DNA of 64,000 nucleotides from Heteronotia binoei (Eukaryota). The number at the start of each line of letters is the position of its first letter. Position 1 is the first letter of the stretch. A model generated the notes under the pieces. The model saw only the letters and a list, made by a program, of their open reading frames with translations. It did not search any database and was not told where the DNA came from. The translations under genes were made by a program, and so were the position numbers. Below, piece after piece: positions 1 through 64,000 of the stretch. The stretch covers positions 47,182,001 to 47,246,000 of the forward strand of contig NC_083236.1 in NCBI RefSeq assembly GCF_032191835.1, written 5' to 3'.

Positions 1-53
1 GATGCACATCTATCATCTAATGCAAACCAATTTCAAAGGACAAACTGGCTTAC

Positions 54-139
54 CTTTTGACCCTTTATTGTGACATAAAGGTACACATCAAAACTCTCAT
101 CTTCAACAGCACATAACTTGGCCTCGACTTTGGCGGTTG
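54..139 (-). CDS. TDRD12: TDRD12 coding exon 6 (gene continues beyond window start)
   Basis: Minus strand: ttttag acceptor, then (G)CA ACC GCC AAA... = [29 protein letters not shown], then gtaag donor; 86 nt; phase fits exon 5; resembles human [29 protein letters not shown] as I recall it. Confidence 0.9.
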
Positions 140-779
140 CTAAAAATCATTAAAAAAAACAAATGCAGCATTAACGATCTATTTCTGTCCTTTCCTCACA
201 TTTGAGTGGTGGTTTCTCATTTAAATTCAGCAGGTAAGACATCAGCAAATAGGTTAAAACCTGTATTTCAGTATATGGTATTTTACATGATATCGAAGTA
301 ATCCAAAAGGTGTAAAAACTTGACTGATGTAGAAGAGTTTACCATGCATTCATTAGCATCATCACATCAGTTGTTCCCATTGAGCTAAAAATTAATACAT
401 TTCATTCCTGAATGTGTTAATTTCAGAGTTGTTTTAGGTATCCTTAAAAAAATCCTGCTTTCACAAATTAGTTTGTTTTCATCCACACTGAATACATAAA
501 CAGCAAATACTGTGTCCTCAGAAGGGGCTGTAGTTCACTGGTACAGCACATGGCTTACAAACATTAAAAAGTCTCAGGTTCAAACCCTAGAATCCACTGT
601 TAAAAGGACCTCTGGTGGCAAAGCTGTGAAGGCCTCTACCTGACATCTTGCAGAATTGCTATTAATTTCAACAGATGGTACTGAGCTAAAGGGAACAGTG
701 ACCTGATTCAGTATAAAGCAGTTTCATATGTTTTCATGAAAAGGCTTTGAAAATACTCAACCAGCCATAGCCAACAAGG

Positions 780-860
780 CAGGGCTTTTTTTGAGGAGGA
801 ATGCACAGGAATGCAGTTCCGGCTGGCTTGGTGTCAGGATGTGTATCCTAATATAAAAAA
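780..860. repeat. Left part of a short interspersed repeat (cagggctttttt... family) split by the DIRS insertion; continues at 6901-6976
   Basis: Uninterrupted relatives at about 9392-9566 and 19282-19470 share gcaggaactcatttgcatattag and gaaacaa(t)ggtgac segments. Confidence 0.7.
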
Positions 861-1150
861 AAACAGGTTGCTTACCTGTAACTGATGATCTTCGAGTGGT
901 CATCTGTGCAGTCACACACATGGGTCTTGCCGCAGGCAACGGATCCATACCTTGGAGCTCCAATAGCTCGCCTATAACGTCTTTTGGCGCGCTTTCCTCC
1001 CGCCCTGGGGAGCAGGCAGCGACTGCGCATGCCTGGAGCGAGGGGAGAGCGCCCATTCCACTCAGTTTCTTCCAGCCGCCACTGGCACTGAGACTACACA
1101 AGTTTAAACGAGAAGTACCAAAGGTCAGCAGCGGGGAAGGCTGGGTGGGC

Positions 1151-1245
1151 GTGTGTGACTGCACAGATGACCACTCGAAGATCATCAGTTACAGGTAAGC
1201 AACCTGTTTATCTTCTTCGTGGTCTCTGTGCAGTCCCACACATGG
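1151..1245. other. Internal complementary region (ICR) of DIRS copy A
   Basis: 1151-1209 is complementary to the element 3' terminus (861-919) and 1210-1245 to the 5' terminus (6865-6900); the seam reads aacctgttt|atcttcttcg. Confidence 0.92.
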
Positions 1246-1365
1246 ATGACTAGCCAGCTAAATGTTCTGGAGGAGGGTGCTGGTGAAAGAAAGAAGTTAG
1301 TCACATGGCCAATAACAAAAGATTATATAACATAGAGACGTAAGCGGATGCACTCACCGTTAATC

Positions 1366-3984
1366 TCAGTGAAAGATGGATCTGAGGACCGCTTGGCCGA
1401 AGGAGGCGTCACGTCTCGCACGAACGTCCAGCGCATAATGGGAGACGAACGTGGAAGGAGAGGACCACGATGCAGCAGCACAGATGTCCTCTAGGGAGAC
1501 GCCGTGCAGGAAAGCCGAAGACGTCGAGACCGCTCTAGTAGAGTGAGCCTTAAGGCCTTCGGGCAGAGGCTGTTTAGCCAGTTCGTAACACAACCTGATG
1601 GCACTAACTACCCATTTAGATAGTCTCTGGGTAGAAATTTTGTGTCCTTTGTGAGGTTTTCCGTAGGCCACAAACAGGTTAGGGTCCTTACGGAAAGGCT
1701 GTGTACGATCAAGGTAGAAAGATAAAGCCCTTCTGACATCCAGAGAATGCAGGGCTCGTTGTCCTTGGTCGGTTGGGTTGGAGAAAAAGGTTGGCAGAGA
1801 AGTTGAAGTCGATAAGTGGAACTGGGAGACGGGTGGATTGAGGTGCAACATGCCCTTGAGAAAAGACTTAGACAAGGCATGAGAGAAAACTGTTTTGCCG
1901 TCTACTGGATTGTGGAACGCAGAGATGGCAGACAGGTGAACTTTTAAGGATGAGTAGCAGAGTCCTGATTTTTGTAGAGAAAGTAAATAATCCAGGATCA
2001 TGCTAAGAGGTACGGACTCTGGATGTAGATGGTTAGCAGTCGCGAATGAACAGAAGCGCTTCCATTTATGTTGGTACGAAAGTCTTGTGGAAGGCTTTCT
2101 TGCGTTGAGAATGATGTGGGCTACCCCTGCGGAGAGGCAGGAGGGTGTATCCTCCAGGCCGTCAAGGCCAGCACCTGAGGGTTGTGATGTAATATTTGGC
2201 CATTGGCCTGGGACAGGAGGTCGCTCACGAGAGGGAGACGACGGTAAGTGCGGTGGGATAGCTGCAGAAGTCTCGTGAACCACGGTTGCCGTGGCCACCA
2301 TGGGGCCACAAGGATGCAGTCCGTGCCGTCTCGTGTGATCTTTATCAGTACCCGAGTCAGTAGAGGGGTTGGTGGAAAGAGATAGTGAAGAGGGCCTGTC
2401 CAGCTGTGTAGGAAGGCGTCGTTTCCCCTCCTGGAATAATAGCGAGGACATTTGGCATTGTCCCTGGAAGCAAAGGCGTCCACCTTGGGTGTTCCGAAAC
2501 ATCTGAAGATGCGTCGAAGGTAGGTCGGATTGATGGACCACTCGTGGTCGTCCAAGCGAAACCTGCTTAGGGAGTCGGCCAGAACATTCTCCACACCTGG
2601 GAGGTGAACGGCAGTCAAGTAAATGTTGTGTTTCAGACACCATTCCCAGAGCAGAATGGCTATACGGCACAGCCGGAGAGACCTGGTTCCTCCCTGCTTG
2701 TTTATGTAATAGACGGCTGCCATGTTGTCCGTTGAAAACTGAACATGCCGTCCGTTGATCAGTGGGAGAAACGATAGGAGGGCCCTGTGCACAGCAATCA
2801 GTTCTAAGCAGTTTATGTGCATGGCCCTCTCGGAGGGTGTCCAAAGGCCCCTGACGGTCTTGTCCTCTAAGTGGGCTCCCCATCCCCACTTTGAGGCGTC
2901 CGTTGTCACAACAGCCACCGGAGGAGTTGGGAGAAACGGCATGCCCGCGAGGAGATTGCTGGGTACAGTCCACCATGTGAGAGAAGAGAGTGCTCTCTGG
3001 GGAACAGTGAGTAAGACGCTCTGCGGTTGCAATTGAAGATGGTAGGCTCGTACAAACCAGAGCTGTAGCTGTCGCATTCGTAGCTTGGCAAAGTAGATGA
3101 CAGAAGTTGTGGCGGCCATGAGGCCCAGCAAGCGTTGGATTGTGAACGCAGACTGGCGAGGCTGTCGTTGAATCGCCCTGGCTAAGGTAATGATGGTTAT
3201 TGCTCGATCCTTGGGGAGGAAAGCACGATGGAGAGAAGTGCGAAGGAGAGCCCCTATAAACTTGATGTCCTGGGTAGGCTCGAGATGGGATTTGGATGTG
3301 TTCACACAAAGACCCAGGGAATTGAGAAGAGAGAGCGCTGTGTTGATATTGCTCTGCAATCGAGTCGGTGCTATGAAAAGCCAGTCGTCGATATATGGGA
3401 AGACTGTGATGTCCCGAATTCTGAGAGCAGCTGCCACCACCGCCATGCACTTGGTGAACACCCTTGGTGCAGTGGAGAGGCCGAACGGCAGGGATACATA
3501 TTGGAAGTGGTCCTGTCCCATGGCGAATCGCAGATACTTCCGATGTTGAGGTCGGATTGTCACATGGAAGTAAGCGTCCTGAAGATCTAGGGAAGCCATC
3601 CAGGAATTCCTGGGAATAAGAGGCAGGATGGCCTGCAGGGAGATCATTCTGAACTTCCTGTATTCGATGTACTTGTTTAGCTTCCGAAGATCTAGGATAG
3701 GGCGCTTTCCTCCATCCCTTTTGGGGACCAGGAAGTATCTTGAGTAGAATCCCGTCCCTCGGTGTTGGGGAGGAACGGGTTCTATGGCATTTTTCTGGAG
3801 CAAGTCCAGAATTTCCTGATGGAGGAGTGCAGATGGAGGGGTAGCTATGAAGTAGTGGTGGCGAGGTGGCAAAACGAACTCTATTGCGTAACCGATACGC
3901 ACGATGGTAAGAACCCAAGAGTCGGTGGTGATGGAATTCCAGCTTGGGTAAAAAGGAAGTAGTCGGGTGTGACTGTTGGGAGAG
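1366..3984 (-). CDS. DIRS copy A ORF3: tyrosine recombinase with long N-terminal frame overlapping RT; internally deleted
   Basis: KAHSTR and SHY motifs are present; the SARR..EL catalytic Arg segment is missing (LNPP joined directly to VSQFHL, about 81 aa shorter than copy D); the frame is open back to the ORF1 stop. Confidence 0.85.
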   Translation of the reverse strand, partial: LSQQSHPTTSFLPKLEFHHHRLLGSYHRAYRLRNRVRFATSPPLLHSYPSICTPPSGNSGLAPEKCHRTRSSPTPRDGILLKILPGPQKGWRKAPYPRSSEAKQVHRIQEVQNDLPAGHPASYSQEFLDGFPRSSGRLLPCDNPTSTSEVSAIRHGTGPLPICIPAVRPLHCTKGVHQVHGGGGSCSQNSGHHSLPIYRRLAFHSTDSIAEQYQHSALSSQFPGSLCEHIQIPSRAYPGHQVYRGSPSHFSPSCFPPQGSSNNHHYLSQGDSTTASPVCVHNPTLAGPHGRHNFCHLLCQATNATATALVCTSLPSSIATAERLTHCSPESTLFSHMVDCTQQSPRGHAVSPNSSGGCCDNGRLKVGMGSPLRGQDRQGPLDTLREGHAHKLLRTDCCAQGPPIVSPTDQRTACSVFNGQHGSRLLHKQAGRNQVSPAVPYSHSALGMVSETQHLLDCRSPPRCGECSGRLPKQVSLGRPRVVHQSDLPSTHLQMFRNTQGGRLCFQGQCQMSSLLFQEGKRRLPTQLDRPSSLSLSTNPSTDSGTDKDHTRRHGLHPCGPMVATATVVHETSAAIPPHLPSSPSRERPPVPGQWPNITSQPSGAGLDGLEDTPSCLSAGVAHIILNARKPSTRLSYQHKWKRFCSFATANHLHPESVPLSMILDYLLSLQKSGLCYSSLKVHLSAISAFHNPVDGKTVFSHALSKSFLKGMLHLNPPVSQFHLSTSTSLPTFFSNPTDQGQRALHSLDVRRALSFYLDRTQPFRKDPNLFVAYGKPHKGHKISTQRLSKWVVSAIRLCYELAKQPLPEGLKAHSTRAVSTSSAFLHGVSLEDICAAASWSSPSTFVSHYALDVRARRDASFGQAVLRSIFH

Positions 3985-4256
3985 TCAAAGAGACTGCTTG
4001 CTTGTCTGGGATTGTTTCTTGGAAGGTTGAGCCCGTGGCCTCTGCTGGAAAGACTGCTTTGGGAGGGGTTTCCTTTTCCAGAAATCCTGAGACTTAGGAG
4101 ACCGTTGACGGCGTTGAAAGGATGGCTTCCATGGTCTTTGCCTATTAGCGGGCAGTGAGGTTGGTTGTGTGACCCCAAGGCGTTTTGCCCTTTTGCGGCC
4201 GTCATCGACCGATGCGAGGACCTCGTCCGTGGACGCATGGAATAGTCCCAGACCAT
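2121..4256 (-). CDS. DIRS copy A ORF2: reverse transcriptase, RNase H and Dam-like methyltransferase domain
   Basis: LDLQDAYFH, LPFGLSTAP, YIDD (RT); TDAS, LELIAV, TDN, ADSLSR (RNase H); VDAFAS...YLFPP...WPRQPW (MT-like); start codon uncertain. Confidence 0.92.
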   Translation of the reverse strand: MVWDYSMRPRTRSSHRSMTAAKGQNALGSHNQPHCPLIGKDHGSHPFNAVNGLLSLRISGKGNPSQSSLSSRGHGLNLPRNNPRQASSLFDSPNSHTRLLPFYPSWNSITTDSWVLTIVRIGYAIEFVLPPRHHYFIATPPSALLHQEILDLLQKNAIEPVPPQHRGTGFYSRYFLVPKRDGGKRPILDLRKLNKYIEYRKFRMISLQAILPLIPRNSWMASLDLQDAYFHVTIRPQHRKYLRFAMGQDHFQYVSLPFGLSTAPRVFTKCMAVVAAALRIRDITVFPYIDDWLFIAPTRLQSNINTALSLLNSLGLCVNTSKSHLEPTQDIKFIGALLRTSLHRAFLPKDRAITIITLARAIQRQPRQSAFTIQRLLGLMAATTSVIYFAKLRMRQLQLWFVRAYHLQLQPQSVLLTVPQRALSSLTWWTVPSNLLAGMPFLPTPPVAVVTTDASKWGWGAHLEDKTVRGLWTPSERAMHINCLELIAVHRALLSFLPLINGRHVQFSTDNMAAVYYINKQGGTRSLRLCRIAILLWEWCLKHNIYLTAVHLPGVENVLADSLSRFRLDDHEWSINPTYLRRIFRCFGTPKVDAFASRDNAKCPRYYSRRGNDAFLHSWTGPLHYLFPPTPLLTRVLIKITRDGTDCILVAPWWPRQPWFTRLLQLSHRTYRRLPLVSDLLSQANGQILHHNPQVLALTAWRIHPPASPQG

Positions 4257-6476
4257 CGAAAGGAAGGTCTTCTATGCGCTGCTTGATGTCTGGCTGTAAG
4301 TTCGTTGAGCGCAGCCAGGCGTGGCGACGTAGGGCCACAGAAGTAGCGAAGACTCGGGAGGAACAGGAAACCGCATGGCGGATAGAATTTATTTGTTGTT
4401 TTGAGACACGGGAGAGCTCAGAGACGAGAGCCGATACAGCCTTCTGAGATGAGTCAGGCATGGATGTAAGGTGTGGAGTGATCTGGTTCGCCAAGTTGAA
4501 GGAGTATGCCGCAAAATAGGCTAAGTAATTGTTCAACTTAGAGTTGGTTGAAGAGAAGCTATAAATCTTCTTAGCTAAAGTGTCCAGTTTCCTGCCCTCG
4601 CGGTCCGGTGGAACGGGGTGGCGAGATTGTTTATTCTTGTGGCGGAATGGACAACAATAGAGTTGGGTGCCGGGTGGGAGGCGAGGAATTTGCAGTCCGC
4701 GGCGTGCACCCTATAAAGAGAATCAAGGCGTCTAGAAACAGTAGGGATCGAGGCCGGCTTTTCCCAGGCTTCCCGGAGACCCTCAAGGTGAACAGGAAGC
4801 ATAGGAAGCGTAGAGCTGTCTGGGAAATCTGTGCGAACCAGGTCGTGTACCACATCGGAGACCTTAGGTGAATCAGAGGACATGGGAATGTTCAGTGTGG
4901 AGGCCATTGTGGTGATCAGATTGAGATAAGCCTTGGAGCTGTCAGATGGTGAGAGCCTAGGAGGTTGGTCCGATGAAGGCGAGGCTGGGGCCTCGTCGGA
5001 GTCAGAGTGGTCAGATGTATCTCTGTCTGAAGCCGAGACCGGGTGCTGAGGTGACTTGAGGTCGACCGGTGAAGGGTCGCGAGGACGTTTAACCGGCGAA
5101 GTAGGTGGTTTCGATACCGTTGCGGACGGTGTCTTGGAAGTATCCCGGTTCCGAGAAAGGACAGGAGACTGAACAACATCGCGGGACCGATGGGTAACTG
5201 TATGTGAGTCGAAATCATCTCGGGTCCGAGGAGCTGCTCTGTCCCGAGAACAGTAGTAGTGGTGCTGATAATCACCGTAGCAACTGGGAGACAGGTGGCG
5301 GTAGTAAGGGGATCGCTGGTCGCGTGAACGGTAGTAGTCACGGGATCCAGGAGAATAGCACTCTCGGAGTCGAGGCATGTAGACATCTCTGGAGAGAGGC
5401 TCGGGTTCGAAGTCGGAGAGGTGCTTATAACTGTGCACCGATGGTGAACGCAGGTACCGATGGTAACGTGTGCGTGGTCGAGGGGACGGGGACCGGGATG
5501 GAGAGCGGTCCCGTCGATAGACCCGGTGGTAGTCACGGTATGGAGACTGGTCACGTCGATGGTCACGATGGTAATCTCGATGCGGAGACGGAGAGTTGAG
5601 GCGATCTCGGACCGGAGATCGTAGACGGAGCGGAGACCGCGAGCGAGAGCGTGGCCGTGGAGATCGAGAGCGGAGTCGCTGAGACGAGACCTGGGTAGAA
5701 GACTCCTTAAGTAATGGAGTTGTAATGTCGAGGAAGGATTCAGGTCGGAGAGTTGGAGGATCCGACTCGAGAATATCCGCAGGAAGGAGGCTATGTACCG
5801 AGGGCGATCTGGAGCCAATCGGGATAACTTCGATGGAATGCTGAGTGATGTGAGGCATTTCTGAGATGACATCGGAAGGAGCCGAGAGTTCGGGTGGTAA
5901 GATCGGATTCGAGTGAGAAGTCACAGTAGAACCCGATTGCGCAGAAGCCGATTGCGCAGCCGTCGCAAAGGCGGAAGTGCTGGAAACCGACGGGTCGCGG
6001 CGCTCACGCACGGACGCGATGGCGGAGCTGGAAGCCGACGGGTCGTGGTGCTTCTTAGGCGCCGAGGTGGTCGGACTGCAAGTTTCCGGACTTGAGAGGT
6101 GCAACTTAGACAGACTCGAGTCCCCGTGACGGGCCTTCTTAGGCGTCTTATGTCCCTCAGAGTGCTTAGAAGCCTTTTTATCGGACTTATGCTTCCTGGG
6201 TGCGACAGGTAGGGCCGAAGCAGCCGAATCTCCCGCTCTTAGTGGGGGAGGCGGCGGAGCTGAGGTGGACATTGCGCGAAGAGAGGACTCCATGAGGAAA
6301 CTACGAAGACGGGCTGCTCTGTTTTTCCGCGCCTGCTTACCGAAGCAAGCGCAGTGAGGGCAGGTGTCGACTCTGTGAGATTCCCCCAGGCAGAATAGGC
6401 AGAGAGAGTGGCCGTCGGAAGACGGGATTTTAGAAGCACACTGCCTACACCTTTTAAAGGTAATTTTCCCTTCCAT
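3985..6476 (-). CDS. DIRS copy A ORF1 (gag-like), broken by a 1-bp deletion near 4637
   Basis: ATG at 6476; N-terminal Cys/His motif; RS-rich middle; restoring one A in acaagaataaac rejoins ...SATKNKQSRHPVPPDREGRKLD... to the 3985-4536 ORF (RRHAWLR, IEDLPFDG). Confidence 0.88.
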
Positions 6477-7431
6477 CCGTTCCGGACAGGGGGAGAGGTG
6501 GAAGGGAGAGACGGGGAGTGGGGGGGTAGGGGGAAGGAGAGTAGAAAAGAAGCAAAAGCGCAGAAGCGGTTTCTTTTTTTTATATATATATATATTTTTT
6601 TAGGACGAAGGAAAGAAAGCGAACGAAGTAGAAGAAAATAGGGAGATAGTACGATACCAAGAGACGAGCCAGAGGAGGAACGCAACGAGGTAGGTGTTGT
6701 CCGGGCGGCGGAAGGGAAGAAACTGAGTGGAATGGGCGCTCTCCCCCCGCTCCAGGCATGCGCAGTCGCTGCCTGCTCCCCAGGGCGGGAGGAAAGCGCG
6801 CCAAAAGACGTTATAGGCGAGCTATTGGAGCTCCGAGGTATGGATCCGTTGCCTGCGGCAAGACCCATGTGTGGGACTGCACAGAGACCACGAAGAAGAT
6901 CAATGGTGACATCAAGGGTTTGTGGCCTAATATGCAAATGAGTTCCTGCTGGGCCTTTTCTACAAAAAAAGTCCTGCAACAAGGTATCACTGGAAAGCAT
7001 GTGGTACAAAGACTATGTGGCTAAACTGCACACAATTGAACCACTGTTTTTAAAATTCAGATTCGAAGGGTTCTCAAGTCCCTTGCTATAACTGCGACAT
7101 CAGAGTAGCAACACAGGGCAGAAACCTCTGATTTTGACACACTATCAGAGGATCTGCCATTTGCTGCAGGGTAACTATCACAGCCAGTGGGCTTTGATCC
7201 TTCCAGTTATTAATATATTACTGATTTTATAGTCTACATATATTAATTTATATCCATCAATCCTCCTTAACTGGTACCTCCATTATTACTGAATTGTAAT
7301 CATCAAATTGACTTTATACTTTGTGGGAAAAAATTATATCCTGAGTTAATAAAATTGCTTCCAAGTAATTTCTGGTCTCTCTTCTGAAAAGGGATTTTGA
7401 GTCTCCCTGCTTCAGAAACATTTGTTAGACT

Positions 7432-7705
7432 TTGTTTGGTGTAGTGGTTAAGTGTGTGGACTCTTATCTGGGAGAACTGGGTTCGATTCCCAACTCCTTC
7501 ACTTGCACCTGCTGGAATGGCCTTGGGTCAGCCATAGCTCTAGCAAAGGTTGTCCTTGAAAGGGCAGCTGCTGTGAGAGCCCTCTCAGCCTCACCCACCT
7601 CACAGGGTGTCTGTTGTGGGGGGAGAAGACATGGGAGATTATAAGCTGCTCTAAGTCTCTGATTCAGAGAGAAGGGCGGGGTATACATCTGCAATTCTTC
7701 TTCAA
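7432..7705 (+). mobile_element. tRNA-derived SINE (squamate Squam3-like)
   Basis: tRNA-like head tggtgtagtggttaag...gggttcgattccc, body cccacctcacagggtgtctgttgtgggg and ttcttc tail; a reverse copy lies at 63788-64000. Confidence 0.75.
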
Positions 7706-8005
7706 TGGAGAGTAATTGATTTATTGCTGTTTGCCTGGAGAAGCACCAAGTACAACTTGAAACCAGCACTGCTTGAATCTGTTCTGCATCTAACATATAA
7801 TGCAAGTATGTTCTCTGGCATTTTTCTTTCCCAAAATTTTTTATTCATTTTTATGTTTTGTAAGAGTTCTGGAGAACTTGAAAGCTCATACACAGTTATG
7901 TATTGTTAGGTTAAAAAGAAGACATTATGTGGATGGCATTCTAAATTTTACTTTTTAGATTCTACTTTTGGACTGGTAATAGCTATTAACAACTTATTTT
8001 CTTAC

Positions 8006-8061
8006 CATTCAGAAGGTTTTGGAAGTATTTGATAGCTGCAACATCCCACCTGTTAGCAGGG
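8006..8061 (-). CDS. TDRD12: TDRD12 coding exon 5
   Basis: ttgtag acceptor; (V)PANRWDVAAIKYFQNLLN; gtaag donor; 56 nt. Confidence 0.9.
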
Positions 8062-8953
8062 CTACAATGAAGCACATAATTATTTCTCTGTAGTCTTTTT
8101 ATCACTTAGAAGAATGCATTCAGTATTTATAAAGTGCCCCTTCACACAGTATATTTAACAGAATATAATTAGCATAATGTTGAAGGGTTGACCATTGTAT
8201 AGATAGCAAACTATGTGCAACAGGGGCCAATCATGACCATGGCAGAGAATTCTGCAAACCACAGAAAAATCTTACTCTGTAAAAACAACAAAAAGTTTGA
8301 GATAACCCCCCCCCCTCAACAAACAAACAAACATGTATCCACAATCTCTGTGCAGATATTGGTAGGAAAGAAGTTGGCTGGAAACTGGCTGACTTTTTGA
8401 GATTCCTAGTCCAAGATGCATAACAGTGGTGCTTGCCTTGAGATAAGAGAAGCAGGATCAGAAGTGGCAATTGGGCCATGTAGGAGATGGTGGTGGCAGA
8501 AAGGAGCAAAAAGCAGTGGGATGGAAGGAGACAAAGGGGGAAGCTAGTTTTTTCCTTCCCCATGCTTCCTTGAAGTCCTCACTTGTCTTACACTAACAAG
8601 GAAAATAATAAGTCTATCTCACTAAGACCTACATAAACCATGTTTACATTTTATTTTAGAAAAATGTATAGTGGCATTCTGGAAAGGAGAGAGAGAATTC
8701 TATTATTCACATTCCACTGGATAGCTATGTCAGCTCTTGCCCATAAAAACTTATGCTGCAATGTTACTTCATCTTCAAGGTGCCACAAGAGTCCTCTTTG
8801 GATTTTTCCCTACAGATTGAGAACTATTAATCAGAGAGGACCTATTTTACAGCTATTGTGAGCATTATTCAAATTGCTGTCTTGAAGCTCTAGACTACAG
8901 AAACCATAATGCTGCAAAATAACATCATATAATCCCTTACAAACTGTACTTAC

Positions 8954-9073
8954 ACAATCTCTGCATTGTTGCTACAGTAGTCGACACGTAGGGTCATTGG
9001 TTTTGTACAGTACAGCCTAAACTTCTTTGCCCTGTAAGGCAGTCTCATAAATGACTCTAAGGCGATGCAAATC
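8954..9073 (-). CDS. TDRD12: TDRD12 coding exon 4
   Basis: tttcaag acceptor; [40 protein letters not shown]; gtaagt donor; 120 nt. Confidence 0.93.
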
Positions 9074-9391
9074 CTTGAAAACAGGCATATTTCAGAACAC
9101 AGCATTATTAAGCCTTGCCAAACGAGCCCCTTTTTAAAAACTGAATATTTCATACAAAGGGGGGAGGGGGAAGAATTATACACAAATCCTCAACTTATTT
9201 GCTCCCTCAACAGCTGTGTGATTTAGGTGCTGTTATTCCTCTTTCCTAAAATGGGGCCAAGATGATGATTCGCTCAAGATAATTCAGCAAATTCAACTAA
9301 AACTTTAATCCAGGTGTTTCCAGTTCCACCTATATGAGTTCCAACATCTAGACTGCAATGACTGAGAATGTTGATGGGGGATAAGGCTAAC

Positions 9392-9566
9392 CAGGGCTTT
9401 TTTTGAGAAGAAGTGCAGTGTCAGGGGGTGTGGCATACTATGCAAATGAGTTCCTGCTGGGCTTTTTCTACAAAAAAGCCCTGTGTGAAACAAGAGTGAC
9501 TTCAGGGGGTGTTACCTACTATGCAAATAAGTTCCTGCTGAACTTTTTCTTCAAAAAAAACCCTGA
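9392..9566. repeat. Short interspersed repeat (cagggctttttt...gcccTG family)
   Basis: Two internal copies of atgcaaat(g/a)agttcctgctg; same family as the repeat that hosts DIRS copy A. Confidence 0.6.
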
Positions 9567-9681
9567 GGCTAACACTAATATTCTTCTTTTAGACCTCAAA
9601 GGTCTTGTTAAGTTTTAGGCCACAATAAGCACACTGTACAGAGACACCGTCCTCAGACTTTACGCAATGTCCATGACATAC

Positions 9682-9818
9682 TTGTCTGTTTTCACAGGAA
9701 CACTCTTGGCGTGGTCTACAAGGAAGCAGTCAACAAGGTAATAATCTGTACATGAAATGATTGACTTAACAATGGCTCGGCACCAGGATTTCAGCTCCTG
9801 GCAATAAACAACACAAAC
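9682..9818 (-). CDS. TDRD12: TDRD12 coding exon 3 (Tudor domain)
   Basis: tttcag acceptor; [45 protein letters not shown]; gtatgt donor; 137 nt. Confidence 0.93.
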
Positions 9819-10745
9819 CTGAAAAAGAAACATGTCAAGTTGTAGGCTTTTGATTCTACACAAACCATGCTGAGTTTGATGGAATTCAAGGCAAGTTTAC
9901 AGAGGGGAAAAAACACATTACCCTTAGGATAGTTATTTTTTTTTTTAAAAGGCAGAAATAAACCTTACATCATCTTTTTCTTTTAAAAAATCCACGCTTG
10001 CATATAAAATATTGGCCAAACATGACTATCTGACGCATTCAATATTCCATATCTGTACCTTCTGTTGAAATTTAAGGCAATACAATGCATTTTCTACGTG
10101 AATGAAACCCCTTGCCAAAAAGTACCAAGTAACCCAGAGCACTGGGGGGTGGGGACAGCTAATATCACTATTAAGTTCAATATTCTACTTATTCCTTGCA
10201 TTCCTCAGCCTTTATGAGACCAATTACCATTTTAAAATTTATTTTATTTTTCAACGACAGTTTATACTCCAGTAGCGCTAGGGTCATTTTTACTCTCTAA
10301 ATGCAGATTAAAGAGACAAATATACAGGATGACATAGACAAAAGGCTATATTTAATTTAATTTTAAAGTTGTTGCTACTGTTCTATTTCTTTACTACTGG
10401 AGAAAAATATGTAATGAATGTTTTTTTTAAAAAGAAACTATCAGCTCATAGCATGTTCAGTGTTCATATCTGTACGACTTATAGAGTCATCCTAACCAGA
10501 GTTATGCCCCTCTACATCTATTGAAGATAATGGATATGTAAGGTTATAGTTCTCTGAAGAGGGCACTGTTACTTTAGGATTTCTCCCTCTTGCTCGTGCT
10601 CTCTCTCACACACACAAACACGATTTAGTAAACTACATGTTTAGTTTGGAACAGGACTGAACAACAAACTGACAAGTATCTAAATTCTTCACTTTCCCCC
10701 TTTCTGTTTTGTACACATGAAAGCAGCGAATTATCATGAAATTAC

Positions 10746-10907
10746 CTGCCCTTCTTCTAACACGGATGGCTTGATTTCATCCATACCTCTGTATGATTTG
10801 TTATAGAATATATTCATTTCTTCATGAAGTTTTTTATATTCTGTTTCATTTTCTACAAATCTTCCACCTCCTTTTACATGAACCCAAAAGCAGTCTGGAT
10901 TTTCAAT
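10746..10907 (-). CDS. TDRD12: TDRD12 coding exon 2
   Basis: gatcag acceptor; IENPDCFWVHVKGGGRF...KPSVLEEGQ; gtaat donor; 162 nt. Confidence 0.93.
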
Positions 10908-11037
10908 CTGATCAATCCGCAAATCATAGTGAAAATCATATTAAAACAGTGCACTGCTTATTAACATTATTAAAAGCATTTCATGCTTAGAGAATGTAAA
11001 TATTCTCAGACATGAACTTATGAAAAACAGATAATAC

Positions 11038-11061
11038 CTTCAGTACAAAGACGTCAATCAT
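11038..11061 (-). CDS. TDRD12: TDRD12 first coding segment MIDVFVLK (exon 11038-11089 with short 5' UTR part)
   Basis: ATG ATT GAC GTC TTT GTA CTG AAG|gtatt; 8 codons like human MLQLLVLK as I recall it; ctcttcag acceptor at 11090-11091. Confidence 0.82.
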
Positions 11062-12405
11062 TTTTTCTCCAATATCCTTTTCAGCTATGCTGAAGAGAAT
11101 CCTAGGTTTTTACATACCTCTTAAAAGACAAAAAAGAACAAGCATATAAAAGTAAGTAAAAGGTAAAAAGGAACAAGGATGTAAACTGCTTTCATAATAT
11201 CTCAAATGTCCTTAAAGTACTATAGTTAAATTTACACATCCAGGTTACAATCCAGGGTGTTTTGTAGTTCTGAACATGTCACAATGGAGCCATCACTCCT
11301 CAAGTCCCAGGCAGATTTTCCCGCCAAAACTTCAGTTCCCCTCAGTGACAGTTAGAGCAATCCTGAGGGTGGGGCGAGAGGCTGAAAGTGCTCTGGAAGC
11401 TGACTTACTGCTATGCCAGCATAAGGCCCATGTCCCATTTACACCAACATAAATGACATGATGGTGCAGGCCCCCAGCAGCACTCTGTTACATGTTGGTG
11501 CAACTGAGGCATAAGGCCGTTGCACCAGCGCAGTTGTGGGCAGTTTGGGGGGAGTGGCCACAGTTAGACAGCTCCCTGAGCCCTTTCAGCCTCCTGACAG
11601 AGGCAGAAAGTTAGGCCAACAAAAAACATGGCATAGCCCAAAGGCACCCATGGAATGTGAAAACCAAGTCTCCTCCTCATTGCTACTTCTCCGCCACAGA
11701 GGAACTCAGGATGTCGACTACAGAATTGGCCAATCCCCATCTCTCCCTGGGCAGGCCAAGCCTCCTCCCAGGCACCCAGCAGACTCCCCAGCCTACAAAA
11801 ACTTCTACCAGGCCTTTTCACAACTCAGTAGTTAAGGCATGCAGCATGGAACTCTGTTTTGGAGGTCCCTGATGTGCGAACTTAGAGCAGGTGGTGGGGC
11901 ACTTTGGTGGTGGCAGAGGCACGTAGCACCACAGGATGAGCACTCTGAGTGACACCCAAGGAGGAATGCAAAGTCTGTATTTTGTGACTGACCTCTTCCA
12001 TTTCAGAACCCTAACAGGCATCCCGCCTTTGGAGGCTCAACCCACAGGAACAACTGAACACTGACAGGTAAGAAAGCGCAAGTATCTCAAACCTGCTCCC
12101 CCACTCCCCTCACTTGAGGCTGAAGCCCAGCACTGAGTTCAGGTTTAGGGTGGCACAAGCCATGGCTGCATAGCGCCATGGCCCCTAATATGTCATGGGA
12201 AACATTCCCTAGGAAGATCCCCTGGAGTTCTGGAAGGAGGGGGGGGGGAATGCTCTCTCATCTGCCTGGTTCCCACCCTTCGCAAAGCACAGGGAATGTC
12301 TGTGATGGTGGTGAGGGTCTTGCAGCTACTCAGCTGCATGTGGTGAACCAGATTGGCAAGTGTCCCTTTAGTGGCCCTTGTGAGGGCAGAAAGATGGGCT
12401 ACACC

Positions 12406-13289
12406 CAGGGGTGTCAAATTCATTTGTTACAAGGGACAGATTTGACATAAATGGGACTTTATGGGTCCAGGCCTTGTGTGTCATAGAATGTAATGCCAGG
12501 TAGTGGCGATATAAACTTTATAAAAGATACAGGCAAACACAACTAAAGATATATTTTTTTACTTAAAATACAAACATGCTTAAAATACAGAGGTGGGAGA
12601 ATAGTGGGATTTGGCAATGCAATTTTTAAAATAAAACATCAAGAAAAAGCACTAGGATCACAGCAAAGCTAAAAATATAAACTAACAATACAAAATGCAT
12701 TGAGCCTAAGAAAACATGAAATGGCTTGGCATTGCAAGCTTCTCCCCCTACCTGGGTCTACTCAGAGTGGGAATGGCTCTCCAGTGTAGTATCCTCCTTT
12801 GGCTGTGGGTTCCCAAGTTAGAGTATTCACTAGGCACCAGTTCTCAGGTCCATTCAGCAGAGAAAAGCTGGCTCAAAGCATCAACTCTTTATTGCAAGGA
12901 AACAACTCCAGGAAGCAACAGCTTCAGCTGGCCATACAAGTGAAACGACTTGAGCTCCACTCTATTGAAATACATTACAGCATAGACAAAGTTGCCAGGA
13001 AAACAAAGAATGGATTTTCCATTAAGATCTCTAGGCCTAGATGGACTGCTCCCAGAGTAGTCTATCTGGGCACAGAGACATTAATGGAAAATCCATTCCT
13101 CATTTTCTTTGCAGCTTTTGCAAGGCAAGAAGAGCTTTCTGCAAAAACAAAGACAAGGCAGTGGGAGCTGGGAACTTTGTCAGCCTCAAGAGCTTTAAAG
13201 GGTGAGGACAGGAGGAGAGGAGAAAAGAGACGCAGGTCTGATTAAAGCAAATTAGTTGTGGCCTGTGGGCCATAAGTTTGACATTCCTG
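12406..13289. mobile_element. Non-autonomous hAT-like DNA transposon
   Basis: Termini caggggtgtcaaat and gtttgacattcctg are imperfect inverted repeats; 5' part is similar to 26458-26650; no clear TSD. Confidence 0.55.
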
Positions 13290-13344
13290 AGCTATATATT
13301 TTGTTACTAAATGAATACAATAAATCTCCAAGTGACAGACCTCA

Positions 13345-14110
13345 GGTAGGGATGCCAACCTCCATCGGGGCCTGGAGTTCTCCCTGAATTACAACTGATC
13401 TTCAGACATCAGTTATCCTGCAAGAAATAGCAGTTTCAGAAGGTTGGTCCCCTAGCATCTCATTCCTGCAGAGCTCCTCCCCCTCCAACCTCTGTCCTCC
13501 CCAAACCTTCAGGAATTTCCCAAACCAGAGCTGGCAACCCTAGGTAGCAGATGCTTGAAGATCATTCCTTGCCAGAGACCCTGGAGAATTAGCTGCTGTC
13601 AGGCAGAGATAGGATTGCCAGTTACGCAGTCCCAGTGGAAAATCCCCCAGTTTTGCAGGCTTAGAATTGACAGTCTTACCTTGCCTCTGGCGGGGGATGA
13701 ATCTTGCATGCACTGCACAATGTCACCTGGAAGTGACATCATTGCGCTGGGCATGTTGTGCCAGGGGCACTCTAGCATTTGGTGTAAAAACTCTATGGTA
13801 CCACAGAGTTTTAACCTGAATGCTAGAGCATCCCCCGCATGATGATGCCATTTCCGGGTGACGTCATCGTGCTGGGCACATCGTATGACAATGGAGCTCT
13901 TTGCAGGCAGGGATCCCTCTGGCAGCTCACTCCATGCCGGCAGCTTGTAGGCGTACAAACTGGGGAGAACCCCGTCCCAGAGGGAGCTTGGCAGCCCTGT
14001 GCAGGCTCTTCCCTGCTGTCAGCCAGCTGGCCAGTGAGGGAAACCTCCACCCCAACAGCCACCATGTACCTTTAAACCTAGGCAGGCTTAGAAGACCCTT
14101 GCAAATGTTT
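13345..14110. repeat. Cluster of agggttgcc/ggcaaccct-bounded interspersed repeats, including a ~150-bp palindrome
   Basis: Recurrent agggttgcca / tggcaaccct ends and a ctccagaactgatctct core, also at about 14900-15095, 15200-15690, 17600-18295 and 26310-26860. Confidence 0.55.
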
Positions 14111-15769
14111 CTGTTTTGGAATGTGTGTCCACATTTAAATCTCAGCAGCAGGAAAGCAGGGGGCGGGGTGAACAGGCATTGCCATAAGTGTATGAAGATG
14201 TGAGAAAGGCAGAGAGCAAAGACCCTCTGTTTTGCATTTGCTTCAGAGGTCATTTCTATAGTAAAATGGATAGGAAAGAATTATCTAGAAGCTGATTATG
14301 GAATGGAGGAAACTCTACTAGGCTGCTCTCCTTTCCTTTTCCTGTCTAAAGCAGCTGGTTAAAACACAGCAGATTGTTACATTCAGCAACTCCTGGGAGT
14401 AAATGGCCCCAGTGAGATCACAAAAGTGTGGGCTTGCAGACTCTGTTTATTTTGGCTGCTTTGTGAATTTGTGTGTGTGTGCCCCTTAAAAAAGCCATGC
14501 TTGGAAATGCTTCCAAACCCTGACAAGGGAACTTGTGGGGGTATGACAAATTTCATTTTCATTTAGTGGAAGTGCAGCTGCCAGGTTAAGCAAACAAAAG
14601 AGGATGAGGAAACGAAGACTGCATTAAGGGGGACTGCACTGCTGTATTTTTATTTATTTAGGGAATGGGAAATTTTCATGGCTCCACCCCCCCAAAGTCC
14701 CCAGATATTTTCTGAATCAAACGTGGCAACCCTGATAATACTGATCCACATGGCCCAATGGTCTGATTTGGTTTAAAAATTGGGATTTAAAATGACTGTG
14801 GGCTTAAAATCCTTGGTGGACTGATCAGACTAGAAATTGCAGAGGGGTAACCATATTAGGGTGTCATAGCAAAGGAAAACAAAAGTCCAGTCAGTCTAGA
14901 GTTGCTAACTCCAGGCTGGGGAAATTCATGCAGTTTGGAGGTGGAGCCTGGGGCGGGCAGGACTCTCTGCCAGGTATAATGCTGTAAAATCCACCTTCTA
15001 AAGCTGCTGTTTTCTCCAGAACTGATTTCTGTAGTCTGGAGAGCAGTTGTAATTCTGTGAGATCTCCAGATCCTACCTAGAAGTTGGCAACCCAAAGCAG
15101 CACCTTTAAAGGCTGCCAACATTTATTTCAACATGGGCTCACTTCTAAGAGAAAGTTCACAGAAAAGCTCACACTGAAACAAATGTCTGAGTCCAGCAGT
15201 AGGGTTGCCAATTGCCAGCTAAGGACAAGGGATCCCTCGATTTGGAGGCCCTCCCCCTGCTCCAGGGTTATCAGAAAGCAGGGGGAGGGGGTGGGAAATG
15301 TCTGCTGGGTGCTCCATTATACTCTATGGAGACCAATTCCCATAGAGTGTAATGGAGAATTGATCTGTGGGTATCTGGGGCTTTGGGGGGAGGTTTTTTT
15401 GAGATAAAGACACCAAATTTTCAGCATAGCATACAGTGCCTTTCCTCAAAAAAATCGTCAAGTTTCAAAAAGATTTGGATTAGGGGGTCCAATTCTATGA
15501 GCCTATCCTTCATTATTTCCAAATGGAAATAGAGGGAAGGTATTTAGAAGGCACGTAGTTGCTTTCAAAGTGATTGCCAGAACTCCCTTCAGAGTTCAGT
15601 CGTGCTTGTCACAACCTTGCTCCTGGCTCCACCCCCCCCCCCCAAAAGTCCCCAGATATTCCTTGAGTTGGACCTGGCAACCCTATCCAGTAGCGTTGCC
15701 AGGTCTGTGTTGGTAAATGCCTGGAGACTTTGGGGAGAGGTAGAGACTGGCACCCCTTGAGTGTTACCT

Positions 15770-15960
15770 TTAAGACCAACAAAGTTTTATTCAACATATA
15801 AGCTTTCGTATTCTCACACACTTCATCAGATACAGAAGTGTGTACACACACAAAAAGCTTACCAGAATTAAACTTTCTTCTGCTGCTTCAGACCAACAGG
15901 ACTACCAGTTGAATGTCAAACTAATGTTCATCTTCAAGGTGCCACTGAACTTTTCTTTGT
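15770..15960. repeat. Penelope-like hairpin remnant (tentative)
   Basis: cctttaagaccaacaaagttttattc...aagctttcg motif recurs at about 24360-24480, 46255-46330 and 62950-63030. Confidence 0.35.
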
Positions 15961-15974
15961 TGGACATGCCCCAA

Positions 15975-16790
15975 ATCTCCATTTATTGGTCCCAAGTCAT
16001 CACTGAAATTTATTTTATTACAGGTGTCTGGATTCCGCAATCCCCTAAAATTTGCCTTCTCAATTTCTGGGAGGACTTTAAAATATCTGAGCACAAGGAG
16101 TTGATATCCTTGCTGCTAACCGCAGCAAAGTTTGTAATAGCAAAAAGGGAAAAAAAGGTAAAGGTAGTTCCCTGTGCAAGCACCAGTCGTTTTCAACTGT
16201 GGTGACATTGCTTTCACAACGTTTTCATGGCAGACTTTTTATGGGGTGGTTTGCCTTTGCCTTCCCCAGTCATCTACACTTTCCCCCAAGCAAGCTGGGT
16301 ACTCATTTTACCGACCTCAGAAGGATGGAAGGCTGAGTCAACCAGGAGCCGGATACCTGAACCAGCTTCCACTGGGATCGAACTCAGGTCGTGAGCAGAG
16401 GGCTCAACTGCAGTATTGCACTCTGTGCCAGGGGGCAATAGCAACAAATTGGAGGTTAAATTCACCTCCCTCGTTAGTTATCCGCCTGAGTAAGTGCTGG
16501 GAATATTTTATCTTGGATAAAATTGCTCACACTCTGGATGGTAGGATGAGACCAGGTCGGAGGAATACCGTTCTTCTTAAGTGGTCCTCTTTTCTAGATT
16601 ATTTTTCTTGCGGTATTTTTGGACAGGGTGTGTCTAATTCTAGTTTATTGGTTTGCCATTAATAAGTACCAATTATTTGTATATCTTATATTGACATGTA
16701 ACAATTTGTAAACTGTCCATTTTGGCTTTGTATATTTGTAGTCTTGTATATGATTTCTGAAATAAAACTATTCTGAAATTAAAAAAAAAT
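15975..16790 (+). mobile_element. 3' fragment of an L1/Tx1-like LINE interrupted by a Sauria SINE
   Basis: PQSPKICLLNFW...LLLTAAKFVIA|TNWRLNSPPSL...KWSSFLDY resembles an L1 ORF2 C-terminus; aataaa and an A-tail near 16760-16790; aatagcaa is duplicated around the SINE. Confidence 0.55.
16150..16435 (-). mobile_element. Sauria SINE
   Basis: aaaggtaaaggtagttcccctgtgcaagcaccagtcg...ggaaggctgagtcaacc; matches copies at 38362 and 58060. Confidence 0.85.
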
Positions 16791-16879
16791 CTTTTATAAG
16801 GTAGCAGGGCCAGAAGGTCCTATCTTTTATATACGGCTATATTATAAGACATCCCCCCCACCTATTCCAAATGAAGGCT

Positions 16880-17400
16880 CCTCCCACCCACTAACGGTTA
16901 TCTCCCCCTACCCTCCCGCAGCCAACGCCTCCTCACCTTTTCTGGCGCGCCGCAAGCTGCCAACGTTTACGCATGCTCAGTGTCTGGCCAGCACAAAAAG
17001 TCATTTCCCCACAAAGAAAAAAAGGGGGAGGGCTAAAACGAAACCGGTTTTCTTCCCCCTTCAAAAGTTTGACGCACGCGCAGCAAGAATGCTTTAAAAA
17101 AAAACAACCCTGACTTCGTAACGGAGCACGATGTTTCTCTCGGGTTTGCTCCCTGAGCGAGATTGTCTTTACTGAGCATGCGTGAAGTTTGGACGAGCCA
17201 ATAAGGACGGGAGGGGAAGGGTGTGGCGCGGAACGGCGGTTTTGCGGGCGGTTAGAGAATAACGTTTTGGTTCAGTTTAAATTTTTGACGGTTGGAGCTT
17301 GTGGCGTCGGATGAGCCGAGTGGGACTTAGCTGTTGTAGCCGATCCTCGCCAATGTCAAGTTTATTGCGATCCAAGCTCGTCGAATCGAAGTTACCAGCA
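16880..17400. promoter_or_regulatory. CpG-rich promoter, probably TDRD12 non-coding exon 1 (donor at 16935-16936)
   Basis: Local CpG enrichment; aaaag|gtgagg donor on the minus strand; CCAAT near 17199; paired NRF1-like and several MYB-like motifs. Confidence 0.6.
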
Positions 17401-20400
17401 AGCAATAGCTTGATTGCATTAGTCGCGATCATTTAAAGCAGGGTTTAGGACTTTGGGAGTGGAGCAAGGGTGTGACCAGAAGGATTAAACTACAGAAGGA
17501 GTTCTGGCAATCACATTTAAAGGAACCATGCTTCTTTTAAATGCCTTTCCTCTATCTGGAAAAATGGATAGGGGCACCTTCTTTTGGGGCTCCCTAGTCC
17601 AATCTTTTTGAAACTTGGGTGGTGGGGGTGGGGTTGGAGGAGAGGCACCAGATGCTAAGCTGAAAATTTGGTGCCTCTACCTAAAAAAACAGCCCCTCCA
17701 GAGCCCCAGATACCCATGGATCAATTTTCCATTATACCCTATGGGAATCGGTCTCCATTGGGAATGCCCAGCAGACATTCCCCTCTCCCTTTCTGATGAT
17801 CCTGATGTAGGGGGAGAGCCTCCAGTCTGGGGGATCTGCATGGTTCAATGCCATAGAGTCCACCCTTCAAAGCACCCATTTTTTTCCCCAAGGGAGCTGA
17901 TCTCTCAGCTGGAGATCGATTGTAAAAGCAGATCTCCAGGCCCTACCTGGAGGCTGGCAACCCTAAGACTAGATCCAGATTCAGCTTCCCATTTAAAAAT
18001 GAAACAATCTTGGAACAGATTTAGGGATTTTTTAAAAATTAAATGTGCATCTGTTTTAAAGCATAAAACTAGGGTTGCCAGCCTCCAAACAGGGCTTGGA
18101 GATCTGCTTTTATCACTGATCTCCTCCAGCAGGCAGAAATCAGCATCCCTAAATAAAACAGCTGCTTTGAAGGTAGACTCTATGGCAATGTACTATGCTG
18201 AAACCCCTCCTTTCCCCAAACCCCCCCCCCCCCCCATCTCCCATATCTACCCCCAAAGCTTCCAGGTGTTTTCCAACACAGACCTGGCAACCCTACTGGT
18301 CTTAGGAAAAAAATCAATTCTATCCTATTTTGGTATTTTCTATATGAATCTCCAAGCACAGAGCTGGAAATCCTACATCTAACCCAAGGACTTATTCATT
18401 GTTAATTGTTGGTCAGTATCCTCCTACAGTCAGTTAACTACTCCAATAGCCAACACTTTTTAGATTGGCATGTAGACTTATGGCACCAGATTCAAATATT
18501 GTCAAAAGCAGGATGACAACCTGGAGCTGGGCTGAAACAGGCTATACTTGGAGGAGGGGACACATGTGGTGTTCTGTATTGTCCCCATCCTTAAAAGAAG
18601 AAACATCCAGCACTCCTTCCCAGTGCTCAAGGGTCTGCAAATACAAGTTACTTTACTAGGAGAATATAAATTAAAATCCCTTTTGCAGAGAGCAGATGCA
18701 AATTCATTAGCCCCATGTATGGGTAATGGGTCTACAGCCTCCCACAATTAGGCTAAGTATATGGAGGATATTTCTGCATTACTATTCATTGCCTTGAAAT
18801 AACCCCATGAGATATCAATGATCTCAACATAGTCCTGCACACCAAGTGTGGTCTCTTGAGGAAGACCATCCATGCACTAGGACTTAATCCACCTCTTTCA
18901 CACAGGGGCCATTTATTTCAGAGGATTCCACCACGAGCACTATTCCAACAAATGGAGGTTACAGCGTTATCAGCCAAGTTTGGCATATTGCATTGAGCCT
19001 GGATCTAACAGCCCTTTTTAAAAACGGGCATATAGAGAAGAATATTGTGTTATAATTTACTGGTGACAATAGCATTGTTTGAAATATTGCTGACTAAAAT
19101 ATAACCACACCATCAATATACCTGTTACAATAGCAACCAAAGAAATAGTGCAATTTTTTTGTCATTGTGTTTTACATTAAGGCAGTCACACTTTATATTC
19201 TGAAGCCCATTACAATATTTGAACACTGATCTGGTTAAATAATGGTCAATCCTACGCAGACAGTTACAGGTGGGCAACATTTTTTTTGTAGAAAAAGCCC
19301 AGCAGGAACTCATTTGCATATTAAGCTACATCCCAACATCACCATTGTTTCACACAGAGAGAGCTTTTTCTACATATTTTTTTAGCAGGAAAGCACAGGA
19401 ATGCAGCTCCAGCTGGCTTGGCATCAGGGGGTGCACCCTAATATGCAAATGAGTTCCTGTGGGGCTTTTAACACATTGCTTTAAATGGCCTTCAATTGGA
19501 GCAATGTTGCATGCAATTACTGTGTTATCTTCTAAACCCCCTGCACAACAGATAGGAAGAAAATTCCTATAACTTCCGGTCCCTAAGATGCCATCCTGTA
19601 TCTCCCATCTTTTCTTCCTGTTTCAAACCCATAGCTAGGGATGCAGGAATAAAGCAAAGTTTACCTAGCACTAAATACTTGTTGGCAGAGCTGGTTCCAG
19701 GTTTGTGTGGGCCCTGGGCAATAAACTATACCTGGGCCTCCTTTAGTACACCCCTTTTGCTTTAACCACGCCCCTTCCTTTTGGTCCCTCCCCTTTGGCT
19801 TTATCTTTTCTTCTCTATTTCCATTTCAATTTACTTGCTTTGAGATAGAGACTGCATGAAATTTTGATTTCTTATTTTTATTACTTTGTATAAAAATCTG
19901 TTTTATTGGAATGCTAGTCAATACAATGGGCATCATTTCAGTAAAAGCGATACAAATATTGTTTTGGGGAAGCCTTGGTGTAAGGGTATGCAGAAAAGTT
20001 TCTCCATTCTCATCCGTGAAAGTGAGGAGACTGATCCACATACCAGTGTGGTATACAAGAGTGTCAGACCAGGATCTGGGAGACCCAGGTTCAAATCTTT
20101 ACTCTGCCTTGGGCCAGTTGCTCTTATCCTAACCTACTTCACAGGGCTTTTGTGAGGATAAAATGGAGGAGAGGAAAATTATGTAAGCTGTTTAGGATCC
20201 CTATTGGGGTACACATGGAATATATATCTAAATAGATAATCTGAATGGCATTCTTAATCTGAAAATAAGCAATGTTTCAGAAGATTTCTAGCACCAGTGA
20301 AACCAAACAGGGTTGCTGAAAATATTTATTTTTAGACAAATAAATAGTTAGCAAAACAGGTAGCTTAAATGCACGGTTGACATTCCAAACTGAAAGCTCC

Positions 20401-21044
20401 ATCATACAACTGAATTTATCCAATGAACTGTTGGCAGTATTAGTGTGTTAAGGCACCCATAAAATATCTTCCAGAAGTACAACTTCTGAACTGAATACAA
20501 TTAGTAAAAATCAGTTACAGACTGTAGCATGCATCTACAATCCTAAACAGAGTTATTTGGAGGCAATTTGGTGGTGGTTACTACTTTTAAAAAAGGGAGT
20601 CTACATTTTTAATGAGAAAAATGGAATTGTCCCAAGATGCTGAGCCATACTAAAAGTGAAGGACTTTGACAACCAGGAATTGATACATGGCCGAAGTTAG
20701 TCATGGTCCAATACTGTCCGACAGGCTTGTCAATGTCCCAAATTCATAAATGTGTAGATTAAGGCCAAGTACTTAGTAGACAGAAGTCTCTACTGCAGAA
20801 TTGGCACATTTGCAAAGAAATTCATAGAGAAATAATCACTCAGACTGAAGCCTTATATCACTGATATCAGGCCTGAGGTATATAAAGTGGCATAAGAACA
20901 TTTTAATTATTGCTGTTCCCAAAACAAATGTTCTCTGACAATCTGAACCCCCCCTGGGAAAGCCTATTTGGCACCTCTTATATGTGCCAGTCTTAAATAA
21001 ATTATATGTAAACTTTTTTGGAAATGTCAATGGCAAAAAGAATG

Positions 21045-21280
21045 CTATAATTTGCTATTGCAATCTGTAGTGTTTCCCATTTTAGAGTCCAGGGGCAGTG
21101 GATTGATATGTTTATATTTGGGTGGGACATTAACATGAACTGCAACATCATTAAGGTTTCGTATCACTATCCGGTGAACCCTACTGGCCTCTTTCAAGAT
21201 ATCTTCAATCTTTTTATTTGTTGTCAATGCTGGTTTTCTTTCTCCTGTAAAATCTGGATCTTCGGGATATAGTTCATCGC
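21045..21280 (-). CDS. NUDT19: NUDT19 exon 3, ends in PTS1 signal SKL
   Basis: ttttatag acceptor; GDELYPEDPDF...HRIVIRN...VPPKYKHINP...NSKL-stop. Confidence 0.92.
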
Positions 21281-22528
21281 CTATAAAACATAATGTATTA
21301 CTTTTAAATTATGCATAATATTTAATATTTCAGTAATATACATTTTAATTACATCTAGCACTTTTATGCATCCCTGCATAAAAGAGGAAGAATTCTAGAT
21401 TCTAGGACTTCACTATTCTGGGCCTCATCCTATCTCTGTCAAGGCTTACAGCACAGAAATATAGATGCGAAATATCAAGGGCAACCTTGCTGCTTACCTT
21501 TACCCATGGCTGTCAATACTAAAATCAACAGAACTACATCATGAAAAATGAATCCCAGTTAAATGCAGTGCATGGTTATTCATGACATGTTGCAGAACCC
21601 CAAATCGAGAACAAGCATAGTTACTTAATGAACATTTCTAAACTGGTCTACTCAGAAGTAAACCCCATGCCATTCAGTGGGGCTTACTCCCAGGAAAGGA
21701 TCCTCAGGACTGCAACCTTATTTTAGTAATCAGTTGCAACTATGCCTCCAGAGATTTGTTCCTCTGGGGAAGATGTCAGATTTGGAGGGTGGACTCTATG
21801 GCACTACATCCCAACTGAGCTCCCCTGCCCACCCCAACTCCACCTTTCTCAAGTTGCAGTTGGCAACCTTAGTTGCAACGTGGGGACTGACACTATCATT
21901 ATATTTTATGATGAAGCACAGCTTCCCCCATTCTATTTCTACCATGACCCATCCTGGACATTCTCCCTATTTGTGCGAGATACCTGCAGCCCAGTAGCCA
22001 TAGGCAGAAGTGAAAATATCACATAATTAAGAATTATAGCTTCAATCAACTGCCTTCAGTCAGGCAACTCTGTTGATAACAGCTTGCTTCCTACCCTATG
22101 ACAAAAGAAAGAATGGAAATACTCAAGTTCATAGAAATCCTTACACTTACATCAAAATTTTAACACTACTAACTAAAAGGAGCCACACTGGTTTCAGAAC
22201 TGTAGCAGACAAACAATTAAATTTTTTCAGTTCCCCTTAAGAAGGAACAACCACCATTTTGTCTCAGCAAGTATTTGATAGAAAGACAATTCAACTCAGA
22301 AGAGAGCCAGAAGCCACCAGTGTATTTACACAAAGACTGCAACAATGACTCATGCTAGGTGATTTGAAATACCTATTCTTCACTAGGAAGTTACAAAATA
22401 AACCATAGAAATCAGCTGCAAATCATATTTTAACAACAGTCAATGGAACCTGGTGGTGACTATTCCTCCCAAAGACTGCAAACCCCATCACTACATGAAT
22501 GGCAGACCCAAACCCCATTTTCACCTAC

Positions 22529-22736
22529 CTGGTAATAGTTGCATGTGACCATCTGACGCAATTAACAGAACAGACATCCACCGCTCGCATCCCTCTGCAG
22601 CTCGTTCAAAGCCAAACCTATGTAGATCATGAAGCGATGGGAAGTTGCAGAGTCTGCATAATTCATAAAACTGAGGAGGTGGTATCCAGATGTCTTGAGA
22701 CTTAACAAGTTCAAGAACTTCTGGGGGCTTTGTCCA
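22529..22736 (-). CDS. NUDT19: NUDT19 exon 2
   Basis: tttccag acceptor; WTKPPEVLELVKSQDIWIPPPQFYELCRLCNF...GCERWMSV...QLLP; gtagg donor; 208 nt; phases fit exons 1 and 3. Confidence 0.92.
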
Positions 22737-22912
22737 CTGGAAACAAAGAAGAACAAGCTGATCTCCATTGTTTTACAATCAAAGGAACATTTTGGATTTT
22801 CTATTATTAGCCAGTACTGCAGTAACATTATAACCACTTTTCTGCCACAACTGGAACTTGTAAGGGGAGGTCTGCATTTTTAGCTGCAACTTGAAAAGAA
22901 GCAGGAGAGCCT

Positions 22913-23070
22913 AACATAAGAGAAGCCATGTTGGATCAGGCTAATGGCCCATCCAGTCTAACACTCTGTGTCACACAGTGGCCAAAAAATTATATATATA
23001 CACACACATATATATATACACACTTTAGCTAATGGCGACTGATGGACCTCTGCTCCATATTTTTATCTAC
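22913..23070 (-). mobile_element. CR1-like LINE 3' end fragment
   Basis: Reverse complement of ...tggatgggccattagcctgatccaacatggcttctcttatgtt tail, as at 40600-40660. Confidence 0.55.
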
Positions 23071-25209
23071 ATGGTACTTAGGAAACCAATGGGATCTGAC
23101 CCTAGGTCAGTCATTCTCTTTCATCTTAACCTGCTTCATAGGATAAAATGGAGGAGAGAACCACGCCCTTCCCTGAGCACACTGGAGGAATGCCATGATT
23201 AAAAAAACAACATAAACAATGTGCAGAGCATAGGGACTGTATTTAGGCAGATGGCCAATGTACTGGATTTGCCCATTCAGGTCTGAGGTTCATGGATCAC
23301 GATGGTGGACCCTGGAGAGCTACTTCCAGTCAGAGCAGACAATGCTAAACTAGAGGACTAAGTAAAGAACAGTTGTGCCAGTTGCTGCTGACCCAGTAAG
23401 AGCAATGTCTGGAAGTTGTAAGAGCTATCAGGTCCCATGAGGACTGTACCATTGCAGTCCTTTGTAATCCCATCCTTTGTGGATAATCCTGGATTTGGAC
23501 AGGTGGTGGAGCTGTTGTAGTGACAAAGCAGTTTCAAGCAAAGACGCCTTCCTAAGGAAGACTAGCACACTCAAGCTAAGAGCTCAGGCACTTGCTAGTC
23601 TTCAAGCGGTGGCTGCTGCCTAGAATTCTTAGAAGGTGGCAGGAGCTTCCCCTTTCCTACAATGAAAGGAGTGTAAAAGAGAACTGGAGGAGGTACAGCA
23701 AGAAAAACAGACAGACAATAGGAAACACATCAGCAGGCACTAACATCCAGCCTGATTACAAGTTTGTGTAAACGTGAAAACTTCCTGGGGACAAATTCCA
23801 GAGGGGTAGTCATGATAGTAAAACAGGTGTCTTGTGACACCTTGAAGATGAACAGGTTTCCTGTGGCTTCAGCAAATTACAAAACACTTCACACAGTTGA
23901 CAAAGGATGTGAACGCCAACAAATGCTTCTGCCCACAAGAAAGTAGTCTATTTGTCTCCCTGGTGCCAAAGAAAGAACATAGCTACCCCTCTGCTATTTG
24001 AAAAAGATTAAGGAATTCTAGAATCTAGGTCTCTTCTCCCATGATAGGTAAATACAGTTTATATAAGGTTGTCTGTTTTTAAAAATCTGACACTATTCCA
24101 GTGCCTTTAACTGCTGCATGACAGGCTGAAATTCAACCAGCACAGCACATACTTCTTCAGTCTTCTCCAGTCATGCACAGAAATAAAAGACACAAGAAGA
24201 GCTTTGCCAGAAGAAATGTTTTTTTAAAAACTTGGTGACAGAATCCTAGGCTCCCAATTGCAAAACTTTAGATATCAAGGGCCAAGAGGAAGACAGACGC
24301 TTAGTTCACCCTACCCACAGGAACAGGTAGTCTGTTGTAGCAAAAATAGATAGAAATCTAGTATCACCTTGAAGACTACCTAAATTTTATTCCATCATAA
24401 ATTTTCATGGTAGTGGACTCTAATCCCATGTTTGGACAGGCATAAAATCTTACCAGTCTTTAAGGTGCTATTAGAATCCTATTCCTTTTAGAGCAGCCTG
24501 ATTGTTTTGCACCTCGTCTACTTGGAAGGCTAGAATAAGTTCAAACGTACACACTCTAGAGAGACAGCTGTATTGGTCTGTTGCAACCCAAACCACCACC
24601 AGCACTTTGGGGTAGAAATCCAGGACTCCAGCTCATGGGCTCAGCAGAGGGATATGTTCCAAAGTAGCCTGCAACTTTGTATCTTAAGCATACATTACCA
24701 TCTGAAGCCCAGTTCCAAAACTAGGAAGGCCAGAGTCTTAAATTATGTAACTGCACCGCTGAAAGCCAATTCGTTTTAAAAAGGGAGGCTTGCATCATCT
24801 TAAAAGCAGACAGATTTGCTGTGCCAGCTGACAAAGCAAGTTCAAGCCCAGGAAAGTTTGTGGTATTATAAGGCAGCAATCTGGGAAGGGAGAACTGGCT
24901 ACAGGGTAGCTATGATAGAACTCAGTGGGCTTCCTACCCCTCAAACATGCCTCAGGCTGTTTATTCTGCTACTCTTGCAAAATGTCACAAGACACTTCTG
25001 GCATGTGTTCTTTTATGAGTTTTCAGGCCATCCTGCTAACAGTACACAGTGGTGTGCAGGACTCAATAAAAGACGGGAGGGATGAAATGTCCTGTTTTGC
25101 AGGACTGGTGAGCTTTGTCCAAATTTCTGGGCCTTGCTTCTGTCCAACCAAATCAGCTGAGGAGGCCGGTCTCCTGAGCAGCCACAGAGTACCTAGGAAG
25201 CTACCTCTA

Positions 25210-25440
25210 GGGAGCCAGCATGGTGTAGTGGTTAAAAATGGCAGACTGTAATCTGGAGAACCAGGTTTGAACCCCCACTTTTCCACAGGAAGCCTGCTGG
25301 GTGACCTTGGGTCAATCAGTGTTTTCCAAACTCTCTCAGCCTCAGCTACCTCACAAGGTGCCTGTTGTGGGGAGAGGAAGGGATAGCAATTGTAGGCTGC
25401 TTAGAGACCCCTTAAGGTAGTGAAAAGAGAGGTATAAACA
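25210..25440 (+). mobile_element. tRNA-derived SINE (older Squam3-like copy)
   Basis: agccagcatggtgtagtggttaa...ccaggtttgaacccc...ctacctcacaaggtgcctgttgtgggg. Confidence 0.65.
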
Positions 25441-26457
25441 CCAAGTTTTCTTCCATCTGTAGTTGAAAGAAGAGCTGCTCAAATAATTGGGCTGTCTGAA
25501 GATGAAGAGCCAACGGACAGGAGACTAAGAATCCTGAAAAATTTGCCATCCAGACAGCACCTGCATAGCGCTCAGGGAGAGTTGCATTTCTATTTATATT
25601 ACAGCCACTATACATGGATTTGCACCTAGGAATGTAAATTAATAAATGCATGTTCTCTCCCCTTTTGAGGATTCTTCTCCTTTCGTCATCTAGGAATTGC
25701 GCATCCCAGTTAGTCTGAAACAGTAGACTAAGACAGGAACTCTCTCTCTGTTAATACCAACATTTATTCCCACATAAACTTTTGTGGACTAGAGGCTCAC
25801 TTCATGAAAGTTTTGTGCTGGAACAGATGGCACTCATCTGTAGTCAGGTGCCATTAGGCCACGGGTGGCTGAACTTGCTTAACAGAAGAGCTGCATAAAA
25901 TAAACATCAGACGTTTGAGAGCTGCAAGACATGAACGTCAGATGTTTGAAGGAGGGAAAGAAGGCAAATAGATGGGGAGGGAGGGGGAGGGAGAAAGAAA
26001 GCAATTTTAATTTTAATGCATTCTCCAAGCTGCCCCACTGACTTGGCGAAGTGATGTAAAGAGAGAAATGCCTTTTCCAAGCTGGCTGATGGGGTGGTTG
26101 GGGCTTGGAGAGCCACAAAATATGTGTGAAAGAGCCACATGTGGCTCTTCAGCTGCAGTTTGGCCACCCTTGCACTGGACTTGTTTTATTCCCTTAGTAA
26201 GTCAAGATGGAGGGAGCCCAAGGGGGGTGTGTGTGAGGTAGAGAGTGTGTAGTCTTGGGGGGCATGGGGGAAGAAGGCACCTCCCCCACTCCTCATCCCA
26301 GGCTCCTTGCAGGGTTGCCAGGTCCTCCCTGAACTTGTAATGGAAGAGAAAGGGTTGCCAGATCCAGGTGGAAAAACGCCCGGTTATCTGGGGATGGAAC
26401 TGGGGGAGGAGCTGGGACCTCAGTGGGGTACAGTGCCCTAGAGTCCATCCTCCAAAG

Positions 26458-26759
26458 CAGAGGTGTCAAGCTCATTTGTTATGAGGGCCCGACCCTGTCG
26501 GGCTGGGTTACATGTGTCATAAAATGTAATGCCAGGTAGCGGAGACAAACTTTAAAAAGGAAACAGACATGCACAATTAAAGATTTTTAAAAAATCTTTA
26601 AATGAAACATGCTTAAAAGATTGGCACTCTTGCAATATTTTATTTAGCAGTCTGATAACAGAAAGAAGAGAGACGGTGAAGGAAGCAGACTTGCTCGCAG
26701 GCCTGATAGGAGCCCTCTGGGGGCCTGATTCGGGCGGTGCTGCATGTTCCACACCCCTG
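26458..26759. mobile_element. hAT-family MITE with 8-bp TSD
   Basis: CTCCAAAG is present on both sides (26450-26457 and 26760-26767); termini cagaggtgtcaa / ttccacacccctg. Confidence 0.8.
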
Positions 26760-26882
26760 CTCCAAAGCATCCCTTTCTCCAGGGAAACTGATCTCTGAAG
26801 CCTGGAGATGAGCAGTAATTCCGGGGGGTTCCCCCTCCTCGCTCACACCTGGAGGCCGGCCTCCTCCCCACCCCCTACTCAC

Positions 26883-27650
26883 CTGGCAGGCGGTGACCTC
26901 CACCTGGTCGTGGGAGGCGGTCGGCGGGCCTTGCCCGAGGCAGCAGAGATAGAAGGCGGTGTCGTAGCGCCTGCCGCGGCCCACGGGGGTGAGCCAGTTG
27001 CTCCACTCGTGCAGCGCCCAAATGTTGGGCACGCAGCGCAGGTGCCGGCAGAGCTGCAAGAAGCAGGCCGGCTGCCGCTGCACCCGCCGCCGCCACTCGG
27101 CCAGCTCGGGGGCCGGCGGGAGGCGCTCGGCGGGCAGCAAGCGAGCCGGGCCCCCGTCGGGCCGCCCTCCCTCCTCGGCGGGCACCAGCAAGAGGACGCC
27201 GGCCTCCTCGAAGGTCTCCCGGATGGCGCAGATGCGGAAGGCCACGTCGCCCGGCAGCGCCGCCGAGCCCAGCTCGGGCCGCTCGGCCACGAAGAGAGGC
27301 GCCCGCGGCCCGCCCGCCTTCACGGGGCCCAGCCCGCAGCGCGGCGGCTCCGGCAGCAGCTTCAGCCACTCGGCCGAGAAGTCGGCCGCGTCCACCACGC
27401 CGCCCGGGAAGACTTGGGCGCTGGGCATGAAGGCGCTGCGAGGGCTCCGCCGCAGCAGCAGCACTTGGTAGTCGAAGGACGGCGAGGCGCCGCCGGGAGG
27501 CCGGGCCCAAGCCCCGCCGACGCCGCCGGCAGTCAGGAGCACCGTGGCCGCTTCCCGCCAATGCCGCAGCCGCGAGGTCATGCCGGGGAAGTCGTCGAGC
27601 TGCTGCTGCTGCCCTTGCCCGTGGGAAGGTGAGTCCGAGGTCGGGCGCAT
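26883..27650 (-). CDS. NUDT19: NUDT19 exon 1 (acyl-CoA diphosphatase, Nudix hydrolase)
   Basis: WREAATVLL, VLLLRRS, VFPGG...AFRICAIRETFEEAG (split Nudix box), WSNWLTP, RRYDTAF; donor ccag|gtgagt at 26882; a second ATG at 27581 aligns with the mammalian start. Confidence 0.95.
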
Positions 27651-27824
27651 GGCCTTCTCCCCCTCAGCCGCCGCCTCGCCCTGAGGCCGTTTCAGTCGCC
27701 ACCCAGCGGCCCTGGAATGGATTCTGAGGCAAACGGGAGGGCGGGGAGGAGGCGGTGGAGACGACGGCCTATGAGGGGAAAGCGGGAGGAGGGAAAAGGG
27801 CCCGGCTTCTACCAGACGTCCTCC

Positions 27825-28015
27825 CTCCTGGCTTTGACGGCAAAGGGGTGGTTAACATGAGGTGCTGGAGCTCAGGCGCACAACTACCCGTCTTGTTGCC
27901 TCTTAGGGAAAAGGTGTAAGATGGGGAGGAGGGGCGTTCCGGGGCAACCTATATGGCCTCCTGGATTTGACGGGTAATAGGGTGAGAAGGGTGCTGGGGC
28001 TCAGGTTCACACAAC
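27825..28015. repeat. Degenerate ~65-72 bp minisatellite, proximal part
   Basis: Units of cctggatttgac...aaaggggt...gaggtgctggggctcagg; the same units resume at 36898. Confidence 0.65.
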
Positions 28016-28017
28016 TC

Positions 28018-28200
28018 GTGTTCCCTCTAAGCTGAGTTAGCATGAGCTAGCTCACAGATTTTTAGCCTCACACATTTTTGTCTTAGCTCAGGAAGGATGA
28101 CCCCAGAGCACAAAAAAATTTATGCAGTAGCTCACAGCTTTGAGACCAGTAGCTCACAAAGTAGAATTTTTGCTCACAAGACTCTGCAGCTTAGAGGGAA
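28018..28200 (+). mobile_element. MITE with gtgttccctctaagctg termini; its right terminus is split by DIRS copy B (remainder cattg at 36893-36897)
   Basis: Left end gtgttccctctaagctg; right end cagcttagagggaa|cattg; related copies at 36957-37148 (reverse) and 63656-63790. Confidence 0.75.
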
Positions 28201-28550
28201 AACAGGGTTGCACTTACCTGTAACTGTTGTTCATCCACGTCTTCTGTGCAGACACACATTGGGACTGCACAAGCGCAGGCCAGCTAAGGAGATTGATTTT
28301 TCTAGCTCAATTTTTTTTTCTAGAACTAGGGCGGTCCGCTTAGAGCACCACAGAGCATGCGCAGATATTTGTGCCAAATTTCCCCTTTATAAACGTGTAC
28401 CGCTTCTCATTGCCTCAGTTCCAAAAACCGCCGCCGCGAGCTCTATGGTATCACCTTATAACCAAATAATCTTTAATAAAAAGTATCATGAGAGCTCACA
28501 GTGGGGCAGGAGGGAGGGAATGGGTATCTGCACAGAAGACATTGATGAAC

Positions 28551-29520
28551 TATTGTTTTAGAATACCTTTTATTCCTGGCTCAGTCAGGTTTGTCAGTGG
28601 CCTCAATTAAGGTCCATCTTGCTGCCATCTCCGCATTTCATGATTATGTTGGAGGACACTCTGTTTTTTCACATGGCCTCACAAAACAGTTTATGAAGGG
28701 TTTGCTTAATTTGTTTTCACCTAAACCTAGATTGGTGCCTCAATGGTCTCTCTCTCTAGTATTATCGGTGCTTATGAGGGAACCATTTGAGCTCTTATAC
28801 GCCTCTCTTTTGTCTTACCTTACCTGGAAACTGACACTTTTGTTGGCTGTCACTTCTTTACGAAGGGTGTGTGAGCTGTCTGTCCTTAGGGCGGATGCCC
28901 CCTTCCTAAAAAAATTTGAGGGTAAGGTGGTTCTGCACCCCTGTCTATAATTTCTTCCTAAGATAGTTACCAGGTTTCATTTACAGCAGGATATAACCCT
29001 ACCAGTTTTCTTTCCAAATCCTGCTACCCCAGCTGAAAAAGCTTTACACAGTTTAGACTTAAAACGGATATTGTTTTATTGTATAGACAGGACAAAATCC
29101 TTCCGTAGATCTGAGCATCTCTTGGTATGCTATTGTGGCCCTAGAAAGGGCCACAGACTATTTCTAGGTGGGTAGTTTCTGCAATTCAGACTTGTTATAG
29201 AACCAGTGGTCTACCATGCCCTGTTGATCTGTGAGCGCATTCTACTAGAGCCCAAGGTTCATCTGCTGCTTATCAACATACTTTGCCACTGTCTGACATC
29301 TGTAAGTCAGCAACTTGGTCATTGGAAGACACCTTCATCAAGCATTACGCACTCAACATGCAGGAGAGTAGAGATGCAGAAGTTGGAAGAGCTGTTCTGC
29401 ATTCTATTTTCACTGAGTTCAACCCTCCACCACTGTAAGGTAAGAAGTGTGGGAAGTGTCCCAATGTGGGGCTGCACAGCAAGATGGATGATGAAAGCAG
29501 GGTTGCACTTACCTGTAACT
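28551..29520 (+). pseudogene. Inverted segment of copy B: tyrosine recombinase remnant plus half of the ICR
   Basis: Plus strand IVLEYLLFLAQSGLSVASIKVHLAAISAFH...TSLRRVCEL...AHSTR continues the minus-strand ...PFTCDLST at 29521; ICR half at 29460-29520. Confidence 0.9.
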
Positions 29521-29543
29521 GTTGATAAGTCACAAGTAAAAGG

Positions 29544-31528
29544 TCAAGCTTCTTTATTAGACATCCAGCTTTGAAAACGAACCCATTTTCTATAGTAAGA
29601 GGCTCTAGTGGAAGGCCTCCTAGACTCAAGCAGTACCTGTAGGACCTCTTCTGATAGGGAACTAGGTATTAACCTATCCTTCATGCTGTGAGATGCAGTG
29701 TCTGAACACTGGGGTAGTACTCTGAACCCCAAAGCAACAGATCTGGTACATTGGGGAGATGTAGATATCTGCCCTTCGCCAACCTGAGTAGCTATGGAAA
29801 CCAAATTTGTCTTGACCAAAATGGGGCCACTAAAATGGCACTGGTACCTTCGGTCTTCATTTTGCCAATAACTCTGGTGACCAACGGGAAAGGTGGGAAA
29901 GCATAATAAAGATGGTTGACCCATTGAAACTGGAATGCGCCCCCTATGGATTGTGGGTCCAGACCTCCCCATGAACAAAACATCTATACTTTGTCTGAGA
30001 GTGCGATGGCAAACAGGTCTACTGTAGGGGTCCCCCATAACTGGAACATGGGCTGAATGCACTGATGCTGTAGGGACCATTCGTATGCCTGCAAAACTTT
30101 CCTGCTCAGTCGGTCGGCCTGAATATTCAGGGAACCAGGAATGTGTATCGCCCTCAGAGAAATATTGAATCTGGCTGCAATGTCCCATATCTCCTGTGCC
30201 TCCCTGCAAAGGAACCATGAACCTGTTCCCCCATGTTTGTTGACATAGAACATTGTGGTGGTGTTGCCTGTCTGTAGCAACACCCGTTGGTCCTTGAGGC
30301 AATCTGAGAATGCAGTTAAGGCTAGTTTTACTGTACGTAATTCCAATACATTTATGTGCAACTTACAATGGGACTGTGGCCATTTCACTTGAACTTCTTT
30401 ACCAGCACAATGTGCTCCTCATCCCAGAAGGGAGGCATCTGTAGTAATAGTTACATCAGGAGACCAGTAACCAAAGGGCATGCCTGCAAACAAGTTACTG
30501 TCATCCTCCCACCATGATAAATCTCTGATCAGTGTCCTTGGAATCGATAAGCAGTGTGCTGGACTGTGTACTTGAGGGTTATAACGCCTGAGGAACCAAA
30601 GCTGAAATTCTCTCATCTGCCAACGAGCGTAAGGGACTACTGCTGTCATTGCTGACAATAAACTCAGAAAATGTTGGATGGCACATATTGATTGAAAATG
30701 CTGCTTTCTGAAAGAGGCAACGGTAGCTTTAATAGACCTGCCTCTATCTGCAGGTAAAATTGCCTTTCCCTCAATGAAATCTAAGGTGGCACCTATGAAC
30801 TGAACCCTCTGTGAGGGCTGCAAGTGAGATTTCTCAAGGTTCAAAAGACCTAAAGAAGTGCAACAAGCCTGCACCTGTTGTTTTAGCAGAATAGGATCCT
30901 CATTAGCTAGGAGCCAATCATCTAAATATGGGAAAATCCCCATACCTAGGGAACGTAAATGAGCCATAACAGCAGCAATGCATTTAGTGAATGTCCTAGG
31001 AGCAGTAGCCAGGCCAAAGGGAAGTACTGTGTAGCAATACACATGGGTACCCTGCCTGAAAGATAAATAACGTCTATGTGCTTCATGTATAGAGAAATGA
31101 AAATAGGCATCTTTCAGGTCTGACACCACAAACTAGACCTGCTTTGTAAGGAGCTCTAAAATAGAGGGCAAAGAAGCCATTTTGAACCTCTGAATATACA
31201 GATAAACATTTAATTGACGTAAATCCAAGATAGGCCTACGGCCACCATCCTTTTTATCTATAAGGAAAAAATGTGAATAAAAACCCAGGGTATTTAAGCC
31301 TTCAGGGGATTCTTCTACTACTCCTTTATGCAACGATTCTGTCAACTGGACAGACAATTCAGGGAGATAATTATCTGGAGCTGAACTGCCCTTGGAAAGT
31401 GGGGACAATGACGCAAACTCTAACTTATAGCCCTCTAAAACAACTGATAACACCCACGAATCAGTGGTTATAGAACACCATTTTGCATAAAAGTGGGACA
31501 AACGATTATAAAACCCTGAATGTCCCAT
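29544..31528 (-). pseudogene. Copy B ORF2 remnant (RT, RNase H, MT)
   Basis: LKDAYFH, LPFGLATAP, YLDD, TDAS, ADRLSR, YAFPPF in several broken frames. Confidence 0.88.
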
Positions 31529-32885
31529 GGCCCCAGTTGGTTGTAGTCACATATTAGGGGGCTGTGGATGTTGATTACTGGCTTTCTTCAGTTGTGGAGG
31601 GACACAGCCTCTGCGTCTGCCATAAGGTGGGTTCTGCATCTGTTAGTGGTATTGGTATTGACGAGGAGGATACTGGTAGGGCTGGTAATATGGCCTTCGT
31701 TGTCGATAAAATGTTGACTGGTAAGGAGGACGTTGAGGTGCACGTTGAGTGTTCTGTGAGGAAGCTTCATATACACTCAAGGAACGGGCCGTTTGTCTGC
31801 TTTTCTTTATATCGGAAAGGGATTCATCTGTGTTCTTGGCAAAAAGAGAATTATTTTCAAAAGGTCAGTCCTCTACCAATGCTCTTGTATCTAATGGAAG
31901 AATGGTGCTTCTCAACCAGGAGTGTTGCCTCAAAAGTATAGAGGATGCCATGCCTCTGGCTCGAACCTCTGCCGAGCGCTTGCCAACACTTATTTGCTGT
32001 TTGGACAGACAGATTGCTTCTGACTGAATTACTTTAGCCAACTCCTTGGTCTCTTCTGGGAGCAGATTGATATACTTTTCCAGGCTTTTCCAGAGAAAGA
32101 GCTGGTAGCCTCCCATAATTATTTCATAGTTAGCAATTTTAAAATTGAGAGCTGAGGAAGAATAAAACTTCCTTCCCAAAATGTCCAGCCTACAACCCTC
32201 ACGATCTATAGGTGCTATGTGTTTCCCAGGATGCCTTTGAGACTGCATTCCTTCAATAACACAGAAGATGCTATGGGGTGAGAGAGCAAATATTCAGCCC
32301 CTTCAGGTTTTACTCTGTATAAATTCTCCCTAGGTGTAGATTGCATGGAAGCTGGTGTTTTCCAAATAGGGATGGTGAGTTCTTCAACTCCTTCTAAAAT
32401 AGGGAAGGCAATTGTAGTTGGAGACTCAGCATGCAGGCGGGCAAGAATTTTGTCCTTTGGCCTAACATCAGAAACAGCAACATCAAGCTCTAAAGCTCTA
32501 GCCATTCTCACCATGTGTTCACTGAATAGTCTATAATCTTCAGTGGATGAAAGATTCCGAGTGTCAGCCAGAGAGTCGTCAGGTGAGGGCGCTGTCCCCC
32601 TTGTTGAACTCTCTTGAGAAGAAGTTGACAATACATCTACATCACTGCCCTGGGGGTGGAAGTGTGGTGCAGATCTGTAAGGATCAACCTCGCGTGGGGC
32701 TGGTCTGTAGTCAAAATATCTCTGTAAGATAGGCATATGCCTGACATCAGAATCATAGGGCTCCTCTGCCCAGTCATCAAACACTGGTTCCATAAGCTCA
32801 AAGTCAATGCCTTGGTAACCCGGAATGGACTGATTTGCTTCATTAGGAAGTTGCAACGGTTCAATCTGCTGTAACCCCACTGGAG

Positions 32886-35800
32886 AATTGTCCATTTGCA
32901 CCTGCACCTTCTTCTTCTGTAACATATCTGAGAAAGTTGTTAAAGCCAACTTAATTGCTCTTAATGCCAATAAATTGATGTGATAGCCAGAATGTGACCG
33001 TGGCCATGTATCCTGCACTTGAATACGTTCACAGTGTGCACCCTAGCCCACCCTTGAGGCATCCGTCATCAACACTACCTCAGGTGACCATGGCCCAAAT
33101 TCAACTCCTTCAAATAAATTTAAGTCTGACGTCCACCATTCTAGGGATGTTAAAGCCCTGATGTGGGGAATGCACCCGTATATCAAACCGTCTTATAAAC
33201 CAGTTTTGTAGCTCCCTCATGTGCAACCTAGCAAAGGGAACCACAGCAGTTGTAGACACCATCAAGCCAAGGGCTTGTTGTATCATTTGAACAGACTGAA
33301 AACGTTTCCGTTGGAAGGACCTTACCATCGTCTTTAGACTCAGAGCTCTATCTCTAGGCAAAAAAGCCCTATTCTTTTGTGAATCTAGATATGCCCCAAT
33401 AAACTGGGCTTGCTGTGATGGAATTAAATGTGATTTCTCATAGTATATTATGAGTCCTAACCTAGTGCAAGTGCTCAACACAAACTGTATTTGTTCTTGC
33501 AACCCTTCCCGTGATTCAGCCACCAACAGCCAGTCATCCAAATACGGAAAAATGGTGCAGCCCTTAGTTATAAAATAAGCCATGACAACAGCTATGCATT
33601 TTGTAAAAACACGTGGAGCTGTTGCCACACCAAAAGGTAGCACAGAGTATTGGAAAACGTTCTGTCCCTTTCTAAACCTAAGAAATTTTCTGTGCTCTGG
33701 GTAAATTCCAGTGTGAAAGTATGCATCCTTAAGATCTAAAACACCAAACCAGATTCCTCTGGAAAGGAGTTCTAAGACTGAAGGCAAAGTGACCATATGG
33801 GATCTTTTAATACATAGATGCTCATTTAATGATCTCAGATCTAAAATAGGTCTGCGACCTCCATCTTTCTTGTCAATAACAAAAAACCTAGAATAAAAAT
33901 CTGTGGCTGAAAGACCCTCCTGCACTGCTCCTTTGGTTATCAACTCATCTAGTTGTACTAGCAACTCTGGGAACTGATTATCAAATGCAGTGTACCCCTG
34001 CGAAAGGGTTGGATGGGAGCAAAACTCTAACCTATAACCTGAACTGATCACAGACAGAACCCAGGAATCAGAACAAATTTCCTCCCAGGACTTAACAAAA
34101 TCAAACAAATGATCCAGAAAACATTGCTCCCTCCCCTCTTGCTCCTGCAGAAGTCAGTCTTGACTGCTGCTGCTCCCTCTGCTGGAAGGGGCCTCTTGAC
34201 CTAGGAGCATTACATTTCCTATAGAAGGGAACAGATTGATTATTAAACTGGCGACCAGGATACTGGAAGGGTTGTGGCCAAAAGGACGAGCAGATCTGTA
34301 AAATGGAGAAGAGAACTGCTGTTGTCTCAGTGTATAGTGATATCCCTGCTGATTTCCACCAGAGTAGACACTTAAAGTTCTCGCTGCTTGCTTGCTTTTC
34401 TTAATCTCTGACAAGAATTCATCATTATTCTGTGCAAAGAGAGATGTACGATGGAACGGTAAATCTTCCACCCATCTTCGAGTTTCCAAAGGGTTGTACG
34501 CAGCCATGAGTGACGTCTCAGAACAATGCCTGAAGCCATTGAACTTGCTGCGATTTCTGCTGAGTGCTTTTCAGCACTAATCTGTTGTTTCGATAGGCGA
34601 ATAGCCTCCGAATGAATTACTCTAGCAAGTGATCTGGCCTCAAGAGGGAGCATCTCAGTGTACTTCTGTATGCCTTCCCACAAAAACAATTGGTAGCCTC
34701 CCATAATTGTTTCATAATTGGCTACTCTAAAGTTTAAAGCAGCTGAGGCATATATCTTCTTTCCTATAAAATCTAAACGTCGACCTTCTCTATCTGACGG
34801 AGAATTATGCTGACCTGGCTTGCAGTGCGTTTTCATGCCCTCAATAATGACAGATGAAGCCACAGGATGCTGCACCAGATACTCTGCATTATCAGGCTTT
34901 ACCCTGTACAAATGCTCTAGTTTCCTTGGCGTTGCTTGCATTGACCCAGGAGTCTTCCATATCTGCAATGCCAACTCATCTAAACCCTCCAATATAGGGA
35001 ATGCTATTGTGGTTGGTGACTCTGCTGACAAGCGTGCCAGGATTTATCTTTAGGCCTTGTATCTGAAGCTGCTACATTAATCTCTAAGGCATGCGCCATG
35101 CGTACCATCTGTTCATTATACAACTTAAAAGTCCTCATTAGTTGGAGAAGAAAATACATCTCCCAGCCTCTCATCAGGTGATGGATTCAAATTAACCTCC
35201 AATCTTGAGACGGAAGACTCAAGATCATAATCTCGGTTCCAGTCCTTGGGTACTGGGTAGTTACCCACTGCTGAGAGACTCTCAGTCTCATCTAATGGCC
35301 AGGGTTCCATGCTGCCCACTGATCCAATGCTATATAAGTCACCCACTTGAGTATTTCCAACACCACGGGGTCAAGATCTCTCCTCCACAGGGGCTGTCCC
35401 TGCAGCAAAGCCAGGATCATGATCCGATAAGGGCCCAGGATCTGAAAAGTGTGGAGATGGGGTTCTTGGAACTGACTCCTCCAAAGCCTTACTGGCCAAA
35501 GAAGCAGACTCAACAGCCTTATGCTTGTGCTTAGTCTTTGACTTCTTTAATTTCTTTAGGGGTGGAGGTTCAGACTCTGCTCTAGCTGTCTCCTCCACCC
35601 GTGGCCGTTCATGCCTGCCCCGATTCCCTGCCAACACAGAAGCTGCGCATTTTGGAGGTCTGAACTGCGTTGAAAATGGGACAAAGGGGACTGATCTCAC
35701 AGAGGCAGAACTTGAGGGCCCCTCTATATCAGCACCTGAAGGCTCTTGCCCCTCCTTATCATGGAGTATAGATGAAAACGCTCTCTCCCACAGGGCTGCT

Positions 35801-36221
35801 TTGAGACGCGCTGCCCTATCAGTCTGTGCCTTCGGTGTAAACGCCTGGCAGACGCTACATTTGGGGACATTATATCCCTCCCCCAAACAGATCCGGCAGA
35901 AATCGTGATCATCCGAAGTGGGCATCTTAACATCACACCTAATGCATTTTTTAAATACTGGTTTAGAAGCCATTTCTGAGGAGAAATCTGGAAGAAATTG
36001 ACAACTGAACTAACTCCAACAGCGGCAAAAAAGGAACTGGGGGAATGTGGGCGGTCCGCCGTTGGGGGGAGTCCATTAAACGGGGGTAGTGCAGACGTAG
36101 TCTATTTAATGGCGGACCGCCAGAGATCTGGAAAAATTCTAGGCTTGTCAATCAACCTCTGCAGCAGGCCTGCCTCGCTGCAGTCCCCAATGTGGGGATG
36201 CACAGCAAAACGGACGATGAA
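32886..36221 (-). mobile_element. Nested DIRS (copy C), 3'-truncated, inserted in ORF1 of copy B
   Basis: Its own 5' terminus (ttcatcgtccgttttgctgtgcatcccc) at 36221; ORF1 from 35973; RT at 33110-34108 (YLDD); RNase H ends at QMDN and is fused to the middle of copy B ORF1. Confidence 0.87.
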
Positions 36222-36897
36222 CCGACTGAGTAGATGGGGATTTAAAATTAGGTTCCCCCAACAGAGCATGAATCTCCTCACCTCTTGCCTTGGAAGTTGT
36301 CAGCTTGCCAGGAAGAGAGGAGGACAACACTCTCTCCCAAACGTGGCTTTAACGTGTGCAGATCTATCTGCCCTGGCTTTCAGGGTGAACTTTTGGCAAA
36401 TCTCACAAGTGCACACATTGTGATTTCCCCCCAAACAAATCAGGCAGTGATTATGTTCATCTTTCTGAGGCATCTTTGACCCACATCGGGTGCACTTTTT
36501 GAAGTCTGGGTGAGATGACATGATGGCAGTAATATCAAGAGCCGTCCAGAAATAAAGCAATGTCAGGGGATTGACAGAAATCACCCTTTCTTTTGAGAAA
36601 CAGTCACCTTTGTTTGTTTGTTTTTAACGTTTGTGAAGTTGACATTTTACCTTAGCGCAAGAACAGCGATAGCTGAACCAATCTCGTAGGCGGCTAAAAA
36701 GGAACTGAGGGAATGAGGGGCGGTACGTGTTTATAAAGGGGAAATTAGGCATGAAAATTCGTGCATGCTCGGTGCTCTTAGTGGACCGCCCCAGTTCTAG
36801 AAAAAAAAATTGAGCTAGAAGAATCAATCTCCGCGGCTGGCCTGCGCTTGCGCAATCCCAACGTGAGGCTGCACAGCAAGACGGACAATGAACATTG

Positions 36898-37845
36898 TTC
36901 ACAACTACACGCTCACAGGGATTTGACAGCAGAGGTGCCAAAGTGAGAGGTGCTCCAATGCTCCCTCTAAGCTGTGGAGTTTTGGAGAAAAAAATGTACT
37001 TGGTGAGCTACTGGCATTAAAGTTGTGAGCTGTGGCATAAATTAGTTTGCTCCAGGGCCATTTTTCCCTGGTTAAGACAAAAATGTGTGAGCTGGAGGCT
37101 AAAAAACTGTGAGCTAGCTCACACTAACTCAACTTAGAAGGAAAACTGGAGCCTGGGGCTCAGGCGATGCAAATTATGTACCCTTGTGGATCTGATGGTT
37201 AGGAAGAGGGTAACGAGAAAGGATCACACAACGTCCTCCTGGATTTGACAGCCAAGGGGTAAAAATGTGAGAGGTGCAGGGGCTCAGATTTTGCAAGTAC
37301 ATGCCCTTCCCGGATTTGACAGGAAGAGGATTAACATGAGAGAGGTGCTGGGTTCAGGTTCACAACTACACTGGTGGATTTGTCAGTCAGGAACAGGGTA
37401 GGAAAGAACAATGTGCTGGGTCTCAGGTTTACAAACACAGATCCAAAGGATGTATTTTACACAGCAAAGGAGTAAAAATGAGAGGAGCAAGGACATACAT
37501 CCTGGATTTGACAGGAAGAGGGTAAAAAGAAAAGGGGTACTGGGGCTGAGGATCACAGCTACAGGACAAAATGGATTTGACAGCAAAGGAGTAAAAATGA
37601 AAGGTGCTGGGGCTCACATTTTTAAAATTGTGCACCCTCCTGGATTTGACAGTTAGAAAGAAGGTAACAAACAAAGAAAGAGGTGCTGGGGCTCCAGTTC
37701 ACAACTGCATGTCCACATGGATTTGACAGCAAAGGAGTCAAAATACAAGGTGCTATGATAGCTCAGATTCTTCCCCCTGTATTTTACAGGAAGGGGTAAA
37801 AATTAGAAAGATACTGGGGCTCTTACACAGCCTCATAGATTTGAA
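36898..37845. repeat. Degenerate ~65-72 bp minisatellite, distal part (contains a MITE at 36957-37148)
   Basis: About ten recurrences of ggatttgacag with ggtgctggggctcag. Confidence 0.7.
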
Positions 37846-38361
37846 GTGGCTTGTTTTATTTATTTAAACATTTATATCCAATTTTTCCTCATGGTTCAAG
37901 GCAACTGACAATAATAGCAACAATAACATGTCAGTTAAAACCAAAAATAAAATACCAGCCCCTAAATCTCTCCCTCCTTAAAAATACCTGCCATTGCTAT
38001 TCAAAGGAAATTCTTTATAAAAATAGCAACTGAACCTGATTAAGGATCAAACAGGACTGAAATAACTACAGAGCTGCCCATCCCAATATAGCCTTATAAT
38101 TAGCTTGTTGTATAAGCTGTTTTCTGTTAATGACTGGACATTATTTTAAGGTTGTGTATTGTGGTTAAAGTTAGTCACTTGTCTCATTACTAGTGTTGTA
38201 AATAATGTCATTACTAAATTTTGAAAGACAGGTGTGGAAGGCAGTATTTTAGGAGAGCCGTTGTTAGATCTGTTTGGAATCAGAACTAGATGTGTAAAGC
38301 TCCATTTCCCATGAACTTCTGCAAACATTCAGAATGCTACTGGCTATAACAACCTTGTAAG

Positions 38362-38655
38362 AGCCCCGTGGTGCAGAGTGGTAAAGCTGCAGTACTGCAG
38401 TCTGAACTCTCTGCTCGCGACCTGAGTTCGATCCCGGCAGAAGCTGGGTTCAGGTAGCCGGCTCCAGGTTGACTCAGCCTTCCATCCTTTCGAGGTTGGT
38501 AAAACGAGTACCCAGCTTGCAGGGGGGAAAGTGTAGGTGCCTGGGGAAGGCAATGGCAAACCACCCCGTAAAAAGTCTGCTGCGAAAATGTGAAAGCAAC
38601 ATCACCCCAGAGACGGAAACGACTGGTGCTTGCACGGGGGACTACCTTTACCTTT
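38362..38655 (+). mobile_element. Sauria SINE, full length
   Basis: gagccccgtggtgcagagtggtaaagctgcagtactgc...gttcgatccc...ggcaatggcaaaccacc...acctttaccttt tail. Confidence 0.88.
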
Positions 38656-39044
38656 TTATAACACCATTGTAAGATAATCACAGAGTTCTTCATGTCAGCA
38701 CACCAAATGCATATGGTAACCCTTCCAAACAATTATGTATATTGTGAAAATGGCAATCTTTCCATAAACAGTGTAGACTAACTCTAAAAAAGGTAAAGGT
38801 AATCCCCTGTGCAAGTACCAGTTGTTTCTGACTCTGGGGTGACGTTGCTTTGATTTAATCCTTAGAATCTTGGCAACTGGGAAAAAACTGTGAGCCCCAG
38901 CTTATTGAGGTGACTGCATTTGGGTAACATGGCAAACTGGCCTGAAAACATCCTAAAGAAAAAAGTCGTCTTCAATCTTGGCTCTAGACACAGTATGAAG
39001 AAGAAGGACTCTCTCCTATAAAAGAATAAACCATCCTATGAACC

Positions 39045-39243
39045 TATGAAGCTGCTTTATTATACTGAATCAGACCAACTTCGGTCCATCCAAGTCAGTA
39101 TTGTCTACTCAGACTGGCACAGCGGCTCTCCAGGGTCTCAAGCTGAGGTTTTTCATGCCTGTTTGCCTGGACCATTTTTAGTTGGAAATGCTGGGGATTG
39201 AACCTGGGACCTTCTGCTGCTCTACCATTGAGCCACCGTCCCT
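39045..39243 (-). mobile_element. tRNA-headed SINE with CR1-like tail
   Basis: Reverse complement of ggtggctcaatggtagagc...cccaggttcaatcccc head; tail ctgattcagtata...gcagcttcatagg. Confidence 0.6.
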
Positions 39244-40144
39244 CCCATCCTTGTGCTCATCATTATAAGCTCCTTTCTTTGTGATGTCCAAACAGAGCCT
39301 TTTGTCAGTAATGAGGCTCAAAGGGAGCAATTATCTTTATTAGATGAATTTGAACCAGGCAGTTTGTATCAAGTTTGAATTAATACAGATTTTTTGAACC
39401 ATTTTCAGCTTTTGCAAACTGCACTTAAAACCTAACAGATATAACTGTGCTGTAAGTTCATTTAGTTCTAACTTGGCACAGGTCAGCCAGCAGCTTCATT
39501 ATATTAAAAAAAAAAACTGGGACAAAACACTGTCATAACTATAAATGGACACATAAAACTGAACATCTGTTGACTCTATTTTTCTCCTAGATGCAATATA
39601 GTGCTATTTTATATGGCAAGAAATAAAAACTGTTGATTGTAACATTTACACTAATATTTTCCACTACATTTTGGCTGCAGTTCTCTGTATACCTAACTAG
39701 AGAGAAATTCTGTGAATGCGGTAGAACCTTCTTCTGAATACATTGTATTGGATTGCACTAACTGTAAATATTAAAACCTTCATGCTGATAACTCTTTGGC
39801 ATATATGCCAGTTTTGAAATGTTTATCAGCAAGCTCTGATGTCTTGCAGGCATTTTAATTTTTTCGATAAGGGTTTTTTCTTTTTCTTTACCTGCAGGAC
39901 AGAATCCTTTCTCCCATCAAAGTGAGAGGTTCACTTTTTGACTTTATGAGCTTCCCAGTTGTTGTATTTCCCAGACTGGAGCAAGCAGCTTATTTATAGT
40001 AAGTATTTATCTTACCTTCCAAAAAATGCCAGTGAATATTTAGCAACTACCAATAAGAAGTTTCCATATTTTTAACTGGGGTCAATATAAATTAATATTC
40101 CAATTAAAAGTGTCTACTTGCATGAATATAGAGAGTATGAATAT

Positions 40145-40665
40145 AGGTGCATCTTTCCCATGAGGAAAGGCTAAAGAGTCTGAGACTAAGAGAGAACTTG
40201 ATAGAGGTTTATTAAATGATTCATGGGGTAGAAAAAACTGAAAGAGACAACTTTTTCTCCCTCCTGTACTACTAGAGCCAAGGGGTCACCCAATTAAATT
40301 GATTGGCAGTAGATTGAGGACAGATGAAAGGCAATTTACTCCTTTACTCGATTAATAATTAAATTATGGAATTCACTGCCAGAGGATGTAGTGATGGCCA
40401 CAAGCACAGATGGCTTTTAAAGGAGTTTAGATGGAGTCATGGAGGATAGGTCTGTCAGTGGCCACTAGTTGTGGTGGGTTCAAAGGGGACTTCCTTGTTC
40501 ATAGGTAATAAGCCTCTGAATTCCAGTGGCTAGGAGGCAGCTCCTTGGCCTCTATGCCCTGTTTGTTGGCCCTGAGGGGCAGCTGGTTGCCCGCTGTATA
40601 AAGCAGGATGCTGGACTCGATGGACCACTGATCTGATCCAGCAGGGCTTTTCTTGTGTTCGTAGG
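40145..40665 (+). mobile_element. CR1 LINE 3' fragment
   Basis: tatgaggaaaggctaaag...ggggtcaccc...tggaattcactgccagaggatgtagtg...ctggactcgatggacc...tgatccagcagggc. Confidence 0.75.
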
Positions 40666-43049
40666 AAGAAGACACTGTTTATTTGTTTCAAAAGTATAAA
40701 ACGTTGTAGGCTGTATGTCATTGCTAGAAAATTCCCTTAGAGAAGTATTTTGAAGTCCACTGAAAATGTTTTGCTAAATTTTGTAATCCATCTTTACCTT
40801 CTGTTTCTCAGCTTTTTGGTGGAGTTCCTTATATCCTTTCATTCCTCTGTATAAATGCATATTTTAAAGCTAAAATATATGTATTCTACACACACACACA
40901 CGCACTCTGATTTTGAATGTCTACCATCCTATATAGCTTTCTTTTTAGGTTTCTCCTGGTGAGAATTATATGGATTTTTTTTTAAAAAATCTAGACTTCA
41001 CTTTGCACTTTTGTGCTACTTGTACTCTGGTGGATTTTGCAATTTCTTTTGCAATTGAGTTGTAAAATGCATAAACAGACCATCAGATAATAGGCTGTCC
41101 TTTAACACTCTGAAACAACCATACATAAATACGATGTTCTCACAGTTAAAATGCTGTAGATGTAGATTTTGCCAGACAAAGAAGGATACAGATTGATTTG
41201 GTCTAAGCGTATCCTTGTGTCGAAACAACCTTTTTTGCACAGGCGTAGATAATGACAGTTTGTTTTGAATATTTCAGTAAAATAGTGCAATTCTAAAATG
41301 GAGTTGCACTCTTCCAAGTCCATTTCTGTCTGGAAGCAGAAGATAAACAACAAAATTATCTTATAACATTGTCAGGCAATGACATATGGAGTCCTGACAG
41401 CAGAGAAAACTGCAGATCTTGTTGCCATCTCCAAAGCATTTGGCGCGAACCTTGTATTATTTGCTTCATGATAGCTCAATTGACTGTTTAAAGTACTGCA
41501 GCTTGAATGGAGCCATTTTTACCTAGAAGAAAGACTGATTTATTTCATTAGAGCTTATTCCCAAGTAAGTGTTTAGGACCACAGTGTTCTAGCACTTTTG
41601 TGCATATTTACATAAGAATTTTATTTTAATTCTGTGGGTTTTGCTCCAGTGTTAGGTCCATAACTCTGGAATAAATAAATTGAAGATGACATACTTTGTT
41701 TAGCATGAATAGTGTTGCAATCTTGAAGATGTTTGCAGAAGGGTGAGTTTTGTTTGTCTCCTTCAAATGTGTAGATATAAGCATTACAAGGTATGTCTGA
41801 ATGTGATTAAAGTGCTGTTGAAGTTCTGGTCCCTTCTCACACTTTTTTTAATCTCTGGAATCTTCCTATGGCTAGTGAAAGAGGTGGTGTGAGTGGGAAG
41901 ACCTGGCTAGGTTCAGAAAATAATGAATGGAGGGGAGAATTGAAAGGAAGAACCTGCTCATATGAGTACATTTTCTGATATTTGTTTGGATCATCACTTT
42001 TGACTTATTTTTCCTTTGGGATACTAATACCAATAGTGAACAACATATCCGCCAAGAGATCATCTCTTGTATCATAATCATTTGTTGCTGTGGTGATCCA
42101 CACCAGGAAACATGGGGAAGTGGAAATATTGATGTAGGCATATATAAAATAACCAAGTAATATTAATAGTATGCCCGTGCTTTACTTTCAACCTTGTTTA
42201 TCCAGTCATCATATTTCCTTATATGTCTTAAATGTAGAACCTCAAACTGAAATCTGTCACTTATAAATAATTCCCATTATTCTTAAACCAGGGACATCTA
42301 CTATTAGGGTTATGGGTCACCTGTCAGGACTCTCTTGTTTCTTTCCATAACTATCTTTCAGTGTTAAACCTTTCTGTGAACAGCAGCTATCATAATTCAA
42401 AGTGATTAATACTCTTTGTACAAGTGATCATCTGTAGTGCAGTAGAAAACAGTAGTCCTATAGCTGCATGTTTGTTTATAGCAGATATCCTTTTCATTCT
42501 CTTAAGTAATATTCCCAAATATGTGAAAGCAAGTTTGATTGGTAATCTAATCCAGCATGTTTAAGATTGGTTTGCTATACTGTAGTTCTAAGTACTTATA
42601 TTAAATTCAATATTAATCAGTGTGACATTCCCCAAGGATAATTTTTTAAAACAGGCATCTGTCTGAAATGGGTTTGCTCAGAAATAAATCCTACTTAGTT
42701 GAAAGGGCCTTACTTCCCAAGGAAGTAGTCTTCTAGAGCAATGCAGTGGAAGTTCCTCTGTGTTGCTTGAAGCTTAGTGCTAAGTAAGTTGGTGCAGCCT
42801 TTGTGTCATAAACATTAGAAAATAATTAACCTCACCCCTGAAGCTCCTATAGCTGTTCTGAATATGCATACTCATACTGTTCTTAATACTCTGATGGGGC
42901 ATGCAGTCCTTTCTGAGATCTGGTGCTCTTCCACCCCAGCATTTTCTTAAAAACATTCCCAACCATTGCCTTGATGACTTCAGCAGAGGCAAAGCCTAGC
43001 CCCTCATTAATTCTAAGTCTTATTTTTAAATGTGTGTGTACTTGTATGC

Positions 43050-43235
43050 CTGCATGTCATGGTGACTTCTTGGTGATCCCTACTGGGGCTTGGATGATTT
43101 GATATGCCTGCCTCTGTGTCCCAGCCCTGGTGTTCCCTTTGGAGGTCTCCCTTCCAAGTACTTGCCAGTGTCAGCCCTGCTTAGCTTCCTAGATCTGATG
43201 AGAGCAGGCTTGTTGGGGCTATCCAGGTCAGGGCA
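43050..43235 (-). mobile_element. 5S rRNA-derived SINE (5S-Sauria-like)
   Basis: Reverse complement carries the 5S head gatct...gaagctaagcagggctgac...agtacttgg..gggagacc. Confidence 0.65.
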
Positions 43236-46200
43236 TTAATTCTAAGTCTTGAGAATTTCAACAGGAAGCTTGTCATCCTCTTCTGCACCACCAATTCGAG
43301 TCTCATCTCTTGCTATAATATTATTTCGATGCTTGCCCCAGGCACCAATGCACGCAAGATTTATAGAGCCGGCCATTCTTCAGTAATCTGGGTTGTGCTG
43401 TGTACTTACCACTGGCACAGACTGCGCACGTGTAGTGCTGTGCTACTATTTCACCCAGCCCTCAGCTTGCATTAAAAGACTAACATAATCGTATTGAGAG
43501 AAAGCATTTAGAGAGCTATAATCCAGTGGTCTTCCTGAATGACTTTTATATAATGAAAATCTGTGAAGGGTAAATATGTTGATGAGGAGCTTCACAAATA
43601 TTTGTTTATATACAAATTATTACTTTTGCTTTCTTTTTTAAAAATAAAAGCTCCCAGCCTTCTGGCTAAAAATTTAAGAACTCTTGGATTTTGCTTGGAA
43701 CACGCACCTGTTGTATAGTTTTCCAGATTTTGTTATTTTGAACTTTAACCCCGTAAATGAGAATATTTTCGTCATTCTTCAATCCCTCCTCCTGGTTATG
43801 ACGTGCCAGATCCCAACATGACCAAAAGCAGATTAAATATTTGTGCCTATTTAGCTTATGCGTACATTTACATTCCATGGCCTGGCTGTAGCCAGCTTGG
43901 TTTCAGTAAGAGCACAGTAGGCTCAGCTGTCACTGAATTCCTCATTTCTGTCTCCTCCACAAACTTACAAAATGATTTTGCTAGCATATAGCCTGGTGCA
44001 GTGATTGTGTAGTGCCAGTGTAGGGCAGGCTGCTGAAGTTAATACCTTGTTTTATGCACTTTTGTAAGAGAGCCATTAATTTCATTAATCCCTGTGAGAC
44101 TTCCAAGTAAGTGTGATGTAGCTGTAACAGATTTCTGACAATTAATATAGATACTATACTTTATACCATAGTATAGATAGAAGTAATGCAGGTGCTAGGA
44201 AAATGGAGCCTGCAATCCTTTACTAAACTAAACATATATCCACTGTGTTATATTTTGACCATGTAATGCTCTATTTTATTTGTCCAGAGATTAAATTAAA
44301 ACAATTTATGGAATTAACTGAATACTAACACAGTTAAGTTTGAGAATGCCAGAAGTTTCACACTTTGGGTTCTTTCACACACCGACTGGTTCGCAAGTGG
44401 ATTTTGCTGTTCTTACACAGTAAAAATCCATTTGCAAAGCATGTTATTTAGTGTGTGTGAACACACCCTTTGGTTTTGCAGACATACAACAGTAAATTCT
44501 TCTCAGGGCATATGCCAATATGTAGAATTTACAATGATTCTGTAATCTCATGCAGTATTTTTGCCTTAACAGTGAAGGACAGAATTTGAGTTATCTGCAT
44601 CATCGAAGAGATTCAGTATGGAGTATAACTCTGTTTGATTGATAAGCTTATGCCCAAACATCTGTCATTTAAAAAAAAAAAAGACTGTTGTAAACAGACT
44701 GGCAAGTTAGCAGAACAGACTTTATTTTAAATAAATAATAGCAATGGGCTTGATCCCAATGGAAAGCAGCATTCTTACGCAAATAGAATGGTGCCAGCTC
44801 ATTGCAATAATTTAACACTTCCACATTCATATTAAAGTGATTCTGTAACAGATTGTGGGGGAGGATGGAAATAAAACTCAAATGTGCTTTCTCCCCCCCA
44901 CCCCCACACTCCTTTTGTATTGAACACTTGTAACTGCTGGGCTACCATCACAGCCAAAATACTTCACTTTGTCATACTCTGTAAAACACAGTAAAGTTTG
45001 ATCTGTAAAAAACAATACCTTATTTACAAAAATGATCCCCCTCCCCGTGTTTTCCAATGAAAATATACATTCTTAACAATGATAAAAATTGGTAAGGCTG
45101 TAAACATAGAAGAATCATCAGGACTTTCAATTTTTTTAAAAAGTGGTTTCAAACAGAAGCCCCCAAACTAACCTTTGAATTAATGTTTCTCTTTACAATG
45201 TATTCAGCAGATCAATAAATTATAGTTCTAATGGCTGCACCACTTTTAATGTAATGTCTTTGCTGATGAGCTCTTATTTCTTAAAAAATAGTCAACTATA
45301 TAATAGTTCAACAATTGAGGTAGGCCTCTGAAAACCCTCTGGAAAGGATTGGGGATATGCCAGTCTTCCATTTTTGTCAGTAGCAAGTAACTATGGATGT
45401 GATAAACTGGGTTCTGACTTGAATGGCCTAAAAAGAACAGTGGGTACTAACAATCCCTTTGAAATTATTCCAAGTTAGTTTTCAAGAGAATGGTTACTAT
45501 ACCACTCTATGTATACAAAAAAATCCTTCCAACTCCAGGTAGTTTCTCTCCTGTTATTTCCGTAGGAAGATCACATGTAAAGTGGAACATGTTCCCTGCC
45601 TCCCTATACTTTTAATAGGTTGCAATCCTAAGAACACCCTCCTAAGAATAAGCCCCATTTAATAAAATAGGGCTTATGTCTTCTGAATAGACCTGCTCAG
45701 GTGTTTCAGCCTCGTGCACAGCAAACTGAACATGCAAAATGGCAACCGTTTATATAACTCTTATAGGTTCATCTGATCACCTTCATTAATTGTAGGCTAT
45801 ACGTGCAGTTGTACTGGGCATGCCTGGGAGATTAATCTTGAGGACATTAACTAATTAGATGGTGACAATCCTTTGTCATTCAAGTCTATCTTTAGACAAG
45901 ACACTCAAGTCTACGGACATTAACCTACGTAAGCCCAGATGATGGTAGTGACGTTCTTGAGGAACAGACAAGTTAATGAGATGTAAAATTTACAGCATGG
46001 CCTAGGGAGTATGAATTGGAAATTTGTGTTAACTTGAATAAATTACTCAATTTTAACGCATGTTTTTTAAAAAGTCCCACTTATTTAAAGGAAAATAAAC
46101 CAAGTACATGTTCTGAGGAAAGGTGCCTGAATTAGTCAGCAGAATAGAGACTTATCTTGTCCAAGCATTTGTTCAGTTACAGATTTACAGAGAAAACTCC

Positions 46201-48511
46201 TTAATAATTTGCAAAACAAAAGGGGCAGATTTACACTTTAGAAACCTAGATTTAATTCCAGTAGCACCTTAGAGCCCAACAAAATTTTCAGAGTATAAAC
46301 TTTCAAGAGCCAAAGCTTCCTTTGTTTGATGCAGGAATTATAGTGGGTACAAAAGCCTTTTCGCTTCCTAGATGTGGATTTCTCAGTTCTTCCATTGTAC
46401 TTAAGAGTACAATGGTGAACCTCCATCTAGGACTCTAAATGAGCAAAGAAGGTAGAAGTTCATGATTGATACTTGATTGTTAATGGCCATCCTATCATGC
46501 AGGATAATTATCCTCCTGAGGCTTTTCCCTTCCATCTTTAACAACTTACAGTGCAGTCCTAAGCAGGTCTACTCAGAATTCCACTAAAATCTGCTTAATG
46601 GGACTTACTCCCAGGAAAATGTTCTTAGGATTGCACTGAAAGTCTATGAACAAGAAAGAGCTTTATGTGCAGGCATTTCACACGGTAGAGGAACTTGTAG
46701 CCCTTGTAGTCATGAATATAGCCACGGCATCCCTCTCGGTTTCCTTGAAATGATGGTCCGACTCAATAGCATCAATCTGAGCCTGTCTATGTACAGCTAG
46801 TCAGGCACAATAGCACCAGTAAATCTACACAGTTTGGTGTTATCTCTTTAGTTTCAAATGAAAGTCCACGTTCAATCCTCAGTACCCTCCCCACCCCCAC
46901 AAACCAATGGTACTTAAAGTCAATAAACTATCTTCATAATTTGAATGTAAGCAAGGCTGCAGTTGTAAAATTCAATTGCATGTAGTTCTGTGATCTTTTC
47001 TTGAGGGTTTCTCTTTCATATATTACATCAGTGGGGAATTCGAGGTGGGGGGGAGAAGTGTATTTAGCTTTTTCCTTGACTTGTTGTCCAGCTGCAAATT
47101 GCCACTATCACTCCTAAACTGCTATTACCTCTCTATTGAAGGAAAATTTAGCCTGACCTGCATGTGAGGGGCAATTTTCAGTCAGAAGATGAGACCAAGG
47201 GGAAGAGTTAAATGCCTTTTCTCCTCCTGTGTTAAATCATCTCCCCCCTTGATATCACAGACTCCACTGCTCCAGCCAGTTAAAGTATTAGTGGGGGGTA
47301 TATTATAGAACTGCACACGATACATAATTTTGCCCTCAATTGCATTTGCTTACTCAACATAGGATTTACTTTTGCAGGGCTATTTGGAATAGTACTCAAG
47401 GCTATTCAGTGGGGCTTGCTCCCAGGAAAGTGTTCATAGGACACCACTTAAGTCTCAGTTGTCAGCAGCCTCTACAACGCTTAAGAGATTTTTCTCATCT
47501 CAGCTGCACTTTTTGCAATTGCTCCTGCAACACACACCCACACGGCTGGTTTCATTGCTCTGGCTAATGGATGGCCTGCACCAGGAGCCTTTTAATCTAA
47601 AGAATGTGAATTAAGGAAGATGAATGGGTCAATCAATTGTAAACATATTTGCGTAGAAGCAAGTCATCATCATAAGCCCTCCCCCCAATCTGTGCACACT
47701 TAAGCTGCTTTGGGTCCCCATTGGGATGAAAGATGGAAGGTAAATAAAGTCAGTCAGTAAAGAAACAAAAAATATTCTCGATAAATATCAGTATGATTGG
47801 CAAACTGCATCCAGAACACATTTAACTGGCAATGTCTTGTGTTTGCATAGAATGAAATGTTGCAGACTCTGAAGTGAACGTGTTCAGGATTGGTCAGCAA
47901 ACTGGTTTAAATCCAAATGTTTTGGTTCAACTAGTTTGTTAAGAGCAGCTTGAAACTCCAGTTGTACTTTAACATGTTCAGAGAAACGCAGACCCTGCCA
48001 ACTGACACCAGCAGCCTATTCCCATGAATGATTACTGAAAAGTAAGTCTTACTGTTCTCAGTGGGGATTACGGAGGATTGCAGCTCTGTTTCCTGATTCT
48101 ATGCTGGTGTATAAAATTAATCCCACATTTCAGTGCAAACTGTGTTCCTGTGCACACTTTTTTGGGAATAAATTCCATCAGACTCAGGGTTGCACATTGC
48201 AAAGAAGCTAATGGAGCTAGCATCCCAATCCTAAACATGGGATACGATAGTTCCTTTGAAACTGATAGGACCTACTAACACACACTGTGGTTAAGATACT
48301 TGCCTTAAATTTATTTATTAATTAAAATACTTATATTCTTCCTTTTTCTTTGGATTTAAGAGGGCTAAAAATTCCAACAGGTACAAAACACAATAAAACT
48401 GGGGGGAAACGGCAGTAATATTAAAGTACTCTAACAGAACAGTTTGATTAGTAGTTTAGTGCCTTTACTTCCGAGTGACTGTGCTTAGTATGGAGGTGTA
48501 AGATCGGTGGT

Positions 48512-48725
48512 AATGGAAAGTGCCATCAAGTCATAGCTGACTTGTGATGACCCTGTGTTGTTTTCAAGGCAAGAGATGTTCAGAGGTGGTTTGCCATTGC
48601 CTGCCTCCACGTCACAACTCTAGTATTCTTTGGAGGTCTCCCATCCAAATATTAGCCAGGGCTGCCCCTGCTTAGCTTCTGAGATCTGAGGAGATCAGGT
48701 TAGCTTGGGCTATCCAGGTCAGGGC
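48512..48725 (-). mobile_element. 5S rRNA-derived SINE (5S-Sauria-like)
   Basis: Reverse complement: ctgatctcctcagatctcagaagctaagcaggggcagccctggctaatatttggatgggagacc (5S head) plus a ggcaatggcaaaccacc Sauria-type tail. Confidence 0.78.
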
Positions 48726-50238
48726 AGGTCTAAGATTAGTGATGGCTAATAGTTTGATCTAGATATAGGCTTGGAACTGTTGGGGGGGTTTTCTGTGAAC
48801 AGAAGGGGGTGTGAATTTCACCGACCTCCTCCATGGTGCTTCTGGAGAAGGGGGGTCCTCTGTTCCCCAGGAGGGGCATTTCAGGCTACAGTAGAAGCAG
48901 GGAGCTGAAGACATCACGCTCCATAGATGGAAACCCCCTCTGTCTACAAAAATGACTTGGGGAAGCCAAACCAGAATGAACTATAATTGGACCATCCTGG
49001 TCAGCATAATCTACAATGACAGCAGCTCTCAATGGTTTTAAGAGGTGCTGTGTTACCTAAAATCATTTAACTGGAAATGACAAGAATTGAGCTAGAGACA
49101 TCACAAACTGATGGATTGCATTTATCACTGCTAATCCAGGCACACTGTTAAAAAAAAGTAATGCAAGACCTTACATTTAGATCCAGGGGGTTGGATTAGT
49201 GTTTTTGCTTTTATGCATATGAAATTTGCAGGGTGCAATTTTAACCTGTAAAGTGTCTCTTATTTTGTTTAATGATCTCAGTCTTTATTAAGGGCGAATG
49301 TAGAGCTGTGTCTTATGTGCATTATTAGAGCAGAATCCTAAACAGAGTTATGCCCTTCTAATCCTAATGGGCAGAAGAGTTTATGTTTGGGACTGTACTC
49401 TGAACTGCTCACTGTTGCTGCTTAAGAGTTAGGAGGAAATGTTATTGGATAAGTTAGCATTCTGTATCAGAAATGTCTATATGATTTTGAATAAGAGTTG
49501 CTTGATGAATAAACTGTTTTCAACAAGCAACGGTGACAAAAAAAGCAGCTCTTCAGTTTAAAATCTTTGCGGGCATGGTCTTTCCTACACAGGAAAACAG
49601 ACATTTGTGGTGTACTTCATGAATCCACTGTAAATAACAGATTTATATAATCTGTGAAGAAATACACTTTAGATATAATATCTGAATTGGAAGCTGATAA
49701 ATCTCAGCTCATTGTGTGTGTGCTGTGTGTGGTTCAGAAAGGGAAAAAAATTCTCATTAGGTTTACATTCTTATTACATTTAAGACTCTCAAGTATCATG
49801 GGCCTCCTGTCAGCTACAAGTCCAAATGCTGCCATCTAAGGCCTGATCTTCTTCGTGGTCTCTGTGCTTCACACTCATGGGATAGTGCGCCTGCGCCGAT
49901 CCCCGAATCGGTATATGCAAAAGCCCGGGATTTTTTCGCGCCAGGCGCCAGCAGGCATGCGCAAGCGACCCACTGCACATGCCCACCGGCGCCCGCGCGG
50001 CAATCCCGCCAGTTCCTTTCTGACCGCTGCGCTAGAGAGGTTCCCTTTCTGATTCTCCGGTCGGTGAGAGCGATCTTTTTCTCTCTTTCAGCCCGTTTTG
50101 GATTTGTATATAGTTAGTTAGCGTTTTTGCTTTTAGTCCGGCGGATCGCCCTTTGGGGTGGTCCGCTTCCGTTTTTGACCTCCCTTTCTCTCAGACGTTT
50201 CTGAGTAAAAGGAAAAAGCTTTTCCCGCGCGACCGCTT

Positions 50239-52284
50239 ATGGAAAGTCGCTGGGGGTTTTTTAAGCGCTGCCAGGCTTGTGGGAGGAAGATTGCCCCCCC
50301 CGACGGACATTCCTTGTGCCTACTGTGTTTGGGGGAGGCGCACAGAGTCGAGTCGTGCCCGCATTGCCTTCGGTTCTCGAAACAGACCAGGAAGAACCGA
50401 GCGGCTCGGCTATCGGCAGCGCTTACCGAATCGGCGCTTCGACCCCATCGACCGATGGAGGGTTCGGCACCGAAGTCGACCGACAACCCGGCACAGGAGC
50501 TTGCATCGGCCGATGCTGCTCCGATTCTGACCTTGGAATCGCCGGAAGAGCGTGGCTCCACGAAGCGTCCCCACGAGGGTTCGGTGGATACGCCCGCTAA
50601 AAAACGCCGAGAGGACTCGGGGACCCGAGATCCGAAAAAGGCGAAATCGAAGAAGAAGCACAAGCGACCCCGCACTCCTTCTCCGTCGGAGGGCGCATCG
50701 GCATCGGCAAAACCGCCGAAATCGATTCGGGTTTCCCCGCGCAGGAGCCCAGCAGCCCAACAACGCCTGTCGGCGTCGGAGCAGGAACCGGAAATTGACC
50801 TTACCCAACGGTCTTCATCCTCAGGCTCGCGGCGTCGGTCGAGCAGCGGATCGACGTCGGGGGTGGACGCTTCGGCACCGGTCATAGACCCGCCCTTCAA
50901 GCCCCGACCCCGGCGGGACCTAGCCTACACCCCGCAACGCTTCCCGATACCACCATGGGAGCAACGGCGGTGGCAACCTCCCTACTCCCGATACGAATCC
51001 TGTCGGTGGTACCCGGAGGACTACCAAGACTGGGAACAAGCTTCGGTGTTTTCTGCGACGTCGAGGGTCTCGCATCACTCCCGGAAGGCGTCGGCGTCGG
51101 TGTCGGTCCCCCCGGATCGACAGCTAGTCCCGGTCGAAGCTCCCCCGAGACTTTCGTCGGTGCAACTCCAACCGCGAGAGTCGACACCGAGGCTCTCCGA
51201 GCACTCCGCCCAGCGTGACTCCTCGTCATCGGAGTCGGACAGTGAGATCCCTGATCTGGAGCCTTCGCCTGGTTCCAACACGGCGGAGGATCTCCCGATC
51301 TCGCCGTCGGAAGACCTGAAATCCTATGGCGACCTTGTGAGGCGCATCGCTTCCACCCTTAAACTGCCTGTGATCCAACCGGAACCCGTAGTGGACGACA
51401 ACGTGTTCGACATAATGCAGAGGAACACGTCCACTGCGGTGGCCCTTCCGGTCACCAAGGTGATTCTGCAGGCCATCAAAGAATCGTGGAACAAGCCTTC
51501 CTCCACACCTGTCTCCTCTAAACGCCTGGACCACATGTACAGGGTTCAGGAAGCAGGTGCTGAGTTTCTATTCACCCACCCACGTCCGAATTCCGTGGTC
51601 GTCTCCTCCTCCTCGAAGGCAAGGAAGGTGCACTCCTCCCCACCGGACAAGGAGGGCAGGAAGATCGATGGGATGGGCCGCAAGGTCTATTCAGCGGGGG
51701 CACTTGGCATCAAGGTATCCAACTATGCAGCCTGCATGGCCAGGTACCAGTATGCTGTGTGGGAACAGCTTTCCCCCTTCCTCTCTTCACTAAGTGAGGA
51801 CAAGAAGACGGCGGCAATGAAATTACAAAGGGAAGGTCTTGCTGTAGCCAGACAGCAGCTGGCTGCAGCGAAACATATGGTGGAAGCTTCAGCCAAAGCC
51901 ATCACATCGGCAGTTTGCATCAGGCGACACTCCTGGCTCAGGTCAACGGCACTGCACCAAGACACCAAGACCTTTATCGAGGACTTACCCTTCGAGGGTG
52001 AGGGGCTCTTCAGCACTACGACTGACGCGGCGCTGCAAGAGTTTGATAAGAGCGTCAAGACATCCAGGAACTTGGGGGTCCAGCCTTCCTCTAAGTCTCC
52101 GAAGTCGAAACAATGGTCCAAACCCTGGACCAAGAAGCCCTATCAGAAGTTCTCCCCTGAGCAGTGGCGTCCTCGCTCGCAGCAACCTGAACGACCGCCC
52201 TACTCCGGCAACGGTAGAAACCGTTATGGGGGCCAGCCTTCTAATAAATCTAAGGGGGCTCGGCCACAGAAGCAGGGGGTTTGA
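50239..52284 (+). CDS. DIRS copy D ORF1 (gag-like, 681 aa)
   Basis: ATG start; CxxC-x9-H-xx-C-xx-C-x4-H-x4-CxxC motif; C-terminal PDKEGRKID, RRHSWLR, IEDLPFEG as in the other copies. Confidence 0.93.
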   Translation: MESRWGFFKRCQACGRKIAPPDGHSLCLLCLGEAHRVESCPHCLRFSKQTRKNRAARLSAALTESALRPHRPMEGSAPKSTDNPAQELASADAAPILTLESPEERGSTKRPHEGSVDTPAKKRREDSGTRDPKKAKSKKKHKRPRTPSPSEGASASAKPPKSIRVSPRRSPAAQQRLSASEQEPEIDLTQRSSSSGSRRRSSSGSTSGVDASAPVIDPPFKPRPRRDLAYTPQRFPIPPWEQRRWQPPYSRYESCRWYPEDYQDWEQASVFSATSRVSHHSRKASASVSVPPDRQLVPVEAPPRLSSVQLQPRESTPRLSEHSAQRDSSSSESDSEIPDLEPSPGSNTAEDLPISPSEDLKSYGDLVRRIASTLKLPVIQPEPVVDDNVFDIMQRNTSTAVALPVTKVILQAIKESWNKPSSTPVSSKRLDHMYRVQEAGAEFLFTHPRPNSVVVSSSSKARKVHSSPPDKEGRKIDGMGRKVYSAGALGIKVSNYAACMARYQYAVWEQLSPFLSSLSEDKKTAAMKLQREGLAVARQQLAAAKHMVEASAKAITSAVCIRRHSWLRSTALHQDTKTFIEDLPFEGEGLFSTTTDAALQEFDKSVKTSRNLGVQPSSKSPKSKQWSKPWTKKPYQKFSPEQWRPRSQQPERPPYSGNGRNRYGGQPSNKSKGARPQKQGV

Positions 52285-54181
52285 CTTCCCGCAAGCACGC
52301 GTCATCGCCCCCACTGTCGACCATTCCATTCGCCTACGCCCTTTCCTGCCTGCCTGGGAGTTAATCTCCACAGACAGGTGGGCTCTGTCCATTATACGAG
52401 AGGGCTACAAGATAGAGTTTATCCAGACCCCAAACCAGTCCGTGGTAGTTACCACTCCCCCTTCCCCACCTCTGCTGGCGGAGGTGAGCAACCTCCTACA
52501 GAAACAAGCCATAGAAGTTGTTCCACCGGAGGCCAGGTTGGGAGGCTTCTACTCCCGCTACTTTCTGGTCCCCAAGAGGGACGGGGGCCTACGGCCTATC
52601 ATGGACTTGCGGGGTCTGAACAAATTCATTCTATATCAGAAATTCAGAATGGCTACACTGCAAACAATCCTGCCCCTCATCAACCAAGGGGATTGGATGG
52701 CGACCCTGGACCTCAGGGATGCTTACTTTCATGTCAGCATCCATCCTGCGTTCAGGCGTTTCCTGCGGTTTGCAGTGGGTGCTCGTCACTTCCAATTCAG
52801 GGCCCTGCCGTTTGGACTGTCTACTGCTCCTCGGGTGTTCACGAAGCTGATGAGTGTGGTGGCTGCTCACCTTCGTCTTCAGGGAGTCGTTGTTTTTCCG
52901 TACATCGACGACTGGCTTCTCGTGGCAAGGTCGAGGGAGAGTCTAACATCTCATATCGCCATCACTCTGCGCCTTCTCGGCACCCTGGGGTTGCAGGTCA
53001 ACGTGGAGAAGTCTCATCTCACCCCGTCAAAGACAGTTCAATTCATAGGGGCTCTGTTGGACACAGATCAGCACAGAGCTTTTCTTCCCGCTCAGAGAGC
53101 AAAGGACATCATGACCCTAGTACAGCTTCTCCAAAGACGACAGTGGGGCACAGCACAGCAGATCCAGCGGATGCTGGGACTGATGGCTGCGACGACGAGC
53201 GTGCTGCGTTTTGCAAGACTGCACATGAGGGGCTTACAACTATGGTTCTTGCGCCATTTTCGCCCTCTCAGAGACTCACCTCGGAAGAGGTTTACCATCC
53301 CATCCGAGGCTCTTCAATCCCTGCAATGGTGGGGGTCGGAGGGCAACATCTGCCAAGGGGCTCCCTTTCATCTGCCAACCCCTTCCGTGACTATCGCCAC
53401 CGATGCTTCCATGTGGGGGTGGGGAGCTCATCTGGAGAACTTATGTGTGGGGGGCAAGTGGCCACTGGAACTCAACCGGTACCACATAAACTACCTGGAA
53501 CTGCTGGCGGTCCACTTTGCTCTTCGTTCCTTCCGCCCTTTGTTAGCGGGGAAGATAGTGGCATTACTGACGGACAACACCACTGCCATGTGTTATATAA
53601 ACAGGCAGGGAGGGACAGTGTCTCACAGGCTGTGCTCACTGGCATTAGATCTCTGGAGGGAGTGCCTCCAGTGGGGCATTTTTGTGAAGGCTACGCATCT
53701 GCCTGGGGTCCTCAATGTACGGGCAGACTCGCTCAGCAGGGGCGCAGCGTCCCCACACGAATGGGAACTGCAGTGGAAGTTCCTGGAACCGGTGTTCCAA
53801 CTTTGGGGCTACCCGCAGTTAGACGTCTTCGCCACAGCGCGGAACAAGAAGTGCCCATTGTTTTGTGCCAGAGGGGGTGCGGACCCAGCTTCCCTGGGGG
53901 ACGGACTCCTTTTCCGGTGGGAGGGCTGGTTCCTGTACATGTTCCCACCCTTACCCCTGTTGACGAGAGTGGTCCACAAGTTAGTGCAGGAGAGGCCACG
54001 ATGCATTCTGGTGACCCCGTGGTGGCCCCGTCAGAGCTGGTTCCCGATTCTGCTCCAGCAGTCGGAGGGGGTCTTTTACCAGTTTCCGGCGGAACCGGAC
54101 CTGTTGTCGGCCCAGGGCGGACACGTACTCCATCACAACGTGCCACACCTGAAGCTGACAGCGTGGTTCATCGATCACTAG
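51998..54181 (+). CDS. DIRS copy D ORF2: RT, RNase H and Dam-like MT domain
   Basis: LDLRDAYFH, LPFGLSTAP, YIDD; TDAS, LELLAV, TDN, ADSLSR; LDVFAT...YMFPP; the listed start is GTG, so the true start is unknown. Confidence 0.93.
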   Translation: MRGSSALRLTRRCKSLIRASRHPGTWGSSLPLSLRSRNNGPNPGPRSPIRSSPLSSGVLARSNLNDRPTPATVETVMGASLLINLRGLGHRSRGFDFPQARVIAPTVDHSIRLRPFLPAWELISTDRWALSIIREGYKIEFIQTPNQSVVVTTPPSPPLLAEVSNLLQKQAIEVVPPEARLGGFYSRYFLVPKRDGGLRPIMDLRGLNKFILYQKFRMATLQTILPLINQGDWMATLDLRDAYFHVSIHPAFRRFLRFAVGARHFQFRALPFGLSTAPRVFTKLMSVVAAHLRLQGVVVFPYIDDWLLVARSRESLTSHIAITLRLLGTLGLQVNVEKSHLTPSKTVQFIGALLDTDQHRAFLPAQRAKDIMTLVQLLQRRQWGTAQQIQRMLGLMAATTSVLRFARLHMRGLQLWFLRHFRPLRDSPRKRFTIPSEALQSLQWWGSEGNICQGAPFHLPTPSVTIATDASMWGWGAHLENLCVGGKWPLELNRYHINYLELLAVHFALRSFRPLLAGKIVALLTDNTTAMCYINRQGGTVSHRLCSLALDLWRECLQWGIFVKATHLPGVLNVRADSLSRGAASPHEWELQWKFLEPVFQLWGYPQLDVFATARNKKCPLFCARGGADPASLGDGLLFRWEGWFLYMFPPLPLLTRVVHKLVQERPRCILVTPWWPRQSWFPILLQQSEGVFYQFPAEPDLLSAQGGHVLHHNVPHLKLTAWFIDH

Positions 54182-55200
54182 ACTTTTCCACCAGAGTTCA
54201 ACATGTGCTCCAGAGTAGCAGGAAACCTTCCACCCGTGCCTCTTACGAGAGGAAGTGGAAGAAGTTCAGTGACTTCGTGGCTGGCTCTCCTGTGCCAACC
54301 AACTCGGTTGGGCTCCCAAAAATTTTTGAGTTTCTTTTGTCCTTGATCGATGAGGGGTTAGTTTTCTCCTCCGTCAAGGTTTATTTGGCAGCTATTTCTG
54401 CCTTCCATGTCTCGGTTGAGGGTCACTCTGTTTTTGCGCACCCACATTCCAAGAGGTTTTTAAAGGGGCTCTTCCGGCTTCATCCCCCCTCGAGATCCCC
54501 TCCACAGTTGTGGGACCTGACTTTAGTTTTGGACAAGCTAACTCGCCGTCCCTTTGAACCCATGGCTACATGCTCCCTGCAGCTTTTGTCATGGAAGACT
54601 GCGTTTTTAGTGGCCATCACTTCAGCACGCCGTGCGGGGGAGCTCACAGCGATGCGGTGTGACTACCCATACCTTGCCTTTAGGGAGGCCGGAGTTTCTT
54701 TGGCCCCGGACATTACCTTTCTCCCGAAAGTGGTTTCCCAGTTTCACCTTAACTTAGAGGTTTGGTTACCCACGTTTTACCCTAGCCCTTCCTCGGACGA
54801 GGAACGGAGGCTACATGCACTGGACGTTAAGCGTGCCCTCCTGTTTTATTTAAACCGTTCAAGGGGTTTTCGTAAAGATAACCAGCTTTTTGTCTCCTAC
54901 TCTGCCCCTAAGTTAGGGTCCAAGATTTCGTCTCAGAGACTTTCCAAGTGGCTTACTGAGACGATCAAACTTTGTTATCTGTTGGCTAAAAAGCCTTTAC
55001 CTGGACCTGTGCGTGGACACTCCACTAGGGCGATGGCTACGTCGGTGGCATTCCTGAAAGGCGTGTCCCTCTCCGATGTCTGCAAGGCGGCTACCTGGTC
55101 TTCTCCGCATGCCTTCATGAAGCATTACGCGCTGGACGTGCATGCTCAGCAGAGGACTCGGTTGGGAGCTGCGGTGCTACAGGCTGTGTCTTCAGGCTGA
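52285..55200 (+). CDS. DIRS copy D ORF3: tyrosine recombinase with long N-terminal overlap of ORF2
   Basis: SARRAGEL, GHSTR and KHY give the R-H-R-Y tetrad; the frame is open from the ORF1 stop; true start unknown. Confidence 0.92.
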   Translation, partial: LPASTRHRPHCRPFHSPTPFPACLGVNLHRQVGSVHYTRGLQDRVYPDPKPVRGSYHSPFPTSAGGGEQPPTETSHRSCSTGGQVGRLLLPLLSGPQEGRGPTAYHGLAGSEQIHSISEIQNGYTANNPAPHQPRGLDGDPGPQGCLLSCQHPSCVQAFPAVCSGCSSLPIQGPAVWTVYCSSGVHEADECGGCSPSSSGSRCFSVHRRLASRGKVEGESNISYRHHSAPSRHPGVAGQRGEVSSHPVKDSSIHRGSVGHRSAQSFSSRSESKGHHDPSTASPKTTVGHSTADPADAGTDGCDDERAAFCKTAHEGLTTMVLAPFSPSQRLTSEEVYHPIRGSSIPAMVGVGGQHLPRGSLSSANPFRDYRHRCFHVGVGSSSGELMCGGQVATGTQPVPHKLPGTAGGPLCSSFLPPFVSGEDSGITDGQHHCHVLYKQAGRDSVSQAVLTGIRSLEGVPPVGHFCEGYASAWGPQCTGRLAQQGRSVPTRMGTAVEVPGTGVPTLGLPAVRRLRHSAEQEVPIVLCQRGCGPSFPGGRTPFPVGGLVPVHVPTLTPVDESGPQVSAGEATMHSGDPVVAPSELVPDSAPAVGGGLLPVSGGTGPVVGPGRTRTPSQRATPEADSVVHRSLDFSTRVQHVLQSSRKPSTRASYERKWKKFSDFVAGSPVPTNSVGLPKIFEFLLSLIDEGLVFSSVKVYLAAISAFHVSVEGHSVFAHPHSKRFLKGLFRLHPPSRSPPQLWDLTLVLDKLTRRPFEPMATCSLQLLSWKTAFLVAITSARRAGELTAMRCDYPYLAFREAGVSLAPDITFLPKVVSQFHLNLEVWLPTFYPSPSSDEERRLHALDVKRALLFYLNRSRGFRKDNQLFVSYSAPKLGSKISSQRLSKWLTETIKLCYLLAKKPLPGPVRGHSTRAMATSVAFLKGVSLSDVCKAATWSSPHAFMKHYALDVHAQQRTRLGAAVLQAVSSG

Positions 55201-55238
55201 CCGTCTTCCCGCCTCCAGGTATGCTTTGCTTGCTAATC

Positions 55239-55333
55239 TCCCATGAGTGTGAAGCACAGAGACCACGAAGAAGATAGACAGGTTGCTTACCTGTAACTGT
55301 AGATCTTCGAGTGGTCATCTGTGCATTCACACT
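55239..55333. other. ICR of DIRS copy D
   Basis: 55239-55275 is complementary to the 5' terminus and 55276-55333 to the 3' terminus. Confidence 0.93.
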
Positions 55334-58059
55334 ACCCGCCCTCCTTCCCCGCTGCTGACGGTCTCTCTCTCTCCAGAAAGGGGCTTTCAGCGGTCAGGGA
55401 GGAACTGGCGGGATTGCCGCGCGGGCGCCGGTGGGCATGCGCAGTGGGTCGCTTGCGCATGCCTGCTGGCGCCTGGCGCGAAAAAATCCCGGGCTTTTGC
55501 ATATACCGATTCGGGGATCGGCGCAGGCGCACTATCCCATGAGTGTGAATGCACAGATGACCACTCGAAGATCTACAGTTACAGGTAAGCAACCTGTCTT
55601 TATGCATGTGTGTTTTCCCTCACTTTCACTGTGCATGTCTGTCAGATTTTCTTTGTCATTCTGTATTGATTTTCCCTCCTTCCCTCCCTCTCTTCTTGGC
55701 AGCTGTTTCTCTGGGTTTCCTGAGTGCTTTTGTGTCAATTTCTCCCTTGCTTCACTTTCAAGCTGAAGGTAACTCAAAATGGTGCAGATTCCCTTGGATT
55801 CCATCCCCCACCCTTTTTCTGCCTCTTAAAGATCAGGCTCCCACATCAAGGTTGTTCCACCCACTCTGCATCTTCCAACATCCTTCCCCCCTTGTCGGTG
55901 TACAAGTTCCATTTCCCCCTCATTGTTTTAAATTTTTTTTATAAGCAACATGAGTCTAGCAATATGAGACTATCGCTAGTCTGGGACCACTGAATTAAAA
56001 AAAATTAAATGATGGAGGAAAGTTTAAAAATAGCTCCGTGAGGGTTAGTTCCCTGGTGGTATTGATTTGAAAGAAAGATCAGAGGGGAGGCAAACAGCAA
56101 TGTTGCCAGTGCAACAAATAAAAAAAAAAAGATTTCAGTGCTGCATGCAAACAAAATAGAGTGTGGAGGATCCTCAGCACATAATGAAATTGATATAAGA
56201 TGTAAAAGACACTGGGATGGGAAACGGAAAGCTTTGAAAACACATTTCCCTTTAATGCTTTAGTAAACAAGGGTTTTTTTTTGGGGGGGGGGGACCATTT
56301 TGGCAGTTTTCAGAAGCCAAACATTAAAAAGGCGGCTGAGGCACATGGATCTTCTGCAAATTGCCAAACGTAAGAATTGTTTGGGACCGTTCTGTTTGGA
56401 GGACAGAGTGCAGTCTGCACAGAACAGACTCTAAAAAACCCTGCCAAGATCATGACCAGTGTGCAGGATTAAATTAGAGAATCACAAAGAGAAAACCATA
56501 CAAATTTGCAAGGAAGGGCAGGAAACTAGTATTACTGTGCAGCTGTACTAGGACACTGGCAAAATACCCCCTACCCCCATATGGCACATAACTAAAAAAG
56601 CTCTCCAGGGCTTCTGCCTGAGAACTCCTCCCACATACAAATTGGAACACTGTGCAAAGCATGATGGAGTTGCAGCCAATTTTGCCCAGGCACACACACA
56701 TGTTGCCAGTGATCACAGCTTGCATTGCCAGTGTCAGTGGAGTCTACCATGCATTGTGTACACTCAACATGTTCTCCCATATTATGAGATCATGTGACTC
56801 CTTTCCATTTTTCACAGTGGCCAATAACACAGCAGAGAATCTCCTAATCCTAGGTAATGTGGAAAGTGGACTTATTAGCTGCTTGTCAGTTTCAAAGAAC
56901 AAGTCTGGTCAAGTTCAACATTGATTTCCCTCCCTTTACCTGCCTTCCTTTCTGTTCCCATTCATACAATGAACTTGCACTAAAGTGCATGCATGTGCGA
57001 AACCTGAACCAAGGGGATTTAAAGAGAAGGTGTTTGCTGGATGTTACTGCACAGCTGCAATAGGGCAATTGCGTACATTTTAAAAACTTTGGCTGCCACC
57101 CCCACACATCACAAGTGATGTTCCACCCTGACTTAGAGAAGTGTGTTTTAAAAATTGCAGCTGCAGTATAAATACACTGGAGGAAAAAGAATGGTGCGTA
57201 AGGTGGGCACAGAATCTGGAGTCAATATTAAAGGCTTACTGCTCTGAAAATCTGCAGTGCATGCGTAATGGGCCCAAATCACAGTGGCGTACTTGGGTAT
57301 GTCAAGATTATAAGATTGGTTCTAATCTTCTCGAGTCTTGCAAGTACCTATGTAAATCCCATTAAGAGACGCACATGTGCAAACATCTGACTATCAACGT
57401 GAGGCCAAGCATCTACTTGATCTGTAGAAACAAAGGGGCTATTGAACTTTACATGATTTTGAATGGCCTATATACTTCTTACATTTAAAGAAAGCTGTAA
57501 ATTGCTTTTGGGTCACCTTAACGCTTCATTCTTGACACGAGTGGAACTTCTATGCAGCTGTGCTCATAACCCAAGATCACAGTGTGACCCCAATGGTGCT
57601 GTCTGGAAAGTGTTCAAACAGGAGCATGAGAATTTAAGACTTAAATCTTAAGCACTTATTAAGGAGTCCTATTTAACTTGCTTCTGACCAAACATGATTA
57701 GCATCTTCCTTACTGATTCACCAGTCTCACTGTTGCATTGCAGTGTACCATGAAGTTATACAGCACAATCCTATGTTTGTTCATTAGGAAATACACCCCA
57801 ATGAGGAATTCTCCAGGGTTATTATGCAGAAGACTTTAAACTTAAATGGTACCATTGAAGCAAATTAGAAATATACATAGTTGGAAAACCTTACTCAATA
57901 GTGTGGCACACTTTCTGGTAAGGATGATCAGGAGGAGTATAGCACCGATGGCCTTTAAACCAATGGGAGTGGGGAAAAAACCTGGACCTGTGCACCCCCA
58001 ACCCCCCCCCCCCATGGGATAATGTGTTTTAACAATAAGCCAGGGGCTCCGCCCAAGGA

Positions 58060-58355
58060 AAGGAAAGGTCTCCTGTGCAAGCACCAGTCGTTTCCGACTC
58101 TGGGGTGACCGCTTTCACAACGTTTTCATGGCAGACTTTTTACGGGGTGGTTTGCTATTGCCTTCCCCAGACATCTACACTTCCCCCCCCAGCAAGCTGG
58201 GTACTCATTTTACCGACCTCAGAAGGATGGAAGGCTGAGTCAACCTCGAGCCGGCTACCTAAAAACCCAGCTTCCGCCGGGGATCGAACTCAGGTAGTGA
58301 GCAGAGCTTAGGACTGCAGTACTGCAGCTTTAACACTGTGCACCATGGGGCTCTT
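58060..58355 (-). mobile_element. Sauria SINE
   Basis: Same sequence family as 16150-16435 and 38362-38655. Confidence 0.85.
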
Positions 58356-59169
58356 TTAAGAACATGTAATAAAACAGGGAATTGAAAACTGGTTGTCTTA
58401 AGATCTCCATAACTGATGTTTACATCATTTTCTCTGCAGACCTGGCCTGATTCTCTGTGCATACAGTTCAAGTCTGCACACCTTTTGGTTCTGAACACAG
58501 ATTGTCAACCTTAGTTCCAAGGGATAAAAATTACATGGTTGGTTACTTCCTTTTGAAGGAGAAAAGATTTGGGTTTTCTCAGGACTTTGCATCCTTTTTG
58601 TTGGTAGGAGAAAAAAAAATATAGATTCCTGAAGTCCTTCCATTTTGCCACCTAATTCATGCCCACCCTCAAATCCCGTGCAGTTGATAAACAGAGACCC
58701 AAACTGCAGCCAATTGGTGAACATTTGCGTTTAGTTACTGAGAATAGTCCTCTATAAATAGCAGTTAAATCCCTGCTCCAGCAGGCAGTTTTAATACCCA
58801 CATATTATTAACCACAAAGAGCCCAGCAAACAGGTACCTGGCTCAACCCTAGGCATGCCTACTCAGAAGTAAGTCCCATGGCATCCATGTGCACCCTGTG
58901 GGGGTTTTTTCCCTGTTTGCAAACGGAGGTGTATCGTGTATCAATTGTTCTTTAAAGCTAGAATATTGCAAAGAAGGATCCTTCCCCTCCCCACTTAGGG
59001 TCTGTTCAGCCACCACCTCCCCACTCCAGCAGGGAGATCCACTCTGGTACATCCTTGGCTCAGCAAAAACCCCTCCCTGTATTCTCCGGGTGTAAAACCC
59101 CTTACCCTCTCTTTCCCCCTGCCCGAGGAGAGAGGGGAAACCATCTTCCCCGGGTCTTGCACCTCAGCC

Positions 59170-59880
59170 TTAGGAGAGTTTGACCACACACACTGCCAGG
59201 ACGATGGCAACCAGGAGGACGGCGGTGAAAATGACGACGGCGAGCACTTTGCGAGCGTTGCAAAAGGACTTGCTCTCCACTTCGATCATGCCGATGGAGG
59301 AGGCGGCCACGCTGATGGCGGAGTTGAGCTCGGCCCCGGGGTCCTGCTTGGCCTCCACCGTCCACTGCGGGACGTTGACTTTCATCTCCATCTCGTACAT
59401 CATCTCGCCAACCTGGTTGATCTCGTTCTCTAGGTCCTTCAGATCCACCACGTCGATGTTGTGGTCGGCCTCGTACTTCATGTTCTGGACGCTCATGGCC
59501 CGGGCCGCCACGCCGGAGGTGCCGCCGCTCATGCCCGTCTGCATGAGGTGCTTCTTGGGTACATTGAGGGGGAACTCCTGGCCCAGCTCCAGGGCCCGCT
59601 TCATGTCGGTCTCCAGGATCTCCATGCAGGAGGTGAAGAGGACCCATAGCCGCTCGAACTCCGCCCGGTCCTCCTTGCTGATGGTCTTGTCCCTCAAGAC
59701 CGCCGTCAGCTTGTTGCGGTTGGCCACCGCCAGCTCCTGGGCTTTCTGCCGGGTCTTCTTCAGCTCCTCGCGCAAGTTCTGCGAGTCCGAGGTGCCCCCG
59801 ACGGTCAGCACCAGCTGCCGGTAGCAGGCGGTCACCCGGTTGAGCGCGTCCAGCAGCGCTTTGCATTCCTCCTTCACCAT
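59170..59880 (-). CDS. RGS9BP: Regulator of G-protein signalling 9 binding protein (R9AP), single exon, 236 aa
   Basis: [40 protein letters not shown]..., EFERLWV, C-terminal transmembrane helix; synteny with NUDT19 and TDRD12. Confidence 0.96.
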
Positions 59881-59899
59881 GGCGCAGGCTGGCGAGGGC

Positions 59900-60900
59900 A
59901 GCCGGGCCGGCGGACAAGGTGCTGGCGAGCGACTGCGCGCCTCCTCCTCCTCCTCTCTCCCTTCGCCTCCCGCAAGTCAGCCCGAATTACTCGACAGCCG
60001 CAGCTCCCGGACCCCGCCAGCAACGCATGGCCGGAGCCCCGCGCTGCTCACCAAGCCGTCGAGTCTGCAAGAAGCCCAGGCGTTTGGAGACGATCTCGGG
60101 GCTCGCGGAACAGCAGCGCCCAGCGCCGACGGCTCTCCAACATCTCTCTCTCCCGCGCAGAGCAAAGGCGCAGGGAAGCCCACTTCGGACAGCGAGTTCC
60201 CCGCCCGGCTGTCTCCTTAAGCGCGCGGCCCCCGGCAGCGCTCTCCAGAAGGCAGCGGCGGTGTTAAATAGCGCCCAGCTGGCAACCTCTGGCGCAATCA
60301 CATGGAGCGCGCCGGGAAATCGCCCCGCACGCCGGCTCCCCCTCTCCGCCGCTGCCCGCGCTTCTGGTTCGGCCAGCGGCCCCGCCTTCCCCCCAACTCC
60401 GCCCTCTCCGGCTGCTGATTGAGCGGACGTGGCCTGAGCGGCTGCGGGAAAATCCGGCGCATTGGTTCGGCGCCGGGCAGAACCCGCCTCGGCCGCTCGG
60501 CTAGGAAGAGGTAGGGCTTGGTTGGCGAGGGAGAGCGCCGCCGCTGTGGCTGAAAGGGGGCGAGCGGGAGGGGGAAAGCGAAGGGGACCCCACCGCTCAG
60601 CAGAAGCGAAACCATGCCCCCCTCCTCGTGAGTACGTAAGGGGCCTGCCTGCGCCATTCAGTCCAGGCTGGGGAAAGGACTGCGCCCTCGGGAGGGTGTG
60701 CCTCGGTCGCCCAGGCCTTTCCAGAGGTGTTTGGCCACTCTGGCGGAAAAAGGGGGAGGGGGAGGGTTAGCAGAGGTAGGAGACGAAGGAAACTTTGGCC
60801 CCTTTGGTGGGTGACTTTAAGAGACTTGCGACTCGCCTCCTTAAACACGCATTTCTCCCCCTGCCCCCCTCTCCCGTCTTTCTGTAAAGTATTAAGGGGC
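59900..60900. promoter_or_regulatory. CpG island, bidirectional promoter of RGS9BP and a probable divergent gene (ANKRD27 by synteny only)
   Basis: Very GC/CpG-rich; attgg (CCAAT reverse) near 60462; plus-strand donor-like gtgagt and gtaagg near 60628-60640; no ANKRD27 coding exon found in the window. Confidence 0.55.
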
Positions 60901-61779
60901 CGGGGGAACCTGCCCTTCAGCTCCCAGGTGCTTTCCAAAGGAAGCGAAGTAGTAAGGTATCTGAGTATATTTAAGAGCATGTGTGCTTCCGGGGCTCCTT
61001 TTTAAAACGACTTTTATTTTTTTGAAGAACCTGGGGTATGGAGCTGACGTTTCTTGAGCTGGAGTAGTATTTCTAGGGGGATACGCTCTACAGCCGGTGA
61101 TTTCTAACCTACTCTTTGTGTTGCCAGCTGAAGGCTTTTTGCGAAGGAATGTAAGGAATTCTTGCACTGCAGTTTCTGTTCATGGGAAATCTGGACTTTT
61201 GATGGGGAGGGGGCTACCTCTTCTGAACTTGGGTTTTGTGGTGAGATTTTAATTTTTGAGGGGAAAGGTTAGTCTACAGGGTAAATAAAATCTGCCCTGC
61301 CTTGTAAACTGTTTATGATGTTTCCTGAAAGGCCAAGAGTGTAATGTGGTTAAATCACTAAGTGACTTTATTCTTTAGGCAAGAAATTAAGGCTGCAAGC
61401 CTGTGTGATTCAGCATATCTGGTTTAGCAACTATACAACCCTGTACAGTCTGACCATACTTACTTAGGAATAAGCCTTTCACAGTGGCATTTCCTCCTTC
61501 CTAGGGTTTCCTAGCAGGGCTGGGAGCATTATGGTGGTGTCAAAGTTATGACTCTTAACAAAACCTTATAATTTGCCGGGGGGGGGGGGGGTGGCTCTGT
61601 GCAAATGTTGTTCTTTTGTTTTTGTCAAAGTAGTTTTTACCAGAGTGGAACAAAATACTTTTTGTAATCAGCTGCAATCCACATCTTATGGAAGTCTAAC
61701 TCTCCCTATACTTTGGTATTACTACTATTGCTACTATTAATGCTATTTCAGAAGCTTGGTCTCTTTGTTATTGTTGTTT

Positions 61780-61965
61780 TGCCATCAAGTCACAGTTGAC
61801 TTATGGTGATCCTGTGGGGTTTTCAAGGCAAGAGACATTCAGAGGTGGTTTGCCATTACTTGCCTCATAAAGACCTTTTACTTTCTTGGTGGTCTCCCGT
61901 ACAAATACTAACCAGAGCTGACCCTGTTTAGCTTTTCAGATCTGATGAGATATGCCTGCCTAAAC
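61780..61965 (-). mobile_element. 5S rRNA-derived SINE, degraded
   Basis: Matches 48512-48725 (ttttcaaggcaagagac.ttcagaggtggtttgcc...tcagatctgatgaga). Confidence 0.65.
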
Positions 61966-63655
61966 TGTGGTCCTCATGCACATGGAAACTGGATTGTTTT
62001 GGTGGGAATCTGATGTTCTGGGTTCTAGTATATAGGATAGCGTCTCTTGAAACACTGGTGTATCTAAGAGCCATGCTCATTCTGTGTGAAGTCACCAAAA
62101 CAACATAGCAAGCATAGTTCAGTGAGAAATGCTTACTCGTGCACAAGGCATTTCAGAGTTCACATTACAAAGTGGTATTGAATCAATGTGGCTGAACAAA
62201 ACAGTGCTGCAGTCTTGTAATCTCTCTCTTCCAAGGACTGTGACTAGCTTGAGTGCTGCTTTTGTAGTATGTTACCAAGGCAGAAAATTTGCCATTAATT
62301 TTTTTAAAAATCAGTGTGTTGTATCAGTGCTGGATTAATCCTTGGAATGTCTTGTGCTGACATATACCGTAAGTACTACAAAGGGTTATTGGTAGACTTA
62401 GCTATCGTAGGAGAGTTAGCAAGCCTTGAAACTCTTGAGAAAAAGATTATACATTCCTATATATGTTCAGTACAGGCTGTAGTCTTTGTTTCAGAGGGAT
62501 GCAATTAGCTTATTTGCTAACAAAAACACTTTTCTCCAAACATGGACCATGGCTTCATGCCCAGTTTGTATGGCAGTATTACAGCATGCTCCCATACATA
62601 AGCAGTCAGTCTACCTTAAGACTGCCATATATCCCTTTAGAATTTCAGCGGTTTGTTCTCAAAATGCTTGATCTGTTTAAACATTCTGGTTTAAGTCAAA
62701 CAGGAGAATATGTTTGTTTCTCCCCAGGGTTAAATATACTCACCATTTCTCTTCACTTTCTGCAGTGACTTGACATATACACAAGCCTATCCTACCTAGG
62801 TTGGACCATGGGTGGGGGAGCTAGGGATGATTAAATTACCTGGTTGGCATACTGCTTTGACTTGCAGATAACCGCATTCAAATAGGTAAGATGATTTATG
62901 GTTGAGTATCTTCAATGATTCGTGTTACATCAGAACAAGCTATGAATCCAGTGACCCCTTTAAGACCAAACAAGTTTTATTCAAGGTATGTGCTTCTGTG
63001 TGCAGGCATACTTCTTCAGATACAATGAAAATGTTATGTCAGTACCAGATTAAAACAGATAAACCGTTATCAATAGTTTAACAAGCCAGAAGCTGGAGAG
63101 TTGTCATATTTGAAGCCAAGATAAGTAAAGGGGAATGTCCTTATAACATTATCCACTGTGGATTATAGAACTGCTACGCTGCCTCTCTGAAGTATGGTGG
63201 GAAATCTTATGCAATTATATTGGACAAATGTCCCACAGCCAAACATACTTAGTTGCATTAAATGTGCTCTCTTGTTCCTTTATTTAATGGTGCTAGAGTG
63301 GCGACAGGCTGGACTTTTTCCATTTCCCTGAAGTACAGGATGCTCTGGCTAATGGAAACAGTAGACAATGTATGAGTTGACCCGATAACTTTTTAGTGGG
63401 TTGGAAGCTGATCCGCACTGAAGTGAGTTTTGAAAATTACTTTACAAACTTGTAGATTCTGTCTTCCTTTAACAACTCAATTTAGAGCTAGCATGGTGGT
63501 ATGGTTGAAGTGTCTGGGAGACCCACATTCAAATCTCCAATCAGTCATGAAACTTCTCCCCTGAATTTAGAAAGATGGCTAGGCTGGGGATCTCCCTGGT
63601 ATGGTATCCCTGTGTTTGGGGAGGGGAGTGAGTTTATATGGGGGGAAGTCTCATT

Positions 63656-63790
63656 CAGTGTTCCCTCTAAGCTGAGTTAGTGTGAGCTAACTCATAGATG
63701 TTTAGCCTCCAGCTCACACATTTTTGTCTTAGCTCAGGAAGGATGACCTCAGAGCACACTAATTTATGCAGTAGCTCACAACTTTAAGAA
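63656..63790 (+). mobile_element. 5' part of gtgttccctctaagctg MITE
   Basis: Near-identical to 28018-28140. Confidence 0.7.
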
Positions 63791-64000
63791 GACTGCAGAT
63801 TTATACCCCGCCCTTCTCTCTGAATCAGAGACTCAGAGCAGTTTACCATCTCCTGTATCTTCTCCCCCCACAACAGACACCCTGTGAGGTAGGTGGGACT
63901 GAGAAGGCTCTCACAGCAGCTGCCCTTTCAAGGACAACTCCTGCGATAGCTATGGCTGACCCAAGGCCATTCCAGCAGCTGCAAGTGGAGGAGTGGGGAA
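63788..64000 (-). mobile_element. tRNA-derived SINE (Squam3-like), cut by the window end
   Basis: Reverse complement of 7490-7705. Confidence 0.75.

Follow-up and report, generated by a model that had tools for sequence, protein, structure and literature searches.

The window analysed here, a stretch of 64,000 nucleotides, contains an intact DIRS retrotransposon of DIRS1-like type (copy B; Table 1), and the reading frame that passes beneath its reverse transcriptase (RT) and joins Gag to the tyrosine recombinase (YR) is open beyond chance. The sequence suggests that, in copy B and in its relatives from across the animals, bypass of the Gag stop codon is the source of both recombinase and reverse transcriptase from one message, and the best reading, to which we give a probability of roughly 0.55, is that readthrough would yield a Gag-linker-YR fusion. 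The junction narrows the question of how RT and recombinase are translated despite a 1.9-kb overlap to a few bases and, because it would give three products of distinct size, makes that question directly testable. It would also explain the inconsistent introns invented by gene predictors in DIRS elements, and the DIRS family with this junction spans fish-like to reptile genomes. A literature search, whose reach stopped short of key DIRS papers, found no published mechanism for DIRS RT and YR translation.

Table 1. Positions of the parts of DIRS copy B and of the Gag-stop junctions of the other copies in the window.
Feature	Position	Strand	Basis or remark
Left inverted terminal repeat, copy B	49845..50029	+	98% complementary to 55388-55549; self-BLAST
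ORF1 (DIRS Gag), 681 aa	50239..52284	+	Pfam LAP2alpha E=7e-6, above cut-off; homologs
Candidate recoding junction GTT TGA CTT, copy B	52279..52287	+	zero frame leads to YR; +1 frame (TTT GAC) leads to RT
RT-RNase H-methyltransferase frame, +1 to Gag	52283..54181	+	Pfam RVT_1, RT_RNaseH above cut-off
Zero-frame linker beneath RT, about 630-635 codons	52285..54189	+	stop-free, Gly/Ser/Pro-rich, no Pfam family
Tyrosine recombinase (YR) domain	54190..55200	+	R, HxxR, Y motifs; profile A5 vs Cre/Tre recombinases E=1e-12
Internal complementary region	55238..55333	+	left part read from sequence; right part 100% complementary to 55542-55599
Right inverted terminal repeat and extension	55388..55599	+	complementarity; self-BLAST
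Copy A junction CTT TGA CTC	3979..3990	-	same frame logic as B; element about 856-6900
Decayed copy C1 junction	34151..34159	-	TGA CTT in frame with RT
Decayed copy C2 junction	31544..31552	-	TGA CTA in frame with Gag and RT

An open frame beneath the reverse transcriptase

Copy B Gag carries an N-terminal Cys/His motif, followed by the LAP2alpha domain, the type described for DIRS ORF1 in excerpts of PMC4495291, and a basic tail ending in KQGV. In agreement with the initial annotation, ORF1 runs from the ATG at 50239 to GGG GTT TGA CTT CCC (TGA at 52282-52284), 31 stop-free codons lead from the TGA to the GTG at 52378, the first in-frame ATG thereafter (53242) lies 288 codons on (previously given as about 290) and 50239-55200 forms one frame of 1654 codons with one internal TGA. 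The YR ORF overlaps pol, as seen from the frames, the catalytic motifs and the Cre/Tre match. RT also opens at the Gag stop, in +1, and in many cases has no usable AUG, a point absent from that annotation; in copy B its frame is open already from 51848 and holds AUGs at 52226 and 52601. The putative methyltransferase region of copy B has no Pfam Dam match and was assigned via alignment to copy A across the region; the Dam match is weak and below the Pfam cut-off in copy A, and clear in the relative L015.

The 31-codon gap is uninformative alone, since it would be stop-free by chance with P(no stop)=0.37. Under RT, the zero frame holds 0 stops versus 17.4 expected in copy B and 20.7 in copy A, with 0 of 5000 synonymous shuffles reaching zero in either copy, and the third frame carries the expected load (28 versus 28.8 in B; 29 versus 24.9 in A). 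The same pattern had been ascribed to copy A as a whole, which holds for its junction (TCT CTT TGA CTC, TGA at 3987-3985 on the minus strand, with 872 open codons behind it) but not for the rest: a Gag frameshift near 4630 and an internal deletion of about 80 codons of the YR domain have broken the element, so that it is not one single-stop frame. In family C (C1 and C2, 55% identical in RT), TGA-CT is in frame with RT in both copies and leads into RT, not YR; stops close the YR frame across the RT domain, C2 regaining an open frame only from RNase H onward, and their load is full (25 versus 23.4 and 27 versus 23.6 expected).

Relatives were collected by an alignment scan of genomes, which gave 21 loci; L016-L021 were excluded as non-DIRS (no YR match, and the two examined by Pfam bear integrase or protease domains) and L014 for an absent junction. 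A genome scan with the copy B RT alone gave 27 pattern matches, of which 0 were confirmed. The tree, a quick search without three rows and with its root on a long branch, served only to group near relatives. The in-frame single-stop layout recurs in 12 of the 14 other DIRS junctions, the remaining two being broken or cut and none contradicting it. A long Pol/YR overlap is found in just half of 28 annotated DIRS elements, according to excerpts of PMC3266345. Beneath RT, none of the 16 long-overlap elements that have a junction shows a zero-frame stop (12-21 expected in each; 0 of 500 shuffles reach zero), and the frame is open from the stop onwards: 0 stops versus 7.9 expected as far as the first Trp codon (12 lineages, P=2e-4) and 0 versus 3.9 expected as far as the first usable AG (P=0.017), a region in which the third frame has 9 over the 16 elements.

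The amino acids of the overlapping zero frame are without constraint, and four-fold sites diverge like non-overlapped YR sites in six of seven pairs; the exception is the pair L003-L004, where four-fold divergence under the overlap is lower (0.42 versus 0.58). As the frame holds 0 stops, yet its amino acids are unconstrained, it seems to be maintained solely for ribosome passage. The idea that the overlap encodes a functional protein was rejected on this lack of constraint and of any Pfam family. Initiation of YR or RT at a conserved AUG was likewise rejected, because AUG position is not conserved: over 14 loci the first zero-frame AUG after the stop lies anywhere between codons 12 and 465 or is absent, and RT lacks an upstream AUG in 7 of 14.

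Candidate recoding at the Gag stop

In the proposed model, the Gag stop of long-overlap DIRS would be a weak terminator that allows recoding on a single full-length mRNA. Most ribosomes would terminate and produce Gag (76 kDa), and a minority would read through in frame along ~630 stop-free, drifting codons to produce Gag-linker-YR (1653 aa, ~179 kDa). In tetrapod-type elements (A and B), others probably slip +1 on NUU-UGA-C, giving Gag-Pol (1313 aa, ~148 kDa), and in the short-overlap family C readthrough of TGA-CT would yield Gag-Pol instead. A YR made as a readthrough fusion, as first put forward in the initial annotation, would account for the open frame over RT (0 stops versus 17 expected in copy B) and is favoured by the conserved layout, the zero frame open from the stop and the biased stop context, but UGA-C, the signal then named, is not general. 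If RT has to lie +1 to Gag, however, this by itself places Gag and YR next to each other in one frame.

Over 14 loci the Gag stop is TGA in seven, TAG in six and TAA in one, and TGA-C is found in just four. UGA-CUA, also invoked earlier, is present only in C2, copy B having UGA-CUU and copy A UGA-CUC; the type II motif UGA-CUA/UGA-CGG is absent at the copy B stop and the weaker UGA-C context is present. Nine of 14 lineages have C immediately downstream of the stop (p=0.007) and seven of 14 have CT there (p=7e-6), with context classes picked after data inspection and strictly published triplets in 5 of 14 lineages; G-type contexts (UAG-GGA/GGG, UGA-GGG) also occur among DIRS junctions. TAA is a strong stop, and this and the varied stop identity point against recoding. 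According to excerpts of PMC3159437, readthrough in the Tombusviridae uses UAG-GGR, and the type II triplets include CGG and CUA. With UGA-C at the OAZ1 stop, +1 shifting and readthrough are both higher, and certain U-ending P-site codons (AUU, GCU) reduced readthrough in a reporter (PMC9841425). For Tca2 (gag-UGA-pol), no junction-driven readthrough was seen in a yeast reporter, according to excerpts of PMC2194720. Among simple local folds, no fixed 3' stimulator was found (fold z of -0.7 in B and -1.0 in A), and Rfam gave no match at DIRS junction regions. A conserved 3' hairpin was considered (mean z minimum of -2.4 at +40 to +110 nt) but rejected, as spacing is variable and controls are often equal.

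To a +1 slip at the Gag stop of tetrapod-type elements we give slightly less than even odds. These elements conserve NUU-UGA, the signature of a shifty stop, with the needed ORF in +1. The RT-frame extension reads F-D/E in 10 of 13 informative cases versus 2 in 928 background residues; the F-E-G of one turtle RT implies that TGA is followed by a purine there. The Gag C-terminal residue is L, V, F or I in 35 of 53 non-seed relatives (background 7%, control 11 of 61), found with a profile that included the hydrophobic Gag end, and this end could instead be a protein signal. CUU UGA C, the sequence at the copy A stop, appears among the +1 sites tabulated in PMC3500957 and is the RF2 site (PMC5009743); the P-site GUU of copy B is not in that table. 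None of 14 non-tetrapod loci has NTT ahead of the stop, so a +1 slip cannot be the general rule. The +1 frame is open upstream of the stop too, but this is uninformative about how RT is entered (0 stops versus 3.0 expected in total), and no Ty1, Ty3 or -1 slippery motif is shared among the Gag tails. In 5 of 16 Gag tails, a TTT-CG motif lies 32-40 codons upstream of the stop.

That readthrough and the +1 slip are both used at the Gag stop seems doubtful. With RT in +1 at the same stop and NUU-UGA conserved in tetrapod-type elements, the stop may be a three-way switch (Gag stop, +1 slip or readthrough); the wider picture, in which the ~630-codon frame would act as a conveyor or tether and the leak frame would have been rewired between lineages (serving YR where the overlap is long and Pol in family C), is offered tentatively and we hold it to be unlikely. 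If both recoding events share one stop, a single natural codon would be used productively for termination, for readthrough and for +1 shifting.

Other routes to the recombinase and reverse transcriptase

Alternative splicing, which we consider improbable, would remove the Gag stop, the A of TGA serving as branch point, the pyrimidines after it as polypyrimidine tract and nearby AGs as acceptors through which a 5' donor is joined to the frame of YR or of RT. Seven of eight TGA-C junctions fit the branch-point consensus yUnAy, but seven TAG/TAA junctions do not match; a CAG lies 24-25 nt on, with 77-86% pyrimidines, in L007, L012 and L013, yet the full pattern is found in just 3 of 18 junctions (background 96 of 1537), and the nearest AG more than 15 nt on is GAG at +76 in B and AAG at +42 in A, with varying phases. 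Strong donors are located 13-199 nt past the Gag ATG in L008, L010 and L004, but no donor is shared and none of at least 8/9 is found in A or L002, both of which have their 5' ends. Gene models link Gag to YR or RT through predicted introns whose junctions are, however, mutually inconsistent, and the zero frame is stop-free even upstream of the first usable AG.

Less probable still is termination followed by AUG-independent reinitiation, of the kind reported for LINE-1 ORF2, or a start at an NUG, either of which would leave YR (~103 kDa) and RT unfused to Gag. Free stop-codon choice and the opening of both frames at the stop would be accounted for in this way, and LINE-1 offers a precedent (excerpts of PMC11485995), but this route predicts neither the weak-terminator contexts nor NTT before TGA nor a stop-free stretch up to the first Trp codon. 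Zero-frame NUGs (CTG 52354 and GTG 52378 in B; NUGs in A too) are created by RT Trp codons and, being forced by them, are not evidence for reinitiation. An internal promoter near the Gag end, producing a subgenomic RNA for RT and YR, is very unlikely: Tca2 has a minor junction promoter (PMC2194720, in part) and family C must reach YR by a route other than the Gag stop, but a usable conserved AUG is absent in either frame, and excerpts of PMC3950715 describe Dictyostelium DIRS-1 as one 4.5-kb mRNA with three ORFs. Finally, an open frame that goes untranslated and simply reflects RT codon use or chance would fit the unconstrained amino acids, but is refuted by the stop depletion in B, A and each of the 16 elements and by the full stop load in family C, which has the same RT.

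Comparison with known systems

DIRS1-like elements are described as having inverted terminal repeats, an internal complementary region, Gag, RT/RNase H/methyltransferase, YR, a long Pol/YR overlap and the catalytic YR in the non-overlapping 3' end; copy B shares these parts, with a putative methyltransferase, and the overlap with the long-overlap type, and the accessible parts of this literature describe the overlap and give no translation route for RT or YR (PMC3266345, PMC9210276). The readthrough proposed for DIRS resembles that of gammaretroviruses (UAG-G plus pseudoknot) and of type II/III plant and animal viruses in the single in-frame stop after Gag, and the viral triplets CUA, CGG and GGR also occur among DIRS junctions; unlike in Gag-Pol readthrough, the product would be a Gag-linker-recombinase that crosses RT in another frame, and, unlike at the viral sites, no conserved 3' structure was found among simple local folds at the DIRS junctions, with CUC in A and CUU in B. 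Tetrapod-type DIRS junctions resemble shifty-stop +1 sites (bacterial RF2, CUU-UGA-C; antizyme, UCC-UGA) in that a P-site NUU precedes UGA-C and the needed protein lies in +1 directly behind the stop, and the RF2 site is matched exactly in copy A, whereas copy B has GUU; in contrast to RF2 and antizyme, DIRS has no evident Shine-Dalgarno or pseudoknot stimulator, and its zero frame too remains an open coding frame. Retroelement cases of a downstream ORF after a stop are likewise seen in Candida Tca2 (gag-UGA-pol) and in LINE-1 ORF2 (PMC2194720, PMC11485995), but each has one downstream frame, whereas DIRS has two.

Frame layout of the DIRS elements

Copy B, an intact DIRS retrotransposon, encodes a LAP2alpha-type ORF1 (Gag), reverse transcriptase (RT), RNase H and a tyrosine recombinase (YR) whose profile matches Cre/Tre. 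As the initial annotation had it, Gag and YR share one frame: the 1654 codons spanning 50239 (ATG) to 55200 include a single internal TGA, at 52282. Behind it come 31 open codons up to the GTG at 52378, and no ATG follows the stop until 53242. RT sits in the +1 frame, its conserved start 16 codons 3' of the stop. The same pattern had been assigned to copy A, a divergent minus-strand element, where the junction logic holds (CTT TGA CTC) but Gag is frameshifted and YR internally deleted. At the Gag N-terminus, a Cys/His cluster conserved in A, B, C (the decayed copies C1 and C2) and several other loci, and covered by no family in a Pfam search, is likely zinc-binding.

Scanning GTDB contigs with an RT alignment yielded 21 loci (L001-L021), of which 15 are DIRS and 14 of these include the junction, in a sample biased toward long overlap because the query was derived from clades with the YR frame open beneath RT; long overlaps occur in half of 28 elements in the accessible part of one survey [PMC3266345]. 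The predicted layout is found in 12 of the 14: a long ORF1 (374-881 codons), one stop, an immediately open Gag (zero) frame and RT in +1. The zero frame runs unbroken to YR in 10 of these, being cut by the contig end in L006 and frameshifted further on in L012. The other two, L003 (cut upstream) and L007 (Gag indel), do not contradict the layout. Only L001 and L005 match the copy B Gag; elsewhere position and motif identify ORF1 as Gag. The contigs come from MAGs labelled bacterial, yet those of L001-L015 carry entire eukaryotic DIRS and those of L016-L021 LTR-type retroelements, a host contamination of the genome set; by inference, the DIRS loci are host DNA caught in MAGs.

The layout is genuine and conserved, in a class of elements already known. 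Its newness is uncertain, since the shared frame may have been noted in early DIRS papers (Cappello 1985, Goodwin/Poulter), which lie outside the literature covered. Neither readthrough nor frameshifting was found mentioned for DIRS in full-text literature searches or in the accessible parts of PMC9210276, PMC7192593, PMC6681497, PMC3266345, PMC4495291, PMC3950715, PMC3783388 and PMC3537659, nor any test of the mechanism; separate expression of three ORFs is described in the part available of PMC3950715.

The right terminus bears a near-perfect splice-donor (U1-type) sequence in families A and B and, by reading of the repeat, in C. Further strong donors are located 8-120 nt 3' of the YR stop in A, L005, L007, L009, L010 and L013. 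Such donors may point to an intron at the 3' end or to a signal bound by U1.

Features in the window and in GTDB loci (the latter in locus positions)
Feature	Position	Strand	Remark
Copy B, intact DIRS	about 49845-55599	+	inverted terminal repeats, internal complementary region
Gag Cys/His cluster	50266-50367	+	
U1-type donor-like sequence	55579-55587	+	right terminus
U1-type donor-like sequence	874-882	-	right terminus
U1-type donor-like sequence	28215-28223	-	right terminus
Rearranged C1/C2 pair	28100-37050		short-overlap clade
Inverted YR part of C1/C2	about 28555-29411	+	
Host gene, NUDIX exon	26640-27851	-	Pfam; within GC-rich island; presumably NUDT19-like
Host gene, single-exon ORF	59170-59976	-	weak syntaxin-like Pfam match; within GC-rich island; presumably RGS9BP-like
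TTT-CG sites (approximate)	L001:2562, L002:2827, L006:1366, L009:1473, L012:1488		in-frame motif

The open frame and the route to the recombinase

That the frame overlapping RT is kept open was borne out: it contains no stops, whereas synonymous shuffles put the expectation at 17.4 for B and 20.7 for A and never reached zero (0/5000 for each copy). The third frame shows no depletion in either. The stop-free stretch preceding any ATG spans 319 codons in B and 336 in A. Openness is thus selected. Four-fold-site divergence in the overlap is close to that of the non-overlapped YR domain in 6/7 pairs of related elements (exception L003-L004, 0.42 vs 0.58), and the amino acids encoded under RT are not selected. 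Taken together, ribosomes must cross this frame, but its encoded sequence matters little. We consider readthrough of the Gag stop into a Gag-linker-YR fusion the probable route (roughly 55%).

TGA-C is not a general signal, as it occurs in just 4/14 junction loci and stops are mixed (TGA 7, TAG 6, TAA 1). Once four near-duplicates were removed so that each of 14 lineages counted once, the stop is followed by C in 9 (background 0.29, p=0.007) and by CT in 7 (background 0.06, p=7e-6); CTN, CGG, GGR or CAR, classes picked post hoc, follow in 11/14 vs 6/27 terminal RT/YR stops. Viral readthrough contexts include UGA-CUA/CGG, UAG-CAR-YYA and UAG-GGR (accessible part of PMC3159437); by our own reading these triplets are present in 5/14 lineages, A and B being without them. 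Folding of junction regions and an Rfam search gave no consistent 3' structure. The strongest folding, at +40 to +110 nt in the four G-after-stop elements (L002, L005, L008, L009; z -4.8 to -7.2), is far off for a classic stimulator.

The window also holds a counter-example: in C1 and C2 (55% RT identity, both decayed) the stop is in frame with RT, TGA-CTT in C1, whose in-frame Gag tail requires compensating indels, and TGA-CTA in C2, which requires none. Across the RT domain both copies have a closed YR frame, with 27 stops where 23.6 are expected and 25 where 23.4 are. In C2 this frame opens only from RNase H on (1 stop vs 12). A leaky-type stop is thus common to the families, and its destination differs.

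Real competition comes from alternative splicing, with the Gag stop removed as part of a branch point/acceptor region: seven of eight TGA-C junctions fit the branch-point consensus used for the comparison, three have a textbook tract plus CAG, and in three elements strong donors occur close to the Gag ATG. Yet the match is poor in B and A and fails in elements with TAG or TAA, and phases and donors are not common to elements. We regard splicing as less likely than readthrough. The zero frame has no stops up to the first Trp codon (7.9 expected, 12 lineages) or the first usable AG (3.9 expected, P=0.017), and many of 61 YR-frame protein matches are 600-990 aa long, with the first Met anywhere from about codon 20 to 390. 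AUG-independent reinitiation after termination, as at LINE-1 ORF2 (accessible part of PMC11485995), would account for the free choice of stop but leaves the context bias after it unexplained, and seems less probable still.

Possible entry into RT at the Gag stop

RT depends on the junction that YR uses. In 7/14 loci the +1 frame has no upstream AUG, its first lying 46-140 codons in, beyond the first conserved block; the AUG 19 codons upstream of the stop in copy B is not conserved. Tetrapod-type elements, A and B among them, share an NTT-TGA junction. Gag proteins came from 157 matches (12 plus the best 150 of 2595, five common to both; core anchor in 138). Within this set, non-seed proteins ending 60-100 residues past the anchor have an L/V/F/I C-terminus in 35/53 cases (background 7%), or 39/69 with the window widened to 30-130, and those ending elsewhere in 11/61. 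Among the best 120 of 1280 RT matches, 19 have the tetrapod-type block; after removal of three too short and three gene-model joins, F-D or F-E occurs 11-34 residues upstream of it in 10/13, vs 2 in 928 background residues. These signatures suggest that a +1 slip into RT may occur at this stop in tetrapod-type elements, a reading we hold at somewhat under even odds. Against it count the lack of NTT before the stop in all 14 other (non-tetrapod) loci and a turtle protein that implies a purine after TGA; the hydrophobic Gag end may instead be a protein signal. Of 16 elements, 5 carry an in-frame TTT-CG, which we take to resemble the influenza PA-X +1 site, 32-40 codons ahead of their Gag stop; it may give access to RT in elements that lack NTT-TGA.

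That readthrough and +1 slip both operate at one stop is a tentative proposal, less likely than either by itself. In the accessible parts of the respective sources, the gag-UGA junction of Tca2 can fail in reporters and can hide a promoter [PMC2194720], CUU-UGA-C is the RF2 +1 site [PMC5009743; PMC3500957, table], and at the antizyme stop UGA-C raises +1 shifting and readthrough alike, the P-site codon setting the frame [PMC9841425].
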